A stretch of DNA of 64,000 bases from positions 77,934,001-77,998,000 of the forward strand of contig NC_073377.1 in the NCBI RefSeq assembly GCF_028641065.1, read 5' to 3'. Below, piece by piece: positions 1 to 64,000 of the stretch. The translations under genes were made by a program, and so were the position numbers. The number at the start of each line of letters is the position of its first letter. Position 1 is the stretch's first letter. Source of the stretch: Leucoraja erinacea (taxonomy: Eukaryota). The notes beneath the pieces are model-generated. The model worked only from the letters and a program-made list of their open reading frames with translations. It did no database searches and was not told the origin of the DNA.

Positions 1-182
1 CAGCTCCACGTAGGTAAGTCTGCAGCAGCTCCTCAGCAGCTCCTCGGCAGCTCCTCGGCAGCTCCACGGCAGGCTCCACGGCAGGCTCCACGGCAGGCTC
101 CTCAGCAGCTCCACGGCAGGCTCCACGGCTCCACGGCAGGCTCCGCAGCAGCTCCACAGCAGCTCCCCAGCTCCACAGGCTC
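1..182. repeat. Degenerate minisatellite (ggctccacggcag / cagctcctcgg units) inside family X copy
   Basis: Directly visible 10-13 nt tandem units. Confidence 0.85.
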
Positions 183-440
183 CGTGACTTGAGCCTCCAG
201 GTCGTTCCGGTGGAGGCCGCTCCACGGCGCTAGGCCCCAACGGCAACGGAGCTCCGACAGGGAAAAGGTCGGGTCTCCATGCATGGAAGAGATTAAAGGT
301 TTCCCCCACCCCCCACCCCCCACATACACATTTAAAAAAAAAAACTGATAAACAGCTACAAACTAAACCCTCAACAGGACAAAAAAACAAAAAAAACACA
401 GACAGACTGCAGAGGCCGCTGCGACACTGGTCGCGCCGCC
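1..440 (-). mobile_element. GC-rich ORF-less retroelement (family X), 5' part, runs off window start
   Basis: Reverse complement of 181-440 aligns with about 15520-15800 (ggagacccgaccttt...gtcgg, ggggcctagc.ccgtggag). It interrupts the Gypsy protease region at about 441. Confidence 0.8.
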
Positions 441-1629
441 CACAAGGAGGGTTGGTTTATTTCTGTAGCTGGCCACTATGATGGGCAGTGTTACTGACTG
501 ACCATTATGCTGAACTTTACAGTTCATTTGGCCACATGTCTCCAAAACTTCACCTGAGTAGGTTCTCAGCTTGACCTTATTCTCAAACAATGGTGTCTGT
601 GGGAACTTTTCATACAGGTCTTTGCTCATGACCAAACAATCTGCTGCTGTGTCAATACACATATCAATTAACAGTTCATTTATCAATAGTTTACTTTGAA
701 AGTCCTTGCCTTGGCTGGTTGTAGACTTATCGATGTTGGTTGCATAAATAGGACAACTCAAGTTCATGTCCATCTGGGTTCACCTCCAAGTTGTGAACTC
801 CTCTCTAGTGTTGTCGCTTGTTTCCTGCAGATTGTTGGTTTCCTGCTTTTAGCTTGGCCCGACATGCTGAGGCAATATGGCCTTTCTTTTGGCAGTTATA
901 GCACTTGGCCATTTTGAACTGACAAAAATGGGATGAGTGATTACCGTTGCAACGATAGCAACTGGCTGAACTCGGCTCCCCGCCATACTTTGTTTTGGTT
1001 TATAGACTCTTGGTTTGGCCACAGGCACTGACTTGTGACTGTAAACGACTACTGCTGTCCATGGTGGACGAAACTCGTGAGCATTCTTTGATGCCATCTC
1101 CATTGTGGTAGCAAGATTGCATGCTTTCTCGAATGTAAGATCTGGAGTGTTCATGGGTTTGGACTGAATTTGTTCATCCACTAGATCACAAACAAATCTG
1201 TCGTGTAATGCGCGTCTGAGAAAAGTTCCAAAGTTACAGTGCAAAGTTACGTTTTTCAAGTCAACAATGTACTCATTAATTGTCTCATACTGCTTCTGGT
1301 TTCTAGTGCCAAATTTATAGCTTTCAGAAATTTCCAGAGGCTTTGGGTTGAAGTGCTCCCCCAACTTATTCATAATGTCAGTGAATGGGCGCAAGGAGAT
1401 TCACGAGTGTGCCGTACAGTTCAGGACCAATCTCCATGAGCTGAATCGCTTTCACGCATTTGCAAACTGCCTTATTTGTTTTAGTCACTAACTCTCCTTC
1501 ACGACTAATCTCCATTTTGTTGTTTGCCGTGAAAAACATGTTTGCTCTTTCCATATAGGAGCTGAACGGCTCTCTGCTCTTGTCAAAAGTGTCAATGTTT
1601 CCGATGTAGCCCGTGGACATTGCCATCAT
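441..1629 (-). mobile_element. Degenerate Ty3/Gypsy (Mag-like) gag and protease remnant
   Basis: ORF pieces 1378-1629, 849-1394 and 363-773. Gag start GYIGNIDTFD..YMERANMFFTAN; two zinc knuckles CYRCNGNHSSHFC / CYNCQKKGHIASAC read from the minus strand about 865-960; protease-like CIDTAADC. Frameshifted. Confidence 0.85.
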
Positions 1630-2383
1630 GTAATTCTAATTTTCAAATAATAAATCTATTCACAAACCCTGAATTCCTGTCTGCTCTGGTGTAACAATTC
1701 ACCTAAAACTGAGCTGTACAAAGGCTATTCAGCTTGAGGAATTCGACAAAAAAAAACCTCAGTCTAAAATGTTCTACAATCCCAAGGACGACATCTTGCC
1801 ATGTACACACAACATAGAGATAGCCTGACAAACTCTTGCCCTGCAGAGTTACTCCAGCACTTTGCAATTTTCCAGTACAATTTATGCTTGCTTCTTCGAA
1901 GCAATTTCAGTGTCAGATATTCACTGACAGATATCATTTCTTCATTGCAGTGAGAATTGGACCAAATTGTTCCAGGATTGACCATAGTTGGCCTCCCCCA
2001 TGACAACTGTATTTCCTTTGTGGTCAAAATCTATTGGCCTCTATTGCCCCCCCAAAACCTCCAATAATACAAAACTACCCGCTTCCAATGAGTATTCATC
2101 TCTCTGCCCTGACCTGCCTTGTTGATTCACCAATACTCAATCCCAATCCTGATATCTGACCCATTATCAAAGCCAGCACTGACACAACAAACCCTTCCCA
2201 AAATTCAACCCTCTGATTACCACGCCAACTGTTGGCTCTAACTGGACCTGATTGCCAGCCCTTATCCTCTCCAAACGCTGGACCCAGCCTAAGTCTGAGT
2301 CAGCACATGAATAATGCAGCCTCTAGACCAGGACATGCTCAGAAATAACTACACTGTCTATGAGCCCTTGTAAGCCCGAGTTA

Positions 2384-2993
2384 AGTGCCTGTTCCACTTG
2401 GATGACATTTTAGGCGACAGCCTGAAAAGAGGTTGTCTCCCTGCCGCCCCAGGATTTTGGAATGTTCAAAATCCTTGCAGGACATCTGCGTGTCTTATCT
2501 TGTCATGCACCCTTTCGCACGATGGAGTATGGGTGACGCATGGTCTCGCATGGTGACGCATGTCTTTGCCTACGCTAATTTATTTTGCATCATCGTGCAT
2601 AACCATGGGTCACCATGCGCCACTATGCGAAAACGATGCATCATGATGCGTCGCGATGTTGCCCCAGATAACGCAACCAGTCGTGTCTTGCCATATCGTG
2701 TCGTGGGTGGACGTACATTGACGCCGCTTGATGGCAGTGACATCACAGGTGCTGTTCTATGCTGTCGAATGCTTTTGCATGCCGTCCTATGGTGACGCAT
2801 GGTAATGCGTGCCTGTCCTATGTTGACGCATGGTGACGCTTGGAAATTGGTGAGGCTTGGTGATGCGGAGTGTCGTACCTTGACATGGCTGTGACGCGGC
2901 TGTGTCGTACTACTTGACGGTTTTTAGGCGACATCGGGCGTCAGTCACTGATGCCCGTCATCTCCCATAAAATCACAAAGTGGGACAGGCCCT
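2384..2993. mobile_element. PIF/Harbinger-like MITE
   Basis: TIRs agtgcctgttccactt / aagtgggacaggccct flanked by TTA on both sides. CpG-rich interior with tggtgacgca decamers. Confidence 0.75.
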
Positions 2994-3282
2994 TTAAACA
3001 GCTATTTGTCTTCTGCAGCAAGATAGGTCACTATTTAGCGCTCTTCTGCATACTTCTTGAAATTACATCTTTTTTTTCCTTTGTCTAGGAATAACAATGT
3101 TTGGTTGGTGGTTATCTATAAGCACCTTGGTTGGATCACAAAACATGTTATTTTGCAAAGAAGCCTGACCATACTTGCAGCTGAAAAGGTAATCATTAAT
3201 TGCTAAAACTCATGCAAAATTAGGTAATCTTTGGTGTCTAAAGTTCCTATTTGGAGTAAAATTTATCATCTCCAAAAAAAAC

Positions 3283-3980
3283 CCAAACTGCTGGAGGAGC
3301 TCAATGCTGGATCAGGCAGCATCTGTGGAGGGAATGGGCAGATTACATTTCTGGTCAGGACTCTTCAGATCTAAAATGTCATCTGTCCATTCATTCCAAA
3401 AATGTTGCCTGATGTGCTGAGTTCCTTCAGCACTTTGTGTTATGCTTAAGATTTGAGCATCTGCAGTCTCTCCTGCCTTCATTACCTCTACACTAGAAAT
3501 AAATAATATGCTGGAAGCACACAGCAAGTCTGCAGCATCTGTGAAAAAAAAAACTGCCTGAAGGTGGAAACCAACTGCTTCTGATGAAGAGTTTTCAAAC
3601 TGAAATTTCTCAAAAGAAATTCAATTTTGGGAAAGCTTTCATTTAAAGAGACAATTATATTTACTGAATGCAGAATAACATTGTTCTGAGCTATTAAAAC
3701 AAGCCAGATAAATGTTCATGCGGTAACTTTGGTATAAGTATTTACACCTTTTGCAAATGCATTATAGTTATTCCAAAGATACACAAAAAGCTGGAGTCTC
3801 CAGAGAGAAGGAATGGGTGACATATCGGGTTGAGACCCTTCTTCTTCTGAGGAAGAGTCTCAAAACGAAACGTCACCCATTCCTTCTATCCAGTGATTCC
3901 GCCTGTCCCACTGAGTTACTCCAGCTTTTTTGTGTTTTTCTTCAGTTTAAACCAGCATCTGCAGTTCCCTCCTACATACT
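3283..3980. mobile_element. Cluster of Penelope pseudo-LTR-derived palindromic repeats
   Basis: gctggag..ctca..caggcagcatct arms in inverted orientation (3283-3475, 3775-3980), matching the terminus of the GIY-YIG Penelope copy at 22257-22385. Confidence 0.75.
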
Positions 3981-4751
3981 TAGTTATTCATTTACTTGAA
4001 ATGTCTCACTGGTTAGGTTTTTTTGTCATAATGTTTTTCTTAAAATTCTTGAATTCTATGTTATTTTATTGGCTAATTAATTGCGGTCTTTCTACTTCTG
4101 CAATTTAATTTTAAGATCATGGGCACTAAATTCTGTTTTGCAGATTGAATTGAAGTGTCACCTTGGTGCCAGCAGGAGCAGCTGATAACTACTTGCTAAA
4201 TTTACCACCAGCTTGTCACCATCTGTCTTTCTTAGATTGATAGTAGTATATTATATGTAATTTTCTTTTGCCCAATTAACACTATTGATACTGCTGGATT
4301 TTGGCAGTACATTATATAAGAGTATACTAACTTAATGATTCTAATACAGATTAAAAATAAATGTAAAAACATTTTCAAATCACTTTTTCAGTAAAATGCA
4401 CATATAATCTCATTGAATCGTTAATAACTTACTAAAAGTCTTTAACTCATGTATTAAAAACATCACCCATGTTAATATGGTAATACATTTCATAAAAAGG
4501 AGGAAGCATTAATGATCAATTAAATTTTTGTCTAAATCTGAGCACAAATGGCAATCAGACATTTGAAATGAAATAAAATTAATAGTGAAATAATCTATCT
4601 TTCTATCTATCCAATGATTATCTAATTGACTATCTATCTTATTCTCAATGTGAGTATCTATTTGGCTTTCATTTTATCTGTTATTTAATTCACAACAGCT
4701 ATCTATGTACTGAATCTACCTACCTATTCTCTCTCTCTCTCTCTTTCTCTC

Positions 4752-5045
4752 TTTTTTTCTGTTTTTTTTCTTTTCCAAAAACTTTATTCAACATAATCGC
4801 ATCAAAACACAATCAGAAGTTACAATGTATCAAATAATCATTATACTATTATAATGCATTCATTATTTACAATATTCTCAACCCCACGTGATGACCAGCG
4901 CCCACAGAAGGCATCCAGAGTCCCCGTGGACACCGCGTGTTCTCTCTCCAGGGACACGCATGCATAGTCGTCGGCCCGAAAGAGGAGCAGGCAGCCAACT
5001 CCAGCATGACCATGGACTGCCCGCTGCCTGGACCCACAAATGGCC
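4752..5045 (-). mobile_element. Tx1-like (L1 clade) LINE 3' end
   Basis: Minus strand reads GCLLLFRADDYACVSLEREHAVSTGTLDAFCGRW, resembling Tx1 ORF2 C-termini as I recall them, then AATAAA and an A-rich tail. Flanked by (CT)n and (CCCTCT)n. Confidence 0.6.
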
Positions 5046-5115
5046 CTCTCCCTCTCCCTCTCCCTCTCCCTCTCCCTCTCCCTCTCCCTCGGAACTAATA
5101 TCCTCAGATTTCAAG

Positions 5116-5420
5116 CAGTAGACAATAGGTGCAGGAGCAGGACATTTGGCCCTTTGAGTCAGCACCGCCATTTAAAGTGATCATGGCTGATCATCCACAA
5201 TCAGTACCCCGTTCCTGCCTTCTCCCTCTATCCCCTGACTCTGCTATTTTTAAGAGCCCTATCTAGCTCTCTCTTGAAAGCATCCAGAGAACCTACCTCC
5301 ATCACCCTCTGAGGCAGCGAATTCCACAGACTCACCACTCTCTGTGAGAAAAAGTGTTTTTTCGTCTCCATTCTAAATGGCTTACTCCTTATTCTTAAAC
5401 TGTTGCCCCTGGTTCTGGAG
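5116..5420 (-). mobile_element. CR1/HER1-like LINE 3' end
   Basis: Same tail as the other CR1 copies (atcagccatgatca..atggcggtgctg..cctgcacctattgtcta). Confidence 0.85.
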
Positions 5421-5845
5421 CAATCTCTTTTCTTTTTTTATTCTCAGTTGTTTTTCAAAACAAGCTTTACTGTCAGAAAAAAAAAAACTACATGGAGGAA
5501 CAGTAAAACCAACATAAGCTATTTATAATTTTAGGAGTTAATAGTATCTGTCCCCTAATAGTTGGTATTTATAGATGTGAAATTGGCTTGATTTTAACCA
5601 TCTTTTGGCCACTTTATAATTTGGAGTCCAAAATTTAGTTTGGACATATACGTACATATATTTCTAACATTGACAATGTTAACTTAACACCCAAGGTTCA
5701 ATTTCATAGCTGAAAGCTTCACCTGAAAGGCTCTCTTCAGCTCAAACTAATTAAGCTGCAGGATGTTTAGGTTAGTTTAGAGATACAGCACTGAAACAGA
5801 CACTTTAGCCCAATGAGTCCACACCGACCACCTCATCCCTGCACA

Positions 5846-7364
5846 TCTATACTATTACTAAAGGTCTCATCTTGCCCACTTCCTGTCTACATTTTAAATA
5901 CATTTTAGAAGAAAACGCTACCTTATATCACAATTATTTTTTCGCCATCTTACTCACTGTCCTCCTGTCCTCCAACCAACCCAAGGTTTTATCCGATCGG
6001 TGAAATTATAAAATAATTATGAATGTTTAAAAACTTGTGGGATCAGCAGATTGGTCTTCTCACCTGTCAGTCACCATGATGAAGGTAACGCCCCTTCCAT
6101 GGGGGCCAGGAAAATAAAGCCCCAGAGGACGGTCATGAGTCAGTCACCCCGGAAGACCATGAGTGAGAGTCCAGAACTGTGAATCTACGCCGTGAGTGAA
6201 CTGAACTATGAGTCTGTACAGTGCATGAATTGATAGGTTGGTCTGTACTGTGCTGCTTGAATTGAATTGAAGGGTTGGTCTGCACTGTGCTGCTTGAACT
6301 GACCCCTTGTTGCAGCCCCTCAGTTCCGGAAGACCATGAGTCTCACTCACTACGCGTGAGTGTCGCGATCAGGGGAAAGGTTGGTCTGCACTCAATTGCT
6401 GAATTGAAGGGTTTGTCTGTAGTTTCAAGAGAGGGTTTTTACTGTCTTGAATATATGTCTTGTGCGCTTGAGAAGAGTGTGACTGTGCTGCTTGGATGAA
6501 GAGTTCGTCTGCACTGTGTGTGTGAATGTTGCACTCATTCCGGAAGTCGTGTGCGATCAGGGAAAGGCTGCACTCAATTGTGTGTTTGTGTCATATATAT
6601 GTTGTGTGAGAGATAGATGGTGTGGTGTGTGTGTCTGAGTTGATGGTGGGTGGGGTGTGTGTGAGATGGTGGGGTGTGTGTGTGAGATGGAGGGTGTGTG
6701 TGTGTGTGTGTGTGTGTCCGCCCACAGGCCATGAGTGAATCAACTGCCAGCCCACCAGCCATGAGGGAGTCGGCTGCCAGCCCACCATCCATGAGTGAGT
6801 CGGCTGCCAGCCCACCAGCCATGGGTGACTGAGCTGCCAGCCCACCAGCCATGAGTGTCTGAGCTGCCAGCCCACCAGGCCTGAGTGACTGAGCTGCCAG
6901 CCCACCAGGCCTGAGTGACTGAACTGCCAGCCCACCAGGCCTGAGCTGCCAGCCCACCTGGCCTGTGACTGAGCTGCCTGCCCACCAGGTCTGAGCTGCC
7001 AGCCCACCAGGCATGAGTGACTGAGCTGCCAGCCCACCAGCCCTGAGCTGGCCCAGGCCTAAGTGACTGAGCTGCCAGCCCACAGTGACTGAGCTGCCAG
7101 CCCACCAGGCCTGAGTGACTGAGCTGCTAGCGCACCAGGCCTGAGTGACTGAGCTGCCAGCCCAAGAATCCATTCGGCCCACAATGTCCATACTAGCCCT
7201 CTGGAAACCAGTCACTTTGGCCCACAACACCCATACTAGCACTCCGAAAAGCCCCCCCTCCCCACTGGCCACCAATATTGGAATTGGCGGAGAGGTGGAA
7301 TATTGCGTTGGGGGCCCAGTCCTCCCGTGTAAACATGGGCCCCAACGGGTCCTTTTTAGTCTAG
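5846..7364 (+). mobile_element. Non-autonomous Helitron
   Basis: Starts A|TCTATACTATTACT, ends gggccccaacgggtcc hairpin...CTAG|T. Inserted between A and T with no TSD; no Rep/helicase ORF. Confidence 0.85.
6625..7165. repeat. (TG)n-rich tract followed by an about 30-bp minisatellite (ctgagctgccagcccaccaggcctgagtga)
   Basis: About 15 directly visible tandem units at 6720-7165. Confidence 0.9.
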
Positions 7365-7849
7365 TTGACTCTATCCAACACACACAAGGGACAATTTACA
7401 TTGATACCAAGCCAATTAACCTACAAACATGTATGTATTTGGAGTGTGGGAGGAAACCGGAGCACCATACAGAAAATCCACGCAGGCAACGGGATAATGT
7501 ACAAACTCCATACAGGCAGCACCCATGGTCAGGGTAGAACTCGTGTCTCTGGCACTGTAAGGCAGCAACTCTACCTCTGTGCCACCGTGCCACCCCAGAT
7601 GTATCTGCTTAAGATCCACTACTTAAAGGGATTGATTACTAACTTCAAAATATTATTTTGGAAGTTCCATTGTTATTTTGAGTTTCAAAAGTCAGAAAAG
7701 ACTTACCTTTTGCTGCGTTTGGGTTTTTGTACATGGTTGTACAGGCCTTCATCTTGTCATAAAGTATTTGCAGAGAACATTAGAAACTGGGAAAGCTGCT
7801 GGTAAAGGAAGAATGACGAGGGGAAGAAGGACCTCACCAGAGCTGCCTA

Positions 7850-8205
7850 AAAATCAAAGTGCATGAGCAACTCAGCAGGTCAGGCAGCATCTGTGGAGAT
7901 GCCTGACATATTGAGTTTCCTCATATTGTTTTTGTCCAAGATTCCAGCATCTGCATTCTCTTGGGTCACCATAGTTGCCGAGGTTGGACAATGCGCAATT
8001 TTGCAAAGGACAATGTGGGAAGTACCTGAGCATCTCAAACGAACTGACATCGGACTATTACTTCAGCCATTGGTCCATCTAAATAGCTGATTTCTTCAGT
8101 CTGGAGCAGAATCTTGACCCATGTTCTCCAGAGATACTGCCTGATCCGTTGAGTGACCAGCACTTTGTGTCCTTTTATTGTAAACCAACATCTGCAATTC
8201 CTTGT
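7850..8205. mobile_element. Penelope pseudo-LTR relics
   Basis: actcagcaggtcaggcagcatct and ctgcctgatccgttgagtgaccagcactttgtg motifs. Confidence 0.65.
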
Positions 8206-10219
8206 TTCACCATCATGAATATGACCATGCCTCTGGAGTTTTATGCATCTACTTTCTTCAAAGCTGATACTGAAAATAGGTGTAATGTTTCGCCATTTAC
8301 TTTGGACTATTATATAAAAGAGGCTGTGCACTTCTTGAAACTATGTTCCACTCAATTTGTTCTTGATATTTTTTGTTCATTTCTCCTGCAAAAAAAGAAA
8401 AGAAGTGAATGAGTATCATGTGTAATGAAGTGATGAGGTTGTCATTGTTCCATCAGTGGCATTGTATTCAATCATTGATTTGTAAGTGTGTATGGGTGTG
8501 CATGCCTAGGTTGATGGAGTTTGTGAATGTATGAGGGTAGGAGTGTGACACAAGGGACAATGTATGAAACCAACAGGTCCGTTGGCAGGTTATGACATTT
8601 GAAGTCATATTCATTAACTTGGCCATTTGTTGAACCATAACATTTCTTGCAGCAAGGCGCCTTAATCAACAAGGCTGGATTTTTGGCACTGAGATGCTTA
8701 CTCCAACTGTTTTTTTCACAATGTAGATCCACTCAGTCTACTGCACATATAACAATGTTCTTCCCTTTTCTACTTCCGTGAATCTCTGTATTCACCATTG
8801 GAAAATCTCTGCATTGGCTCTCGTCAACCTTCAACAATTCTCTAATCTTTCCCAGGTCACAGAGGACTGCCAATACCTGTTTAAACAACTATGCAGCTCC
8901 ACTTTAAGGGACATTGTACAACGCTACCTTTCAGTGTTGTACATTAGCTTTAAGGAGTGTTTGGCAAGATCAATTTTCGATTCTTTAATGATGTGTGCAG
9001 CTAATCAACAGCATGAATTGTGCTGGCTGCTGGATACAAGAAACATATGTATGGAAGCAACATGAAGACGCTGCACTGAATGCATTAATTTCCAATTATT
9101 GCACCCATTTTAAAGGATCTTGAGAATTAGAGATGTAGAATGGGAATCACAATTCATACCAAATTAACAGAGTGCCACATGCAAAGCTGTGACTTTTGGT
9201 ATGATTGTGTAATATGCCAATTTTACATGCATCACCGCTTTCATTCTTATTTGTTTTTAATGTATATACAACATATATTCCTGCTCTGTATTCGGATTAA
9301 TTGTTCACACGGAGCTACTTTCATGATGAAAAATAATTCCCATTCAGTTGATACAATGTAATCATTATTACGAATATTCATTGAATTTCAACATTTGCAT
9401 TAATAAACATAATTGCAGCAATTATTAATGCCTCATAAATGCTCCACGCACCTCATCACACAAATGATTGACTCAAAGTTAACGAACAATTTTGCAAGCG
9501 CCACATGACAAAGCCTACTCGGCTTGTTTGTCGTCTGCAATTTACTTTATATTTCAGATTCCATATGTTTCATGGAAGAAATATTCATTGTGAGTGTCGT
9601 CGTTAGTCAGCTTTTCAAAGTGTCTGATGTGTTCAACTACTGTTTATGTACGGAAAAGCCGTATTACTAATAAAATTATTTTAAAGTTCAACAGTAATCT
9701 TTGTTTATGCTAGTGATATTTTTATTTAAAAATAATTTATTTCTACTTTATTCAAAAGAAAATTAGATTATTAAAAAAACAGATCAATTGATCTTTGTTT
9801 AAATTTACATTTCTTCCAGAATCGGAACAGCCTGTGGCAAATGACATAAATATGTCATTTATGAGCTAGATAATTTCATCAACTTAAATGTAAAGAAGTG
9901 TTTGGTGATATGAATATAATGTACATCATGTACTGGTAGAAAACTATTGGACTAAACTGGCTTTCTCTGTGCTGTCAATTCTGTGTTAATCAATATAATT
10001 ATATGTAATATTTTTTTCTGTTTACTCATTTACCTGTCGTCAGAACAGGACACCATCATTTTCTGAAAACCTGCAACACAGGAGTAACATAATTAAGAAT
10101 CAGCAGGATTTTTAATACATATTTTGACCCAGTACTGCAAGGTATAGCAAATCGGGGACACTTGCATCAAAATATTCACTGGTTCCTTGGCTCAAATAGC
10201 TGCCACCTTCAGCTCCTTT

Positions 10220-11560
10220 TAGAAACATAGAAAACATAGAAAATAGGTGCAGGAGGAGCCCATTCGGCCCTTCGAGCCAGCACCGCCATTCATTGTGATC
10301 ATGGCTGATCGTCCCCTATCAATAACCCGTGCCTGCCTTCTCCCCATATCCCTTGACTCCACTAGCCCCGAGAGCTCTATCTAACTCTCTCTTAAATCCA
10401 TCCAGTGATTTGGCCTCCACTGCCCTCTTTGGCAGGGAATTCCATAAATTCACAACTCTCTGGGTGAAAACGTTTTTTCTCACCTCAGTTTTAAATGACT
10501 TCCCCTTTATTCTAAGACTGTGGCTCCTGGTTCTGGACTCGCCCAACATTGGGAACATTTTTCACGCATCTAGCTTGTCCAGTCCTTTTATAATTTTATA
10601 TGTTTCTATAAGATATCCCCTCATCCTTCTAAACTCTAGTGAATACAAGCCTAGTCTTTTCAATCTTTCCTCATATGACAGTCCCTCCATCCCAGGGATC
10701 AATCTCGTGAACCTACCTACGCTCAATCAAAAGGATGTCCTTCCTCAAATTAGGGGACCAAAATTGTACACAATACTCCAGATGTGGTCTCACCAGAGCC
10801 CTATACAATTGCAGAAGAACCTCCTTACTGCTATACTGAAATCCGCTTGTTATGAAGGCCAACATTCCATTAGCTTTCTTCACTGCCTGCCATACCTGCA
10901 CGCCAACTTTCAGTGACCGGTGTACAAGGACACCCAGGACCTCCCCCTTACCTAACCTAACCCCATTGAGATAATAATCTGCCCCTTGTTTTTGGCGCCA
11001 AAGTGGATAACATCACATTTATCTATATTAAACTGCATCTGCCATGCATCTGCCCACTTACTCAACCTGTCCAGTTCACCCTGCAACCTCCTAACATCCT
11101 CTTCACAGTTCACACTGCAACCCAGCTTTGTGTCATCCGCAAACTTGCTAGTGTTGCTCCTAATTCCCTCTTCCAAATCATTAATATATTTGGTTAACAG
11201 TTGCGGCCACAACACCGAGCCCTGCGGCACTCCACTCGCCACTGCCTGCCATTCTGAAAAGGACCCGTTCACTCCTACTCTTTGCTTCCGGTCTGACAAC
11301 CAATTTTCTATCCATGTCAACACCCTACCACTCTACCATATGCTCTAATTTTAGTCACCAGTCTCCCTTGCGAGACCTTATCAAGGGCTTTCTGAAAGTC
11401 TAGATACACTACATGCACCGGCACCCCTTCATCCATTTTACTTGTCACATCCTCAAAAAATTACAGAAGATTAGTCAAGCATGATTTCCCTTTCATAAAT
11501 CCATGTTGACGGAATAATCCTTTTACTGCTATCCAAATACCCCATTATTACCTCTTTAAT
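10220..11560 (-). mobile_element. CR1/HER1-like LINE, 5'-truncated (RT C-terminal part plus 3' tail)
   Basis: ORF pieces with SGVPQGSVL, KFADDTKL and RPHLEYCVQFWSP; (tttctatg)n tail. Same subfamily as 39200-40810. Confidence 0.95.
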
Positions 11561-11764
11561 AAGGGTCGTGCCATCATGCTGTCGAACCCCTCGGCACGGG
11601 AGTGGTTCAGTCCGGAGGCGGCCCTTATCCAGAGGGTTTAAAGGCAGGGGTTTGGGTGCCATCTTTCTCTTGTTTGGTCTTCCCTACAACCAGGAGGAAC
11701 ATAATAAAAGGTGCCTCTCAAAACACTGGACTTCGTGCTTCCTTTTGAGACCCACGCACCACAT

Positions 11765-11779
11765 TGGTGACCCCCGACG
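11765..11779 (+). promoter_or_regulatory. Primer-binding site complementary to the tRNA-Trp 3' end
   Basis: tggtgacccccgacg versus the tRNA-Trp complement TGGTGACCCCGACG (one extra C). Same sequence on the minus strand at about 52759-52773. Confidence 0.8.
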
Positions 11780-11792
11780 CTCCATTGGCATC

Positions 11793-12710
11793 ATGATGGG
11801 GAGAAGAGAAAGCCCTATCTCCTCACAGTCTGGCCCGACCCTGTCTCTGGACGCGGTCTCGGTGAAACTGCCCAACTTCTGGACCACCCGGCTGCTCATC
11901 TGGTTCCAGCAGGCGGAGGCCCAGTTCAACCTGCGGGGCATCACGGTCGATGCCACCCGCTTCTATTACCTGGTGGGGGCCCTCGACCAGGACACGGTTG
12001 AAGAGGTCACGGACTTCCTCGCAGCCCCCCCGGACACTGATAAATATCTCGGCCTTAAGGAGCTCCTGCTCCAGATTTATGGCCTAAGCAGGATGGAGCG
12101 TGCTGCTAGGATCCTGCATATGGAGGGCCTAGGCGACCGACGGCCATCTAGCCTCCTAAAGGAGATGGTGGCTCTACTGGATGGGCACACGCCGTGCCTG
12201 CTATTCGAATATACATACCTGCATCTGCTGCCGGCCTACATTCGTCTGCAGCTCACAGATGCCTCCTTTGCTGACCTCAGGGCCCTCGGGAGGCGCGCCG
12301 ACGCGCTGTGGATGGCGCGCCCTGATGACGTCAGCGCGCTGGCCGTCAGCAGAGACGGGGTCGCGCTGAGGCCGATGCGCCCTGATGACGTCAACGCGCT
12401 GGCCATCGGCAGGCGCGCCGATGACGTCACCCCGGCAGCTCCCGATTTCCTCCGGTGGGGCGGGGGAGCTGTGGAAGGAGTGACAGCTCCAGCCCGACGG
12501 CCCGTACGATCGCCCCCAGTGGCAGTGAGGGGTACTGCACCTGCAGTCCAGCGCCAGCAAGCTGCAGGCACCACCAGTGGGAGCAGGCAAGCTCCAAGTA
12601 ACACCAACATGAGGCGCTGGTGCTATTTCCATCAGCGCTGGGGTGCTGCAGCACGACAATGCTGCCAGCCATGCACGTTCCCGGGAAACGCCTGGGCCGG
12701 CTGCCAATAG
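11793..12710 (+). CDS. gag: Retrotransposon Gag (CsRn1-like), open frame
   Basis: Uninterrupted ORF from the first ATG after the PBS; KLPNFW..WFQQAEAQF N-terminal motif; CYFHQRWGAAARQCCQPC. Confidence 0.85.
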   Translation: MMGRRESPISSQSGPTLSLDAVSVKLPNFWTTRLLIWFQQAEAQFNLRGITVDATRFYYLVGALDQDTVEEVTDFLAAPPDTDKYLGLKELLLQIYGLSRMERAARILHMEGLGDRRPSSLLKEMVALLDGHTPCLLFEYTYLHLLPAYIRLQLTDASFADLRALGRRADALWMARPDDVSALAVSRDGVALRPMRPDDVNALAIGRRADDVTPAAPDFLRWGGGAVEGVTAPARRPVRSPPVAVRGTAPAVQRQQAAGTTSGSRQAPSNTNMRRWCYFHQRWGAAARQCCQPCTFPGNAWAGCQ

Positions 12711-13471
12711 TCCCCGCGGCGGCCGGCCAAATTCACCGCCTCTTCGCCTGGGATCGGCGCTCCGGGACCCGCTTCCTCGTTGATACTGGAGCGGAGCTCA
12801 GCGTCCTGCCCCCTTCACTGGCCGACATTTGTTCCGGTAAGCGGGGGCCTGTCCTCACCGCGGCGAATGGCAGCCCCATCCGCACATATGAAGTGCGCAT
12901 GGTTCCGATCATGTTCGGCTCCTGCCATTACTCATGGCGGTTCACCATTGCCGACATCTCCCAGCCATTGCTCGGGGCCGATTTCCTCTGGGCGCATTCC
13001 CTCATGGTGGACGTCAGGCATCAGCGTTTGGTCAACGCCGCTACGATGGAGCCGATCACGTTGCGTTTGTATCTACCGGTGGGACCCCACAGTTTCGATC
13101 ATCGACCCCCAGCCACGGAGTGGTACATTTTATCCAGACTACCGGCCCACCTCTCCATGTACGAGCACGCCGTTGGCGCCGGATAAACTGCGTCTGGCAC
13201 GGCGGGAATTCCGCACAATGGAGACCTTGGGGATCGTCCACCCTTCGAGCAGCCCTTAGGCGTCCCCACTCCACATGGTCCCTAAGTCGAGCGGGGGCTG
13301 GCGACCTTGCGGGGATTACCGATTGCTGAACACCGCAACAACAGCGGATCGATACCCCGTACCCCACATCCAGGACTTCACCGCCCATTTGGCTGGGGCC
13401 ACAATATTTTCAAAAGTGGATCTGGTACAGGGTTATAACCAGATCCCGGTTCATCCGGATGACGTACCCAA

Positions 13472-13615
13472 CAGCTGAGGAGAAAATGGAAAGATAATAT
13501 TTCTGGTCGGGATCCTTCATCAGTCTGAAGAAGGGTCACGACCCGAAACATCACCTGTCAATTTCTTCCCCAGATCTGCCTGACCTGCTGAATTTCTCCA
13601 GCACTTTGTCTTTTG
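13472..13615. mobile_element. Penelope pseudo-LTR palindrome with hammerhead-like cores on both strands
   Basis: + strand ctgaaga a gggtc ac gaccc gaaa catc (13525-13552); - strand ctgatga a ggatcccgacca gaaa. Confidence 0.75.
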
Positions 13616-14310
13616 CCCTTTTTTGATCAAACTGTGTATCACTATTAAATGCTTTAGAATGTTTTTTTTCTTCAACAAGCTTGTTCCAATATTTCTCTGG
13701 TTTGCTAATTAAGAAATATGTGGAGGGATTTTGTTTTGACATCATTCCAGTTATTGTGTTTATCTTAATATTAATATTTAAAAAGTCTCTGACATTAATT
13801 ATCACAATTTTAAACTATGTGTAATATCTTTAAAGGATCATTTCAGGTGAACCATAGAATATTGTTCGTAAAGGCCTTTTTATTTCTCACTTCAATGGGA
13901 CCATAATGCACTTTCTAGGACAATGCATATATTATGCCACTGACACAATGCATAAAACAAGTCTACATTTTATTTCTTAAATCTGCAAGATGTCTCCACC
14001 ATCTCGACCGATGTCTAGAGTTGCTAACAATCATTGGGAATTCCCAGGATAAGCAAAACCCCATGAAATGAGTGGGTCATGTATTTAAGAATGTGATTCG
14101 GCATGATTTAAACTGTGAACAATTGTGGCTTCCGTTCAAAATTCTGAGAACTGTTGGCTGAGAAGGATTGTACGATGTCAGTGTTCGATAGCAATGACAA
14201 GTCATCTTTGCTCTATTTGTTGCCTGTGTGGCACTCAGCATGAATGGTCAATGCAATAATGTGGAGGGGGGATGGTAGACCTCTTCTGACATGAGGGCCT
14301 ATAAATTTGG

Positions 14311-14675
14311 GTTAAGTTTAGTTTAGTTTAGTTTAGTGTGGCTTAGTTTAGTGTATTTTAATTTAGTTTAGTTTAGTTTAGTTAAGAGACACAGTGTGAA
14401 AACAGGCCCTTCAGCCCACCAAGTTTGCGCTGACCATTAATCCCCGTACACTAGCACTGTTCTACACACTAGGGCCAATTTACAATTTTTACCAGTCAAT
14501 TAACCTACAAACCTGTACATCCTTGGAGTGTGGAAGGAAACCTGAGCACCCTGAGAAAGCCCACGTGGTCACAGGGAGAATGTACAAACTCTGTAGAAAT
14601 GGAACACGTAGTCAGGATCGAACCCGGGTCTCTGGCGCTGGGAGGCAGCAACTCTTACACTGTGCCACCGTGCTG
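14311..14675 (-). mobile_element. HE1-like V-SINE, near full length
   Basis: tRNA-derived head, central domain and (ctaaa)n tail. Confidence 0.9.
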
Positions 14676-15329
14676 CTGTTCCGTATTGAATGGACATAAT
14701 AGATGCTTGATATATGCTATTTAACATAACTGTGGGGTCAAGGAAAGAATGTTCACGTCATGGCCCTGTTTTCACCAATCTTTCCACCACCACGCACAAG
14801 AAGTGCAAGACAGACACCATTGTATGCAGTTGCCGGGAAGTGTGTTCAGCTCTGGCTGAACAACCTCTAATCTTGTGTGTGGACTCGATAAGAACAAGAC
14901 CTAAACTGTACAGCATGCTTGAAACTCATAAACAAATGATCGCCATCATCAATTTTTGAAGGTTTTTCAAAAATGCTGTATCACCATAAAATAAAATGAA
15001 GGATGGATTGACAGGAAAACAGTTGCAACAGATCAATTTATCTGGCAAAGTGATCTAAGCTACCTGTTAATGTTCACCAAATACGCTAACACATAGCCTG
15101 AGAGCATACACAACCCGCACGATAGATAACTAACATCAGAAAATAAAATGATAGGAGGCTATCTTATACCTCATAAGACCTAGGACTTCACTACAGATTC
15201 CCTACTGAAGAATACAAGGCAGGAAAATATGCTCGGCAGGTCAGGCTTGGCATGTCCTCCATTCCCAGAGCAAATAAACAAACTAGCTGAGTCAATATCA
15301 AAGATGGATGACCAATAAGCGATAGAGAA

Positions 15330-15515
15330 GTCAAGTTACATGAAGTTGTAGAATTCAATATTGAGTCCAGCAGGCCCAAATATGCCATGATGGAAGAAGT
15401 GATGCTCTTCAGGCTAATATTGGGCCTCGTTGTTGCTATGAAGAAGGTCACAGACTATTAGGTCCATGTGGAAGTAGGAAGTGAATTAAACTGATAGGCA
15501 ACAGGCCTGCTTGGA
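15330..15515 (-). mobile_element. Old Penelope GIY-YIG C-terminal fragment
   Basis: Minus strand EEHHFFHHGIFGPAGLNIEFYNF resembles EEQHLIFRLGSLHPDGMNVEFSQF of the 22.5 kb copy. Confidence 0.5.
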
Positions 15516-15516
15516 T

Positions 15517-16331
15517 GGGTGTGGCGGCGTGACACTGTTGCAGCGGCCCCTTCAGCCTGTATGTCTTTTTAAAATTTTGTCTAGTTAAATGTAGTTGTTC
15601 GTGTTTTTTATGAGTGTTTTTAACTGTGTATATGTGGGGGGCGGGGGGGTGCGAGGAGGAAAATTTAAAAATCTCTTCCCTGCATGGGAGACCCGACCTT
15701 TTTCCTGTCGGGTCTCCGTTGTTGTTGGGGCCTAGCACCGTGGAGTGGCCTCCTGCCGGAACAACCTGGGGGCTCCAGTCTCAGAGCCTGCGGAGCTGCG
15801 GATTCACCATTGTGGGGCTGGCCAGCCTCCAGAGCTCGGAAGCTCCAGCTGCAGCCGCAGGTCCGGTGGACTGTGATATCGGGAGCTCATGGGTCCAGGT
15901 GTGAGACCGCTTTTCGGAGCTCCCGCAACGCGACTTCTCCAGCCCATGTCGAACGACCCAGAGCAGGGCTGTACATCACCCCATGCGGCTTTAATGGCCG
16001 AGGGACAATCAAACGCTTGCCGGGGGCTCCAACATTGTGACATTTAGACCTGGAACGGGGCCGTACATCGCCCGGCGCGGCCTATAATGGCCATGGAACT
16101 TACCATCGCCCGCCTGGGGCTTCAACATCGGGAGAAAAATGGTGCAGGGGAGAGAAAGACTTTGCCTTCCATCACAGTGAGGAGGAGATTCACTGCAATG
16201 GATATTTGTGTAAATTGAATTGTGTGGGTGTATTGTAGGAATTTTCTCTGTTTGTATGGCTGTGGAAACTAAGTTTCATTTGAGCCTCACTGAGGTTCAA
16301 ATGACATGTAATAAATATTCAATTCAATTCA
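15517..16331 (+). mobile_element. Family X GC-rich ORF-less retroelement, full length
   Basis: T-rich 5' segment, G-run, 11-bp hairpin at 15687-15717, GC-rich core, tccatcacagtga stem, terminal stem-loop, AATAAA and (attca)n tail. Confidence 0.8.
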
Positions 16332-19300
16332 AAACTCAGAGTCACAGCTGCAAGCTGTTCTGTAAAGTGGTCACCCAAGCTAGGTTTGGCTTCTGCAATG
16401 TAAGGTGGCCATATTTACTTCACTTTAGAGAAACAGCGTGGGAACTGTTAATGGAATAGCGCCATCGATGGTGCAGTACCGTTGATGCAACACCCATGAG
16501 GCAGTAGCCAAGATGGATCCTGAATAAAATGGCTGAACCCAAGGCTCAAGTGTAAAGCCTCTGTTAATTAGTTGTGAAGATGTAATGGAGCAATTTACAG
16601 AGAGGAAACACAATATTAAAACATGGTGTCAGAAAGGGGCCTGACTCAGGATTCGTTGAGAGCTTTGATTGAATGAACGGCGATGGCAGACGATGTTTGT
16701 GAGTGAGTACACTACCGAGAGACGATTGTGCGGCCTACATTGTTTCCATTGATAGCGGGGCGGATTTGTCAGAAAAATGGCGCACCTAAAGCCCGCTAGG
16801 CAAATTAATTTTGAGGCAAGGGAACGGCCAATGGAGTGGAGACAATGGAGGGAGGAGTTTGAGCTCTATGTTGATTTGTGCATGGCAGGGAAGGATGACA
16901 AGACAATGAGGAAACTGCTCATATACCTAGTTGGACAGCAAGGGAGAGAGCTCTACCAAACGCTAGAGACACGGACACCGGAGGGCAACATACAAGAAGT
17001 TACGCTAGAGCAAGCTCTCGATGCTTTCGAACAGCATTGTCAACCCATGAAGAATGAGACCATCGACAGGTATAGATTCTTTATGAGAAGCCAAGAAAGA
17101 GGGGAGACTTTTGATTCGTTTTTAATAGAACTGAAGCTCTCGGCAGCTCATTGTGATTTTAGAGAGTTGAAGGATTCACTGATACGTGATTGAATAATAT
17201 GCGGCATAAGAGATGACATGCTGCCGGAGAGACTTCTCCGAGAAACCTCACTTGACTTAGAAAAGTGTGTGAAGGCATGCCAGGCTTCAGTGCTTGCCAA
17301 GGCCAGAATTGATGTCCTGTTAAGTGACCAATGACAAGATGTCTGTGCAGTGAGACAAGAGGGGAAAAGATACCAGCCAACCATACAGTGCAAATACTGC
17401 AGATACAAACATGAGAGGAAGAAGGAGAAATGTCTGGCATATGGCCGGGGGTGTTTCAAAAGCCATAAGAAAGATAATTTTGCATCCCAATGCATGGAAT
17501 AGCAGGTGCAACAGAAGAACCAGAAGAAAGAAAAGAAAGGGAAAAAAACCTGTGCATGCAGTGGAGGAAGTGGAGAGTTCCATTGATGAGTATGATGACA
17601 GTCAAGAGGATGATGAAATTCACACAATGGAACTGCAACCAGAAGCAGTAAAAGCAAAAAGTGTGCGCTGTGTTGAGGAGACTCAATTCCCAAAGAAAAT
17701 CTTTGCAACCATGATGCTGAAAGGGAAGGAAGTAAAATTCCTGGTGGACGGTGGAGCCACATGTAACTTAATTCCCAAGATGTATGCAAAGGATGTGGAT
17801 GAAACCAAGCAAGTTTGTCGATGTGCAACAATACGACAGTGGTGCATCTTGGGAAAAGCAAGGTGAGACTATTGAACCCAAAGAATGGAAGGAAATACAA
17901 AGTAGAATTTGTAGTCCTGGAGGAAGACTGCATTCCAATGCTGGGAAGCAGGGCAGCCCAGCAGATGGGGCTCATCTCAGTCTGTAAAGAGAACACAATT
18001 ACATTGAATGGCAGTGAAATCCCTCTGAGCAAGGAACGACTGATGGCTGAGCATGCTGATGTGTTTGAAGGGACAGGCAAATTTGAGGGCAAGTACCATC
18101 TGCAGGTAGATGACAGCATAATGTCGGTGATCCATCCACCACGAAGAATCCCTGTAGCCTTACAGAGTAAGCTGAAAGGGGAGTTAGGCAGACTAACAGA
18201 AGCTGAAATAATTGCCCCAGTAGAGACCCACTCTCCATGGGTATCCAGCCTTGTGTGTGTGGAAAAGCCTAATGGAAAGTTGAGAGTGTGTTTAGACCTG
18301 AGGGTTCTGAACAAGGGGCTTAAAAGAAATCATTACCCAATGACGCCGATTGAATATGTCCTCACAAACCTGAATGACGCCAAGGTCTTTAGCACGTTTG
18401 ATGTCAAGAATGGGTTTTGGCATGTGGAACTGGATGATGAGAGTTCTCAGCCTATGATATTTAACACACCATATGGCAGATATAGATGGAGATGCATATC
18501 ACGGCCCTTGAAAAGTTCCAGCAATGACAGAACCAAGTGTGGGAGGGCCTGGAAGGAGTGAGGTCTGTTGCTGAAGACATCCCAGTGTTTGGGAAAGGAA
18601 AAACTGCAGAGGAAGCAGAAAGAGACCATGACAGGAAGGTCAGAGCTCTGATGGAGAGATGTTGTGACAGAAACCTGAAGCTGAACATAGAGAAGGCAAA
18701 GCTGAGGGTGACGGAAGGCACTTTCATAGGACATAGAGTCTCTGCTGCAGGACTGAAACCAGATCCATGGAAGGTAGAAGCAGTGTTACAGATGCCTAAC
18801 CCAATGGATGTCCAAGGAGTTCTGCAATTTTTTGGGTTTGTTAACTATTTGAGCAAATTCCTTCCCGAACTAAGTGACCCATGTGAACCTCTGCACAAGC
18901 TGACACAGAAGGGTGTAGTTTGGTGGTGGGTAGAGGTGCATGACAGGGCGGGGATGGAAATAAAGAAGTTAGTAACTCCAGAGACAGTACTCAAATATTA
19001 TGATCCATCCATAGCCTGACAGTACAAGCCGAAACTGGACTTAAGGCGGTGCAGATGCAGGAGGGCCATCCAGTTGCCAGCAGGGCTCTGACGGATGCGG
19101 AGACTAGATATGCAGTGGTGTTTTTTCTAGAGAGGTTCCATGTGTACACATATGGAAGGCCAGTGAATGTGCAGTCAGACCATACGCCACTGGAGATAAT
19201 CACCACAAAACCACTTCATCGTGCACCAAAGAGTTTGCAGAGGATGCAGGTCAGGATGCAGACCTCAGATGTGACAATACGATACAGACCAGGGAAGGGA

Positions 19301-20050
19301 GGTGCAGCTTGCGGACATGCTGAGCAGAGCATATAGTCAGACTGACAAGACTGACAAGACCATGAGTGAACTGGACAATGAACTAAGCAACGCACATCCC
19401 AATGTCACAGTCTCTGCTGAATGACATAAGGGATGTAACAAAAAAAGATGAGACTATGCACAGACTGCAAGAGGTGATCAAACAAGGCTGACCAGAGAAC
19501 AAGAAGGATGTTGACCCAGAACTTATCTCCTATTGCCATGTGAGGGAGGAGCTGAGTGTTGGAGATGACCTCATATTCAGGGAGAGGGTGATCATCCCTC
19601 AAGCCAGGAGACAAGACATGATCACACGAGTACATGATTCCCGCATTGGTGTGAATGGCTGTCTAAGAAGAGCAAGAGAATGTGTGCACTGGCCCGGAAT
19701 GAGTGCAGAAATCAAGGACTTCATACCGAAATGTGAGACATGTCAAGCTCAAGGGAAAGTGCAACCAATAGAAACAATGCATTTCCATGAAATTCCAGAG
19801 GCCATGGGTGAAGGTGGGTGCAGATTTGTTCCACTTGGATGGAAGGAACTATTTGATCACCGTGGACTACTTCTCAGGATATTGGGAAATAGACTATCTA
19901 GAGAAAACACTGGCATTTAATGTCATCCATAAAATCAAAGGCCAGTTCGCAAGATATAGAATACCAGATCAGCTTATCACGGATAGTTGGCCACAGTTCA
20001 CAGCTGAGGAGTTCAAGAGATTTGCCAAGAAGTGGCAGTTTGAACATACG

Positions 20051-20810
20051 CCCTGCACTGAGACCCGACCTTTTCTCGTCGGGTCTCAGTCGTCGTTGAG
20101 GCCGCAACGAGGAGCGGCCTCCAACGGGAAGAAGCCGGGGACTCGGGTGCCGACTCACCGTCAGCGTCGTGGGGCTGCCGGGTCCGGNNNNNNNNNNNNN
20201 NNNNNNNNNNNNNNNNNNNNNNNNNNNNNNNNNNNNNNNNNNNNNNNNNNNNNNNNNNNNNNNNNNNNNNNNNNNNNNNNNNNNNNNNNNNNNNNNNNNN
20301 NNNNNNNNNNNNNNNNCGCTCTACAGGTCTGTGGACGACGGCGCCGAGCCCACGGCTCCCTAGGGGGAGACCGCTTTTCGGGGCTTCTGCGGCGGCGACT
20401 TCTCCCGCCCGAGAGCGGGGTCGAAGAGCTCCCGGAGCGGGGCCTGCCACCACTGCCCCGCGCGGCTGGAATGGCTGCGGACTCTGCGAGCGCACACCGG
20501 GGGCTCCAACATCTAGACCCGGTGTGCGACCTCGCACCACCCGGCGTGGCTATAATGGCCGCGGGACAATCGCCATTGCCAGCCGGGGGCCATGACTTTG
20601 ACTCTGACAGCGGGGGGGGGGGGGAGAGTGCAGTGGAGAGAGAAGTTTATTTGCCTCCATCACAGTTATGTGATGGATGTTTATGTTAAATGTAATTATG
20701 TTGTGTCTGGGGTCTATTTGTGTGTGTTATGTATGGCTGCAGAAACGGCATTTCGTTTGGACCTCCAGGGGTCCAAATGACAAATAAATTTGATTCTGAT
20801 TCTGATTCTG
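20051..20810 (+). mobile_element. Family X element (5'-truncated) nested in the Gypsy integrase
   Basis: Splits FEHT|SASPHYPQSNGKAES with acg duplicated; (attctg)n tail. Confidence 0.85.
20188..20316. other. Assembly gap (N run)
   Basis: Run of n characters. Confidence 1.
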
Positions 20811-22042
20811 ACGAGCGCATCACCCCATTATCCACAGAGTAATGGAAAGGCGGAGAGCAGTGTGAAAGTTGCGGTCATTGCTGAGGAAGACTAAGGTTCC
20901 AGGAGCTGATCCTTACCTGAGCATACTAGCTTTTTGAAACACACCAACACCTGGCATGAGTAGCAGTCCAGTACAAAGACTGATGAACAGACGTACCAGG
21001 ACCATACTACCAACTACTCAGATGCTACTCAAACCTGAAATTCAGAAAAAGGTAGGAGATGAATTGAGAGCAGCTAAAGACAGTGAAGCAGACTACTACA
21101 ACAGAGGATCTCAAGAACTGATTACCCTTAAGTTCGATTGAAGCCGACTGGTGACCGACATCAGCCCTGGAGGAAGGCTGTGGTTGGAGGCCATGTTGCG
21201 CAACCCAGATCATATGAAGTCAGAACCGAGGACGGCGTTATCTATCGTCGGGATCGGTGCCATCTGAGGAAGACTAAAGAGCCATTTCATTGCGCTGATG
21301 TTGACCTGGATGACCTGGTGACGTTGCCTGAACCGGAGCGAGACAATCAACCTATGAGCCAAAGACCAGTTCCCAGGGAGCATCAAACACTGACAACAAG
21401 ATCTGGTAGATGCATTCGAAAACCACATTATCTGCAGGATTATATGCCCAAATAACAAAAGGTCCTGATCATGTAGTTGATTATAGATCTAAAAGGCTAT
21501 TAGGTTATGGTTAAGATGTTAATGTTATATTGTTTTTTTATAGTTTGATGTGCATAGAAGCAGTGGTAATGGCCATGTTAAAACTAAACAAAGTAATAAA
21601 TTAAAAAGGGGAAAGGAATAACTAAATAAAGAAACAAACAAACAGATTAACAAAATAAAAAGGGGAAAGGGAATGAGGAACCAGACATGTGTTGTTCAAA
21701 GTGTAAATAATTCTGAGGCAGATCCAAGGAATGAAAATTTGAAAAATGTTGGAAAATGGACAGTCCGACACATGTTGGACTCATTGAAATAAGATGCCAT
21801 GGAAGAATTTAATTTATTGCTATAGAATATTCCTGTACACATGTGTTTTTTAAACAAAGGGGGATGTTATGGGAATAGCGCCATCGGTGGTGCAGTACCG
21901 ACGATGCAATACCCGTGAGGCAGTAGCCAAGATGGATCCTGAATAAAATGGCTGAACCCAAGGCTGGAGTGTAAAGCCTCTGTTAATTAGTTGCGAAGCT
22001 GTAATGGAGCAGTTTACAGAAAGGAAACACAATATTAAAACA

Positions 22043-23355
22043 GAAACAAGCCCTTCGGCCCACCAAATTCTCGCTAACAAGCATTCGCCCCATACACTAG
22101 CACTATCCTATACCATATAACCATATAACCATATAACAATTACAGCACGGAAACAGGCCATCTCGGCCCTTCTAGTCCGTGCCGAACACGTATTCTCCAC
22201 TACGCTACACACTAGGGACAATTTACAATTGAAAGCCAATTTAGCTACAAACCTGTTCAAGAAGCAACTGCAGATGCTGGAAGATCGAAGGTACACAAAA
22301 TTGCTGGAGAAACTCAGCGGATGCAGCAGCATCTATGGAGCGAAGAAAATAGGCGACGTTTCAGGCCAAAACCCTTCTTCAGACTGATGGGGGGTGGGAG
22401 GGGAGAAGGTAGGAAAAAGGGGAGGAGGAGGAGCCCGAGGGCGGGGGGATGGGAGGAGACAGCTCGAGGGTTAAGGAAGGCGAGGAGACAGCAAGGGCTA
22501 GCAAAATTGGGAGAATTCAACATTCATGCCATCAGGATGCAAGCTGCCCAGGCGGAATATGAGGTGCTGTTCCTCCAATTTCCGGTGTTGCTCACTCTGG
22601 CAATGGAGGAGACCCAGGACAGAGAGGTCGGATTGGGAATGGGAGGGGGAGTTGAAGTGATGAGCCACCGGGAGTTCAGGTAGGTTATTGCGGACTGAGC
22701 GGAGGTGTTCGGCGAAACGATCGCCCAACCGCAGCTTAGTCTCCCCGATGTAAATCAGCTGACATCTAGAGCAGCGGATGCAGTAGATGAAGTTGGAGGA
22801 GATACAGGTGAATCTTTGTCGCACCTGGAACGACTGCTTGGGACCTTGAATGGAGTCGAGGGGGGAGGTGAAGGGACAGGTGTTGCATTTCTTGCGGTTG
22901 CAACGGAAAGTGCCCGGGGAGGGGGTGGTATGGGAGGGAAGGGAAGAATTGACAAGGGAGTTGCGGAGGGAGCGGTCTTTGCGGAAGGCAGACATGGGGG
23001 GAGATGGGAAGATGTGTCAAGTGGTGGGGTCACGTTGGAGAGGGCGGAAATGGCGGAGGATTATGTGTTGTATTTGCCGGCTGGTGGGGTGAAAGGTGAG
23101 GACCAGGGGGATTCTGCCCTTGTTGCGAGTGAATGGATGGGGAGAGAGAGCAGTGTTGCGAGGTATGGATGAGACCCTGGTGCGAGCCTCATCTATGGTG
23201 TCCGATGCCCTGGTATGGAATTAGCTACAAACCTGTCTGCCTCTGGAGCTTGGGAGGAAACTGGAGCACCTGGAGAAAACCCATGCAGTCATAGGAGAGT
23301 GTACAAACTTCATACAGGTAGCACACATGGTTAGGACTGAACCCGGGTCTGTGGT
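22043..23355 (-). mobile_element. HE1-like SINE body (tail at 16424-16445) interrupted by Gypsy, a CR1 tail (about 22110-22198) and Penelope
   Basis: The SINE sequence resumes after each insertion; the (ccatataa)n CR1-type tail is visible. Confidence 0.8.
22257..23220 (-). mobile_element. Penelope-like element 3' part with GIY-YIG endonuclease and pseudo-LTR
   Basis: ORF 22498-22995 CNRKKCNTC..NFIYCIRCSRCQLIYIGET..RFAEH; 16-bp TSD ttagctacaaacctgt at 22241 and 23221. Confidence 0.92.
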
Positions 23356-23824
23356 GCCCTATCTCTGCATCACATGCAAGACTGAGGAACACCATTGCAT
23401 CTTCCATCTGGACACAATGATTTCTCCATCTGTTTCAGGGATTTTCAGTTCAGGTGAAGGGCCTTTGACCTAAAATATTACCTAATTTTCTCTTCCCAGA
23501 GAAATGGATTGACCTGCTGAGTACATATAATTTTCTCTTTTATTTTAGATTTCTAGTATCTGCATTTTTAAATATACTTTCTTCAGCTTCATATTGTTCA
23601 CTGAATTGTGTAAAAGTGTAATTCACTAAGTGTACCCATGATTTAATAAGGATATTTACTTTGTTTTGTGTAATATACAAATTTAAACTACCTTTGTAGC
23701 TTAAGTCTTGCAGCTTGTAAATAAATCATGCCTGATTCTTCAATCAAATTAACACCTAGGCTCATGGTGTTTATCATTTTTTAATGTATGAATGGTGCAG
23801 CAATGTCAGGCTGAAAGGTAATGC

Positions 23825-24250
23825 AGTTTGACAGCACTGGGCCTCTACTTGCTGGAGTTCAGAAGATTAAGGGGGGACCTCATTGAAACTTACAGAATAA
23901 TGAAAGGCATAGAGAGTGGATATGGAAAAGTTCCACTGGTGGGAGAGTCTAGGACCAGAGGTCGTAGCCTCAGAATTAAAGGGTGCTCTATTAAAAAGGA
24001 GGTGAGGTGGAGCCTCTTTAGTCATAGTCTGTGAATCTGTGAAACTCATTGCCACAGAGGGCTGTGGAGGCCGTCAATGGATTTTTTTAAGGCAGAGATA
24101 GACAAATTCTTGATTAGAACGGGTGTCAAGGGTTATGGGGAGAAGGCAGGAAAATGGAATTAGGAGGCAGCGATCAGCCATGATTGAATGGAGGAGTAGG
24201 CTCGATGGGCCGAATAGTCTAATTCTACTACTATACCTTAACTTGTGAAC
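23825..24250 (+). mobile_element. CR1 LINE 3' end
   Basis: LGLYLLEFRRLRGDLIETYRIMKG followed by a CR1 tail. Confidence 0.9.
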
Positions 24251-24628
24251 TTACAATGGGAATGCCCGAAAGTCATTGTCCAATTTGTACCACCCTGCTA
24301 TTCATTATACTGCGATTGTCACCCTGGTTATTCTGTATCAGTTAATTCTTACCCTAATTGAGGTTAAAGAACCCATTACTATTTACATTGAAGATGAGAA
24401 CATATGGGCAAAGTATTAGACAAGGAAAATAGAGACAGAAGGCTGTTTCCATAGTTGATGAGGCTCACTTCATCTATAAAATTGAACAAATGATGTTCAC
24501 CATACTCTGCCACATCTCTGCTGGGAGATTTTCAGAATCGCTTCCCAATGAACAAGAACAGTTTAAGATTCTTTGCTGCAAAGAGTTTATTTGGATAATT
24601 GCTTTAACGCTGTTGATCTCCTTTGAAA

Positions 24629-25504
24629 TACCACCAGAGGCGCCGTATGATGGCAGCCTCTGCCTACAGCCTGTCTGTTTTTTCATCGTCTTGATATTTT
24701 TAGTCTGTTTAAAAGTATGTTTTTGGAGGTTTTTTTAGTCATTTTGTGGGGGAGATGGGGAGGGTAAGGGGGGAACCGTTTCTCAGTCACTTCCCGGTCG
24801 AGGATGCGACTATTCTCCGAGTCGCGTCTTCGCCCCCCCCCCCACACCCCCCACCCCCTGCCTTGCGGCCTACCATCTGGATTGGAGCGGCCTTTTCTGC
24901 CAGAGACCGGCCCGAGTTTCAGCAGCGGCGCAGCACTGCTTTACCATCGCGCAGCTTGGGGGCGTAGCATTACCGGGGATCGCCATGTTGAAAGCTCCGG
25001 AGTGTTGGGCCTACTGCTTTGACATTCTGGAGCTGTGGTTGCGGAGTTTCTAGCCGCGGGTGGTGCTGGCTTTAACATCGTGGAGTCCTGGGATCCCTTT
25101 GCCGAGGGCTACCAGTGTTGAATCTCCGCCCAGCTCGGCCTGTAGACTTCAGGGGTCGCAGTCTCCGGTAAGAAGTGGCCAATTCGGAAACTCCAAGCCG
25201 CTGAGAATGTTTTTCCGTTCCGACACCGGATTTCCAATCATCCCGGTGAGAGGGCGTGAACATCAGGCCACTGTAGCGGCAACTGCGGAGGGCTCAGAAG
25301 GCCCCGACCATGGGTGGACAAAGAGGAAGATGACTGAACTTTATTGCCTTCCCTCACAGAGGGAAACGTTGATTCCACTGTGTGGGGATGTTCATGTTAA
25401 ATTCTATCGTGTGTTGTGTCTTTTTATTCGTATGGCTGTATGGTAACTCAAATTTCACTGTTCCACTTGGTGCTTGTGAAAATAAATGTAAACTTGAACT
25501 TGAA
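24629..25504 (+). mobile_element. Family X element, full length, diverged subfamily
   Basis: Same architecture; hairpin at 24800-24831; tail aaatttcactg..gtgaaaataaa then (acttga)n. Confidence 0.75.
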
Positions 25505-26004
25505 TTATCAGAAGCCTCAATGAAAATTGATTATTAAAGAGAGTTTCATTAAAAAAAAAATCACAAAGTCGATTGGGCTAAAGTAATGTCCTTCAAACAT
25601 CAGGTGAGTGCAGTAAGGTTCCACAGTTTTCTCATTTGTCTATATGTGGTTGCTGGCAGATTCTCACTAGCACACTCCACCTCACCCATCTTTTGTGAGA
25701 TGCTTTGCACCTGTTCCTCACTCACTATATCTGTTTCCTTCCACTTGGGTGCATCAGAACTGGAGCTACACCGCGCAATGTGTTGGGAGTGAGCAAAGGT
25801 TGATTGGTGTTCGGGGAGTCTGGGTGATGAGGAATAGTGGGAATAGTTTGAAAGTTTATCGTAGTTGCAAACATGGAATTACAGTAGGAAAACCTTTGCT
25901 AGAAGTCACGTATTGTTTCAGTCCAAAGATGGTCACTGGTCAGGAATGGGTGCGCTGATGATGATCTGGTTCTTCCCAAAGATGGCACGATAACTGTGAA
26001 TTAT

Positions 26005-26345
26005 TTAGTCAGTCTCTTCCTCAGAAGGCAGTGGAGGCCAATTCTCTGGATGCTTTCAAGAGAGAGTTAGAGAGAGCTCTGAAAGATAACAGAGTCAGGG
26101 GATATGGCAAGAAGGCAGGAACGGGGTACTGATTGTGGATGATCAGCCATGATCATATTGAATGGCGGTGCTGGCTCGAAGGGCCGAATGGCCTACTCCT
26201 GCACCTATTGTCTATTGTCTTGGCCAATGTGTTACCATGCCGATCCTGGTTTATTTAGCAGAAGAAGGGTCTCAACCTGAAACATCACCTATTCCAGAGA
26301 TGCTGCCAATCCCGCTGAGTTACTCCAACATTTTGTGTATATCTT
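26005..26345 (+). mobile_element. CR1 3' tail followed by a Penelope pseudo-LTR relic
   Basis: CR1 tail with (tctattg)n; gaagaagggtctcaacctgaaacatcacc. Confidence 0.8.
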
Positions 26346-26891
26346 CAGTGTAATTGTATGTGCCAGCGCAATGGGATTGGAACTTGTGCAACTACTGTAT
26401 TGACATTAACATTTTGTAGTGTAAATGTTTAAATTTTATCAAACGCCTAGTTTTTTGATTGCAGTTCCTTCCTACACTGGTTTATTTACCATTGATTTAC
26501 AATTCTGAGGGTTTGTAAGTTGGTGCTCGATGCCAGTTCTCTCATGCTGCATTTTGTCTCTATTATGGCTTGGTATCTTGTTGAGGATTTTCTCAGCCGA
26601 TTTTCACCTTTGGTGTTTGCAGAAACTAATAATGCATTTTCGATTCGATTCTATTTGCTTTCTTTCAGGTTCTCTTGAAATATGTCAAAATAGTAGCCTC
26701 GCCAGGTGATGGGCAACATCCAGAATTAAGCAGTATTGCTTTGTTTCCTTAGTTGCTGTCATCCCAGCTTCTAGCTGCCTGTCTTCAGACAGGACTAGTT
26801 TAAAAAGCACTTCAGCTGATTACGCAAACAACTGATCCAAAAGTCGTGACGGAGCAGATGGAGAAATCCTTGTGTAGTCGGCACCCAGGGC

Positions 26892-26975
26892 CAGGGCCGG
26901 ATTTAGATGATGAGAGGCCCTAAGTTATTTCACTTGTGAGTCAGCTCCCCCCCCCTCCCCTCCCATTCCCCCATG
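26892..26975 (+). mobile_element. Left-end fragment of the hAT MITE family
   Basis: cagggccggatttagatga.gagaggccctaag matches 44218 onward. Confidence 0.75.
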
Positions 26976-26978
26976 ACT

Positions 26979-28810
26979 AGTCAAGCCAAGTTTATTCGTC
27001 ACATACACATACGAGATGTGCAGTGAAATGAAAAGTGGCAATGCTGGCGGATTGTGCAAAAACCCCCTACAAAACAGAATGGAACAATCACATATTCTTA
27101 TATTACATGTTTGTGGGAGGAAAAAAAACAAAACAAAAAAAACACCACACAACAGTAAATTGGTACAGCAAATTAGTCCCTGGTAAGATAGGAGTTTACA
27201 GTCCTAATGGCCTGTGGGAAGAAGCTCCTTCTCATCCTCTCCGTTTTCACTGCATGGCAATGGAGGAGTTTGCTAACCGTAGCAGCTGGAACAGTCTGTT
27301 GCTGGGGTGGAAGGGGTCCCCCTTGATCTTGTTGGCCATGGATTTGCACCTTCTAATGTATAGTTCCTGCAGGGAGGCGAGTGAAGTTCCCATAGTGCAT
27401 TCAGCCGAACGCACTACTCTCTGCAGAACCTTCTTGTCCTGGGCAGGGCAGTTCCCAAACCAAATTGTGATGTTTCTGGACAAGATGCTTTCCACAGCCA
27501 CTGAGTGGAAGCACTAGAGGATCCTCAGAGACACTCTGAATTTCCTCAATTGCCTGAGGTGGTAAAGGTGCTGCCTTGCCTTACTCATCACTGCGGCAGT
27601 GTGTGATGTCCATGTCAGATTCTCTGAGATGTGGACCCAGGTTTTTTTGCTCACCCTATCTACAGCATTCCCATTTATCTTCATTGGTGTGTATGTCCTC
27701 GGATGTTGTGCCCTCCTAAAGTCCACGATCAGCTCCTTATTTTTTTTGACATTCAAGAGGAGGCGGTTGTCTTGACGCCAGAGTGCCAGATCAGCCATCT
27801 CCTCCCGGTAGGCCTTCTCATTGTTATCTGAGATCAGGCCCACCACCACAGTGACATCAGCAAACTTGATTAGAGAGTTGGAGCTGAACCTAGCCACACA
27901 GTCATGTTTGTACAGGGAGTGCAATAGGGGGCTGAGGACACAACCCTGGGGGGATCATGTGCAAAGGGTGAGGGATTTTGATGTATTTCCTCCCATCTTG
28001 ACCACCTGGGGCCTAGCGGTGAGAAAGTCCAGGACCCAGGCACACAGGGGGGTGTTCAGACCCAATTCCAGCAGCTTGTCAGCCAGTCTGGTGGGGACTA
28101 TCGTGTTGAAGGCTGAACTGAAGTCTATGAACGGCATCCTCACATAGCCCCCCCCTTCTGGCTGTCAAGGTGAGAAAGAGCGGTGTGCAGAACCTCGGAA
28201 ACCGCATCATCCGTGGATCTGTTTGGACGGTATGCGAATTGTAGCGGGTCCATGTTGCGAGGAAGGCGCAGATGTGGTTCTTGACCAGCCTCTCAAAGCA
28301 TTTCATGACTACTGAGGTGAGGGCCGCTGGATGGTAGTCATTCAGGCAGGCTGGGGAGGCATTTTTTGGTACAGGTACAATGTTGTATCTTTTGAAGCAG
28401 GCAGGGACCACGGACTTGGCCAGGGAGATGTTGAATATTGTAGTGAGCACCGGAGCTAGCTGCGTAGCACAAGACTTAAATACTCGCCCCGATTTGCCAT
28501 CTGGGACCTACAGCTTTCCTCGTGTTCACCAATGATAGGTGCTCAGACAATGAGAATGTGTGCACATCCCCAGCGATGGACCTCCCTTCAGCTTCATTAG
28601 CCAGCACGCTGGTGGTGCTGTCGTTAGCCGGCAAACCTGGGGTGATGTGGCCCGACTCAAAACGAGGGTAGAGGAGTTCAGGTCATCAGTTAGGGAGATG
28701 CCAGCACTTCCGGTTGAGGGGGGGGGGCTATTCCGGTAGTTGGTTACAGTCCGTAGCCCCTGCCACAGGCGTCTGCTGTCCTGCTGCTCCATCTGTGACT
28801 CCATCTGAGG
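26979..28810 (-). mobile_element. Rex1/Babar-like LINE, degenerate RT region and 3' tail
   Basis: [40 protein letters not shown] and AVESILSRNITIWFGN in frameshifted ORFs. Confidence 0.9.
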
Positions 28811-28889
28811 ATCATGACTACCTGACAGGGACAGTGTAACACTTTTAGATCCTACTGTCATTAAACAGTTGGTTTTAAAATACATATTG

Positions 28890-29140
28890 GATTCACCGCG
28901 GAGCTGGCGATGCCTTACCTGGATCGCCGTTTGAAGCTCTGGAGTGTTGGGCCTGCTGCTGTAACATCATGGGACTGTGGTTTGCGGATTTCAATATCGT
29001 AGTGCCCTGGGATCCCTTTGCCGAGGGCTGCCAGCTTGAATCTCTGCCCAGCTCAGCATGTGGACTTCGGGAGCCGCGATCTCCGGTAGGAAGTGGCTGA
29101 TTCGGAAGTCCAAGCCGCTGAGAATGTCCTCCCATTCCGA
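28890..29140 (+). mobile_element. Family X internal fragment
   Basis: Aligns with 24960-25230 (gggatccctttgccgagggct, ccaagccgctgagaatgt). Confidence 0.75.
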
Positions 29141-29149
29141 CGTTGGATG

Positions 29150-29455
29150 GTGACCCCCAAATTTAATTGTACCAATGGCCATGAGGGGGGTCCAAGAGGA
29201 GGGGGTCCGTTGGAGACGGGAAAAGGGATCATCAATGGAGGCGAGGACTCCTTTGTATGGGAAGGACGGTGTGAGGTGGAGGCGACAGAGAAGAGCTCCA
29301 AATCGCAGCGGGCACGGAACACATTGAGGCGGGGACGGAGGGGACAAAGGTGAGGCATCTGCTGAGGACAAACTGTTCAGTATCTGAGAGGGGGAGGTCA
29401 GGGGGGATGGTGAGTCGTTTCACATGACCGTAGTCAAGGAAACAGCAGCGTACCA
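29150..29455 (-). mobile_element. Penelope-like ORF N-terminal fragment
   Basis: TIPPDLPLSDTEQFVLSRCLTFVP motif, resembling Penelope N-termini. Confidence 0.6.
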
Positions 29456-29786
29456 ATAGTCCGATTATTGTAGTGGTATAGCAAAGACATCTCTGCTGTC
29501 CATTTTTGGTGTTTCATATATTTGTTCTTCTCCCCTCTCCCCCCCCCCCCCCCCCCCCCCCCCCCCCACCTTTCCCCCCCCTCCCAACTCCACCCCCGTC
29601 CCTCCGACCCCCTGGGAAACTAAAGGGAGCGACAATCAACTGCCACGGATACAAATAATGTCATATACCAGAAAGGGCAGATGCTGGTTGACAAAAAGTG
29701 AACACTCAGTGCTGGAGTAACACAAAGACGCAGCAGAATTTTGGAAACTTCATCCCGTCACCCATTCCTTCTCTCCAGAGATGCTG

Positions 29787-30089
29787 CCTATCCCATGCAT
29801 TAAAGAGTGCCCACAGTAGACTCACGAGTCACTACGGTAAACTCACGGGCTACTATGTTCTTACAACGAGTTTAAAAGTTTAAAATTTTTCTTCAAGAGT
29901 AAATTTGACTCGTGGAAATCTTTCGTCATGTTGAAAGATTTTCACGAGTTAACAAGTTTCCCGAGTACTTGCCGTTAGCGTTACGAGTTCCGACATTCCC
30001 GCTATGTTAATTCTACATGATTACCACGAGTTTGATTTGTTTTTAACTCGGGATCGCTCGTGCGTGGACTCGGACCATGAGACAGGGGT
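29787..30089. mobile_element. Harbinger-like MITE relic
   Basis: Right end ccatgagacaggggt followed by TTA; internal catgttgaaa motif shared with 56555-57218; CpG-rich. Confidence 0.55.
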
Positions 30090-30389
30090 TTAAGGAATCA
30101 CTCTGCTCGCTGAAATCCATGACTACAAATGCCAGTGCAAAACATGCATCACAGCCCCTTCAGTCACATTTGCTGTTACTGTACAATGTAAACTACTAAT
30201 GGGAAGGATCTTCATTGAAAAGATAATGGCAGATTTATAAATACTACATAACTACAAGGTTTCTGACTACCAGGACACAAATTAAGTAATATCTTGTGAT
30301 GCTTTGATCATGGTGGTAGTTGCATGGTTTTATTTAAGGAGCGTTCTCAACATACTTCATGTTTGCTTCCTGTTTGCCAGCCAGTTCTC

Positions 30390-31510
30390 TATTCATGTGG
30401 ATAGAGAACTGGCTGGCAAACAGGAAGCAAAGAGTAGGAGTAAACGGGTCCTTTTCACAATGGCAGGCAGTGACTAGTGGGGTACCCCAAGGCTCAGTAC
30501 TGGGACCCCAGCTATTTACAATATATATTAATGATCTGGATGAGGGAATTGAAGGCAATATCTCCAAGTTTGCGGATGACACTAAGCTGGGGGGCAGTGT
30601 TAGCTGTGAGGAGGATGCTAGGAGACTGCAGGGTGACTTGGATAGGCTGGGTGAGTGGGCAAATGTTTGGCAGATGCAGTATAATGTGGGTAAATGTGAG
30701 GTTATCCATTTTGGTGGCAAAAACAGGAAAGCAGACTATTATCTAAATGGTGGCCGATTGGGAAAGGGGGAGATGCAGCGAGACCTGGGTGTCATAGTAC
30801 ACCAGTCATTGAAGGTAGGCATGCAGGTGCAGCAGGCAGTAAAGAAAGCGAATGGTATGTTAGCTTTCATTGCAAAAGGATTTGAGTATAGGAGCAGAGA
30901 GGTTCTACTGCAGTTGTACAGGGTCTTGGTGAGACGACACCTGGAGTATTGCGTACAGTTTTGGTCTCCAAATCTGAGGAAGGACATTATTGCCATAGAG
31001 GGAGTGCAGAGACGGTTCACCAGACTGATTCCTGGGATGTCAGGACTGTCTTATGAAGAAAGACTGGATAGACTTGTTTTATACTCTCTAGAATTTAGGA
31101 GATTGAGAGGGGATCTTATAGAAACTTACAAAATTCTTAAGGGGTTAGACAGGCTAGATGCAGGAATGTTGTTCCCGATGTTGGGGAAGTCCAGGACAAG
31201 GGGTCACAGCTTGAGGATAAGGGGGAAATCCTTTAAAACCGAGATGAGAGGAACTTTTTTCACACAGAGAGTGGTGAATCTCTGGAACTCTCTGCCACAG
31301 AGGGTAGTTGAGGCCAGTTCACTGGCTATTTTTTAGAGGGAGTTAGATGTGGCCCTTGTGGCTAAGGGGATCAGGGGGTATGGAGAGAAGGCAGGTACGG
31401 GATACTGAGTTGGATGATCAGCCATGATCATATTAAATGGCGGTGCAGGCTCGAAGGGCCGAATGGCCTACTCCTGCACCTAATTTCTATGTTTCTATGT
31501 TTCTATGTTT
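30390..31510 (+). mobile_element. CR1/HER1-like LINE, 5'-truncated, with about 315 codons of open RT frame
   Basis: ORF 30359-31336 SGVPQGSVLGPQLFTIYINDL..KFADDTKL; (tttctatg)n tail. Confidence 0.95.
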
Positions 31511-32084
31511 CAACAGAAATAGTGGTATCTGCACGTTTGCCTTTGGGGTTATAAAATAATTCCTCATGGGTTTAGGCATTGAATGAAATAAATTGTTTAA
31601 AATATTAAATTTATTGTCTTTTTGATCCATGATTACCTCCCTGAGAATGATTGAAACACGCAAGCTGTTGTTAATCTTAAACATTCTGTGTTGAAGTACT
31701 TTATAGATTATTTTCTACTTCATCATCCATTTCAGTAGTAAGCACATCATGTTGACTCTAATTAACCCCCTGTGCTGCATTGTTTTGTTAATAATACAGC
31801 CAGTTTCCAATAATACACATTGACTACATCTGCACTGCTATTGAATTATGAATTTACCAAACATAACACGTTGTTCTCTAGTTAAATTTACATATTTCCT
31901 GGTACGTTTCACGTGGCTATTTCCTTTGAAATAGATTGTGAACAATATAAAAACTTAATACATTAACAATTAAAGATAAGATTCCTTGTTAACAACTATG
32001 ATTACCTCTCACTTTTGACACATTGAGTGAAATAATATGTAAAGTTACAGAACAAAGTCCAAAAATATGAAATAATATTCGTAG

Positions 32085-33110
32085 TGTGTAGGAAGGAATT
32101 GTCAAAAAGCTGGAGTAGCTCGGCGAGCTGGACAGTATCTCTGGAGAAACAGAATAGGTGACATTTCAGGTCGAGACCCTTCTTCAGACTGAGAGTCAGG
32201 TGAAACCACCAAGGGCGCTGGGGAGATGGCCAACCCTGCTGGCAGTCTGTTCGTTTTCTCATCTTTTAGTTATTTTAGTGTTTGTTAAAAGTTTGATTTA
32301 ATGTACTTCAGTTTGTTTTATGTGGGGGGGGGGGGAGAATTGGGGGAAACTTTTTTTTTCTGGTTCTTACCTTCCCGGAGATGTGATCATTTTTTGGATC
32401 ACATTCTACCATTGATGGAGCTGGTAGCCGCCTCGGACTGTCGTGAGCCCCACCGCGGGGCGTGAGCTTAACATCGGAGCGGATCCCTTGCCTGGGATCG
32501 CTCCCACCGCGGCCTGCGGACTTATCATCAAGGGTTCACAGTCTCAGGAGAGGCTCGTCGTGAATTCCAACACCACAGAATGTTCAACCAGCCCCGACGC
32601 GAGGTTTGATCGGCCCGGCGCGGGTAGCTGACAACCCCCCGATGCGGGAGCTGAACGCCTCGACGCGGAGGGCCCGAACGTCACCAGCTACGGGAGTCAA
32701 GATCATCCCATCAACGGGGGCTCGATGCCCCCGACCGAGGAAGAACACAAGGGAAGGACTTGACCTTTATTTTGCCATCCATCACAATGAGGAATGTATA
32801 GGAGTCACTGTGGTGGATGTTCATGTTAAAATGTGTTTTTGAGTCTGTTGCTTTGTAATTGTATGACTGACCTGGTCAGTGAAATTCCTTGTATGTTGCA
32901 AAACATACTTGCCGAATAAAATCTGATTCTGATTCTGATTCTGATTCTGAAAAGGGAAACGAGAGATATAGACAGTGATATAGAGAGATATAGAACAAAT
33001 GAATCAAAGATCTGAAGAAAAGAAAGAAACGATGATACAGGAAACATGCCATTGTTAGCAGTGGGCAAGGTGAAAAGGAGTGACCCGCTGAGTTACTCCA
33101 GCTTTTTGTG
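32085..33110. mobile_element. Penelope pseudo-LTR relic interrupted by a family X element (32207-32950, +)
   Basis: Penelope terminal motif on both sides; the insert has the family X architecture and an (attctg)n tail. Confidence 0.75.
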
Positions 33111-33889
33111 TTAAATAATATTCATAGATGGTATTTGTAGTCATCTTTTACCTGAAACTACATTCCTGAATGTTTGGAACCCAGGGAAATTAGTCCCGTG
33201 AAGAATATTCTCCTCATGCAACAGCTAAAGTATGTATTCATAACTGCTACATCATTATCCTTACAGATGATTTATCTGCATATCAAAGAACTGCAGATTC
33301 ACTGTAATAAAAATTGAAGATGATGGTTTATACCAAAAATAGACACAAAATGCTGGAGTAACTCAGCGGGTCAGGCAGCATCTCTGGAGAAAATGGATAG
33401 GTGATGTTCCGGGTTGGGACACTTATTCAGATTACCATTGTGACCATAAGAAGAAAAATACAACTCAGGCAATTAGAAAGGAAAGTGGAATAGAATCTTG
33501 AACATCGTACATGGAAGAACCAAGTCACATCGATAAGCTGGATGAAATATGTTAAGTCACAAACCTGCAACAAGAATGTTCACATGCCAAGTTCATTGAA
33601 GGCTGAGGTACTTTTTGGTAGGAGGTATCAGAACGATCATTCCAACTTCCATTCCAGTGTATCCTTCAATTTAGGAAATGAGGACATGACCTAAGCATTT
33701 AAAAGGCTTTCAGATGGGCACATCGATATGGAGGGAAATGGATCACATTTAGGCAGAGTTGATGAGTTTAACTTGGCATCATGTTTGGCATGGATATTGT
33801 TGAGCCAAAGGGCATGTTCCTATGCTGTTATATTGTTCTGTGTTCTATGTTAACATAGAGATACACAACACTGAAACACATTGAACTTT

Positions 33890-34380
33890 CAGTCCTGGGC
33901 TTCCTTCGTTGTCAGATTGAGGCCACATGCAAATTGGAGAAACAGCACCTCATATTTTGCTTGGGTAGCTAACAATCCAGCAGTTTGAACATTGAATTCT
34001 CTCATTTTAAGTAACATCTACTTCCACTCCCCTCCCCTCCCCTCCTCCCTTGTCTCTACCTCCACCCTGATTGTTTTACCAGTCCCATATTTCTCCATAT
34101 GTTTTCCCTCTTCAGATCACACCACTGCCAACACTGGGCTTACCAGGCCCCGCCTGAGGTAATTTGTGGCCCTAATTGGTCCTGGTTGTTTCTCGCCTCC
34201 AGCCCTACACAGCCACCAACCCACCCCCACGCTGACCCCCTCCCCTACTTTCAGGCTGTGGAAATGTCCCAACCCAAATTGTCACCCATCCTTTTCCTCC
34301 AGACATGCTGCCTGACACGCAGAGTTACTCCAGCACTTTGTCTCTATCATAGGTACAGACTAGCATCTGCAGTTTGTTTT
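33890..34380 (+). mobile_element. Old Penelope 3' end
   Basis: LGFLRCQIEATCKLEKQHLIFCLG..LNIEFSHF followed by a pseudo-LTR motif. Confidence 0.75.
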
Positions 34381-34907
34381 ACATTGATTACATGCCTGGT
34401 TTGAAGCATACCTTGCTTTATGAACCATACCTTATTAGCATCACCAAAATGCAGTGTTAATATTTTGGTGATCACATTATGATGACATGGCTGGTTTATT
34501 ATAATGTCATTGTCTGTACTGGTGCAAAGGCTATTTTTTTCACTCGATTAAAGAACATCATGCCAGATTTGTTTGTAGTCTTTGGACAGTCTGTCTAATC
34601 ATTTGTAGTAACAATTCTGAGTCCTGCTATGGCTCATTTGGTAAGGATATGACAAAAACAGAATAATTCTTCAGTTTTCACAAGCTTTACCATGAATGAT
34701 GGAGAGATAATTTGTACATGAAAAGTAAACAATTGACAATTGTAAATTAAATTTAATGCATTATAATTTGTTCCTTCCCTTTTTAAAATCTTGTAAATAT
34801 GATCCATCATTTGATAAAAATTAAAATTAGCTATTTGTTTGATTTTGTCAGGCAAAATACAATTATTTTCTTAAACATGATTTCCACTGAACCTGTAGGT
34901 TCCACTG

Positions 34908-35312
34908 TAGATTTACAAGGTTAATTCCCGGGATGGCGGGACTGTCATATGCTGAGAGAATGGAGCAGCTGGGCTTGTGCACTCTGGAGTTTAGAAGGAT
35001 GAGAGGGTTCCTCATTGAAACATATAAGATTGTTAAGGGCTTGGACACACTAGAGGCAGGAAACACGTTCCCAGTGTTGGGGAAGTCCAGAACCATGGGC
35101 CACAGTTTAAGAGTAAGGAGTAAGCTGTTTAGAACGGAGACGAGGAAACACTTTTTCTCACAGAGAGTGCTGAGTCTGTGGAATCCTCTGCCTCAGAGGG
35201 CAGTGGAGGCAGGTTCTCTGGATGCTTTCAAGAGAGAGCTAGATAGGGCTCTTAAAAATAGCGGAGTCAGGGGATATGGGGAGAAGGCAGGAACGGGGTA
35301 CTGATTGGGGAA
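34908..35312 (+). mobile_element. CR1 LINE 3' fragment
   Basis: ORF 34933-35304 GLSYAERMEQLGLCTLEFRRMRG. Confidence 0.9.
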
Positions 35313-35659
35313 TAGTACACCTAAAGTGTAAGTGAAATGAATTTGTCAGCAGCGGTACAATGAAAAAGAACACACAATTTAATATAAACTTCCACCACTG
35401 CATTCATCACAGTGAAGGCACAAAATTTGGCCAGTCATCCTCCATTTTCCCCTGTGGTCTGGACTGGATATGGACTGGACATTGGTGTCAGGAAAAGAAT
35501 GAGATTGTGGCGTCTGCTGTATGATAAACTTATTGTGGTGCCCTGACATGGCCATCTTGTTCCGTTCCTGCTCCCCCGATCTAGAACATCTGATGGCGAA
35601 GTGCCAATCAATCTACCTACTGAGTTAGTTCTCAACTTCACCATGACTGCAGTCTATAT

Positions 35660-36080
35660 CATAAGATCATGTGATAGTAGAATTAGGCCATTCAGCACAT
35701 CGTCTATGCCATTCAATCATGGCTGCTCTATCCCTCCCTCCTAACCCTAGTATCCTGCCTTCTCACCATAACCTATGACACCTGTACTAATTGAAAATCT
35801 ATCTATCTCTGCCTTAAATATATCCACTGACTTTGTCTCCACAACCTTCTGTGGCAATGAATTCCACAGATTCACCACCCTTTGACCAAATAAATTCCTC
35901 CTCATCTCCTTCCTAAATTAACATCCTTTAATTCTGAGGCTATGACCTCTAGTCCTAGACTCTCCCACTAGTGGAAACACCCTCACCACATCCACTTTAC
36001 CTAGCCTTTCACTATTCTGTACATTTCATTAAGCTCCCCCCCTCATTCTTCTAAACTCAGCGAGTACAGGCCCAGTGCCT
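35660..36080 (-). mobile_element. CR1 LINE 3' end
   Basis: Reverse complement of the CR1 tail and C-terminal coding sequence. Confidence 0.85.
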
Positions 36081-36112
36081 CAGGCAGACATTGAGCTCGC
36101 ATTGAGGGTTTC

Positions 36113-36365
36113 ATGGTCACAGTAGTGCAGCAGTCGAGCTGCTGCCTAACAGCGCCAAAGACCTGGGTTTGCTCCTGACATCAGATGCTGACTGTGTGGT
36201 GTTTGCATGTTCTCCCAATGACAGCGAGAGTTTCCTCCGGGTGCTCCAGTTTCCTCCCACATTCCAAAGATGTGCGGGTTTGTCTGTTAATTGGCCACTG
36301 TAAAGTGTCCCTGGTGTGTAGGACATAGAACTAGTGTGAAAGGGTGATAATAGTCTGTGTGGTGT
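36113..36365 (+). mobile_element. HE1-like SINE, older copy
   Basis: tRNA-derived head ggtcacagtagtgcagcagtcgagctgctgcc and central domain. Confidence 0.75.
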
Positions 36366-36369
36366 GGCT

Positions 36370-37745
36370 AGGCTGAATGCCTTCCACATCATCGCTGAGG
36401 ACTTCAACCAGGCCAACCTGAAGAAGTATCTGTCACACTACACTCAGCAAATCACCATCAACACCAGAGGAGGCGAACACACTTGACCACTGCTATACCA
36501 CCATCTGGAATGTCTCCCTCATTCTGATCCTCACCTGCACTTTGGAAAGTATGACCATCTGCTGTCCTTCTACTTGTGAACATACAGACAGAGACTGAAG
36601 AGAGCGGTAACGACAAAGAGGACTATGAAGTGCCACAATGATCCGCCGTAATTAAATGTTTTGAGAGAGGTTGGTTATGATGCGAATCAACTCCTGCCTC
36701 AGAAATGACCTTGATCCACTTCAAGTTGCCCATTGCCCCAACAGGTCTACAGCAAATGCTATATCACTGGCTTACCACCCATCTTTGAACATCTGGATAA
36801 AAGGATCACATACATTGGTCTACTGGTCATTATCTACAACTCGGCATTAAACACTATCTCACCAAACCCATCATCAAGCCCCAAGACCTGGGCCTCTGTA
36901 CCTTCTTTTGCATCTGGATCCTTGATTTCCTTATCGGCAGACTTCAATCAGTGTTGATTGGTAACAACATCTTCTCCCTCCTGAACATTAACACAGGTGC
37001 ATCTTAAGGTCATGTCCTCAGCCCTCACCTCCAGTGCCATCGACAAATTACTGATCACAGCACTGTGGCTGGCTAAATCACTGGTGGTAATGAGTCAGTG
37101 TATAGAAGAGAGATAGAACACCTAGTTGAATGGTACCATAACAACAACTTCTCGCTCTGTCAACAAGACCAAGGAACTCATCTTTGACCCCGGAAAGGGA
37201 AAGTCAGAAGACCACACACCAGTATTCATTGGTAGGTTGGTGGTGATATGAGTTATCACCTTCATTTTGTTAGACTTTAACATCTCGGATGACCTGTCCT
37301 GGGCCCAACACATAGATGCAATCGTAAAGTACATGTATCAGTGCCTCCATTTTCATCAAAGTTTCAAGAGATTTGGTATGTATCTGAATAACTAACATCT
37401 ATAGATATACTGTACAGATGTAATGTACAAAGTATACTGATTGATTGCATCATGGCCTGGCGTGGCATTTCCAAACCACAGGAACAAAAGAAAATACAGA
37501 GAGTGGTGGAGCCAGCCAACCTAACAAAAGCACAGCCTTCCCCTTAATTTAAAGCATCTATATGAGATGCTGCCTCAAGTAGGCGGAACATATTATCAAG
37601 GATTCCCACCATCCAAGCCATCTCCACTTCTTGCTGCTACCATCATACCAAAGGTGCATAACCAGAACTCCCACACCACCAGGTTCAGGAACAGTTACTT
37701 TCCTACAACTAACAAGTTCTTGAACCAACCTGCACAATCCTAACC
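36370..37745 (+). mobile_element. Old Rex1/Babar-like LINE (endonuclease end plus RT remnants)
   Basis: AFHIIAEDFNQANLKK and decayed RT motifs collinear with 26979-28810 and 60890-62715. Confidence 0.75.
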
Positions 37746-37888
37746 CGACCTTGACAATAGAACACTGCTGTCCACCTCCTGCACTATCATTGATCTTTTT
37801 TCTCTCTAATTATCTTTTTATACTAATGTTTTGGGTTCTTTTTGCAGAGTTTGCCTTTAAAAAAAAAAAAATGTTTTAATGTATCATT

Positions 37889-38140
37889 AACAAAAACTTA
37901 CCGTTTGAAGTTTAATCTTTATTTTATGAGAAGTTGAAGTGAGGGATTACGTGCCCTCCACTCGCAGCCCTGATTCTCATAAAGATAATTTGGTAAGTCT
38001 AGGGTCATTAATCTTTCTATAGTTTAAGTCCTGCAACTGGTCTGTGGTTTCATACAGTTGCTCTGAAGATTGACGTGCATGTGGGCTGGTGGGCTCTTCA
38101 CGTAAAATAAAGATTAAACTTCAAACGGTAAGTTTTTGTT
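37889..38140. repeat. 38-bp perfect inverted repeat pair, possible DIRS terminal relic
   Basis: aacaaaaacttaccgtttgaagtttaatctttatttta ... taaaataaagattaaacttcaaacggtaagtttttgtt. The DIRS label rests on recalled resemblance only. Confidence 0.55.
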
Positions 38141-39199
38141 TAATCTTTCTATTAGGCTGATTGAATGTTGCTCAAGACCTAATGCAGAATTGACTTTTTT
38201 TTTTCCCTATTGGCCCACAACACTGTGATAGCGCTCCAGAAAGCACCCCCCCCCCCATATATTTTATATATATAAAACAAACAACTGCAAACCCAACACA
38301 AACCGCTACGGAACTCCACTGGTCACCAAGCAGAAAAACAATGCTCTACAGTGCCCTTTGACACCTTCCTCTCGGCCAATCTTGAATGCAATTAACCTTG
38401 GATTTCATGTGATCTAACTTTCCTGACTAATATACCCTGCTGGACCTTGCCAAAGGTCTTATTTCTGAGCTCTATCCATGTAGGCTCATTGGACGGTCTG
38501 TCAAAAACATTCTCTCTGAGCACTGTAGTTATGCCCTCCCGCATCAAAAAAGGCAAGCCTCTCTCCCCAGCTCTACTTTTACCAGCATCTCTATCATGCA
38601 GCATCTACACCCTGGGATGCAGAGCTACCAGTGCTGCCTTCACCATGTTTCTATATATCCAGTTCTTTGAAATATTTTCCTGGCCAATCTAATAACATTT
38701 TTCATCCACTATATTGGGGAAAACAGCATTAAATGCATCAAGAAAGGTTATACTCTAAATTCTATGGATTTGTATTCCATAATGGAATAAATTCCCACCT
38801 AGTGGAATATATCAAAAACAAAAATTAACATGTCCAAAATGCCAACCATCCAACAAAAAGCAAAAAATGTGTTGACAAATGAAAATAAACCCAGGAAGAA
38901 GGGAATAGTTCTAATCATTGATTTGGCAAAGTCCAGCATGGTAGGCCTGTCAGGAAGGAAGAGTATCCATTATTGATGTTAATGGATTTTTTTCCTCATT
39001 TGTTCCTTCTGATCTTCTCAACAGTGATGGATCCAAAAATCCAGTTGCTAACACTTCCCAATATTAAGTGTAACAACATCAGGATAATATATCTTACTTT
39101 ACCATTTGTTACTATTAAATGCACCAAAATCCAAGCACTATGTTATAAAGTATTCTCTGTGGTCCGAAGAAGGTGAGTTCATGTATGGCTATTTGATTT

Positions 39200-40810
39200 T
39201 CACCAGTTAAAAATGGAGACTGAAAGATGATAAATCCCCTGGGCCTGATGGTCTGCATCCCAGGGTCCTCAGGGAGGTGGCTCTAGAAATAGTGGACGCA
39301 TTGGTGATCATTTTCGAATGTTCAATAGATTCAGGATCAGTTCCTATGGATTGGAGGATAGCTAATGTTATCCCACTTTTCAAGAAAGGAGCAAGAGTGA
39401 AAACAGGGAATTACAGACCAGTTAGCCTGACCAGTGGTGGGAAAGATGCTGGAGTCAATTATTAAAGAGGTAATAATGGGACATTTGGATAGCAGTAAAA
39501 GGATTAGTCCAAGTCAACATGGATTTATGAAAGGGAAATCATGCTTGACTAATCTTCTGGAATTTTTTGAGGATGTGACAAGTAAAATGGATGAAGGTGT
39601 ACCAGTGGATGCAGTGTATCTAGACTTTCAGAAAGCCTTTGATAAGGTCCCGCACGGGAGACTGGTGACTAAAATTAGAGCACATGGTATTGGGGGTAGA
39701 CTGTTGACATGGATAGCAAATTGGTTGGCAGACCGGAAGCAAAGAGTAGGAGTGAACGGGTCCTTTTCAGAATGGCAGGCAGTGGCGAGTGGAGTGCCGC
39801 AAGGTTCGGTGTTGGGGCCGCAGCTGTTTACCATATATATTAATGATTTGGAAGAGCGGATTAGGAGCAACACTAGCAAGTTTGCAGATGTCAAGAAGCT
39901 GGGTGGCAGTGTGAACTGTAAAGAGGATGTTAGGAGGTTGCTGGGTGACTTGGACAGGTTGAGTGAGTGGGCAGATGCGTGACAGATGCAGTATAATATA
40001 GATAAATATGAGGTTATCCACTTGGGTGGAAAAAACAAGGGGCAGATTATTATCTCAATTGGGTAAGGTTAGGTAAGGGGGAGGTACAGCGAGACCTGAA
40101 TGTCCCTTGTACACCAGTCACTAAAAGTTGGCGTGCAGGTACAGCAGGCAGTGAAGAAAGCTAATGGAATGTTGGCCTTCATAACAAGAGGATTTCAGTA
40201 TAGGAGTAAAGAGGTTCTTCTGCAGTTGTATAGGGCTCTGGTGAGACCACATCTGGAGTATTGTGTACAGTTTTGGTCTCCTAATTTGATGAAGGACATC
40301 CTTGTGATTGAAGCAGCGTAGGTTCACGAGATTGATCCCTGGGATGGCGGGACTATCATATGAGGAAAGATTGAAAAGACTAGGCTTGTATTCACTGGAG
40401 TTTAGAAGGATGAGGTGGATCTTATAGAAACATATAAAATTATAAAAGGACTGGACAAGCTAGATGCAGGAAAATGTTCCCAATGTTGGGCGAGTCCAGA
40501 ACCAGGAGCCACAGTCTTAGAATAAAGGGGAGGTCATTTAAGACCGAGGTGAGAAAAAACTTTTTCACCCAGAGAGTTGTGAATTTATGGAATTCCCTGC
40601 CACAGCGGGCAGTGGATGCCAAATCACTGGATGGATTTAAGAGAGTTAGATAGAGCTCTAGGGGCTAGTGGAATCAAGGGATATGGGTAAAAGGCAGGCA
40701 CGGGTTATTGATAGGTGACGATCAGCCATGATCACAATGAATGGCGGTGCTGGCTCGAAGGGCCGAATAGCCTTCTCCTGCACCTATGTTCTATGTTTCC
40801 ATGTTTCTAT
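39200..40810 (+). mobile_element. CR1/HER1-like LINE, 5'-truncated, frameshifted RT
   Basis: GNYRPVSLTS, QHGFMKGKSCLTNLLEFFE, YLDFQKAFDKVPH; tail present. Confidence 0.95.
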
Positions 40811-41016
40811 GAAACATTTGGCCCTTTGAATCATCCACTTAAGTGAAGAAGGAGTGACTATAATTCCCAATTCCTGTGGACAATGTGCTTCTGATTTGTT
40901 TGTTTTGTGCCCATAGTGCAAAAGATCAAGTGTAGCTCAATAATTTTTTCCTCGCACATTTTTCCTTTCTTGCTACACAATTTGAATTTCCCCTGAAAAG
41001 GGGATTAATAAAGTAT

Positions 41017-41038
41017 TTATTATTATTATTATTATTAC

Positions 41039-41088
<50 letters not shown>
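41017..41088. repeat. (TTA)n microsatellite
   Basis: Directly visible. Confidence 0.95.
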
Positions 41089-41089
<1 letters not shown>

Positions 41090-41624
41090 ACCAGCAAGGA
41101 AATTTGATCTCGGCCACCCAAGAACATTTAATTTCATCATGATAAAAACAATCCTTTGCTAGTCGATACAGTTTTTTAATGCGTGTTTGTGTTCAGTAAA
41201 TATGATATTAATATCCAAGGTAAATTAGCCAATTGGATTCAAAATTGGTCCAGACAAAGGTGTGAAAAGGTAGTTGTTGATAGTAATTTCCACATACATG
41301 GATAGGCACATTAAAGTAAATAAGCATTGATTTAAACATCCTATTTATGTTGATTCTGTAGGTTAATTGGTGAAGTAAATTACCTTTTACTGTAGGTAAT
41401 GTAAAATAATCAAAGGGGAGTTGATCTGTTTGAGAATAAATTAACAACGCCATAGAGAATAAGGAGAGACAGAAAGGAACAGATGGAATTACTCTGCATG
41501 GAACCAGCATAGATGCAATGGAGCAAATGGCCTTCTGTGTCATACTAAGTTTCAACAAAAGATGGGAAGTTGTGGGAAGCTAAGGACAAAATATCTGGCA
41601 GAGATATTTGTATCATCCATAACC

Positions 41625-43830
41625 ATGGGTGGAGTGCCAGAAGACGGTGGTTAATATCATGCCTCTATTTAAGAAAGGCTGCAAAAAAAAAAACAGAACT
41701 ATACACCAGTCAGCCTCAGTGGTAGATATATTATTGATGGGAATTCGAGAGACAGGATCAATCAGGATTTGGAAAGTTAAGAACTGATTAGAGATAGTCA
41801 GCATGGTTTTGTGTGTGGAGGGTCTCATGTTATTTGTTATTTATATTAACAAATTAGATGTGAATGTAAGTGGCATGGCTAGTAAGTTTACAGTTGACAC
41901 CAAAATCGGTGGAAGACGAACAGTGAAGAATGTCAACTGGGATTAAAACAGGATTGATTGGATCGATCAGTTGGGCCAATGGGTCAGAGAATGGTAGATG
42001 GAGTATATTTAAGATAAATGTGATGTGTAGCATTTGGAAAGTGAAAACAGGGCAGGAAATACAATAAAGAATGCCCTGAGAAGTATGGCAGACCAGAAAT
42101 ACCCAGAGGAGAAGGTACATCATTCTATGAAAGTGGTGATACAATTGAATATCATGTTGAATGAGGCATTTGGCATGTTTGCCTTCATGATCAGTGAATT
42201 GAGTATGAGAGTTGGGTTGATATGTCACAGCTATACAAGACATTGGTAAGTACATATTTTGGAGTTCTGGTTGGCCTAATATAAAAATAATGCAACTAAA
42301 CTGCAAAAGGTTCAGAAAAGATTTATAAGAATGTTACTGCATCTGGAAGGTTTGAGTTATAAGATGAGGCTGCATCGGCTGTGTTATTTTCCCTGGAATG
42401 TAGGAGGCTGAGGCCTTATAGCCATTTATAAAATCATGAAGGTAGCATGAATAGTCACAGTGATTTCCCAGGACAGGAAAGTTTAAAACTAGAAGGCAGA
42501 GACGTAAGTTGAGAAGGGAAAGATTTAAATGAGACCTGAGGGACAATTATTTCACACAGAAGGTGGTGCTTACATGAAGCGAGCTGCCAGAGGAAGTGAT
42601 ATAGAGGTGGGTACAACTATGACATTTAAAAACACATGGATGACTACATGGATAGGAACGATTTGGAGGCATAGGAGCCAAGTGCATCCAAGTGAGGCCA
42701 GCTCAGTTACACAACTTGGTCAGTATGGAATGGTTGGGCCAAAGCGCCTGTTACTATGCTGCATAGCTCCAACACTATGATTTTATGACTTCACAACCTT
42801 AAGAATGGTTCTTAATAATTGCTCACATTAATGACCAATAGAATTTCTGAGTCTGAACTCAAAATATTTGTCGCAGGCCCCCTTGGTCACTCAGGCAATT
42901 ATAGAGCAATTAGTTTGATGCCGCAAGAAAGAAATATAATTAAATATAAATTTGATTGCAGCAAAACTGAAATATTGATTATAAATAGTCAGCATAATTT
43001 CCGGAATATAAATTAATGCTTGACCACTTTAGTTGTATGCTGAGTAAGATAGGAAGGCTGGGTTAGAGCAGTGTGGTCAATGGCATATATTTGGATTTTG
43101 AAACCACCTTCAATAAAGTTCACTATGTAATGGGGTTTTGGCTTAGAGATGAGCATGTAGATTACAAACAAATAGCAGAAATGATCAGAATCTGACCAGA
43201 ACACAAAATAAATAGGAATAGTCAAATTAAATGCTCAGATTGGTGAAAAATAGGAAGTGATCCCCAAGGACTGGTGGTGGCATGGTGAATATTTGCATTT
43301 ACTTAAATTGTTTGCACTTGGGAGTTAAAAATACAATGATTGAAAACTGTCATTAAGAAAGAAACTGAGGGCTTCAGGGTAATACTGTGCAAAACAGTGC
43401 AAAATACAAGGCACTATTAACAACCTCAGAATGTCTTTGTCACCGGCAATTGTCTTTCAAGTAACTAATTGCAAGATTGGGAATTTAGGTTGGTGGAATA
43501 ATGAACATCATTGGAAAATAACAGTCCACATGAGGTAGCAGAGTACTAGGATCCAGGGAAGTACCAGTCAAAAATCTTTACAAATAGCATTGCAGGTTAA
43601 CAGGAATTTCTTTAAATGCCAACAAAAAACTTGGGTTCACTTTTGAAAGAATACATTGCAAAGCAGAGGTAATATATTATTTATGAAATTACTTCATAAA
43701 TTCATACTAAGTAGATTTTGTTCTGTGCTGGTCTCTCTGTTATTAAAAGGAGATACAAGCTCCAGGAAATGGGAAACAAAAAATATGCATGGATGTTGCC
43801 TGAACTGAGGGATTACAACTCTCACTTAAC
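41625..43830 (+). mobile_element. Two highly decayed CR1 LINEs (about 41625-42790 and 42890-43830)
   Basis: Residual collinear CR1 motifs (tagtcagcatggttttgt, atgtttgccttcat, ccccaagga). Confidence 0.6.
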
Positions 43831-44047
43831 ACTCAATAGGCTGTTGGGGGAAGTGCACAAGGAAGTACTTGTGTAGGCTTTTGGAAAAGCATGGGCTTGT
43901 ATCCTTAACACCCTGGAGGAAATGAGAGATGGTAAATGCCCATCTTTCTCAGAATGGGTCAAACTATGCTGGCTAGATTTCATGGTTCCCATTGAAACTG
44001 CAGCATTCAACTGTTTTGACTTCAGTAAGTCTGGGGCTTCTGTAGAC

Positions 44048-44852
44048 TTTAGAGATACAATGTGGAAACAGGCCCTTCAGCCCATCAAGTGCATGCCGCC
44101 CAGCGATCACCCCATACACGACACGCTAGGGACAATTTACAATTTTTACTGAAGCCAATTAACCTACAAACGTGCACATCTTTGGAGTGTTGGATTTAAT
44201 CAGAGCGATCATGTGGACAGGGCCGGATTTAGATGAAGAGAGGCCCTAAGCTGTTCCACTTGTGAGGCCCCCTCCGCGTTGGTTTTCAGCGCTGACAGCG
44301 AGGCAGCGACTGGATAGCCATGGCGGCCAAATCTCCCACAATTCAAAGTGAGGGAGAAAGTGCCCAGCACCGACCAGTTGCCGTTGCAGTGCGCATGCGC
44401 AGGGCGGCCAATGATGTGCTAGCCGTGGTTGTGCGCATGTGCAGGGGGGAGGACATGCAGGCCACAGCAATGCGCATGTGCAAAGCGGCCTGCCGTTTCA
44501 GCGGATGAGGAGCGAGCGGAGGCCGGCGGCCCGGACACGGATAGCGGGGTGAGATGTAGAGAGAGAGAAAAAGAGGGGGGCCCACCCAGAGTTGAACGGT
44601 AGTTGTCCTGCCTTGGCCAGAGGCCCGCTAGATTTTGTGGCCCTAGGCTTCAGCCTATGAAGCCAAATGGTAAATACGGCTCTGCGAGGCCCTTCTAGAC
44701 CTCGAGGCCCTAAGCTTAAGCTTGTCTAGCTTATAGGTAAATCTGGCCCTGCATGTGGAGAATGAACACGCTTCAATACAGACAACACCTGTAATCAGGA
44801 TTGGACCCAGAACTCTGGCGCTGTAATGACTTAACTGTAGCTCTACGGCTGC
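44048..44852 (-). mobile_element. HE1-like SINE split by an hAT MITE
   Basis: SINE tail and body at 44048-44217, head at 44752-44852. Confidence 0.75.
44218..44751. mobile_element. Non-autonomous hAT element
   Basis: TIRs cagggccggattta / taaatctggccctg; perfect 8-bp TSD catgtgga. Confidence 0.92.
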
Positions 44853-44979
44853 CGACCTCAACTAACTTATTGACATTTAGAATCCTGGAATTCTGAAACA
44901 TAGTGACAGCGATTGGTGCAACAGTCATTATGTCTCTTCGTTGATGCCCTGTCATTGATTTGATCCTTTTGGAATAGTG

Positions 44980-45385
44980 ATTTTCAAGATTTCAAGGTTT
45001 CATGGTCAGATTATTTTCACGTGTACCAATTAAGGTATAGTGAAATTTGAATTACCATACATCGATACTAAAAAAATTCAACAAAGCACACGACTACATA
45101 AAAGTTAACATAAACATCCACCACAGTGGATTCCACGTTCCTCACTGTGATGAAAGGCAATGAAGTCCAAACTTCTTCCGCTTTTATTCTCACGCGGTCA
45201 GCGCAGTCGAACCATCTGCAGTCAGGGTGATTGAAGCTCCGGCAGCCAATGGTCGAAGCGCCACGTCGGGGCGATCAAAGCTCTTGCGCTGGGCAGTCGA
45301 AGCTCCTGCGTCGGGCGGCCGAAGTTCCTGCGGCTTGGAGTTCCCGAAGTCGGTCTCTAACCAGAGACCACAAGCTTCTTGCAAC
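44980..45385 (-). mobile_element. Family X element, 3' half
   Basis: Reverse complement has tgcctttcatcacagtgaggaacgtggaatccactgtggtgga and the tail aaatttcactatacc..ggtacacgtgaaaataa. Confidence 0.75.
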
Positions 45386-45624
45386 TACTTCCAAAATTGC
45401 TGAACAAACAAAAAAAAAGTTGCAGTGGTCCGGAACATACTCTTAGAGTCTGGCCTGAGACAAAACATTACATGAATGAACAATTTAGAGAGTTTTGTTT
45501 TCCTGGATATATAGAGCACAGAAACATGCCTTTCAGCTCATCTTGCCCATGCTGAATATCAAGTACTTGTAAATTAACTTTCATTACTGAAAGCTAAGAA
45601 TATTGAAGGCTATCTGTTTCATTG

Positions 45625-46030
45625 GTTAGTGCTGAAGCAACTCAGTGGATCAAGCAGCATCTCTAGAGAAAATAAACTGCTGACGTTTTGGATCGGAACC
45701 CTTCTTCAGACTCTGGAAGACCGGAGAAGGGTTCCGACCTAAAACATCACCTGTTCCTTTTCTCCTGAGATGCCAACTCACCCACTGAGGTGCTCCAGCA
45801 CTTTGTGTCTATCTTTGGTATAAACTAGCATTTGCAGTTCCTTCCTATCAATAGAAGTGATTGCTTAGAGACACAAGGAACTGCAGATGCTGGAATTCTG
45901 ATTAAAACATAAAGTGCTGAAGTAACTCAGTGGGTCAGACAACATCTCTGGAGGACATGGATAGTCAATGTTCTGGGTTGGGTCCTTTCTTCGTTCTGAT
46001 TTCAGTAGTGATGGAGAGAAAGCCAGATAA
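45625..46030. mobile_element. Penelope pseudo-LTR palindromes
   Basis: Inverted arms around cccttcttcagac. Confidence 0.75.
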
Positions 46031-46559
46031 GTGATTGCTTGTCAATTTCACTGACCTCCCATGTAGAAAATAGTAGTTGTATTCTTAAGAGACAATGGGT
46101 TTTTTATTACTGTGAGAATAAAGATAAATTTATTTTTCTGACAACTTTTTTTTTAAATTAAACGCTGCATCCCAGACATTATCCTACTCTACACCCCCTC
46201 TGGTGCAATCAAATCCTTTTCACATTATGGCTCTTTATATTCTATACCTAATGTAAACAACTAACCTACATGTCTTCTTCACCACCTGATCCATTTGTGT
46301 TTCCACATAAAGTTAATCCTTAGATTTATACACTAAGATCCCCCTGTTCCTCAATACTACTATAAGCCATATCACACATTGTGTATAATGACGAAAGAGC
46401 TTTCATATAATTGTATTACTGAAAATGGTGTGGTAAAAATGCAGTCCTAAGGCTGAAGATATTACCTGAATTACATATCAATTCAATAAAATTCGTATTG
46501 AAGTTTGGTGAAGTACAATAGTGAACTTTTGTGAACTGGTAAATTCATTGTTTGGTGAA

Positions 46560-47060
46560 CTAACCAACTTTGGATCATGACCAGGAAAAGTAGAGCAATC
46601 GATATACCTTCTGTCAGGATGATTCATCAACACCTGTGTCAAACAAAACTATTCCAAGTGCAAACTTGAACAAAGCAACATGTTTTAGCAAGTGTCTGCA
46701 GACTTCTGTGAAATAAAAGGACATGAAAATGTTCTAGCCTTATTCCACGTGGTTGGTAGCTAAACCCACGGGAACTCCTACTGTCAAGGAAAATATGTTA
46801 GATGAGTTAAGAACAATTTTTAGATGTCATAGTCTACTGAGGGACATAATTTCTGACAATGAATTTCAATTTTGCTTTTGGCAATTTAATGATTTTGTGA
46901 GAAAAATTATAATTATCACCTGGGAACCAATGGATAAGCTGAATGTTCTGTCAAAGACACCTTGAAGAATCTAGCACTCCAAGGATTCTCATCTGTTAGC
47001 AATAACCATCAAAATATAGAACTATTCAACACAATACTACTGGGTCTTTAAGAAAAAGCC
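46560..47060 (+). mobile_element. Ancient Gypsy integrase remnant
   Basis: DELRTIFRCHSLLRDIISDNEFQF and GTNG*AECSVK resemble the integrase SDNGPQF and NGxAER motifs. Confidence 0.6.
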
Positions 47061-47677
47061 TAAGTTTAGTACATCAAAATCTTGCTGACAGTGAGAAGCA
47101 CCAGTGTCAAAAAAAGTTAGGTTCCACGGAGGAAGTTTCAGAACAGAAATTGTGTCCAGGTTTTTTATAGACCAATACAAAATTAATGCAAATAATTGGA
47201 AAATTAGCACAGTTGTTACTGGTTGTGGTTGTAAATGGCCTGAATAATCAAAAAAACAAACGCGTCACATGGTAGCAGAGAGAAATGCACATGACCAGGG
47301 TGTTCCACAGTCATATTTAAACAGTATCTCAGGTTGCACCTTCCAGAAACAGATTCCATGAAAAAAAACCACAATCATCAAAACCTGAAGTACTGCCTGT
47401 TCAACCAAGAAAAAAGGACCAAGTCTCAAAAATCGAATCTGCCAGGCACAATTGTTTGGAGGAACTCAGAAGTGAAGATTGTTTCCATTGAATTCAGAGG
47501 TGGGGGTGAAGAATAGATTATACTAAAAGATCAAGAGTCTCTGGTGCTGTGAGGCAGCAGCTCTACCCGCTGTGTCATCGTGCTACCCCTGTGTCTCCAC
47601 TAAACTGTCCATTGAGCCGTCTTCCTCTGGAGATGTCACTGTGCTGCCGTAGTTAATGAGTCTCTTGCCCAGAGTAG

Positions 47678-48938
47678 TTAGGCTGTGGGCCGAGGAGCTT
47701 TATTCTGCAGTTTCGTGACCCAAGTCACCAAACTACATGAAATTTTCACACATTGTGTAAAAAAATTTATATAAATCACCCCTGAAACTCGATATGAAGA
47801 AGACTTGCACATTTTTATTAAATTAGAGAAAAAACGGAAAAATGTCGGTTAATCTTTAGTCCAATCAAAGCACGTTTAACATTGAGTTGTCTGCCAGTTG
47901 GCCAATCACGCGCTTTGTTTCAGGCCAGCACACAACATGGCTGAGGGGGCTTCACAGATGCCTGTTTTACTGGAGATTCCGATGTGTTGTTCTGTGGAAT
48001 AAATGTCGTGGAAACTTGCAACAGGTTAATTGTATTTAGTGGGAAAAGCATAAAAAAAGGCTGAAGAAAGTGCTGCGAAGTAGATTAAAGTGCAAGAAAG
48101 CCTTCAAAGTCTGATGTGCTCAAACACAAAGAAGGCCCCCTGAATCTACTCTAACTAAAAGGTAAGACAAAAGTCTGAATTTATGAAAATCTATCTGTAT
48201 GGACTTTAATTAATTTAATTGCACCATTTTATAATGTGAATAAATTAATTAATTCATCATTCATTCATTCATGAAATTAAGGGCCTAAACTATAACATAG
48301 TCAATTAAACATTGTCACTAATGCCGGCTTGTTGTAGAGTAATAAGTCTTTAACAAACAATCTCGGAGCTGCCTGCGAAAACTTACCGGGAAAAAGTGCT
48401 CCGATCGCGGGGCCTAGGTACCCGCGGTAAAGAGTGATCGATATTCCTCCGCTTTTCTCCCGTTATCAGGGTCTGAAAATGACCGCTACAGATGGCACTA
48501 TTTACAGCCTCCCCCCCCCCTGCCCGCGGAGATGATCCGCAGCTCCACGATCGCGAATCGGCCGCTTATTAATTGAGACCGCGGCTTCACTTTACCTCGA
48601 GTACCTAGGCCCCGCGGTCGGAGCACTTTTTCCTGGTAAGTTTTCACAGGCAGCTCCGAGATTAGCTGGTAAAGACTTATTACTCTACAACAGGCTGGCA
48701 TTAGTGACAATGTTTAATGTCTGTGTTATAGTTTAGGCCCTTAATTTCATGAATGAATGAATGCATGAGTGAATGAGTAAGTGAGTGAGTGAGTGAGTGA
48801 ATGAGTAAGTGGGTGAGTGAGTGATTGAATGATTGAATAAGGAATAAATAATGAATGAATGAAGTTATTCTCATTATAAAATGGTGCAATTAAATTAATT
48901 AAAGCCCATACAGATAGATTTATATAAATTCAGACTTT
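47678..48938. mobile_element. Foldback / long-inverted-repeat element, right arm truncated by an LTR
   Basis: Arms at about 48167-48437 and 48587-48941 are reverse complements, with a (TGAA/TGAG)n expansion in the right arm. Left boundary uncertain. Confidence 0.7.
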
Positions 48939-51900
48939 TGTGGTGCGTGGGTCTCGAAAGGAGGCACGAAGTCCAGTGTTTTGAGAAGCACCTTTATTAT
49001 ATTCCTCCCGGTTGTAGGGAAGACGAAACCAGAGGAAGATGGCACCTAAACCCCTGGCTTTTAAACCCTCCGGCTGAGGGCCGCCTCCGGACTGCACCAC
49101 TCCTGTGCCGAGGGGTTCGGCAGTATGATGGCACGACTCTTGGGAGCCGCCACAGGACCCCCCCCCCCAGAACCGGAGGCACAAAACGCACCGGTGGGCG
49201 CACGACCCGGCCGGCCCGCGTGCGGAAGTCAGCAGATCCCGGGGCTTGTGGCGGCGTAGGTGGGGAAACAGGTCGAGGGACCGGCAGAAGGACAGATGGA
49301 GTGACAGGTGGAGGGAGTCGTGAGGGGGGCGCCCTCAGGGCCGAGGTTGGGCAACCAGCACCAGCTGGTCAATGTCCAGGTGCGCCAGCTTCATCACGGT
49401 GCAGGAAAACATACAGGCAGTCCGTGAGGGCCAATGGCACGTGTGGGCGAAATGTCCCATGGCGGGACGTTGGGACGGGTGCGAGCCTGCCAACTCGCTC
49501 GCGAAGGCGTTGAAGGGTGGAGGAGGGCGTTCCCTGCTGCTCCGGTGCCAATGGCACGAACTCCCCGGGCACTGTGAGTGTTGACCCGTACACGAGCTCC
49601 GCCGATGATGAGGCCAAGTCCTCTTTGGGAGCGGTCCGGATGCCCAGCATGACCCACGGCAACTCGTCCATCCAGTCCAGGCCGGAGAGTCGTGCCTTCA
49701 ATGCCGCCTTTAGCTGCCGGTGGAACCTCTCCACCAGACCGTTAGCCTGCGGGTGGTAAGCCGTGGTGTGGTGCAGCCGCACACCCAGCAAGCGAGCCAT
49801 GGCTGACCACAGCTCGGAGGTGAACTGTGGCCCCCAGTCTGAGGAGATGTGCGCCGGCACCCCGAAGCGAGCAATCCAGTGCGTGGACAACGCACGAGCA
49901 CATGTAGCCGTTGAAGTATCAGCCAGCGGAATGGCCTCCGGCCATCGCGTGAAGCAGTCCACCATTGTAAGAAGGTGGGTGATGCCCCGGGACGGCGGGA
50001 GAGGCCCTACAATGTCCACGTGGAGATGGTTGAACCGCCGGTGAGGTAGACCAAACTCCTGGAGAGGTGCGCGGACATGGGCACTGGATTTTTGCCGTCT
50101 GGCACGGAATGCAGGTGCGAGCCCAATGGGCAACCTGCTTGCGCAGACCGTGCCACATGAAACGAGCTGCCACCAGTGCCGTTGTCGCCCGGATTGATGG
50201 GTGAGCCAGTCCGTGGATCACCTCGAACACCCTCCGGCGCCAGGTGGCAGGGACGATGGGGCGCGGCTGACCGGACGACAGATCGCACAGGATTGTCGCT
50301 CCCCCAGGACCGAGAGGGACATCCTCAAGGCGGAGGCCGGAGATGGCAGTCTGGTAGGCGGGCACCTCAACGTCCGTGAGCTGTGCCGCCGCCAGAGCAG
50401 AATAGTCGATTCCGGGCGCCACCTCGAACATGGTGTTTATAGCGGGGCTGGACAATGCGTCGGCCACCCGGTTCACTTTCCCCTCGACGTAGCGGATAGA
50501 TGTGGTGTATTCCGAGATGAGCGGCTTATGGTCGGTGTAGGCGGTGAATGGGCGGCCCTCCAGGAAGTAGCGAAAATGGCGCACAGCCAGGTACACAGCC
50601 AGGAGCTCACGATCGAACGTGCTGTACTTGGTCTGCGCACGGTTGAGGTGCTGACTGAAGAAGGCCAGAGGCCGCCAAACTCCGCCCGTCAGCTGCTCCA
50701 GCACAGCACCAACCGCCGACTCCAAGGCATCCACCGTGAGAGCAGTCGGTGCATCTTCCCGCAGGTGCACCAGCAGCACGGCCCGAGCAAGGGCCTCCTT
50801 TGCACCGTCAAAAGCTGCCCCTGCCTTGTGGGTCCATTCAACGTTCTTGTTCTGCCCACCCGCCAGAAGTTGATACAGAGGCCGCATGACGTGTGCCCCG
50901 GATGGCACAAAACGATGATAAAACGCCACCATGCCGACAAACTCCTGCATGCCACGCACCGTGCATGGGAGGGGAAACCGACGCCTTGCGCAGTTACGCG
51001 GTGGCCGAGGAAGTCAATCTCGGTTACACCAAAACGGCACTTGTCGAGGTTGATGGCCAAACCATGCTCGCTGAGCCGCTGACAGAGCTGCCGAAGGTGG
51101 GCGCAGTGCTCCTGCTGTGAGCGGCTGGCCACCAGGATATCATCCAGGTACACAAACAGGAAATCGAGGTCGCGACAAACCCCGTCCATTAGGCGTTGAA
51201 AGGCCTGCGCAGCGTTCTTGAGGCCGAACAGCATCCGCGTGAACTCGTAAAGTCCAAATGGTGTGATGATCGCAGTCTTGGGTACATCATCCGGATGAAC
51301 CGGGATCTGGTTATAACCCTGTACCAGATCCACTTTTGAAAATATTGTGGCCCCAGCCAAATGGGCGGTGAAGTCCTGGATGTGGGGTACGGGGTATCGA
51401 TCCGCTGTTGTTGCAGCGTTCAGCCGTCGGTAATCCTCGCAAGGTCGCCAGCCCCCGCTTGACTTATGGACCATGGGGAGTGGGGCCGCCCAAGGGCTGC
51501 TCGAAGGGCGGACGATCCCCAAGGTCTCCATTGTGCGGAATTCCCGCCGTGCCAGACGCAGTTTATCCGGCGGCAGTCGGCGTGCTCGTGCATGGAGAGG
51601 TGGGCCGGTAGTCTGGATAAAATGTACCACTCCGTGGCTGGGGGTCGATGATCGAAACTGTGGGGTCAGAATGTCTGGGAACGCGGCCAAGATCCGTGCA
51701 AAGCGGGAGTCCACGGACGCCAGGGGCCGTCCCACCGGTTGATACAAATGCAACGTGATCGGCTCCATCGTAGCAGCGTTGACCAAACGCTGACGCCTGA
51801 CGTCCACCATGAGGGAATGCGCCCGGAGGAAATCGGCCCCGAGCAATGGCTGGGAGACGTCGGCAATGGTGAACCACCACGAGAAATGGCAGGACCCCAG

Positions 51901-52990
51901 CGCTGATGTAAATAGCACCAGCGCCTCATGTTGGTGTTACTTGGAGCGTGCCTGCTTCCGCTGGTGGTGCCTGCAGCTTGCTGGTGCTGGACTGAAGGTG
52001 CAGTACCCCTCACTGCTGCTGGGGGCGATCGTACGGGCCGTCGTGCTGGAGCTGTCACTCCTTCCACAGCTCCCCCGCCCCACCGGAGGAAATCGGGAGC
52101 TGCCGGGGTGATGTCATCAGTGCGCCTGCCGACGGCCAGTGAGTTGACGTCATTAGGGCGCATCGGCCTCAGCGTGACCCTGTCTCTGCTGACGGCCAGC
52201 GCGCTGACGTCATCAGGGCGTGCTATCCACAGCGCGTCGGCGCGCCACCCGAGGGCCCTGAGGTCAGCAAAGGAGGCATCTGTGAGCTGCAGACAAATGT
52301 AGGCCGGCAGCAGATGCAGGTATGTAAATTCGAATAGCAGGCACGGCGTGTGCCCATCCAGTAGAGCCACCATCTCCTTTAGGAGGCTAGATGGCCGTCG
52401 GTCGCCCAGGCCCTCCATATGCAGGATCCTAGCAGCACGCTCCATCCTGCTTAGGCCATAAATCTGGAGCAGGAGCTCCTTAAGCCCAAGATATTTATCA
52501 GTGTCCGGGGGGGCTGCGAGGAAGTCCGTGACCTCTTCAACCGTGTCCTGGTCGAGGGCCCCCACCAGGTAATAGAAGCGGGTGGCATCGATCGTGATGC
52601 CCTGCAGGTTGAACTGGGCCTCCGCCTGCTGGGACCAGATGAGCGGCCGGGTGGTCCAGAAGTTGGGCAGTTTCACCGAGACCGCGTCCAGAGACAGGGC
52701 CGGGCCAGCCTGTGAGGAGGTAGGGCTTTCTCTTCTCTCCATCATGACGCCAATGGAGCGTCGGGGGTCACCAATGTAGTGCGTGGGTCTCAAAAGGAAG
52801 CACAAAGTCCAGTGTTTTGAGAGGTACCTTTAATTATGTTCCTCCCAGTTGTAGGGAAGACCAAACAAGAGAAAGATGGCACCCAAACCCCTGCCTTTAA
52901 ACCCTCTGGCTAAGGGCCGCCTCCGGACTGAACCACTCCCGTGCCAAGGGGTTCGACAGTATGATGGCACGACCCTTGGGAGCCGCCACA
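48939..52990 (-). mobile_element. CsRn1-clade Ty3/Gypsy element with two LTRs (52775-52990 and 48939-49154), internally deleted
   Basis: tRNA-Trp PBS, G-run PPT, gag, [10 protein letters not shown], RNase H, integrase HHCC and D,D,E (HVDIVGP, SSDWGPQF, GLVERFH). Protease active site deleted; frameshifts; no TSD. Confidence 0.93.
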
Positions 52991-53924
52991 ATTGTAATCT
53001 TTCATCGAATTCGATGTTCATTTATTTCATATACTTGAAATTTGCCCTAAACAAAGAACATTTGTGTAGATTAGATTTTCGACGAGACACGGTGTTATTG
53101 GGGACACGCTCATTTTTACGATTGGCTTCGCTACAGCGTACACGCACTACAACCGCATTGCACCAAGCAATGGAAGTTTCATGTAATTTCAACATTTCGA
53201 TTGTAAGCAAGCAGCAAAATTTACGATAGAAGAACTGAAAAATGCAACAAAGTTTTGACTTACCAATAATTCCTAGCCACAAAGAGTGACTATGACATAA
53301 TTCGGAGTATGATGTAAGACACGGGGCCACTGTCTCTTCGACTAATTTCCCAGCTCACAGAAAAAAAAGGCGGCATGTAACCAACTACGAGTCACGTTGT
53401 TTCCATTCACAAAAATTGCGGACAGTCCCAATATAGCCAATATGGGATTTACGACGTGACACAACGGGGAGGTCTTCAAAATGAGACATTGATAAAATAG
53501 GCTGTTTTTATGTCTGGCTGTGGCAGCTTTGGCAGTGGCGTATTTAAGGAAATTCTCATATAACACATAAACAAATGCAGTAAGGACTTTAGGAGGCTAG
53601 AAAATTAAAGCTGCTGCCAAATGAGGCACAGGTGGACTTATGGCAAGCTGGGGAAGCACTTAAGAGGAAACCAATGGAAGAATTTTCCACTTAGAGGATT
53701 TAATGAACATGCAAGAAAACGTATGTAACTCACAGACACCCGAATAGATCTGCTGCCCACATGATTTATCTTGGAGATGAACATGCAATGTAATGCTATT
53801 TGGGCATAACATCACCAACCAAGTTTTATGAGTTGTATCACATGCATTTTGGAAAGATTTACTGTCCAGCACCAAATGAAACAACAGCATCACCATCATG
53901 ACGTGTAATGTTGCATTAATATAA

Positions 53925-54065
53925 GATGTTATGGAGTATGGAGAGAAGGCAGGTACAGGATACTGAGTTGGATGATCAGCCATGATCATATTGAATGGCG
54001 GTGCAGGCTCAAAGGGCCAAATGGCCTACTCCTGCATCTATTTTCTATGTTTCCATGTTTCTATG
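53925..54065 (+). mobile_element. CR1 3' tail
   Basis: Matches 31375-31510. Confidence 0.85.
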
Positions 54066-54984
54066 TTGGTGAGGGCACATTTAGACTATTGTGTTATACA
54101 AAAGATGTTTTCAAGCTGGAAAGGGCGCAGAGGTGATTTACACGAATCTTGCCAAAATCTTGCTTTTCCAACACCTCCCAGTGCTTTCTCTATCATAAAT
54201 TGAGCTGCTAATTTGCAAATCATGCTCCATGCCTTGAACAAGAGTATACTCAGGTACCAATGGAAATGACAGTGGCCTGAATCTTCTCCAGAAAAAAAAC
54301 AGTCACACTGCTGCAACTACATGGAAGCTTTTCACTGCACCTTGGTACATGTGACAATAAACTAAAACAAAAACTGAACTGAACTGAGCTATTGTGTGCA
54401 AGTGTATGTCCCAAACCACCATGCAGCTGATCACCAATTACTTTCCAATGTACTCCATCATTGGACACAACCAAGAACAAAACATCCACACGTTTCCCAG
54501 CACCTTTGTTGGGAACTCTGTTCTCTGAACTAACTGATATAAACACCACCACCTTTGACGGAAAAGGTAAGTGCACTTAAAATTAATTATTTCTTATTCA
54601 ATTGCATTGATTTAAATGCATTTAAATTTATTCAAAGATTTTCTTGTATGTTATTTTTTACTTTTATTTGTTTTCAAATATTTTTCTGAGTGTGCTTAAT
54701 TTTTTGCAATTCTGAGTGTCTGAATGATTGTGAATGGCAGACTTTTACAAATATCCTAGATCTTTGCAGTTTAGGCAGCTGGCAAGCTTGGAGGTGATGA
54801 GGGCTGGTTGGTGGCATAAGCAGCTAACATCCAGTCTGTGGCTGGATTTCCTATCTACAATTGAAATTACCCTGCAATGTGCTAGGTATTTTGCCAATTA
54901 GCTGGAAGGTACGTACCATCCTTGCACAAGTCTGAACTCTCTCCTGGGAAAAGTATATGTATCAGTTTGGCAACGGTAAAGTTC

Positions 54985-55790
54985 GAAGATAGACACAAAA
55001 AGCTGGAGTAACTCAGCAGGACAGGCACCATCTCTGGAGAGAATGGGTGATGTTTCGGGTCAAGACCCTTCTTCAGACCCTTCTAAAAAAGGATCTCGAC
55101 CTGAAACATCACCCATCCCTCCAGAGATGCTGCCTGTCCCGCTGAGTTACTCCAGCTTTTTGTGTCTATCTTTGGTTTAAACTAGCATTTGCAGTTCCTT
55201 TCTACACAACAGTAAAGTTCTATAGCATCTACTAAAGCGCCATATCACCTATCTCATTGGAGACCTTCGGATTATCTTTAATCAGACTTTACTGGACTTT
55301 ATCTTGCACTAAACATTATTCCCTTTATCCTGCATCTGTACACTGTGGGCTGTTTGAATGTAATCTTGCACAGTCTTTCTGGTGACTGGATAGCACGTAA
55401 CAAGAGCTTTTCACTGTACCTCAGTGCAGGTGACTATAAACTGAACTAAACTAAACTGAATTAAACTATTCTAAGAGATTTATTTTACATTCAACATTTC
55501 TTAAACCTGTAAAAATATTTTTTTCAATTGTACCATTGTAATATACGTAAACAAAACCTAAATTTATTTTCAGCTAAAGAGGGAAAATTCTTGTTAGAGA
55601 CAAAATAAACTATAGATGTCATTTAACAAAAAAAAAACCCACAAAGTGCTGAAGTAACTACTGGTCAGGCAGCATCTCTGGAGAATATGGATGGGCGACA
55701 TTTCGAGTTGGGACTAAACATTTGTTCCAACCCAAAACGTCACCTATGCATGTCCTCTACAGATACGGGCTGACCCGCTGAGTTACTCGA
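54985..55790. mobile_element. Penelope pseudo-LTR palindromes (54985-55210, 55595-55790) flanking a LINE 3' tail (55240-55467)
   Basis: Near-perfect inverted arms; tail tttcactgtacctcagtgcaggtgactataaa then (ctaaa)n. Confidence 0.75.
55045..55080 (-). ncRNA. Candidate minimal type I hammerhead ribozyme motif
   Basis: Minus strand gggt CTGAAGA a gggtc tt gaccc GAAA ca TC accc: stem I gggt/accc and stem II gggtc/gaccc. Activity unproven. Confidence 0.55.
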
Positions 55791-55961
55791 AAACTCTTGT
55801 TAATTCACTGTAGTCAGCACAAGTTAGCATTCCTTGAACCATCTCAAAAGGAACAGTCAACACTTTAAATGCTAAGGTACTTTTTCAGCTTGTTTGATGC
55901 ATGCTTACCTCTAGGCATGTCATTTGTTTACATGCACAGCGTCACATCAGTGCTTGTACCT

Positions 55962-56340
55962 TAAGTCATGGAGTCATAGAGGAATACAGCATATAAACAG
56001 TCCCTTCAGCCCAACTCATCCATGTCGGCCCAGATATCCAATCTAAGCTTGTCCCATTTGCTAGCATTTGGTCCATATCCCTCTAAACATTTTTTTTCCA
56101 TGTACCTAGCCAAGTCTCTTTTAAATGTTGTTATAGTACCAGCCTTAACTACCTCCTCAGCCAGTTTATTGCATATGCTGAGTGAAAAAGCTGAATCTCA
56201 GATTCCTCATAAATCTTCCTCCTCTCACCTTAAACATATGTCCGCTGGTTTCCCTACCCCGGGTAAAAGACTGTGCTTTCACGGTATCGATTATTTTATT
56301 CATTTGCATATGATCACCCCTCAACCTCCTGCAATCATGC
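55962..56340 (-). mobile_element. Old CR1 3' end
   Basis: Reverse complement of a CR1 tail with (tatgactc) repeats. Confidence 0.7.
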
Positions 56341-56554
56341 TGAAGAGTTTTTGATTATGGTTGGCATGAGACTGGCACAGAGGTTAGGATGTCCCTTTTG
56401 AGTTTGGATAGTATTCCACACAAAGTGGCATTTGTTATCCACTCTGTGTCTCTCTGGTCTGCATGCCAGCATGTTCCTCTGATATATTCAGTTTGGACCA
56501 TTGCAGTGAAGGGATTAACCAAGAAACTCCCGAGTCTGCTCTCTGTCCTTGTAA

Positions 56555-56726
56555 AGGGCCTGTCAATAGACAATAGACAATAGACAATACGTACAGGAGT
56601 AGGCCATTCGGCCCTTCGATACCACATTCCTGCCTTCTCCCCATATCCCCTGTCTCCGCTATCTTTAAGTCCTATCTCTCTTAAAAGCATCCCACTAACT
56701 AACTAACAGGACAGAAGGCGAGAGAA

Positions 56727-56786
<60 letters not shown>

Positions 56787-57218
56787 TGGGGTGGAGAAGG
56801 CGTGGAGAGAAACTTTTAAGAAGCCAGACATCTTTTAATAAAGTTTTAATAAATTTATCATTACCGGCTGGTTTACTTACTTTTTTTTCTCAACGAGCTT
56901 TACCTTCCATTACCTTCGATTACCTTTGATTGTCTTCAACTACCTGCAATAGCATTACGACCTACCTCGACTAAACCTGCGAGTGAAAAAATATTGTTTT
57001 TTTTCCATGGCGACCTTTTTTTACTCGTGGACATCTTTCAGCATGTTGAAAAAAACGCCGCAACCTAGCTGAGGCCTCAGGTACGTGGGGACTACTCTCG
57101 AGCATGAAGGTGTGTTACAATGACCTCCTAGGACCTCTTGTCGACGATGCTGCCAGTATGAGTTGAGGGCAAACTCTTCTAAACTCGCAAATTAGGTCCC
57201 CGCAGTGGGACAGGCCCT
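56555..57218. mobile_element. PIF/Harbinger-like MITE with poly-G tract; CR1 tail inserted in the left TIR
   Basis: TAA TSD; right TIR agtgggacaggccct; left TIR agggcctgtc|...|ccact split by 56565-56689. Confidence 0.8.
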
Positions 57219-58117
57219 TAACTGTTAGAAGTGAGCTTCCTCCTTCATCTCAGGCACAGTTGTGACAGTGGATGAAAAGTCGCTACAACAGACTTTCCTT
57301 CCACACGGTGGGGCTTTAATTCTTTGAAGGCAGTTTTGGAAAGTACCCCTTTGCACAAACTGTTTTTCCGTTAGCAAGTGTTGTCTGTTAATGTGGTGTT
57401 GGAATTAGTTGGTGAAAGTAATCAATAGAATTCCTTGCATTTGTATAAAATGGGTCAGGGGTTAGCGGGGAGAAGCAGGCACCCAGCTTATTATTACCAA
57501 ACCTAGAAAGGGATAATAAGCAGACTGAGGGACAGAATGAGTAGCCTGCTTATCTGCTTGCTTCAGTTCCATGCTGAACAGTGCATTTCAATTGAGTAAC
57601 TGAGAAAGCAATTTCAGCACCTTTTCAAATCAAATATTGAAAATAATGTAGTGAGAGCAGTATTTCTTATATACCTAAAATCCATCAGGGATTGCATTAG
57701 TGTGATTGTTAATAAAGCATGGTTGTTATAAGACTTATTTTAGATTCATTTTTAGCAGGAGGTATCTCATATAAACAGATGGGTTAAGGGTTAATTATGC
57801 AATCTCATGCTTCCAACCGGGGAGCACACACAGGGGAATGTGGATCAGGAGGAGAGGCAAACATTTTGTGACAAAATTGAAGGTGAATTGAAAGGTGGCC
57901 TTTCAAATCTATGATTGGTTCAAGAGCATAGTTAATGGAAAGTGCGCTGGTGATCTAAACAATGACTTGTGAATCAAGCATTTGGATTGAGAAAGGAAGA
58001 TGAATGAAATGGAAATTAAATGTGTGTGTAGTTGCTGCATCATTAACCTTATCTAAAACTTTTTTTTCTATAAATGAAAACATGATTCTGCACAGTTATG
58101 GGAGGTAATAAATAATA

Positions 58118-58315
58118 GAAGGCTGTGGAGGCCGTCAGTGGATATTTAAGGCAGAGATAGATAGATTCTTGATTAGTACGGGTGTCAGAGGTTATGGGGA
58201 GGAAGCAGGAGAATGGGGTTAGGAGGGAGAGATAGATCAGCCATGATTGAATAGCAGAGTAGACGATGGGCCAAATGGCCTAATTCTGTTCCTATCATTC
58301 ATGATCTTATGATAA
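58118..58315 (+). mobile_element. CR1 3' tail
   Basis: Matches 24055-24250. Confidence 0.85.
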
Positions 58316-59171
58316 CTGGTATACCAGAATAAAAACAGTCATCATTTTAAATTGAAAATTTTTCCAGACTAGTGAATTTCTAAACTTGACCATTGACCAG
58401 AATATTGTCTTCACTCCTTCAACATTATCTTTATTCAAATGTACGAACTACTGAAGGTGATCCCAAGTTCTCTAAATTGCACTTACAGTACTTCTGTTTT
58501 CTGTGAGATGACATAGAAAAAGGAAGTAACTGACAGTTCTGACATTTCTTCCTTTTACAAGTTATAGTTTTATTTGAAAATGGAAGTCAGTTTTTATTTT
58601 ATTGCAGGAACATGGTCTGACAGATTTATGCAGTTAATTCATTGCAGCTGTTTAATAACCTGAGGGGTTAGGAGAAGTCCAGACAGCACACTTTAATTGC
58701 ATTTTTCTCCGTTTCTACTTCATTTCATGAGCTAACTTTGGACAATTACATCTGGCTTTGTTTATCTCTCAAGCAATAAAGGTAATTAAGAACATGAGAA
58801 TCTACGTGAAAGAAAAATATTGCCTAAAGATCACAGGCATACTTTGACATAAAGTACAACCACTTCACCGAAATAGTCTGGAGGACTGGTCCACTGATGA
58901 TCTGCTCTTAAAATAAATATACATATGACACAAATTGGTAGGCATTACCATATTTTTAGCAAGTTTACTGCTGGCCTACAAATTCATAGCTGAATGCAAA
59001 TAACCAATTTGATGATCCCGTGAATAAAAGGAAGGAAGATGTGGGTGATATTTAAAACAAATAATGAGAGAGTGAGTAAATAGAAGGAGTGCCTATTAGT
59101 TGAAGCTGTCAGTCACTCTGCAGCACTTTGGCAAAGGAATTACATTTGAACCATTTTATTCAATTAAACAA

Positions 59172-59400
59172 TTTATGGAATTCCCTGCCACAGAGGGCAG
59201 TGGAGGCCAGGTCACTGGGTGGATTTAAGAAAGAGTTAGATAGAGCTCTAGGGGCTAGTGGAGTCAAGGGATATGGGGAGAAGGCAGGCACGGATTATTG
59301 ATAGGGGACGATCAGCCATGATCACAATGAATGGCGGTGCTGGCTCGAAGGGCCGAATGGCCTCCACCTGCACCTATTTTCTATGTTTCTATGTTTCTAT
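59172..59400 (+). mobile_element. CR1 3' tail
   Basis: Matches 40583-40810. Confidence 0.9.
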
Positions 59401-59639
59401 TCTTGTCTTGCCTTCAGTAAGGATAATTCAGATGGTATGGGAATTGAGGTATTGTGGAAGTTGTAAAGACAGATAGAGATTGAGTCCTCTTCAGCACAAT
59501 GTGTGGCTATTACATGGCCCTGAAGAGCTCTTGTTAGAGAGCTTCATTTCAGCATTCAAATACATTCCACTGGCATCATCCACACCTGAACATAAACAAA
59601 GCAGGAAGCAGGAATGAATTAGAAGGGCTAGTAGGGCCA

Positions 59640-62600
59640 CAGAATGGCTTTGGTGAGTCAGATTAAAGGGAATTTTAAGGCAATTTGTACATACATTAAG
59701 AGAGAGTAACTGTGGAGAGCATAGGACCACTCAGGAATAAAGGAGGGAATTTGTATTTAAAGCCAGCGGATGTGGGCGACATAGTGAATCAGTACTCAGC
59801 AGCATCATTAAAGACACAACAAAGTGATGCAGGATAGTGAGAATGGTGTGGTCTTTGCTAATGTGCTGAGGCATTTTGAGATCAAGATGGAGATGCTGTT
59901 AGATTTCTTGATGCACATGAAGGTGGAAATTTCTCAAGGGCCTGTTGGGATCTATCCCAGGTTATTGAGAAAGGCAAGAGAATATATTGTGGGGCCTTGA
60001 CAAACATCTTTGTATCCACAGGTGAGATCCCTGAGGACTGAAGAGTAGTCAATGTTGATTTATCCATGTTCTCTTGAGATGCTGCCTGACCCGCTGAGTT
60101 ACTCCAGCACTTTGTGTCTTGTTTTGTAAACCAGCATCTGCCATTCCTTGTTTCAATGTTGTTCTTTATTTGAAGGGAAATGAGAAAACCCATGAAATTA
60201 TTGACAGATGAGCCTCACATCAGTGGTAGTGAAGATTCTGGAGAGGATAGAAACCAGGATCTGCAGCTACAGGTTGACACAAAGTGCTGGAGTAACTCAA
60301 TGGGTCAGGCAGAATCTCTGGAGAACAAGGATAGATGATTTTTTGGAGAAGAGTTCCGACCCAAAATGTCACCTAACTGTGTACTATACAAATGCTGCCT
60401 AAACCACTGGGTTACTCCAGCACTTTGTGTCCTTTCGGCAAGGATATTTATGAATATATATACTTTTATACTTGGTAGAGATTGAGCTAGTTAGAAACAG
60501 TCCGCATGGCTTTGTCCAGGTCAGGTCATATCTTATAAATGTGATTGATTATTTTGAGGCAGTGATGAAGATAATTGATGAGGGTAGTACAGTGAATGCT
60601 GTCTCCATAGACTGCAGTAAGGCATTTGACAATATCCCTCATGGTAGGCTGATCCAGATTATTAAGATACATGTGATCTATAGACACTTGGTAGATTGAA
60701 CTGGCTCACCCATATAAGATAAAGTAATGCTTAATAAAGTAAAAAAAAAAGTGTCATTCTTGCTGGAGGCAAACCTTGGTGGAGTTTCAATAGGTGAAGA
60801 AGGCTGTAAAAGGATATTGCAGGATATAGATCAGTTACAGATATAGGTGGAGAAATGGCACAGAGTTTAATGTGGACAAATGTGAATTAAAGTCAAGTCA
60901 AGTCAAGTCAAGTCAAGAGAGTTTATTGTCATGTGTCCCAGATAGGACAATGAAATTCTTGCTTGCTGCAGCACAACAGAATATAGTAAGCATAAATTTC
61001 CAAACAGTTCAGTATTTCTATATAGCATAGACTATATCTATACACATAAATAAACAGATAAAGTGCAATAGACTGTTATAGTTCAGAGTTTGTTTGATGG
61101 CAAGTTTAATAGCCTGACGGCTGTGGGGAAGCAGCTGTTCCTGAACCTGGATGTAACAGATTTCAGGCTCCTGTACCTTCTACCTGATGGCAGCAGAGAG
61201 ATGGGTGTGTGGCCATGATGGTGTGGGTTCTTGATGATGCTCGAAGCCTTTTTGAGGCAGCGACTGTGATAGATCCCTTCGATAGTTTGGAGGTCAGAGC
61301 CGATGATGGACTGGGCAGTGGTCACAACTTTCTGCATTCCTTTCCGCTCCTGGGTGCTCAAGTTGCCGAACCAAGCCATCATGCAACCAGTCAGCATGCT
61401 CTCTACTGTGCACCTGAAGAAGTTGGACAGAGTCCTCTTTGACATACCGACATCTCCGTAATCTACTCAGGAAGTAGAGGCGCTGATGTGCTTTCTTTAT
61501 AATTGCATCAGTGTGCTGGGACCAGGAAAGATCTTCTGAAATATGCACGCCCAGGAATTTGAAGTTCTTGACCCTTTCTACCATTGCTCCGTTGATATAA
61601 ACGGGATTGTGGGTCCCTATCCTACCCCCTCCAAAGTTCACAATCAGTTCCTTGGTTTTGCTGGTATTGAGAGCCAGGTTATTGTGCTGGCACCATTTGG
61701 TCAATCGGTCGATCTCACTTCTATACTCTGACTCGTCCCCATCAGTGATACGTCCCACACAGTGGTGTCATTGGTGAACTTGATGATGAAGTCGCACTAT
61801 GTCCGGCTACGCAGTCATGAGTATAGAGTGAGTAAAGCAGGGGGGCTGAGCACGCAGCCTTGAGGTGCTCACGTACTGATTGTTATTGAAGATGACACAT
61901 TTCCACCAATACGGACCGACTGTGGTCTGTGGATGAGGAAGTCGAGAATCCAATTGCAGAGGGATGCGCAGAGACCCAGATCTGAGAGCTTGGGAACCAC
62001 CTTGGAGGGGATGATCGTATTAAATGCTGAGCTGTAGTCAATGAATTACAGCCTGACATATGAGTTTTTGTCCAAGTGGTCCAGAGCAGAGTGGAGAGCC
62101 AGTGAGATCGCATCCATCGTTGATCTGTTGTGGCAGTAAGCGAACTGCAGTGGGTCAAGGTTTTTGTTGAGGTAGGACTTGATATGCGCCATAATCAACC
62201 TCTCAAAGCATTTCATCACCACAGACGTTAGTGCCACTGGTCAGTAGTCATTGAGGCACGTCACCTTGCTCTTCTTGGGCACTGGTATTATTGATACCCT
62301 TTTAAAGCAGGTGGGAACATCAGAACTCAGAAGTGAGAGGTTGAAAATGTCCATAAAAACTCCAGCCAGTTGGGCCGCACAGGTTTTTACAACTCGGCTG
62401 GGCATGCCACCAGATCCAGGTGCTTTCCAAAGGTTCACCCCCCTGAAGGATCTTCTGACGTTGGCCTCTGTGACAGTGACTGAAACACCATCATGGAGAA
62501 TGGGTGCTCGGGAAGGCACATCAGTGTTCTCTCTATCAAAGCGTGCGTAAAACGCATTGAGCTCGTCAGGGAGTGATGTTTCGCTGACAATTGAGCTGCC

Positions 62601-63160
62601 TCCTGATGTCGCCGTGATGGCATTCTAGCCCTGCCACAGTTGCCAAACATCCGTCTCATCCTCCAGCTTGGAGCATGTCCCTTTTGGCCCTTTTAATGAC
62701 CTTACCAAGGTCATCACTTGCTGAGGGACTTTTGTTGGCCTGGGCAAGTTGTGCCGAAGAACCTGTGCATTTTGCAAGTTGGGCAGAAGAGCCTGCGCAC
62801 CTGTGCAATGTGCACTTTGGGTGGGGGGGGGGGGGGGGGGGGGGCAAAATGTAAGCGGAAAGTATGCAGCTATTGACAGAACCTTTAACAGCACTGAAGT
62901 ATAGAGAGGTCTTGGGATCTAAGTCTATACTTCCTTGAAAGCAGCAAGACATGTAGATAGATTGGTAAAGAAGGCATTTGGTATGCTTGCCTTCATCAGT
63001 TAGGGCAATGAGTTTAAGAGAAAATGTTGCAATTTTATAAAACTTTGGTTTGGCCACATTTGGAGTATTGTGCACAGTTTTGGTTACACTATCACATAAA
63101 GAACAATTTTGGAGATGGTGTGGAAGAAGTTGTGCAGGATGCTGCCTAAATTAGAGGATA
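59640..63160 (+). mobile_element. Old CR1 LINE interrupted by Penelope relics and a Rex1-like LINE
   Basis: SLTSVVVKILERI, HGFVQVRSYLINVIDYFE, DCSKAFDNIPHGRL; resumes at about 62845 with AFGMLAFI. Confidence 0.7.
60890..62715 (-). mobile_element. Rex1/Babar-like LINE, RT region and 3' tail (ttgac)n
   Basis: [49 protein letters not shown]. Confidence 0.92.
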
Positions 63161-63277
63161 GCTTTGTCAAAGAATCATTGAGCCTAACACCATGGAAACA
63201 GGTTCTTCGGCCCAACTTTCCCATGCCAACAAAGGTCCCTCAACAGCAGAACTCACAAGTAAATATCAGTCAATAGT

Positions 63278-64000
63278 CTATCTGCTGTGATGGAGACAGT
63301 GAGAGCAAGAAATGGTAGTGGTCCAATTGAATTTGAGTGCAAGATGGAAATTAGTAGTGAAGTTAATGAAGTCAGTGAGGTCTGCATGGGTGGTAGCAGA
63401 TGCAGTCATCCATGTAGTGGTGATAGAGTTTGGGGATGGGTCCAGTGTACATCTGGAACCGAGATTGTTCGACATACCCTACAAAGAGGCAGGCATAGCT
63501 GGGGTCCATACAAGTGCCCATGGCTATGCCTTGGACTTGGACGATGTGGGAATCAAAGGAGAAGTTGTTAAGAATAAGGACCAGCTCTGCTAGGCAGAGG
63601 AAAGTGTTGGTAGATGGAAATTGGCTGGTTCTGCGGTCGAAGAAGAGATGGAAGGCTTTAAGGCATCCCCGCCTTCCTGGTGGGGGATGGAGGTGTAGAG
63701 TGACAGAACATCCATAGTAAAGATGAGGAAGTGGGAGCCTGGAAAACAGAAGTCATTGAAGAGACGAAGGGCGTGTGAGGTGTCTTGGCCATAGGTAGGG
63801 AGGGATTGGACCAGGGGGGATAGAATGGAGTTGAGGTATGTGGAAATTAATTCAGTGGGACAGGAGTAGGCAGAAACAATGGTTTACCAGGGCAGTTCTG
63901 TTTATGGATTTTGGGGAGAAGATAAAACTGAGCCGTGCGGGGTTGGGGAATGATAAGGTTGGAGACTTTGGCGGGCAGACAGCCGGAAGTGATGGAATCA
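63278..64000 (-). mobile_element. Penelope-like RT fragment, runs off window end
   Basis: Minus strand GIAMGTCMDPSYACLFVGYVEQ..YMDDCI..DFINFTTNFHLALKFNW. Confidence 0.8.

Follow-up and report, generated by a model that had tools for sequence, protein, structure and literature searches.

An abundant ORF-less retroposon group in Leucoraja erinacea with LINE-like ends and a covarying internal hairpin

Bipartite ORF-less LINE derivatives, which consist of LINE parts only, are described in PMC5786205 with RTE, Ingi, Vingi and R2 as the only sources listed, and a CR1-derived SIDE, Persaeus, is described in PMC6740152, where such elements are called rare. SINEs, as defined by SINEBase (PMC3531059), carry a head at least 60% identical over at least 60 nt to tRNA, 5S or 7SL RNA and are transcribed by Pol III; the shark SINEs of PMC5499810 have L2 tails. 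A non-autonomous partner that shares its 3′ end with a Rex1 element is exemplified by SINE2-5_NV with Rex1-24_NV (PMC3747384).

Here we analysed repeats in a stretch of 64,000 nt (the window) and found that they are members of separate subfamilies within one abundant group of ORF-less retroposons of 0.6-0.9 kb. As in the bipartite LINEs (PMC5786205) and Persaeus (PMC6740152), there is neither an ORF nor a Pol III head, the ends are LINE-like and transcription is presumably by Pol II; the copy number is high, as in Persaeus. In contrast to both, the partner is probably of the Rex1/Babar type, which the accessible text of these two sources does not list, only about 30-45 nt at each end are LINE-like and flank 650-800 nt without a LINE match, and there are at least eight deeply diverged subfamilies with differing tails. 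A conserved common body with exchangeable LINE-derived tails recalls the CORE, Deu and V SINE superfamilies; unlike these, the elements have no tRNA, 5S or 7SL head, are longer, and keep an internal hairpin (H2) by its fold and not by its sequence. SINE2-5_NV, for its part, is a sea-anemone SINE with a tRNA head (PMC3747384). The group works like a bipartite ORF-less LINE derivative, and we file it in neither class because it falls outside the SINE definition and, judged by the LINEs sampled, does not consist of LINE parts only. The accessible text of PMC5499810 and PMC6274825 contains no element of this kind, and no published description of the group was found in the main text of openly accessible papers.

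Copies in the window and across the genome

An earlier note, made from the window alone, had listed nine related segments. Eight of them match the subfamily models (Table 1), and the ninth, 38170-38340, was hit neither by the 16 BLAST queries nor by the eight profile models. The F2 copy is truncated at its 5′ end at consensus position 166, just before H2, and sits in the integrase region of a decayed Gypsy-like LTR retrotransposon with gag/pol-like frames (16431-22042; LTRs 16431-16623 and 21852-22042, 91% identical). In the F1-like copy on the minus strand, the 5′ end (440-411) closely resembles how the LINE families L201 and L209 begin, and H2 (278-248) has one damaged arm; within window positions 1-200 this copy passes into a tandem array of short GC-rich units that runs off the window, and expandable internal arrays likewise occur in F6 copies. 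The F3 fragment adjoins an oppositely oriented Rex-type LINE at the point where the latter is truncated on its 5′ side; this junction could be a chimera from insertion or a later nested event.

Table 1. Copies of the retroposon group in the window and their parts
Feature	Position	Strand	Basis or remark
F1 copy, full-length	15521..16331	+	86% to F1 consensus positions 2-855 (model match 15521-16319)
Rex-LINE-like 5′ terminus of F1 copy	15523..15551	+	F1 consensus 1-32 against intact LINE 5′ ends, 84%
T-rich tract then G-run, F1 copy	15552..15662	+	sequence; order common to 8/8 consensuses
Hairpin H2, F1 copy	15687..15717	+	11 bp, pyrimidine-rich loop; same stem as in the earlier note
Hairpin H3, F1 copy, partly decayed	16168..16202	+	second conserved stem, overlooked in the earlier note
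Rex-type 3′ terminus, F1 copy	16274..16331	+	stem-loop, AATAAA, 5-nt tandem tail
F2 copy, young subfamily	20051..20812	+	93-97% to F2 (model match 20051-20807)
H2, F2 copy	20058-20089	+	
H3, F2 copy	20657-20676	+	
Terminal stem-loop, F2 copy	20751-20788	+	
F3 copy, full-length	24632..25506	+	90% to F3 (model match 24632-25503)
H2, F3 copy	24800-24831	+	
H3, F3 copy	25349-25388	+	
Terminus, F3 copy	25453-25486	+	
F4 copy, full-length	32206..32950	+	90% to F4 (model match 32206-32939)
H2, F4 copy	32377-32409	+	
H3, F4 copy	32779-32817	+	
Terminus, F4 copy	32883-32920	+	
F1-like copy, 5′ part	164..440	-	82%
F7-like copy, 3′ half, without H2	44984..45377	-	76-81%
F3 internal fragment	28894..29147	+	80% to F3
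F5-like 3′ fragment	35318..35464	-	78-80%

The window is rich in other repeats as well. Rex-type LINE fragments lie at 27191-28945(-), 37410-37544(+) and 61089-62660(-), the last of which ends with a typical stem-loop and tandem tail. Copies of another LINE (10220-11562, 30398-31507 and 39459-40811; 78-92% identical) are probably CR1-like, with an RT distant from the Rex type. A further short repeat, which is very abundant and frequently forms inverted pairs, occurs at 3272-3976, 32103-32196, 33299-33431, 34247-34391, 45628-46000, 54979-55206, 60058-60431 and elsewhere. A GC-rich inverted repeat pair of about 2 kb (11561-13471 and 51278-52977, 94-96% identical) was noted together with 48167-49154 and a nested inverted repeat near 48.2-48.9 kb.

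In the 2.19 Gb genome, each of four window copies used as a query gave its own separate set of full-length relatives, the first-look candidates numbering 7,712 (F1 query), 12,428, 6,580 and 4,668. Four further subfamilies were drawn from copies in 100 arbitrarily placed 10-kb stretches (the 1.0 Mb sample). This gave eight consensuses, of which F1-F5 are full length (19-30 copies each) and F6-F8 cover the first ~340 nt only (13-14 copies each). With H2 left out, their 5′ 330 nt are 45-73% identical in pairwise comparisons, and the view that the window holds decayed copies of a single family was ruled out, as its copies fall in separate subfamilies. The top-ranked copies of each subfamily diverge from their own consensus by a median of 2.7-9.2%, which indicates several amplification waves, some of them recent. 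The 1.0 Mb sample contained 30 matches to a 3′ profile and 33 to a 5′ profile, and the models span 25,052 of its bases; if this sample, taken from contigs C1-C22, is typical, the genome holds about 65,000 copies and the group makes up at least 2.5% of the sequence. Two F5 copies (contig C14, 8.00 Mb) are 98% identical and inverted about 2.5 kb apart, which suggests local duplication or conversion.

All eight consensuses begin with the same order of parts: a GC-rich motif of ~35 nt comes first, followed by the T-rich tract, the G-run, a few pyrimidines in a row (the pyrimidine stretch), H2, and a GC-rich body with internal duplications specific to the subfamily. In the five full-length consensuses, a second hairpin (H3) and then a stretch rich in T and G precede the terminal stem-loop, behind which come AATAAA and a tandem tail of 4-6 nt units. 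The 5′ end is sharp, since 22 of 29 F2 copies picked by their 3′ half alone extend to consensus position 10 or less, and the 5′ module lies upstream of 24 of the 30 3′ blocks in the 1.0 Mb sample. Folds of the first 50 nt were mostly no stabler than shuffles (z -2.2 to +1.1 in the eight consensuses), so that the 5′ end is best described as a sequence motif and not as a proven hairpin. Pairing between G-run and pyrimidine stretch is predicted for seven of the eight consensuses. Motifs similar to 5′ splice sites occur on the sense strand in F3 and F5 (G-run) and on the antisense strand in F4 and F7 (before H2). H3 is conserved mainly at the sequence level, with few paired changes, and its pattern had no match in metagenome contigs.

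Termini resembling those of Rex-type LINEs

The genome holds 57,345 LINE candidates that bear PF09004, a domain that we presume to be linked to Rex LINEs. In intact partner LINEs, a single ORF (about 900-1000 aa) encodes APE, RT and PF09004, the APE matches falling below the curated cut-off, and their RTs are up to about 72% identical to the nearest proteins, mostly teleost or unnamed RTs. According to PMC4635592, the 3′ UTR of Rex1/Babar is followed by tandem repeats of 5-7 nt. The partner LINEs share APE, RT and tandem tail with this description, and some of their tails have units of 3-4 nt. For 5 of 12 LINE loci the best primer site is the peptide that the published forward primer encodes, and a CR1-like control lacks this peptide; the published reverse primer did not match in the LINE loci (10-12 mismatches). 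We provisionally call the partners Rex1/Babar-type, based in part on the tail description and on the primer peptide in these five loci.

Both ends of the elements resemble those of Rex-type LINEs. At the 5′ end, F1 consensus positions 1-32 are 84% identical to the starts of five intact LINEs (L201, L204, L205, L206 and L208). A profile built from eight LINE 5′ ends gives F6 12.5 bits and F1 8.0 bits, in each case at the very start of the consensus. Searched against the 1.0 Mb sample, it has just two matches of at least 8 bits, and both are 5′ ends of elements. For F2, F3, F4, F5, F7 and F8 the same profile gives at most 2.9 bits, a weak or absent match, so that against the roughly five LINE families sampled a partner-like 5′ end is detected in F1 and F6 and goes undetected in the other six. 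The start motif of F6 is that of the LINEs; it resembles the L1 YY1 site, whose sequence is given in PMC8887483, and is intact in F6. At the 3′ end, two LINE ends (L284 and L257) match the F5 tail with 92% identity over 39 nt and have its tandem unit. When 30 element ends were compared with 103 sampled LINE ends, 20 of the 30 scored higher than all of 20 shuffles; F1- and F4-type tails did no better than shuffles against the same set. Since both ends resemble Rex1-type LINE ends, the group likely borrows the copying enzyme of these LINEs.

The earlier note had proposed a non-tRNA, ORF-less, non-autonomous retroelement with a compensatory hairpin. This description stands, and the LINE-like termini were not foreseen in it. 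A match to LINE UTRs, which the note had named as speaking against its proposal, exists for the terminal 30-45 nt and, among the LINEs sampled, is absent from the interior. Such ends are what would be expected if the group were a plain, old internal-deletion derivative (SIDE), with an interior made of the 5′ and 3′ UTR of a Rex lineage that is extinct or lies outside the sample, and with H2 and H3 as inherited structures of LINE UTRs. We regard this as rather unlikely. LINE 5′ UTRs also run from motif to T-rich tract, and the sampling of LINEs is incomplete (the best 150 of 4,927 N-terminal candidates, with the 5′ ends of about five families read), both of which leave room for it. Against it, the 650-800 nt interior had no match in 13 LINE stretches comprising UTRs and bodies (best E 0.08), and the H3 part of the 3′ profile had no significant match in 112 LINE 3′ ends (best E 0.03, in the terminal part only). 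Inspection by eye of the 1 Mb sample found no 5′ module upstream of LINE N-terminal matches. In addition, one shared H3 precedes the tails of different LINE families in different subfamilies.

Compensatory changes in hairpin H2

The four stems reported in the earlier note all lie where it placed them and fold as it drew them. Their place within the element needs correction: the note had spoken of a 5′ hairpin, and it lies 162-174 nt inside the full-length consensuses. The claim that both sides of the stem change together was borne out by tree simulations, a count on real copies and RNAalifold, all of which place the covariation above chance. Across 11 pairs in eight consensuses, pairing is kept in 85 of 88 cells despite 28 parsimony changes, and 13 cells have changed on both sides; the arm limits were set by eye and one bulged base was removed from F4, which favours structure somewhat. 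Of 7,500 tree simulations, 1,285 had a matching number of changes; in these, at most 77 cells were paired (mean about 64) and at most 11 had changed on both sides, the mean for the three main sets being 2-3. Independently, we counted pairs in 24 real copies, the three top-ranked of each subfamily, which were not selected for pairing and of which 22 are distinct. Pairing reached 91.7%, whereas shuffles gave 80.8 ± 1.3% and slid registers 36-50%, and nine of the 11 pairs had changed on both sides. RNAalifold recovered the helix. G-U pairs outnumber A-C pairs by 5 to 1 on the sense strand, which points to a sense-strand RNA.

Decay was then compared between stem and body within subfamilies, with 172 of 179 rows kept. 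CpG decay was equal (0.119 in the stem, 0.106 in the body, p 0.31), and other changes were fewer in the stem (0.032 versus 0.047, p 1e-4), a difference to which subfamily variation in the body may contribute. All H2 pairs were intact in 101 of the 172 copies. Because CpG sites decay alike in stem and body of the genomic copies, the fold appears to have been selected chiefly in source elements. An RNA-level role of H2 in source elements is quite likely; that this role is specifically the capture of LINE protein is a tentative proposal, somewhat less likely than not.

Equal CpG decay and occasional double changes within single copies (8 in 172) would also be expected if the paired changes arose at the DNA level, by quasi-palindrome repair or template switching and not by selection on RNA. 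This explanation is improbable given the sense-strand excess of G-U over A-C, the tandem G-A/A-G mismatch that H2 keeps in F8, although repair would erase such mismatches, and the fixed position and loop character of the hairpin across subfamilies that are only 45-73% alike.

The class of the element was examined as well. ARAGORN found no tRNA in the window or in eight loci, a B box is absent from the eight consensuses, and Rfam gave no family in the window at the gathering score. The SINE head of at least 60% identity over at least 60 nt to tRNA, 5S or 7SL was thus not found by any of these searches, in line with what the earlier note had said about a tRNA-like head. Long T-runs speak against Pol III transcription, and those in the first 100 nt of the element therefore argue against it here. 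The note was also right that no ORF is shared, as the eight consensuses, three of which represent the first ~340 nt only, have their longest ATG frames on different strands and at different positions. Among the features of bipartite LINEs and SIDEs, the elements thus show the lack of an ORF and, in F5 and in 20 of 30 ends, a LINE-derived 3′ end, the F1 and F4 tails being unmatched; an origin from LINE parts only is not seen, since the interior is unmatched in an incomplete sample of LINEs.

A structured module with no source in the sampled LINEs might instead derive from a cellular non-coding RNA, in which case the group would be a SINE-like chimera with a new type of head. The odds are poor for this origin: at E≤1 Rfam gave six weak or flank matches in 12 loci, none of them credible, and only one of these, at chance level, lies inside the elements; the module sits behind a LINE-like 5′ end; and the B box is missing. 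One spurious match, to a plant microRNA, came from a near-perfect, MITE-like palindrome of 240 nt (L149, 2748-2985). Finally, HDV-like ribozymes are known at the 5′ end in several LINE clades (PMC5786205), and a hairpin that belongs to a self-cleaving ribozyme is nonetheless highly improbable here, as Rfam gave no ribozyme match, the hammerhead core is absent from the eight consensuses and a loose HDV descriptor matched only F6, at position 121 and off the 5′ end; an HDV-ribozyme-headed retroposon was rejected because neither Rfam nor the descriptor revealed a nested double pseudoknot at the 5′ end.

Insertion, expression and a proposed life cycle

Target-site duplications were not in excess: words of at least 7 nt were shared in 12 of 111 usable copies (of 138), compared with 6.5-12.6% of mismatched pairs. 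One clear case, of 10 bp, was seen in an F2 copy nested in a Rex-like coding stretch (L145). Inspection by eye of nine full-length LINEs showed no duplications, and elements and LINEs are alike in ending with short tandem repeats, mostly without target-site duplications. At other loci, a further subfamily lies directly behind a Rex tail (L060, 2140-2920) and a CR1-like LINE lies inside a Rex LINE (L074, 1968-4056).

Expression was examined with four RNA runs from two studies on one full-length F2 copy, in libraries that could hardly show a 5′ end. Reads came from many paralogues and both strands, and at no place did many reads start or end, so that a discrete transcript was not seen in these runs. 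In the single-cell runs, 352 and 407 reads enter poly(A) just past the tail (mixed consensus), which fits the use of AATAAA as a poly(A) signal. Reads of one strand pile up next to the T-rich tract, a pattern consistent with antisense read-through that was primed internally.

Taken together, we consider it likely that the group is a Rex1-mobilised, bipartite-like Pol II retroposon with a selected RNA module (H2 and H3). Its cycle probably begins with Pol II transcription at the LINE-like 5′ end, continues with recognition of the 3′ stem-loop by the LINE protein and ends with insertion by TPRT. RNA polymerase II would initiate at the LINE-derived 5′ end, at a putative promoter that may include the YY1-type motif intact in F6. 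The LINE protein would bind the 3′ stem-loop and reverse-transcribe the RNA at a nick. H2 and H3 would be selected in source elements as RNA signals, serving to compete for LINE protein or to survive, and most genomic copies would decay after insertion. A bolder reading, which we put forward with some reserve, is that of an undescribed superfamily of protein-free, Pol II-transcribed parasites of Rex1/Babar, with a non-LINE RNA module (H2 and H3), swapped LINE tails and a SINE-like life without a small-RNA head.

A Rex1-type case that makes up at least 2.5% of the sampled sequence would extend the list of LINE clades with ORF-less derivatives, which so far comprises four clades (PMC5786205) and CR1 (PMC6740152), and would explain a large share of the repeats in this genome. 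The natural compensatory variants of H2, together with matched tails of elements and LINEs, provide material for testing whether a LINE enzyme is captured in trans by more than the 3′ end, a question that bears on the origin of SINE bodies.
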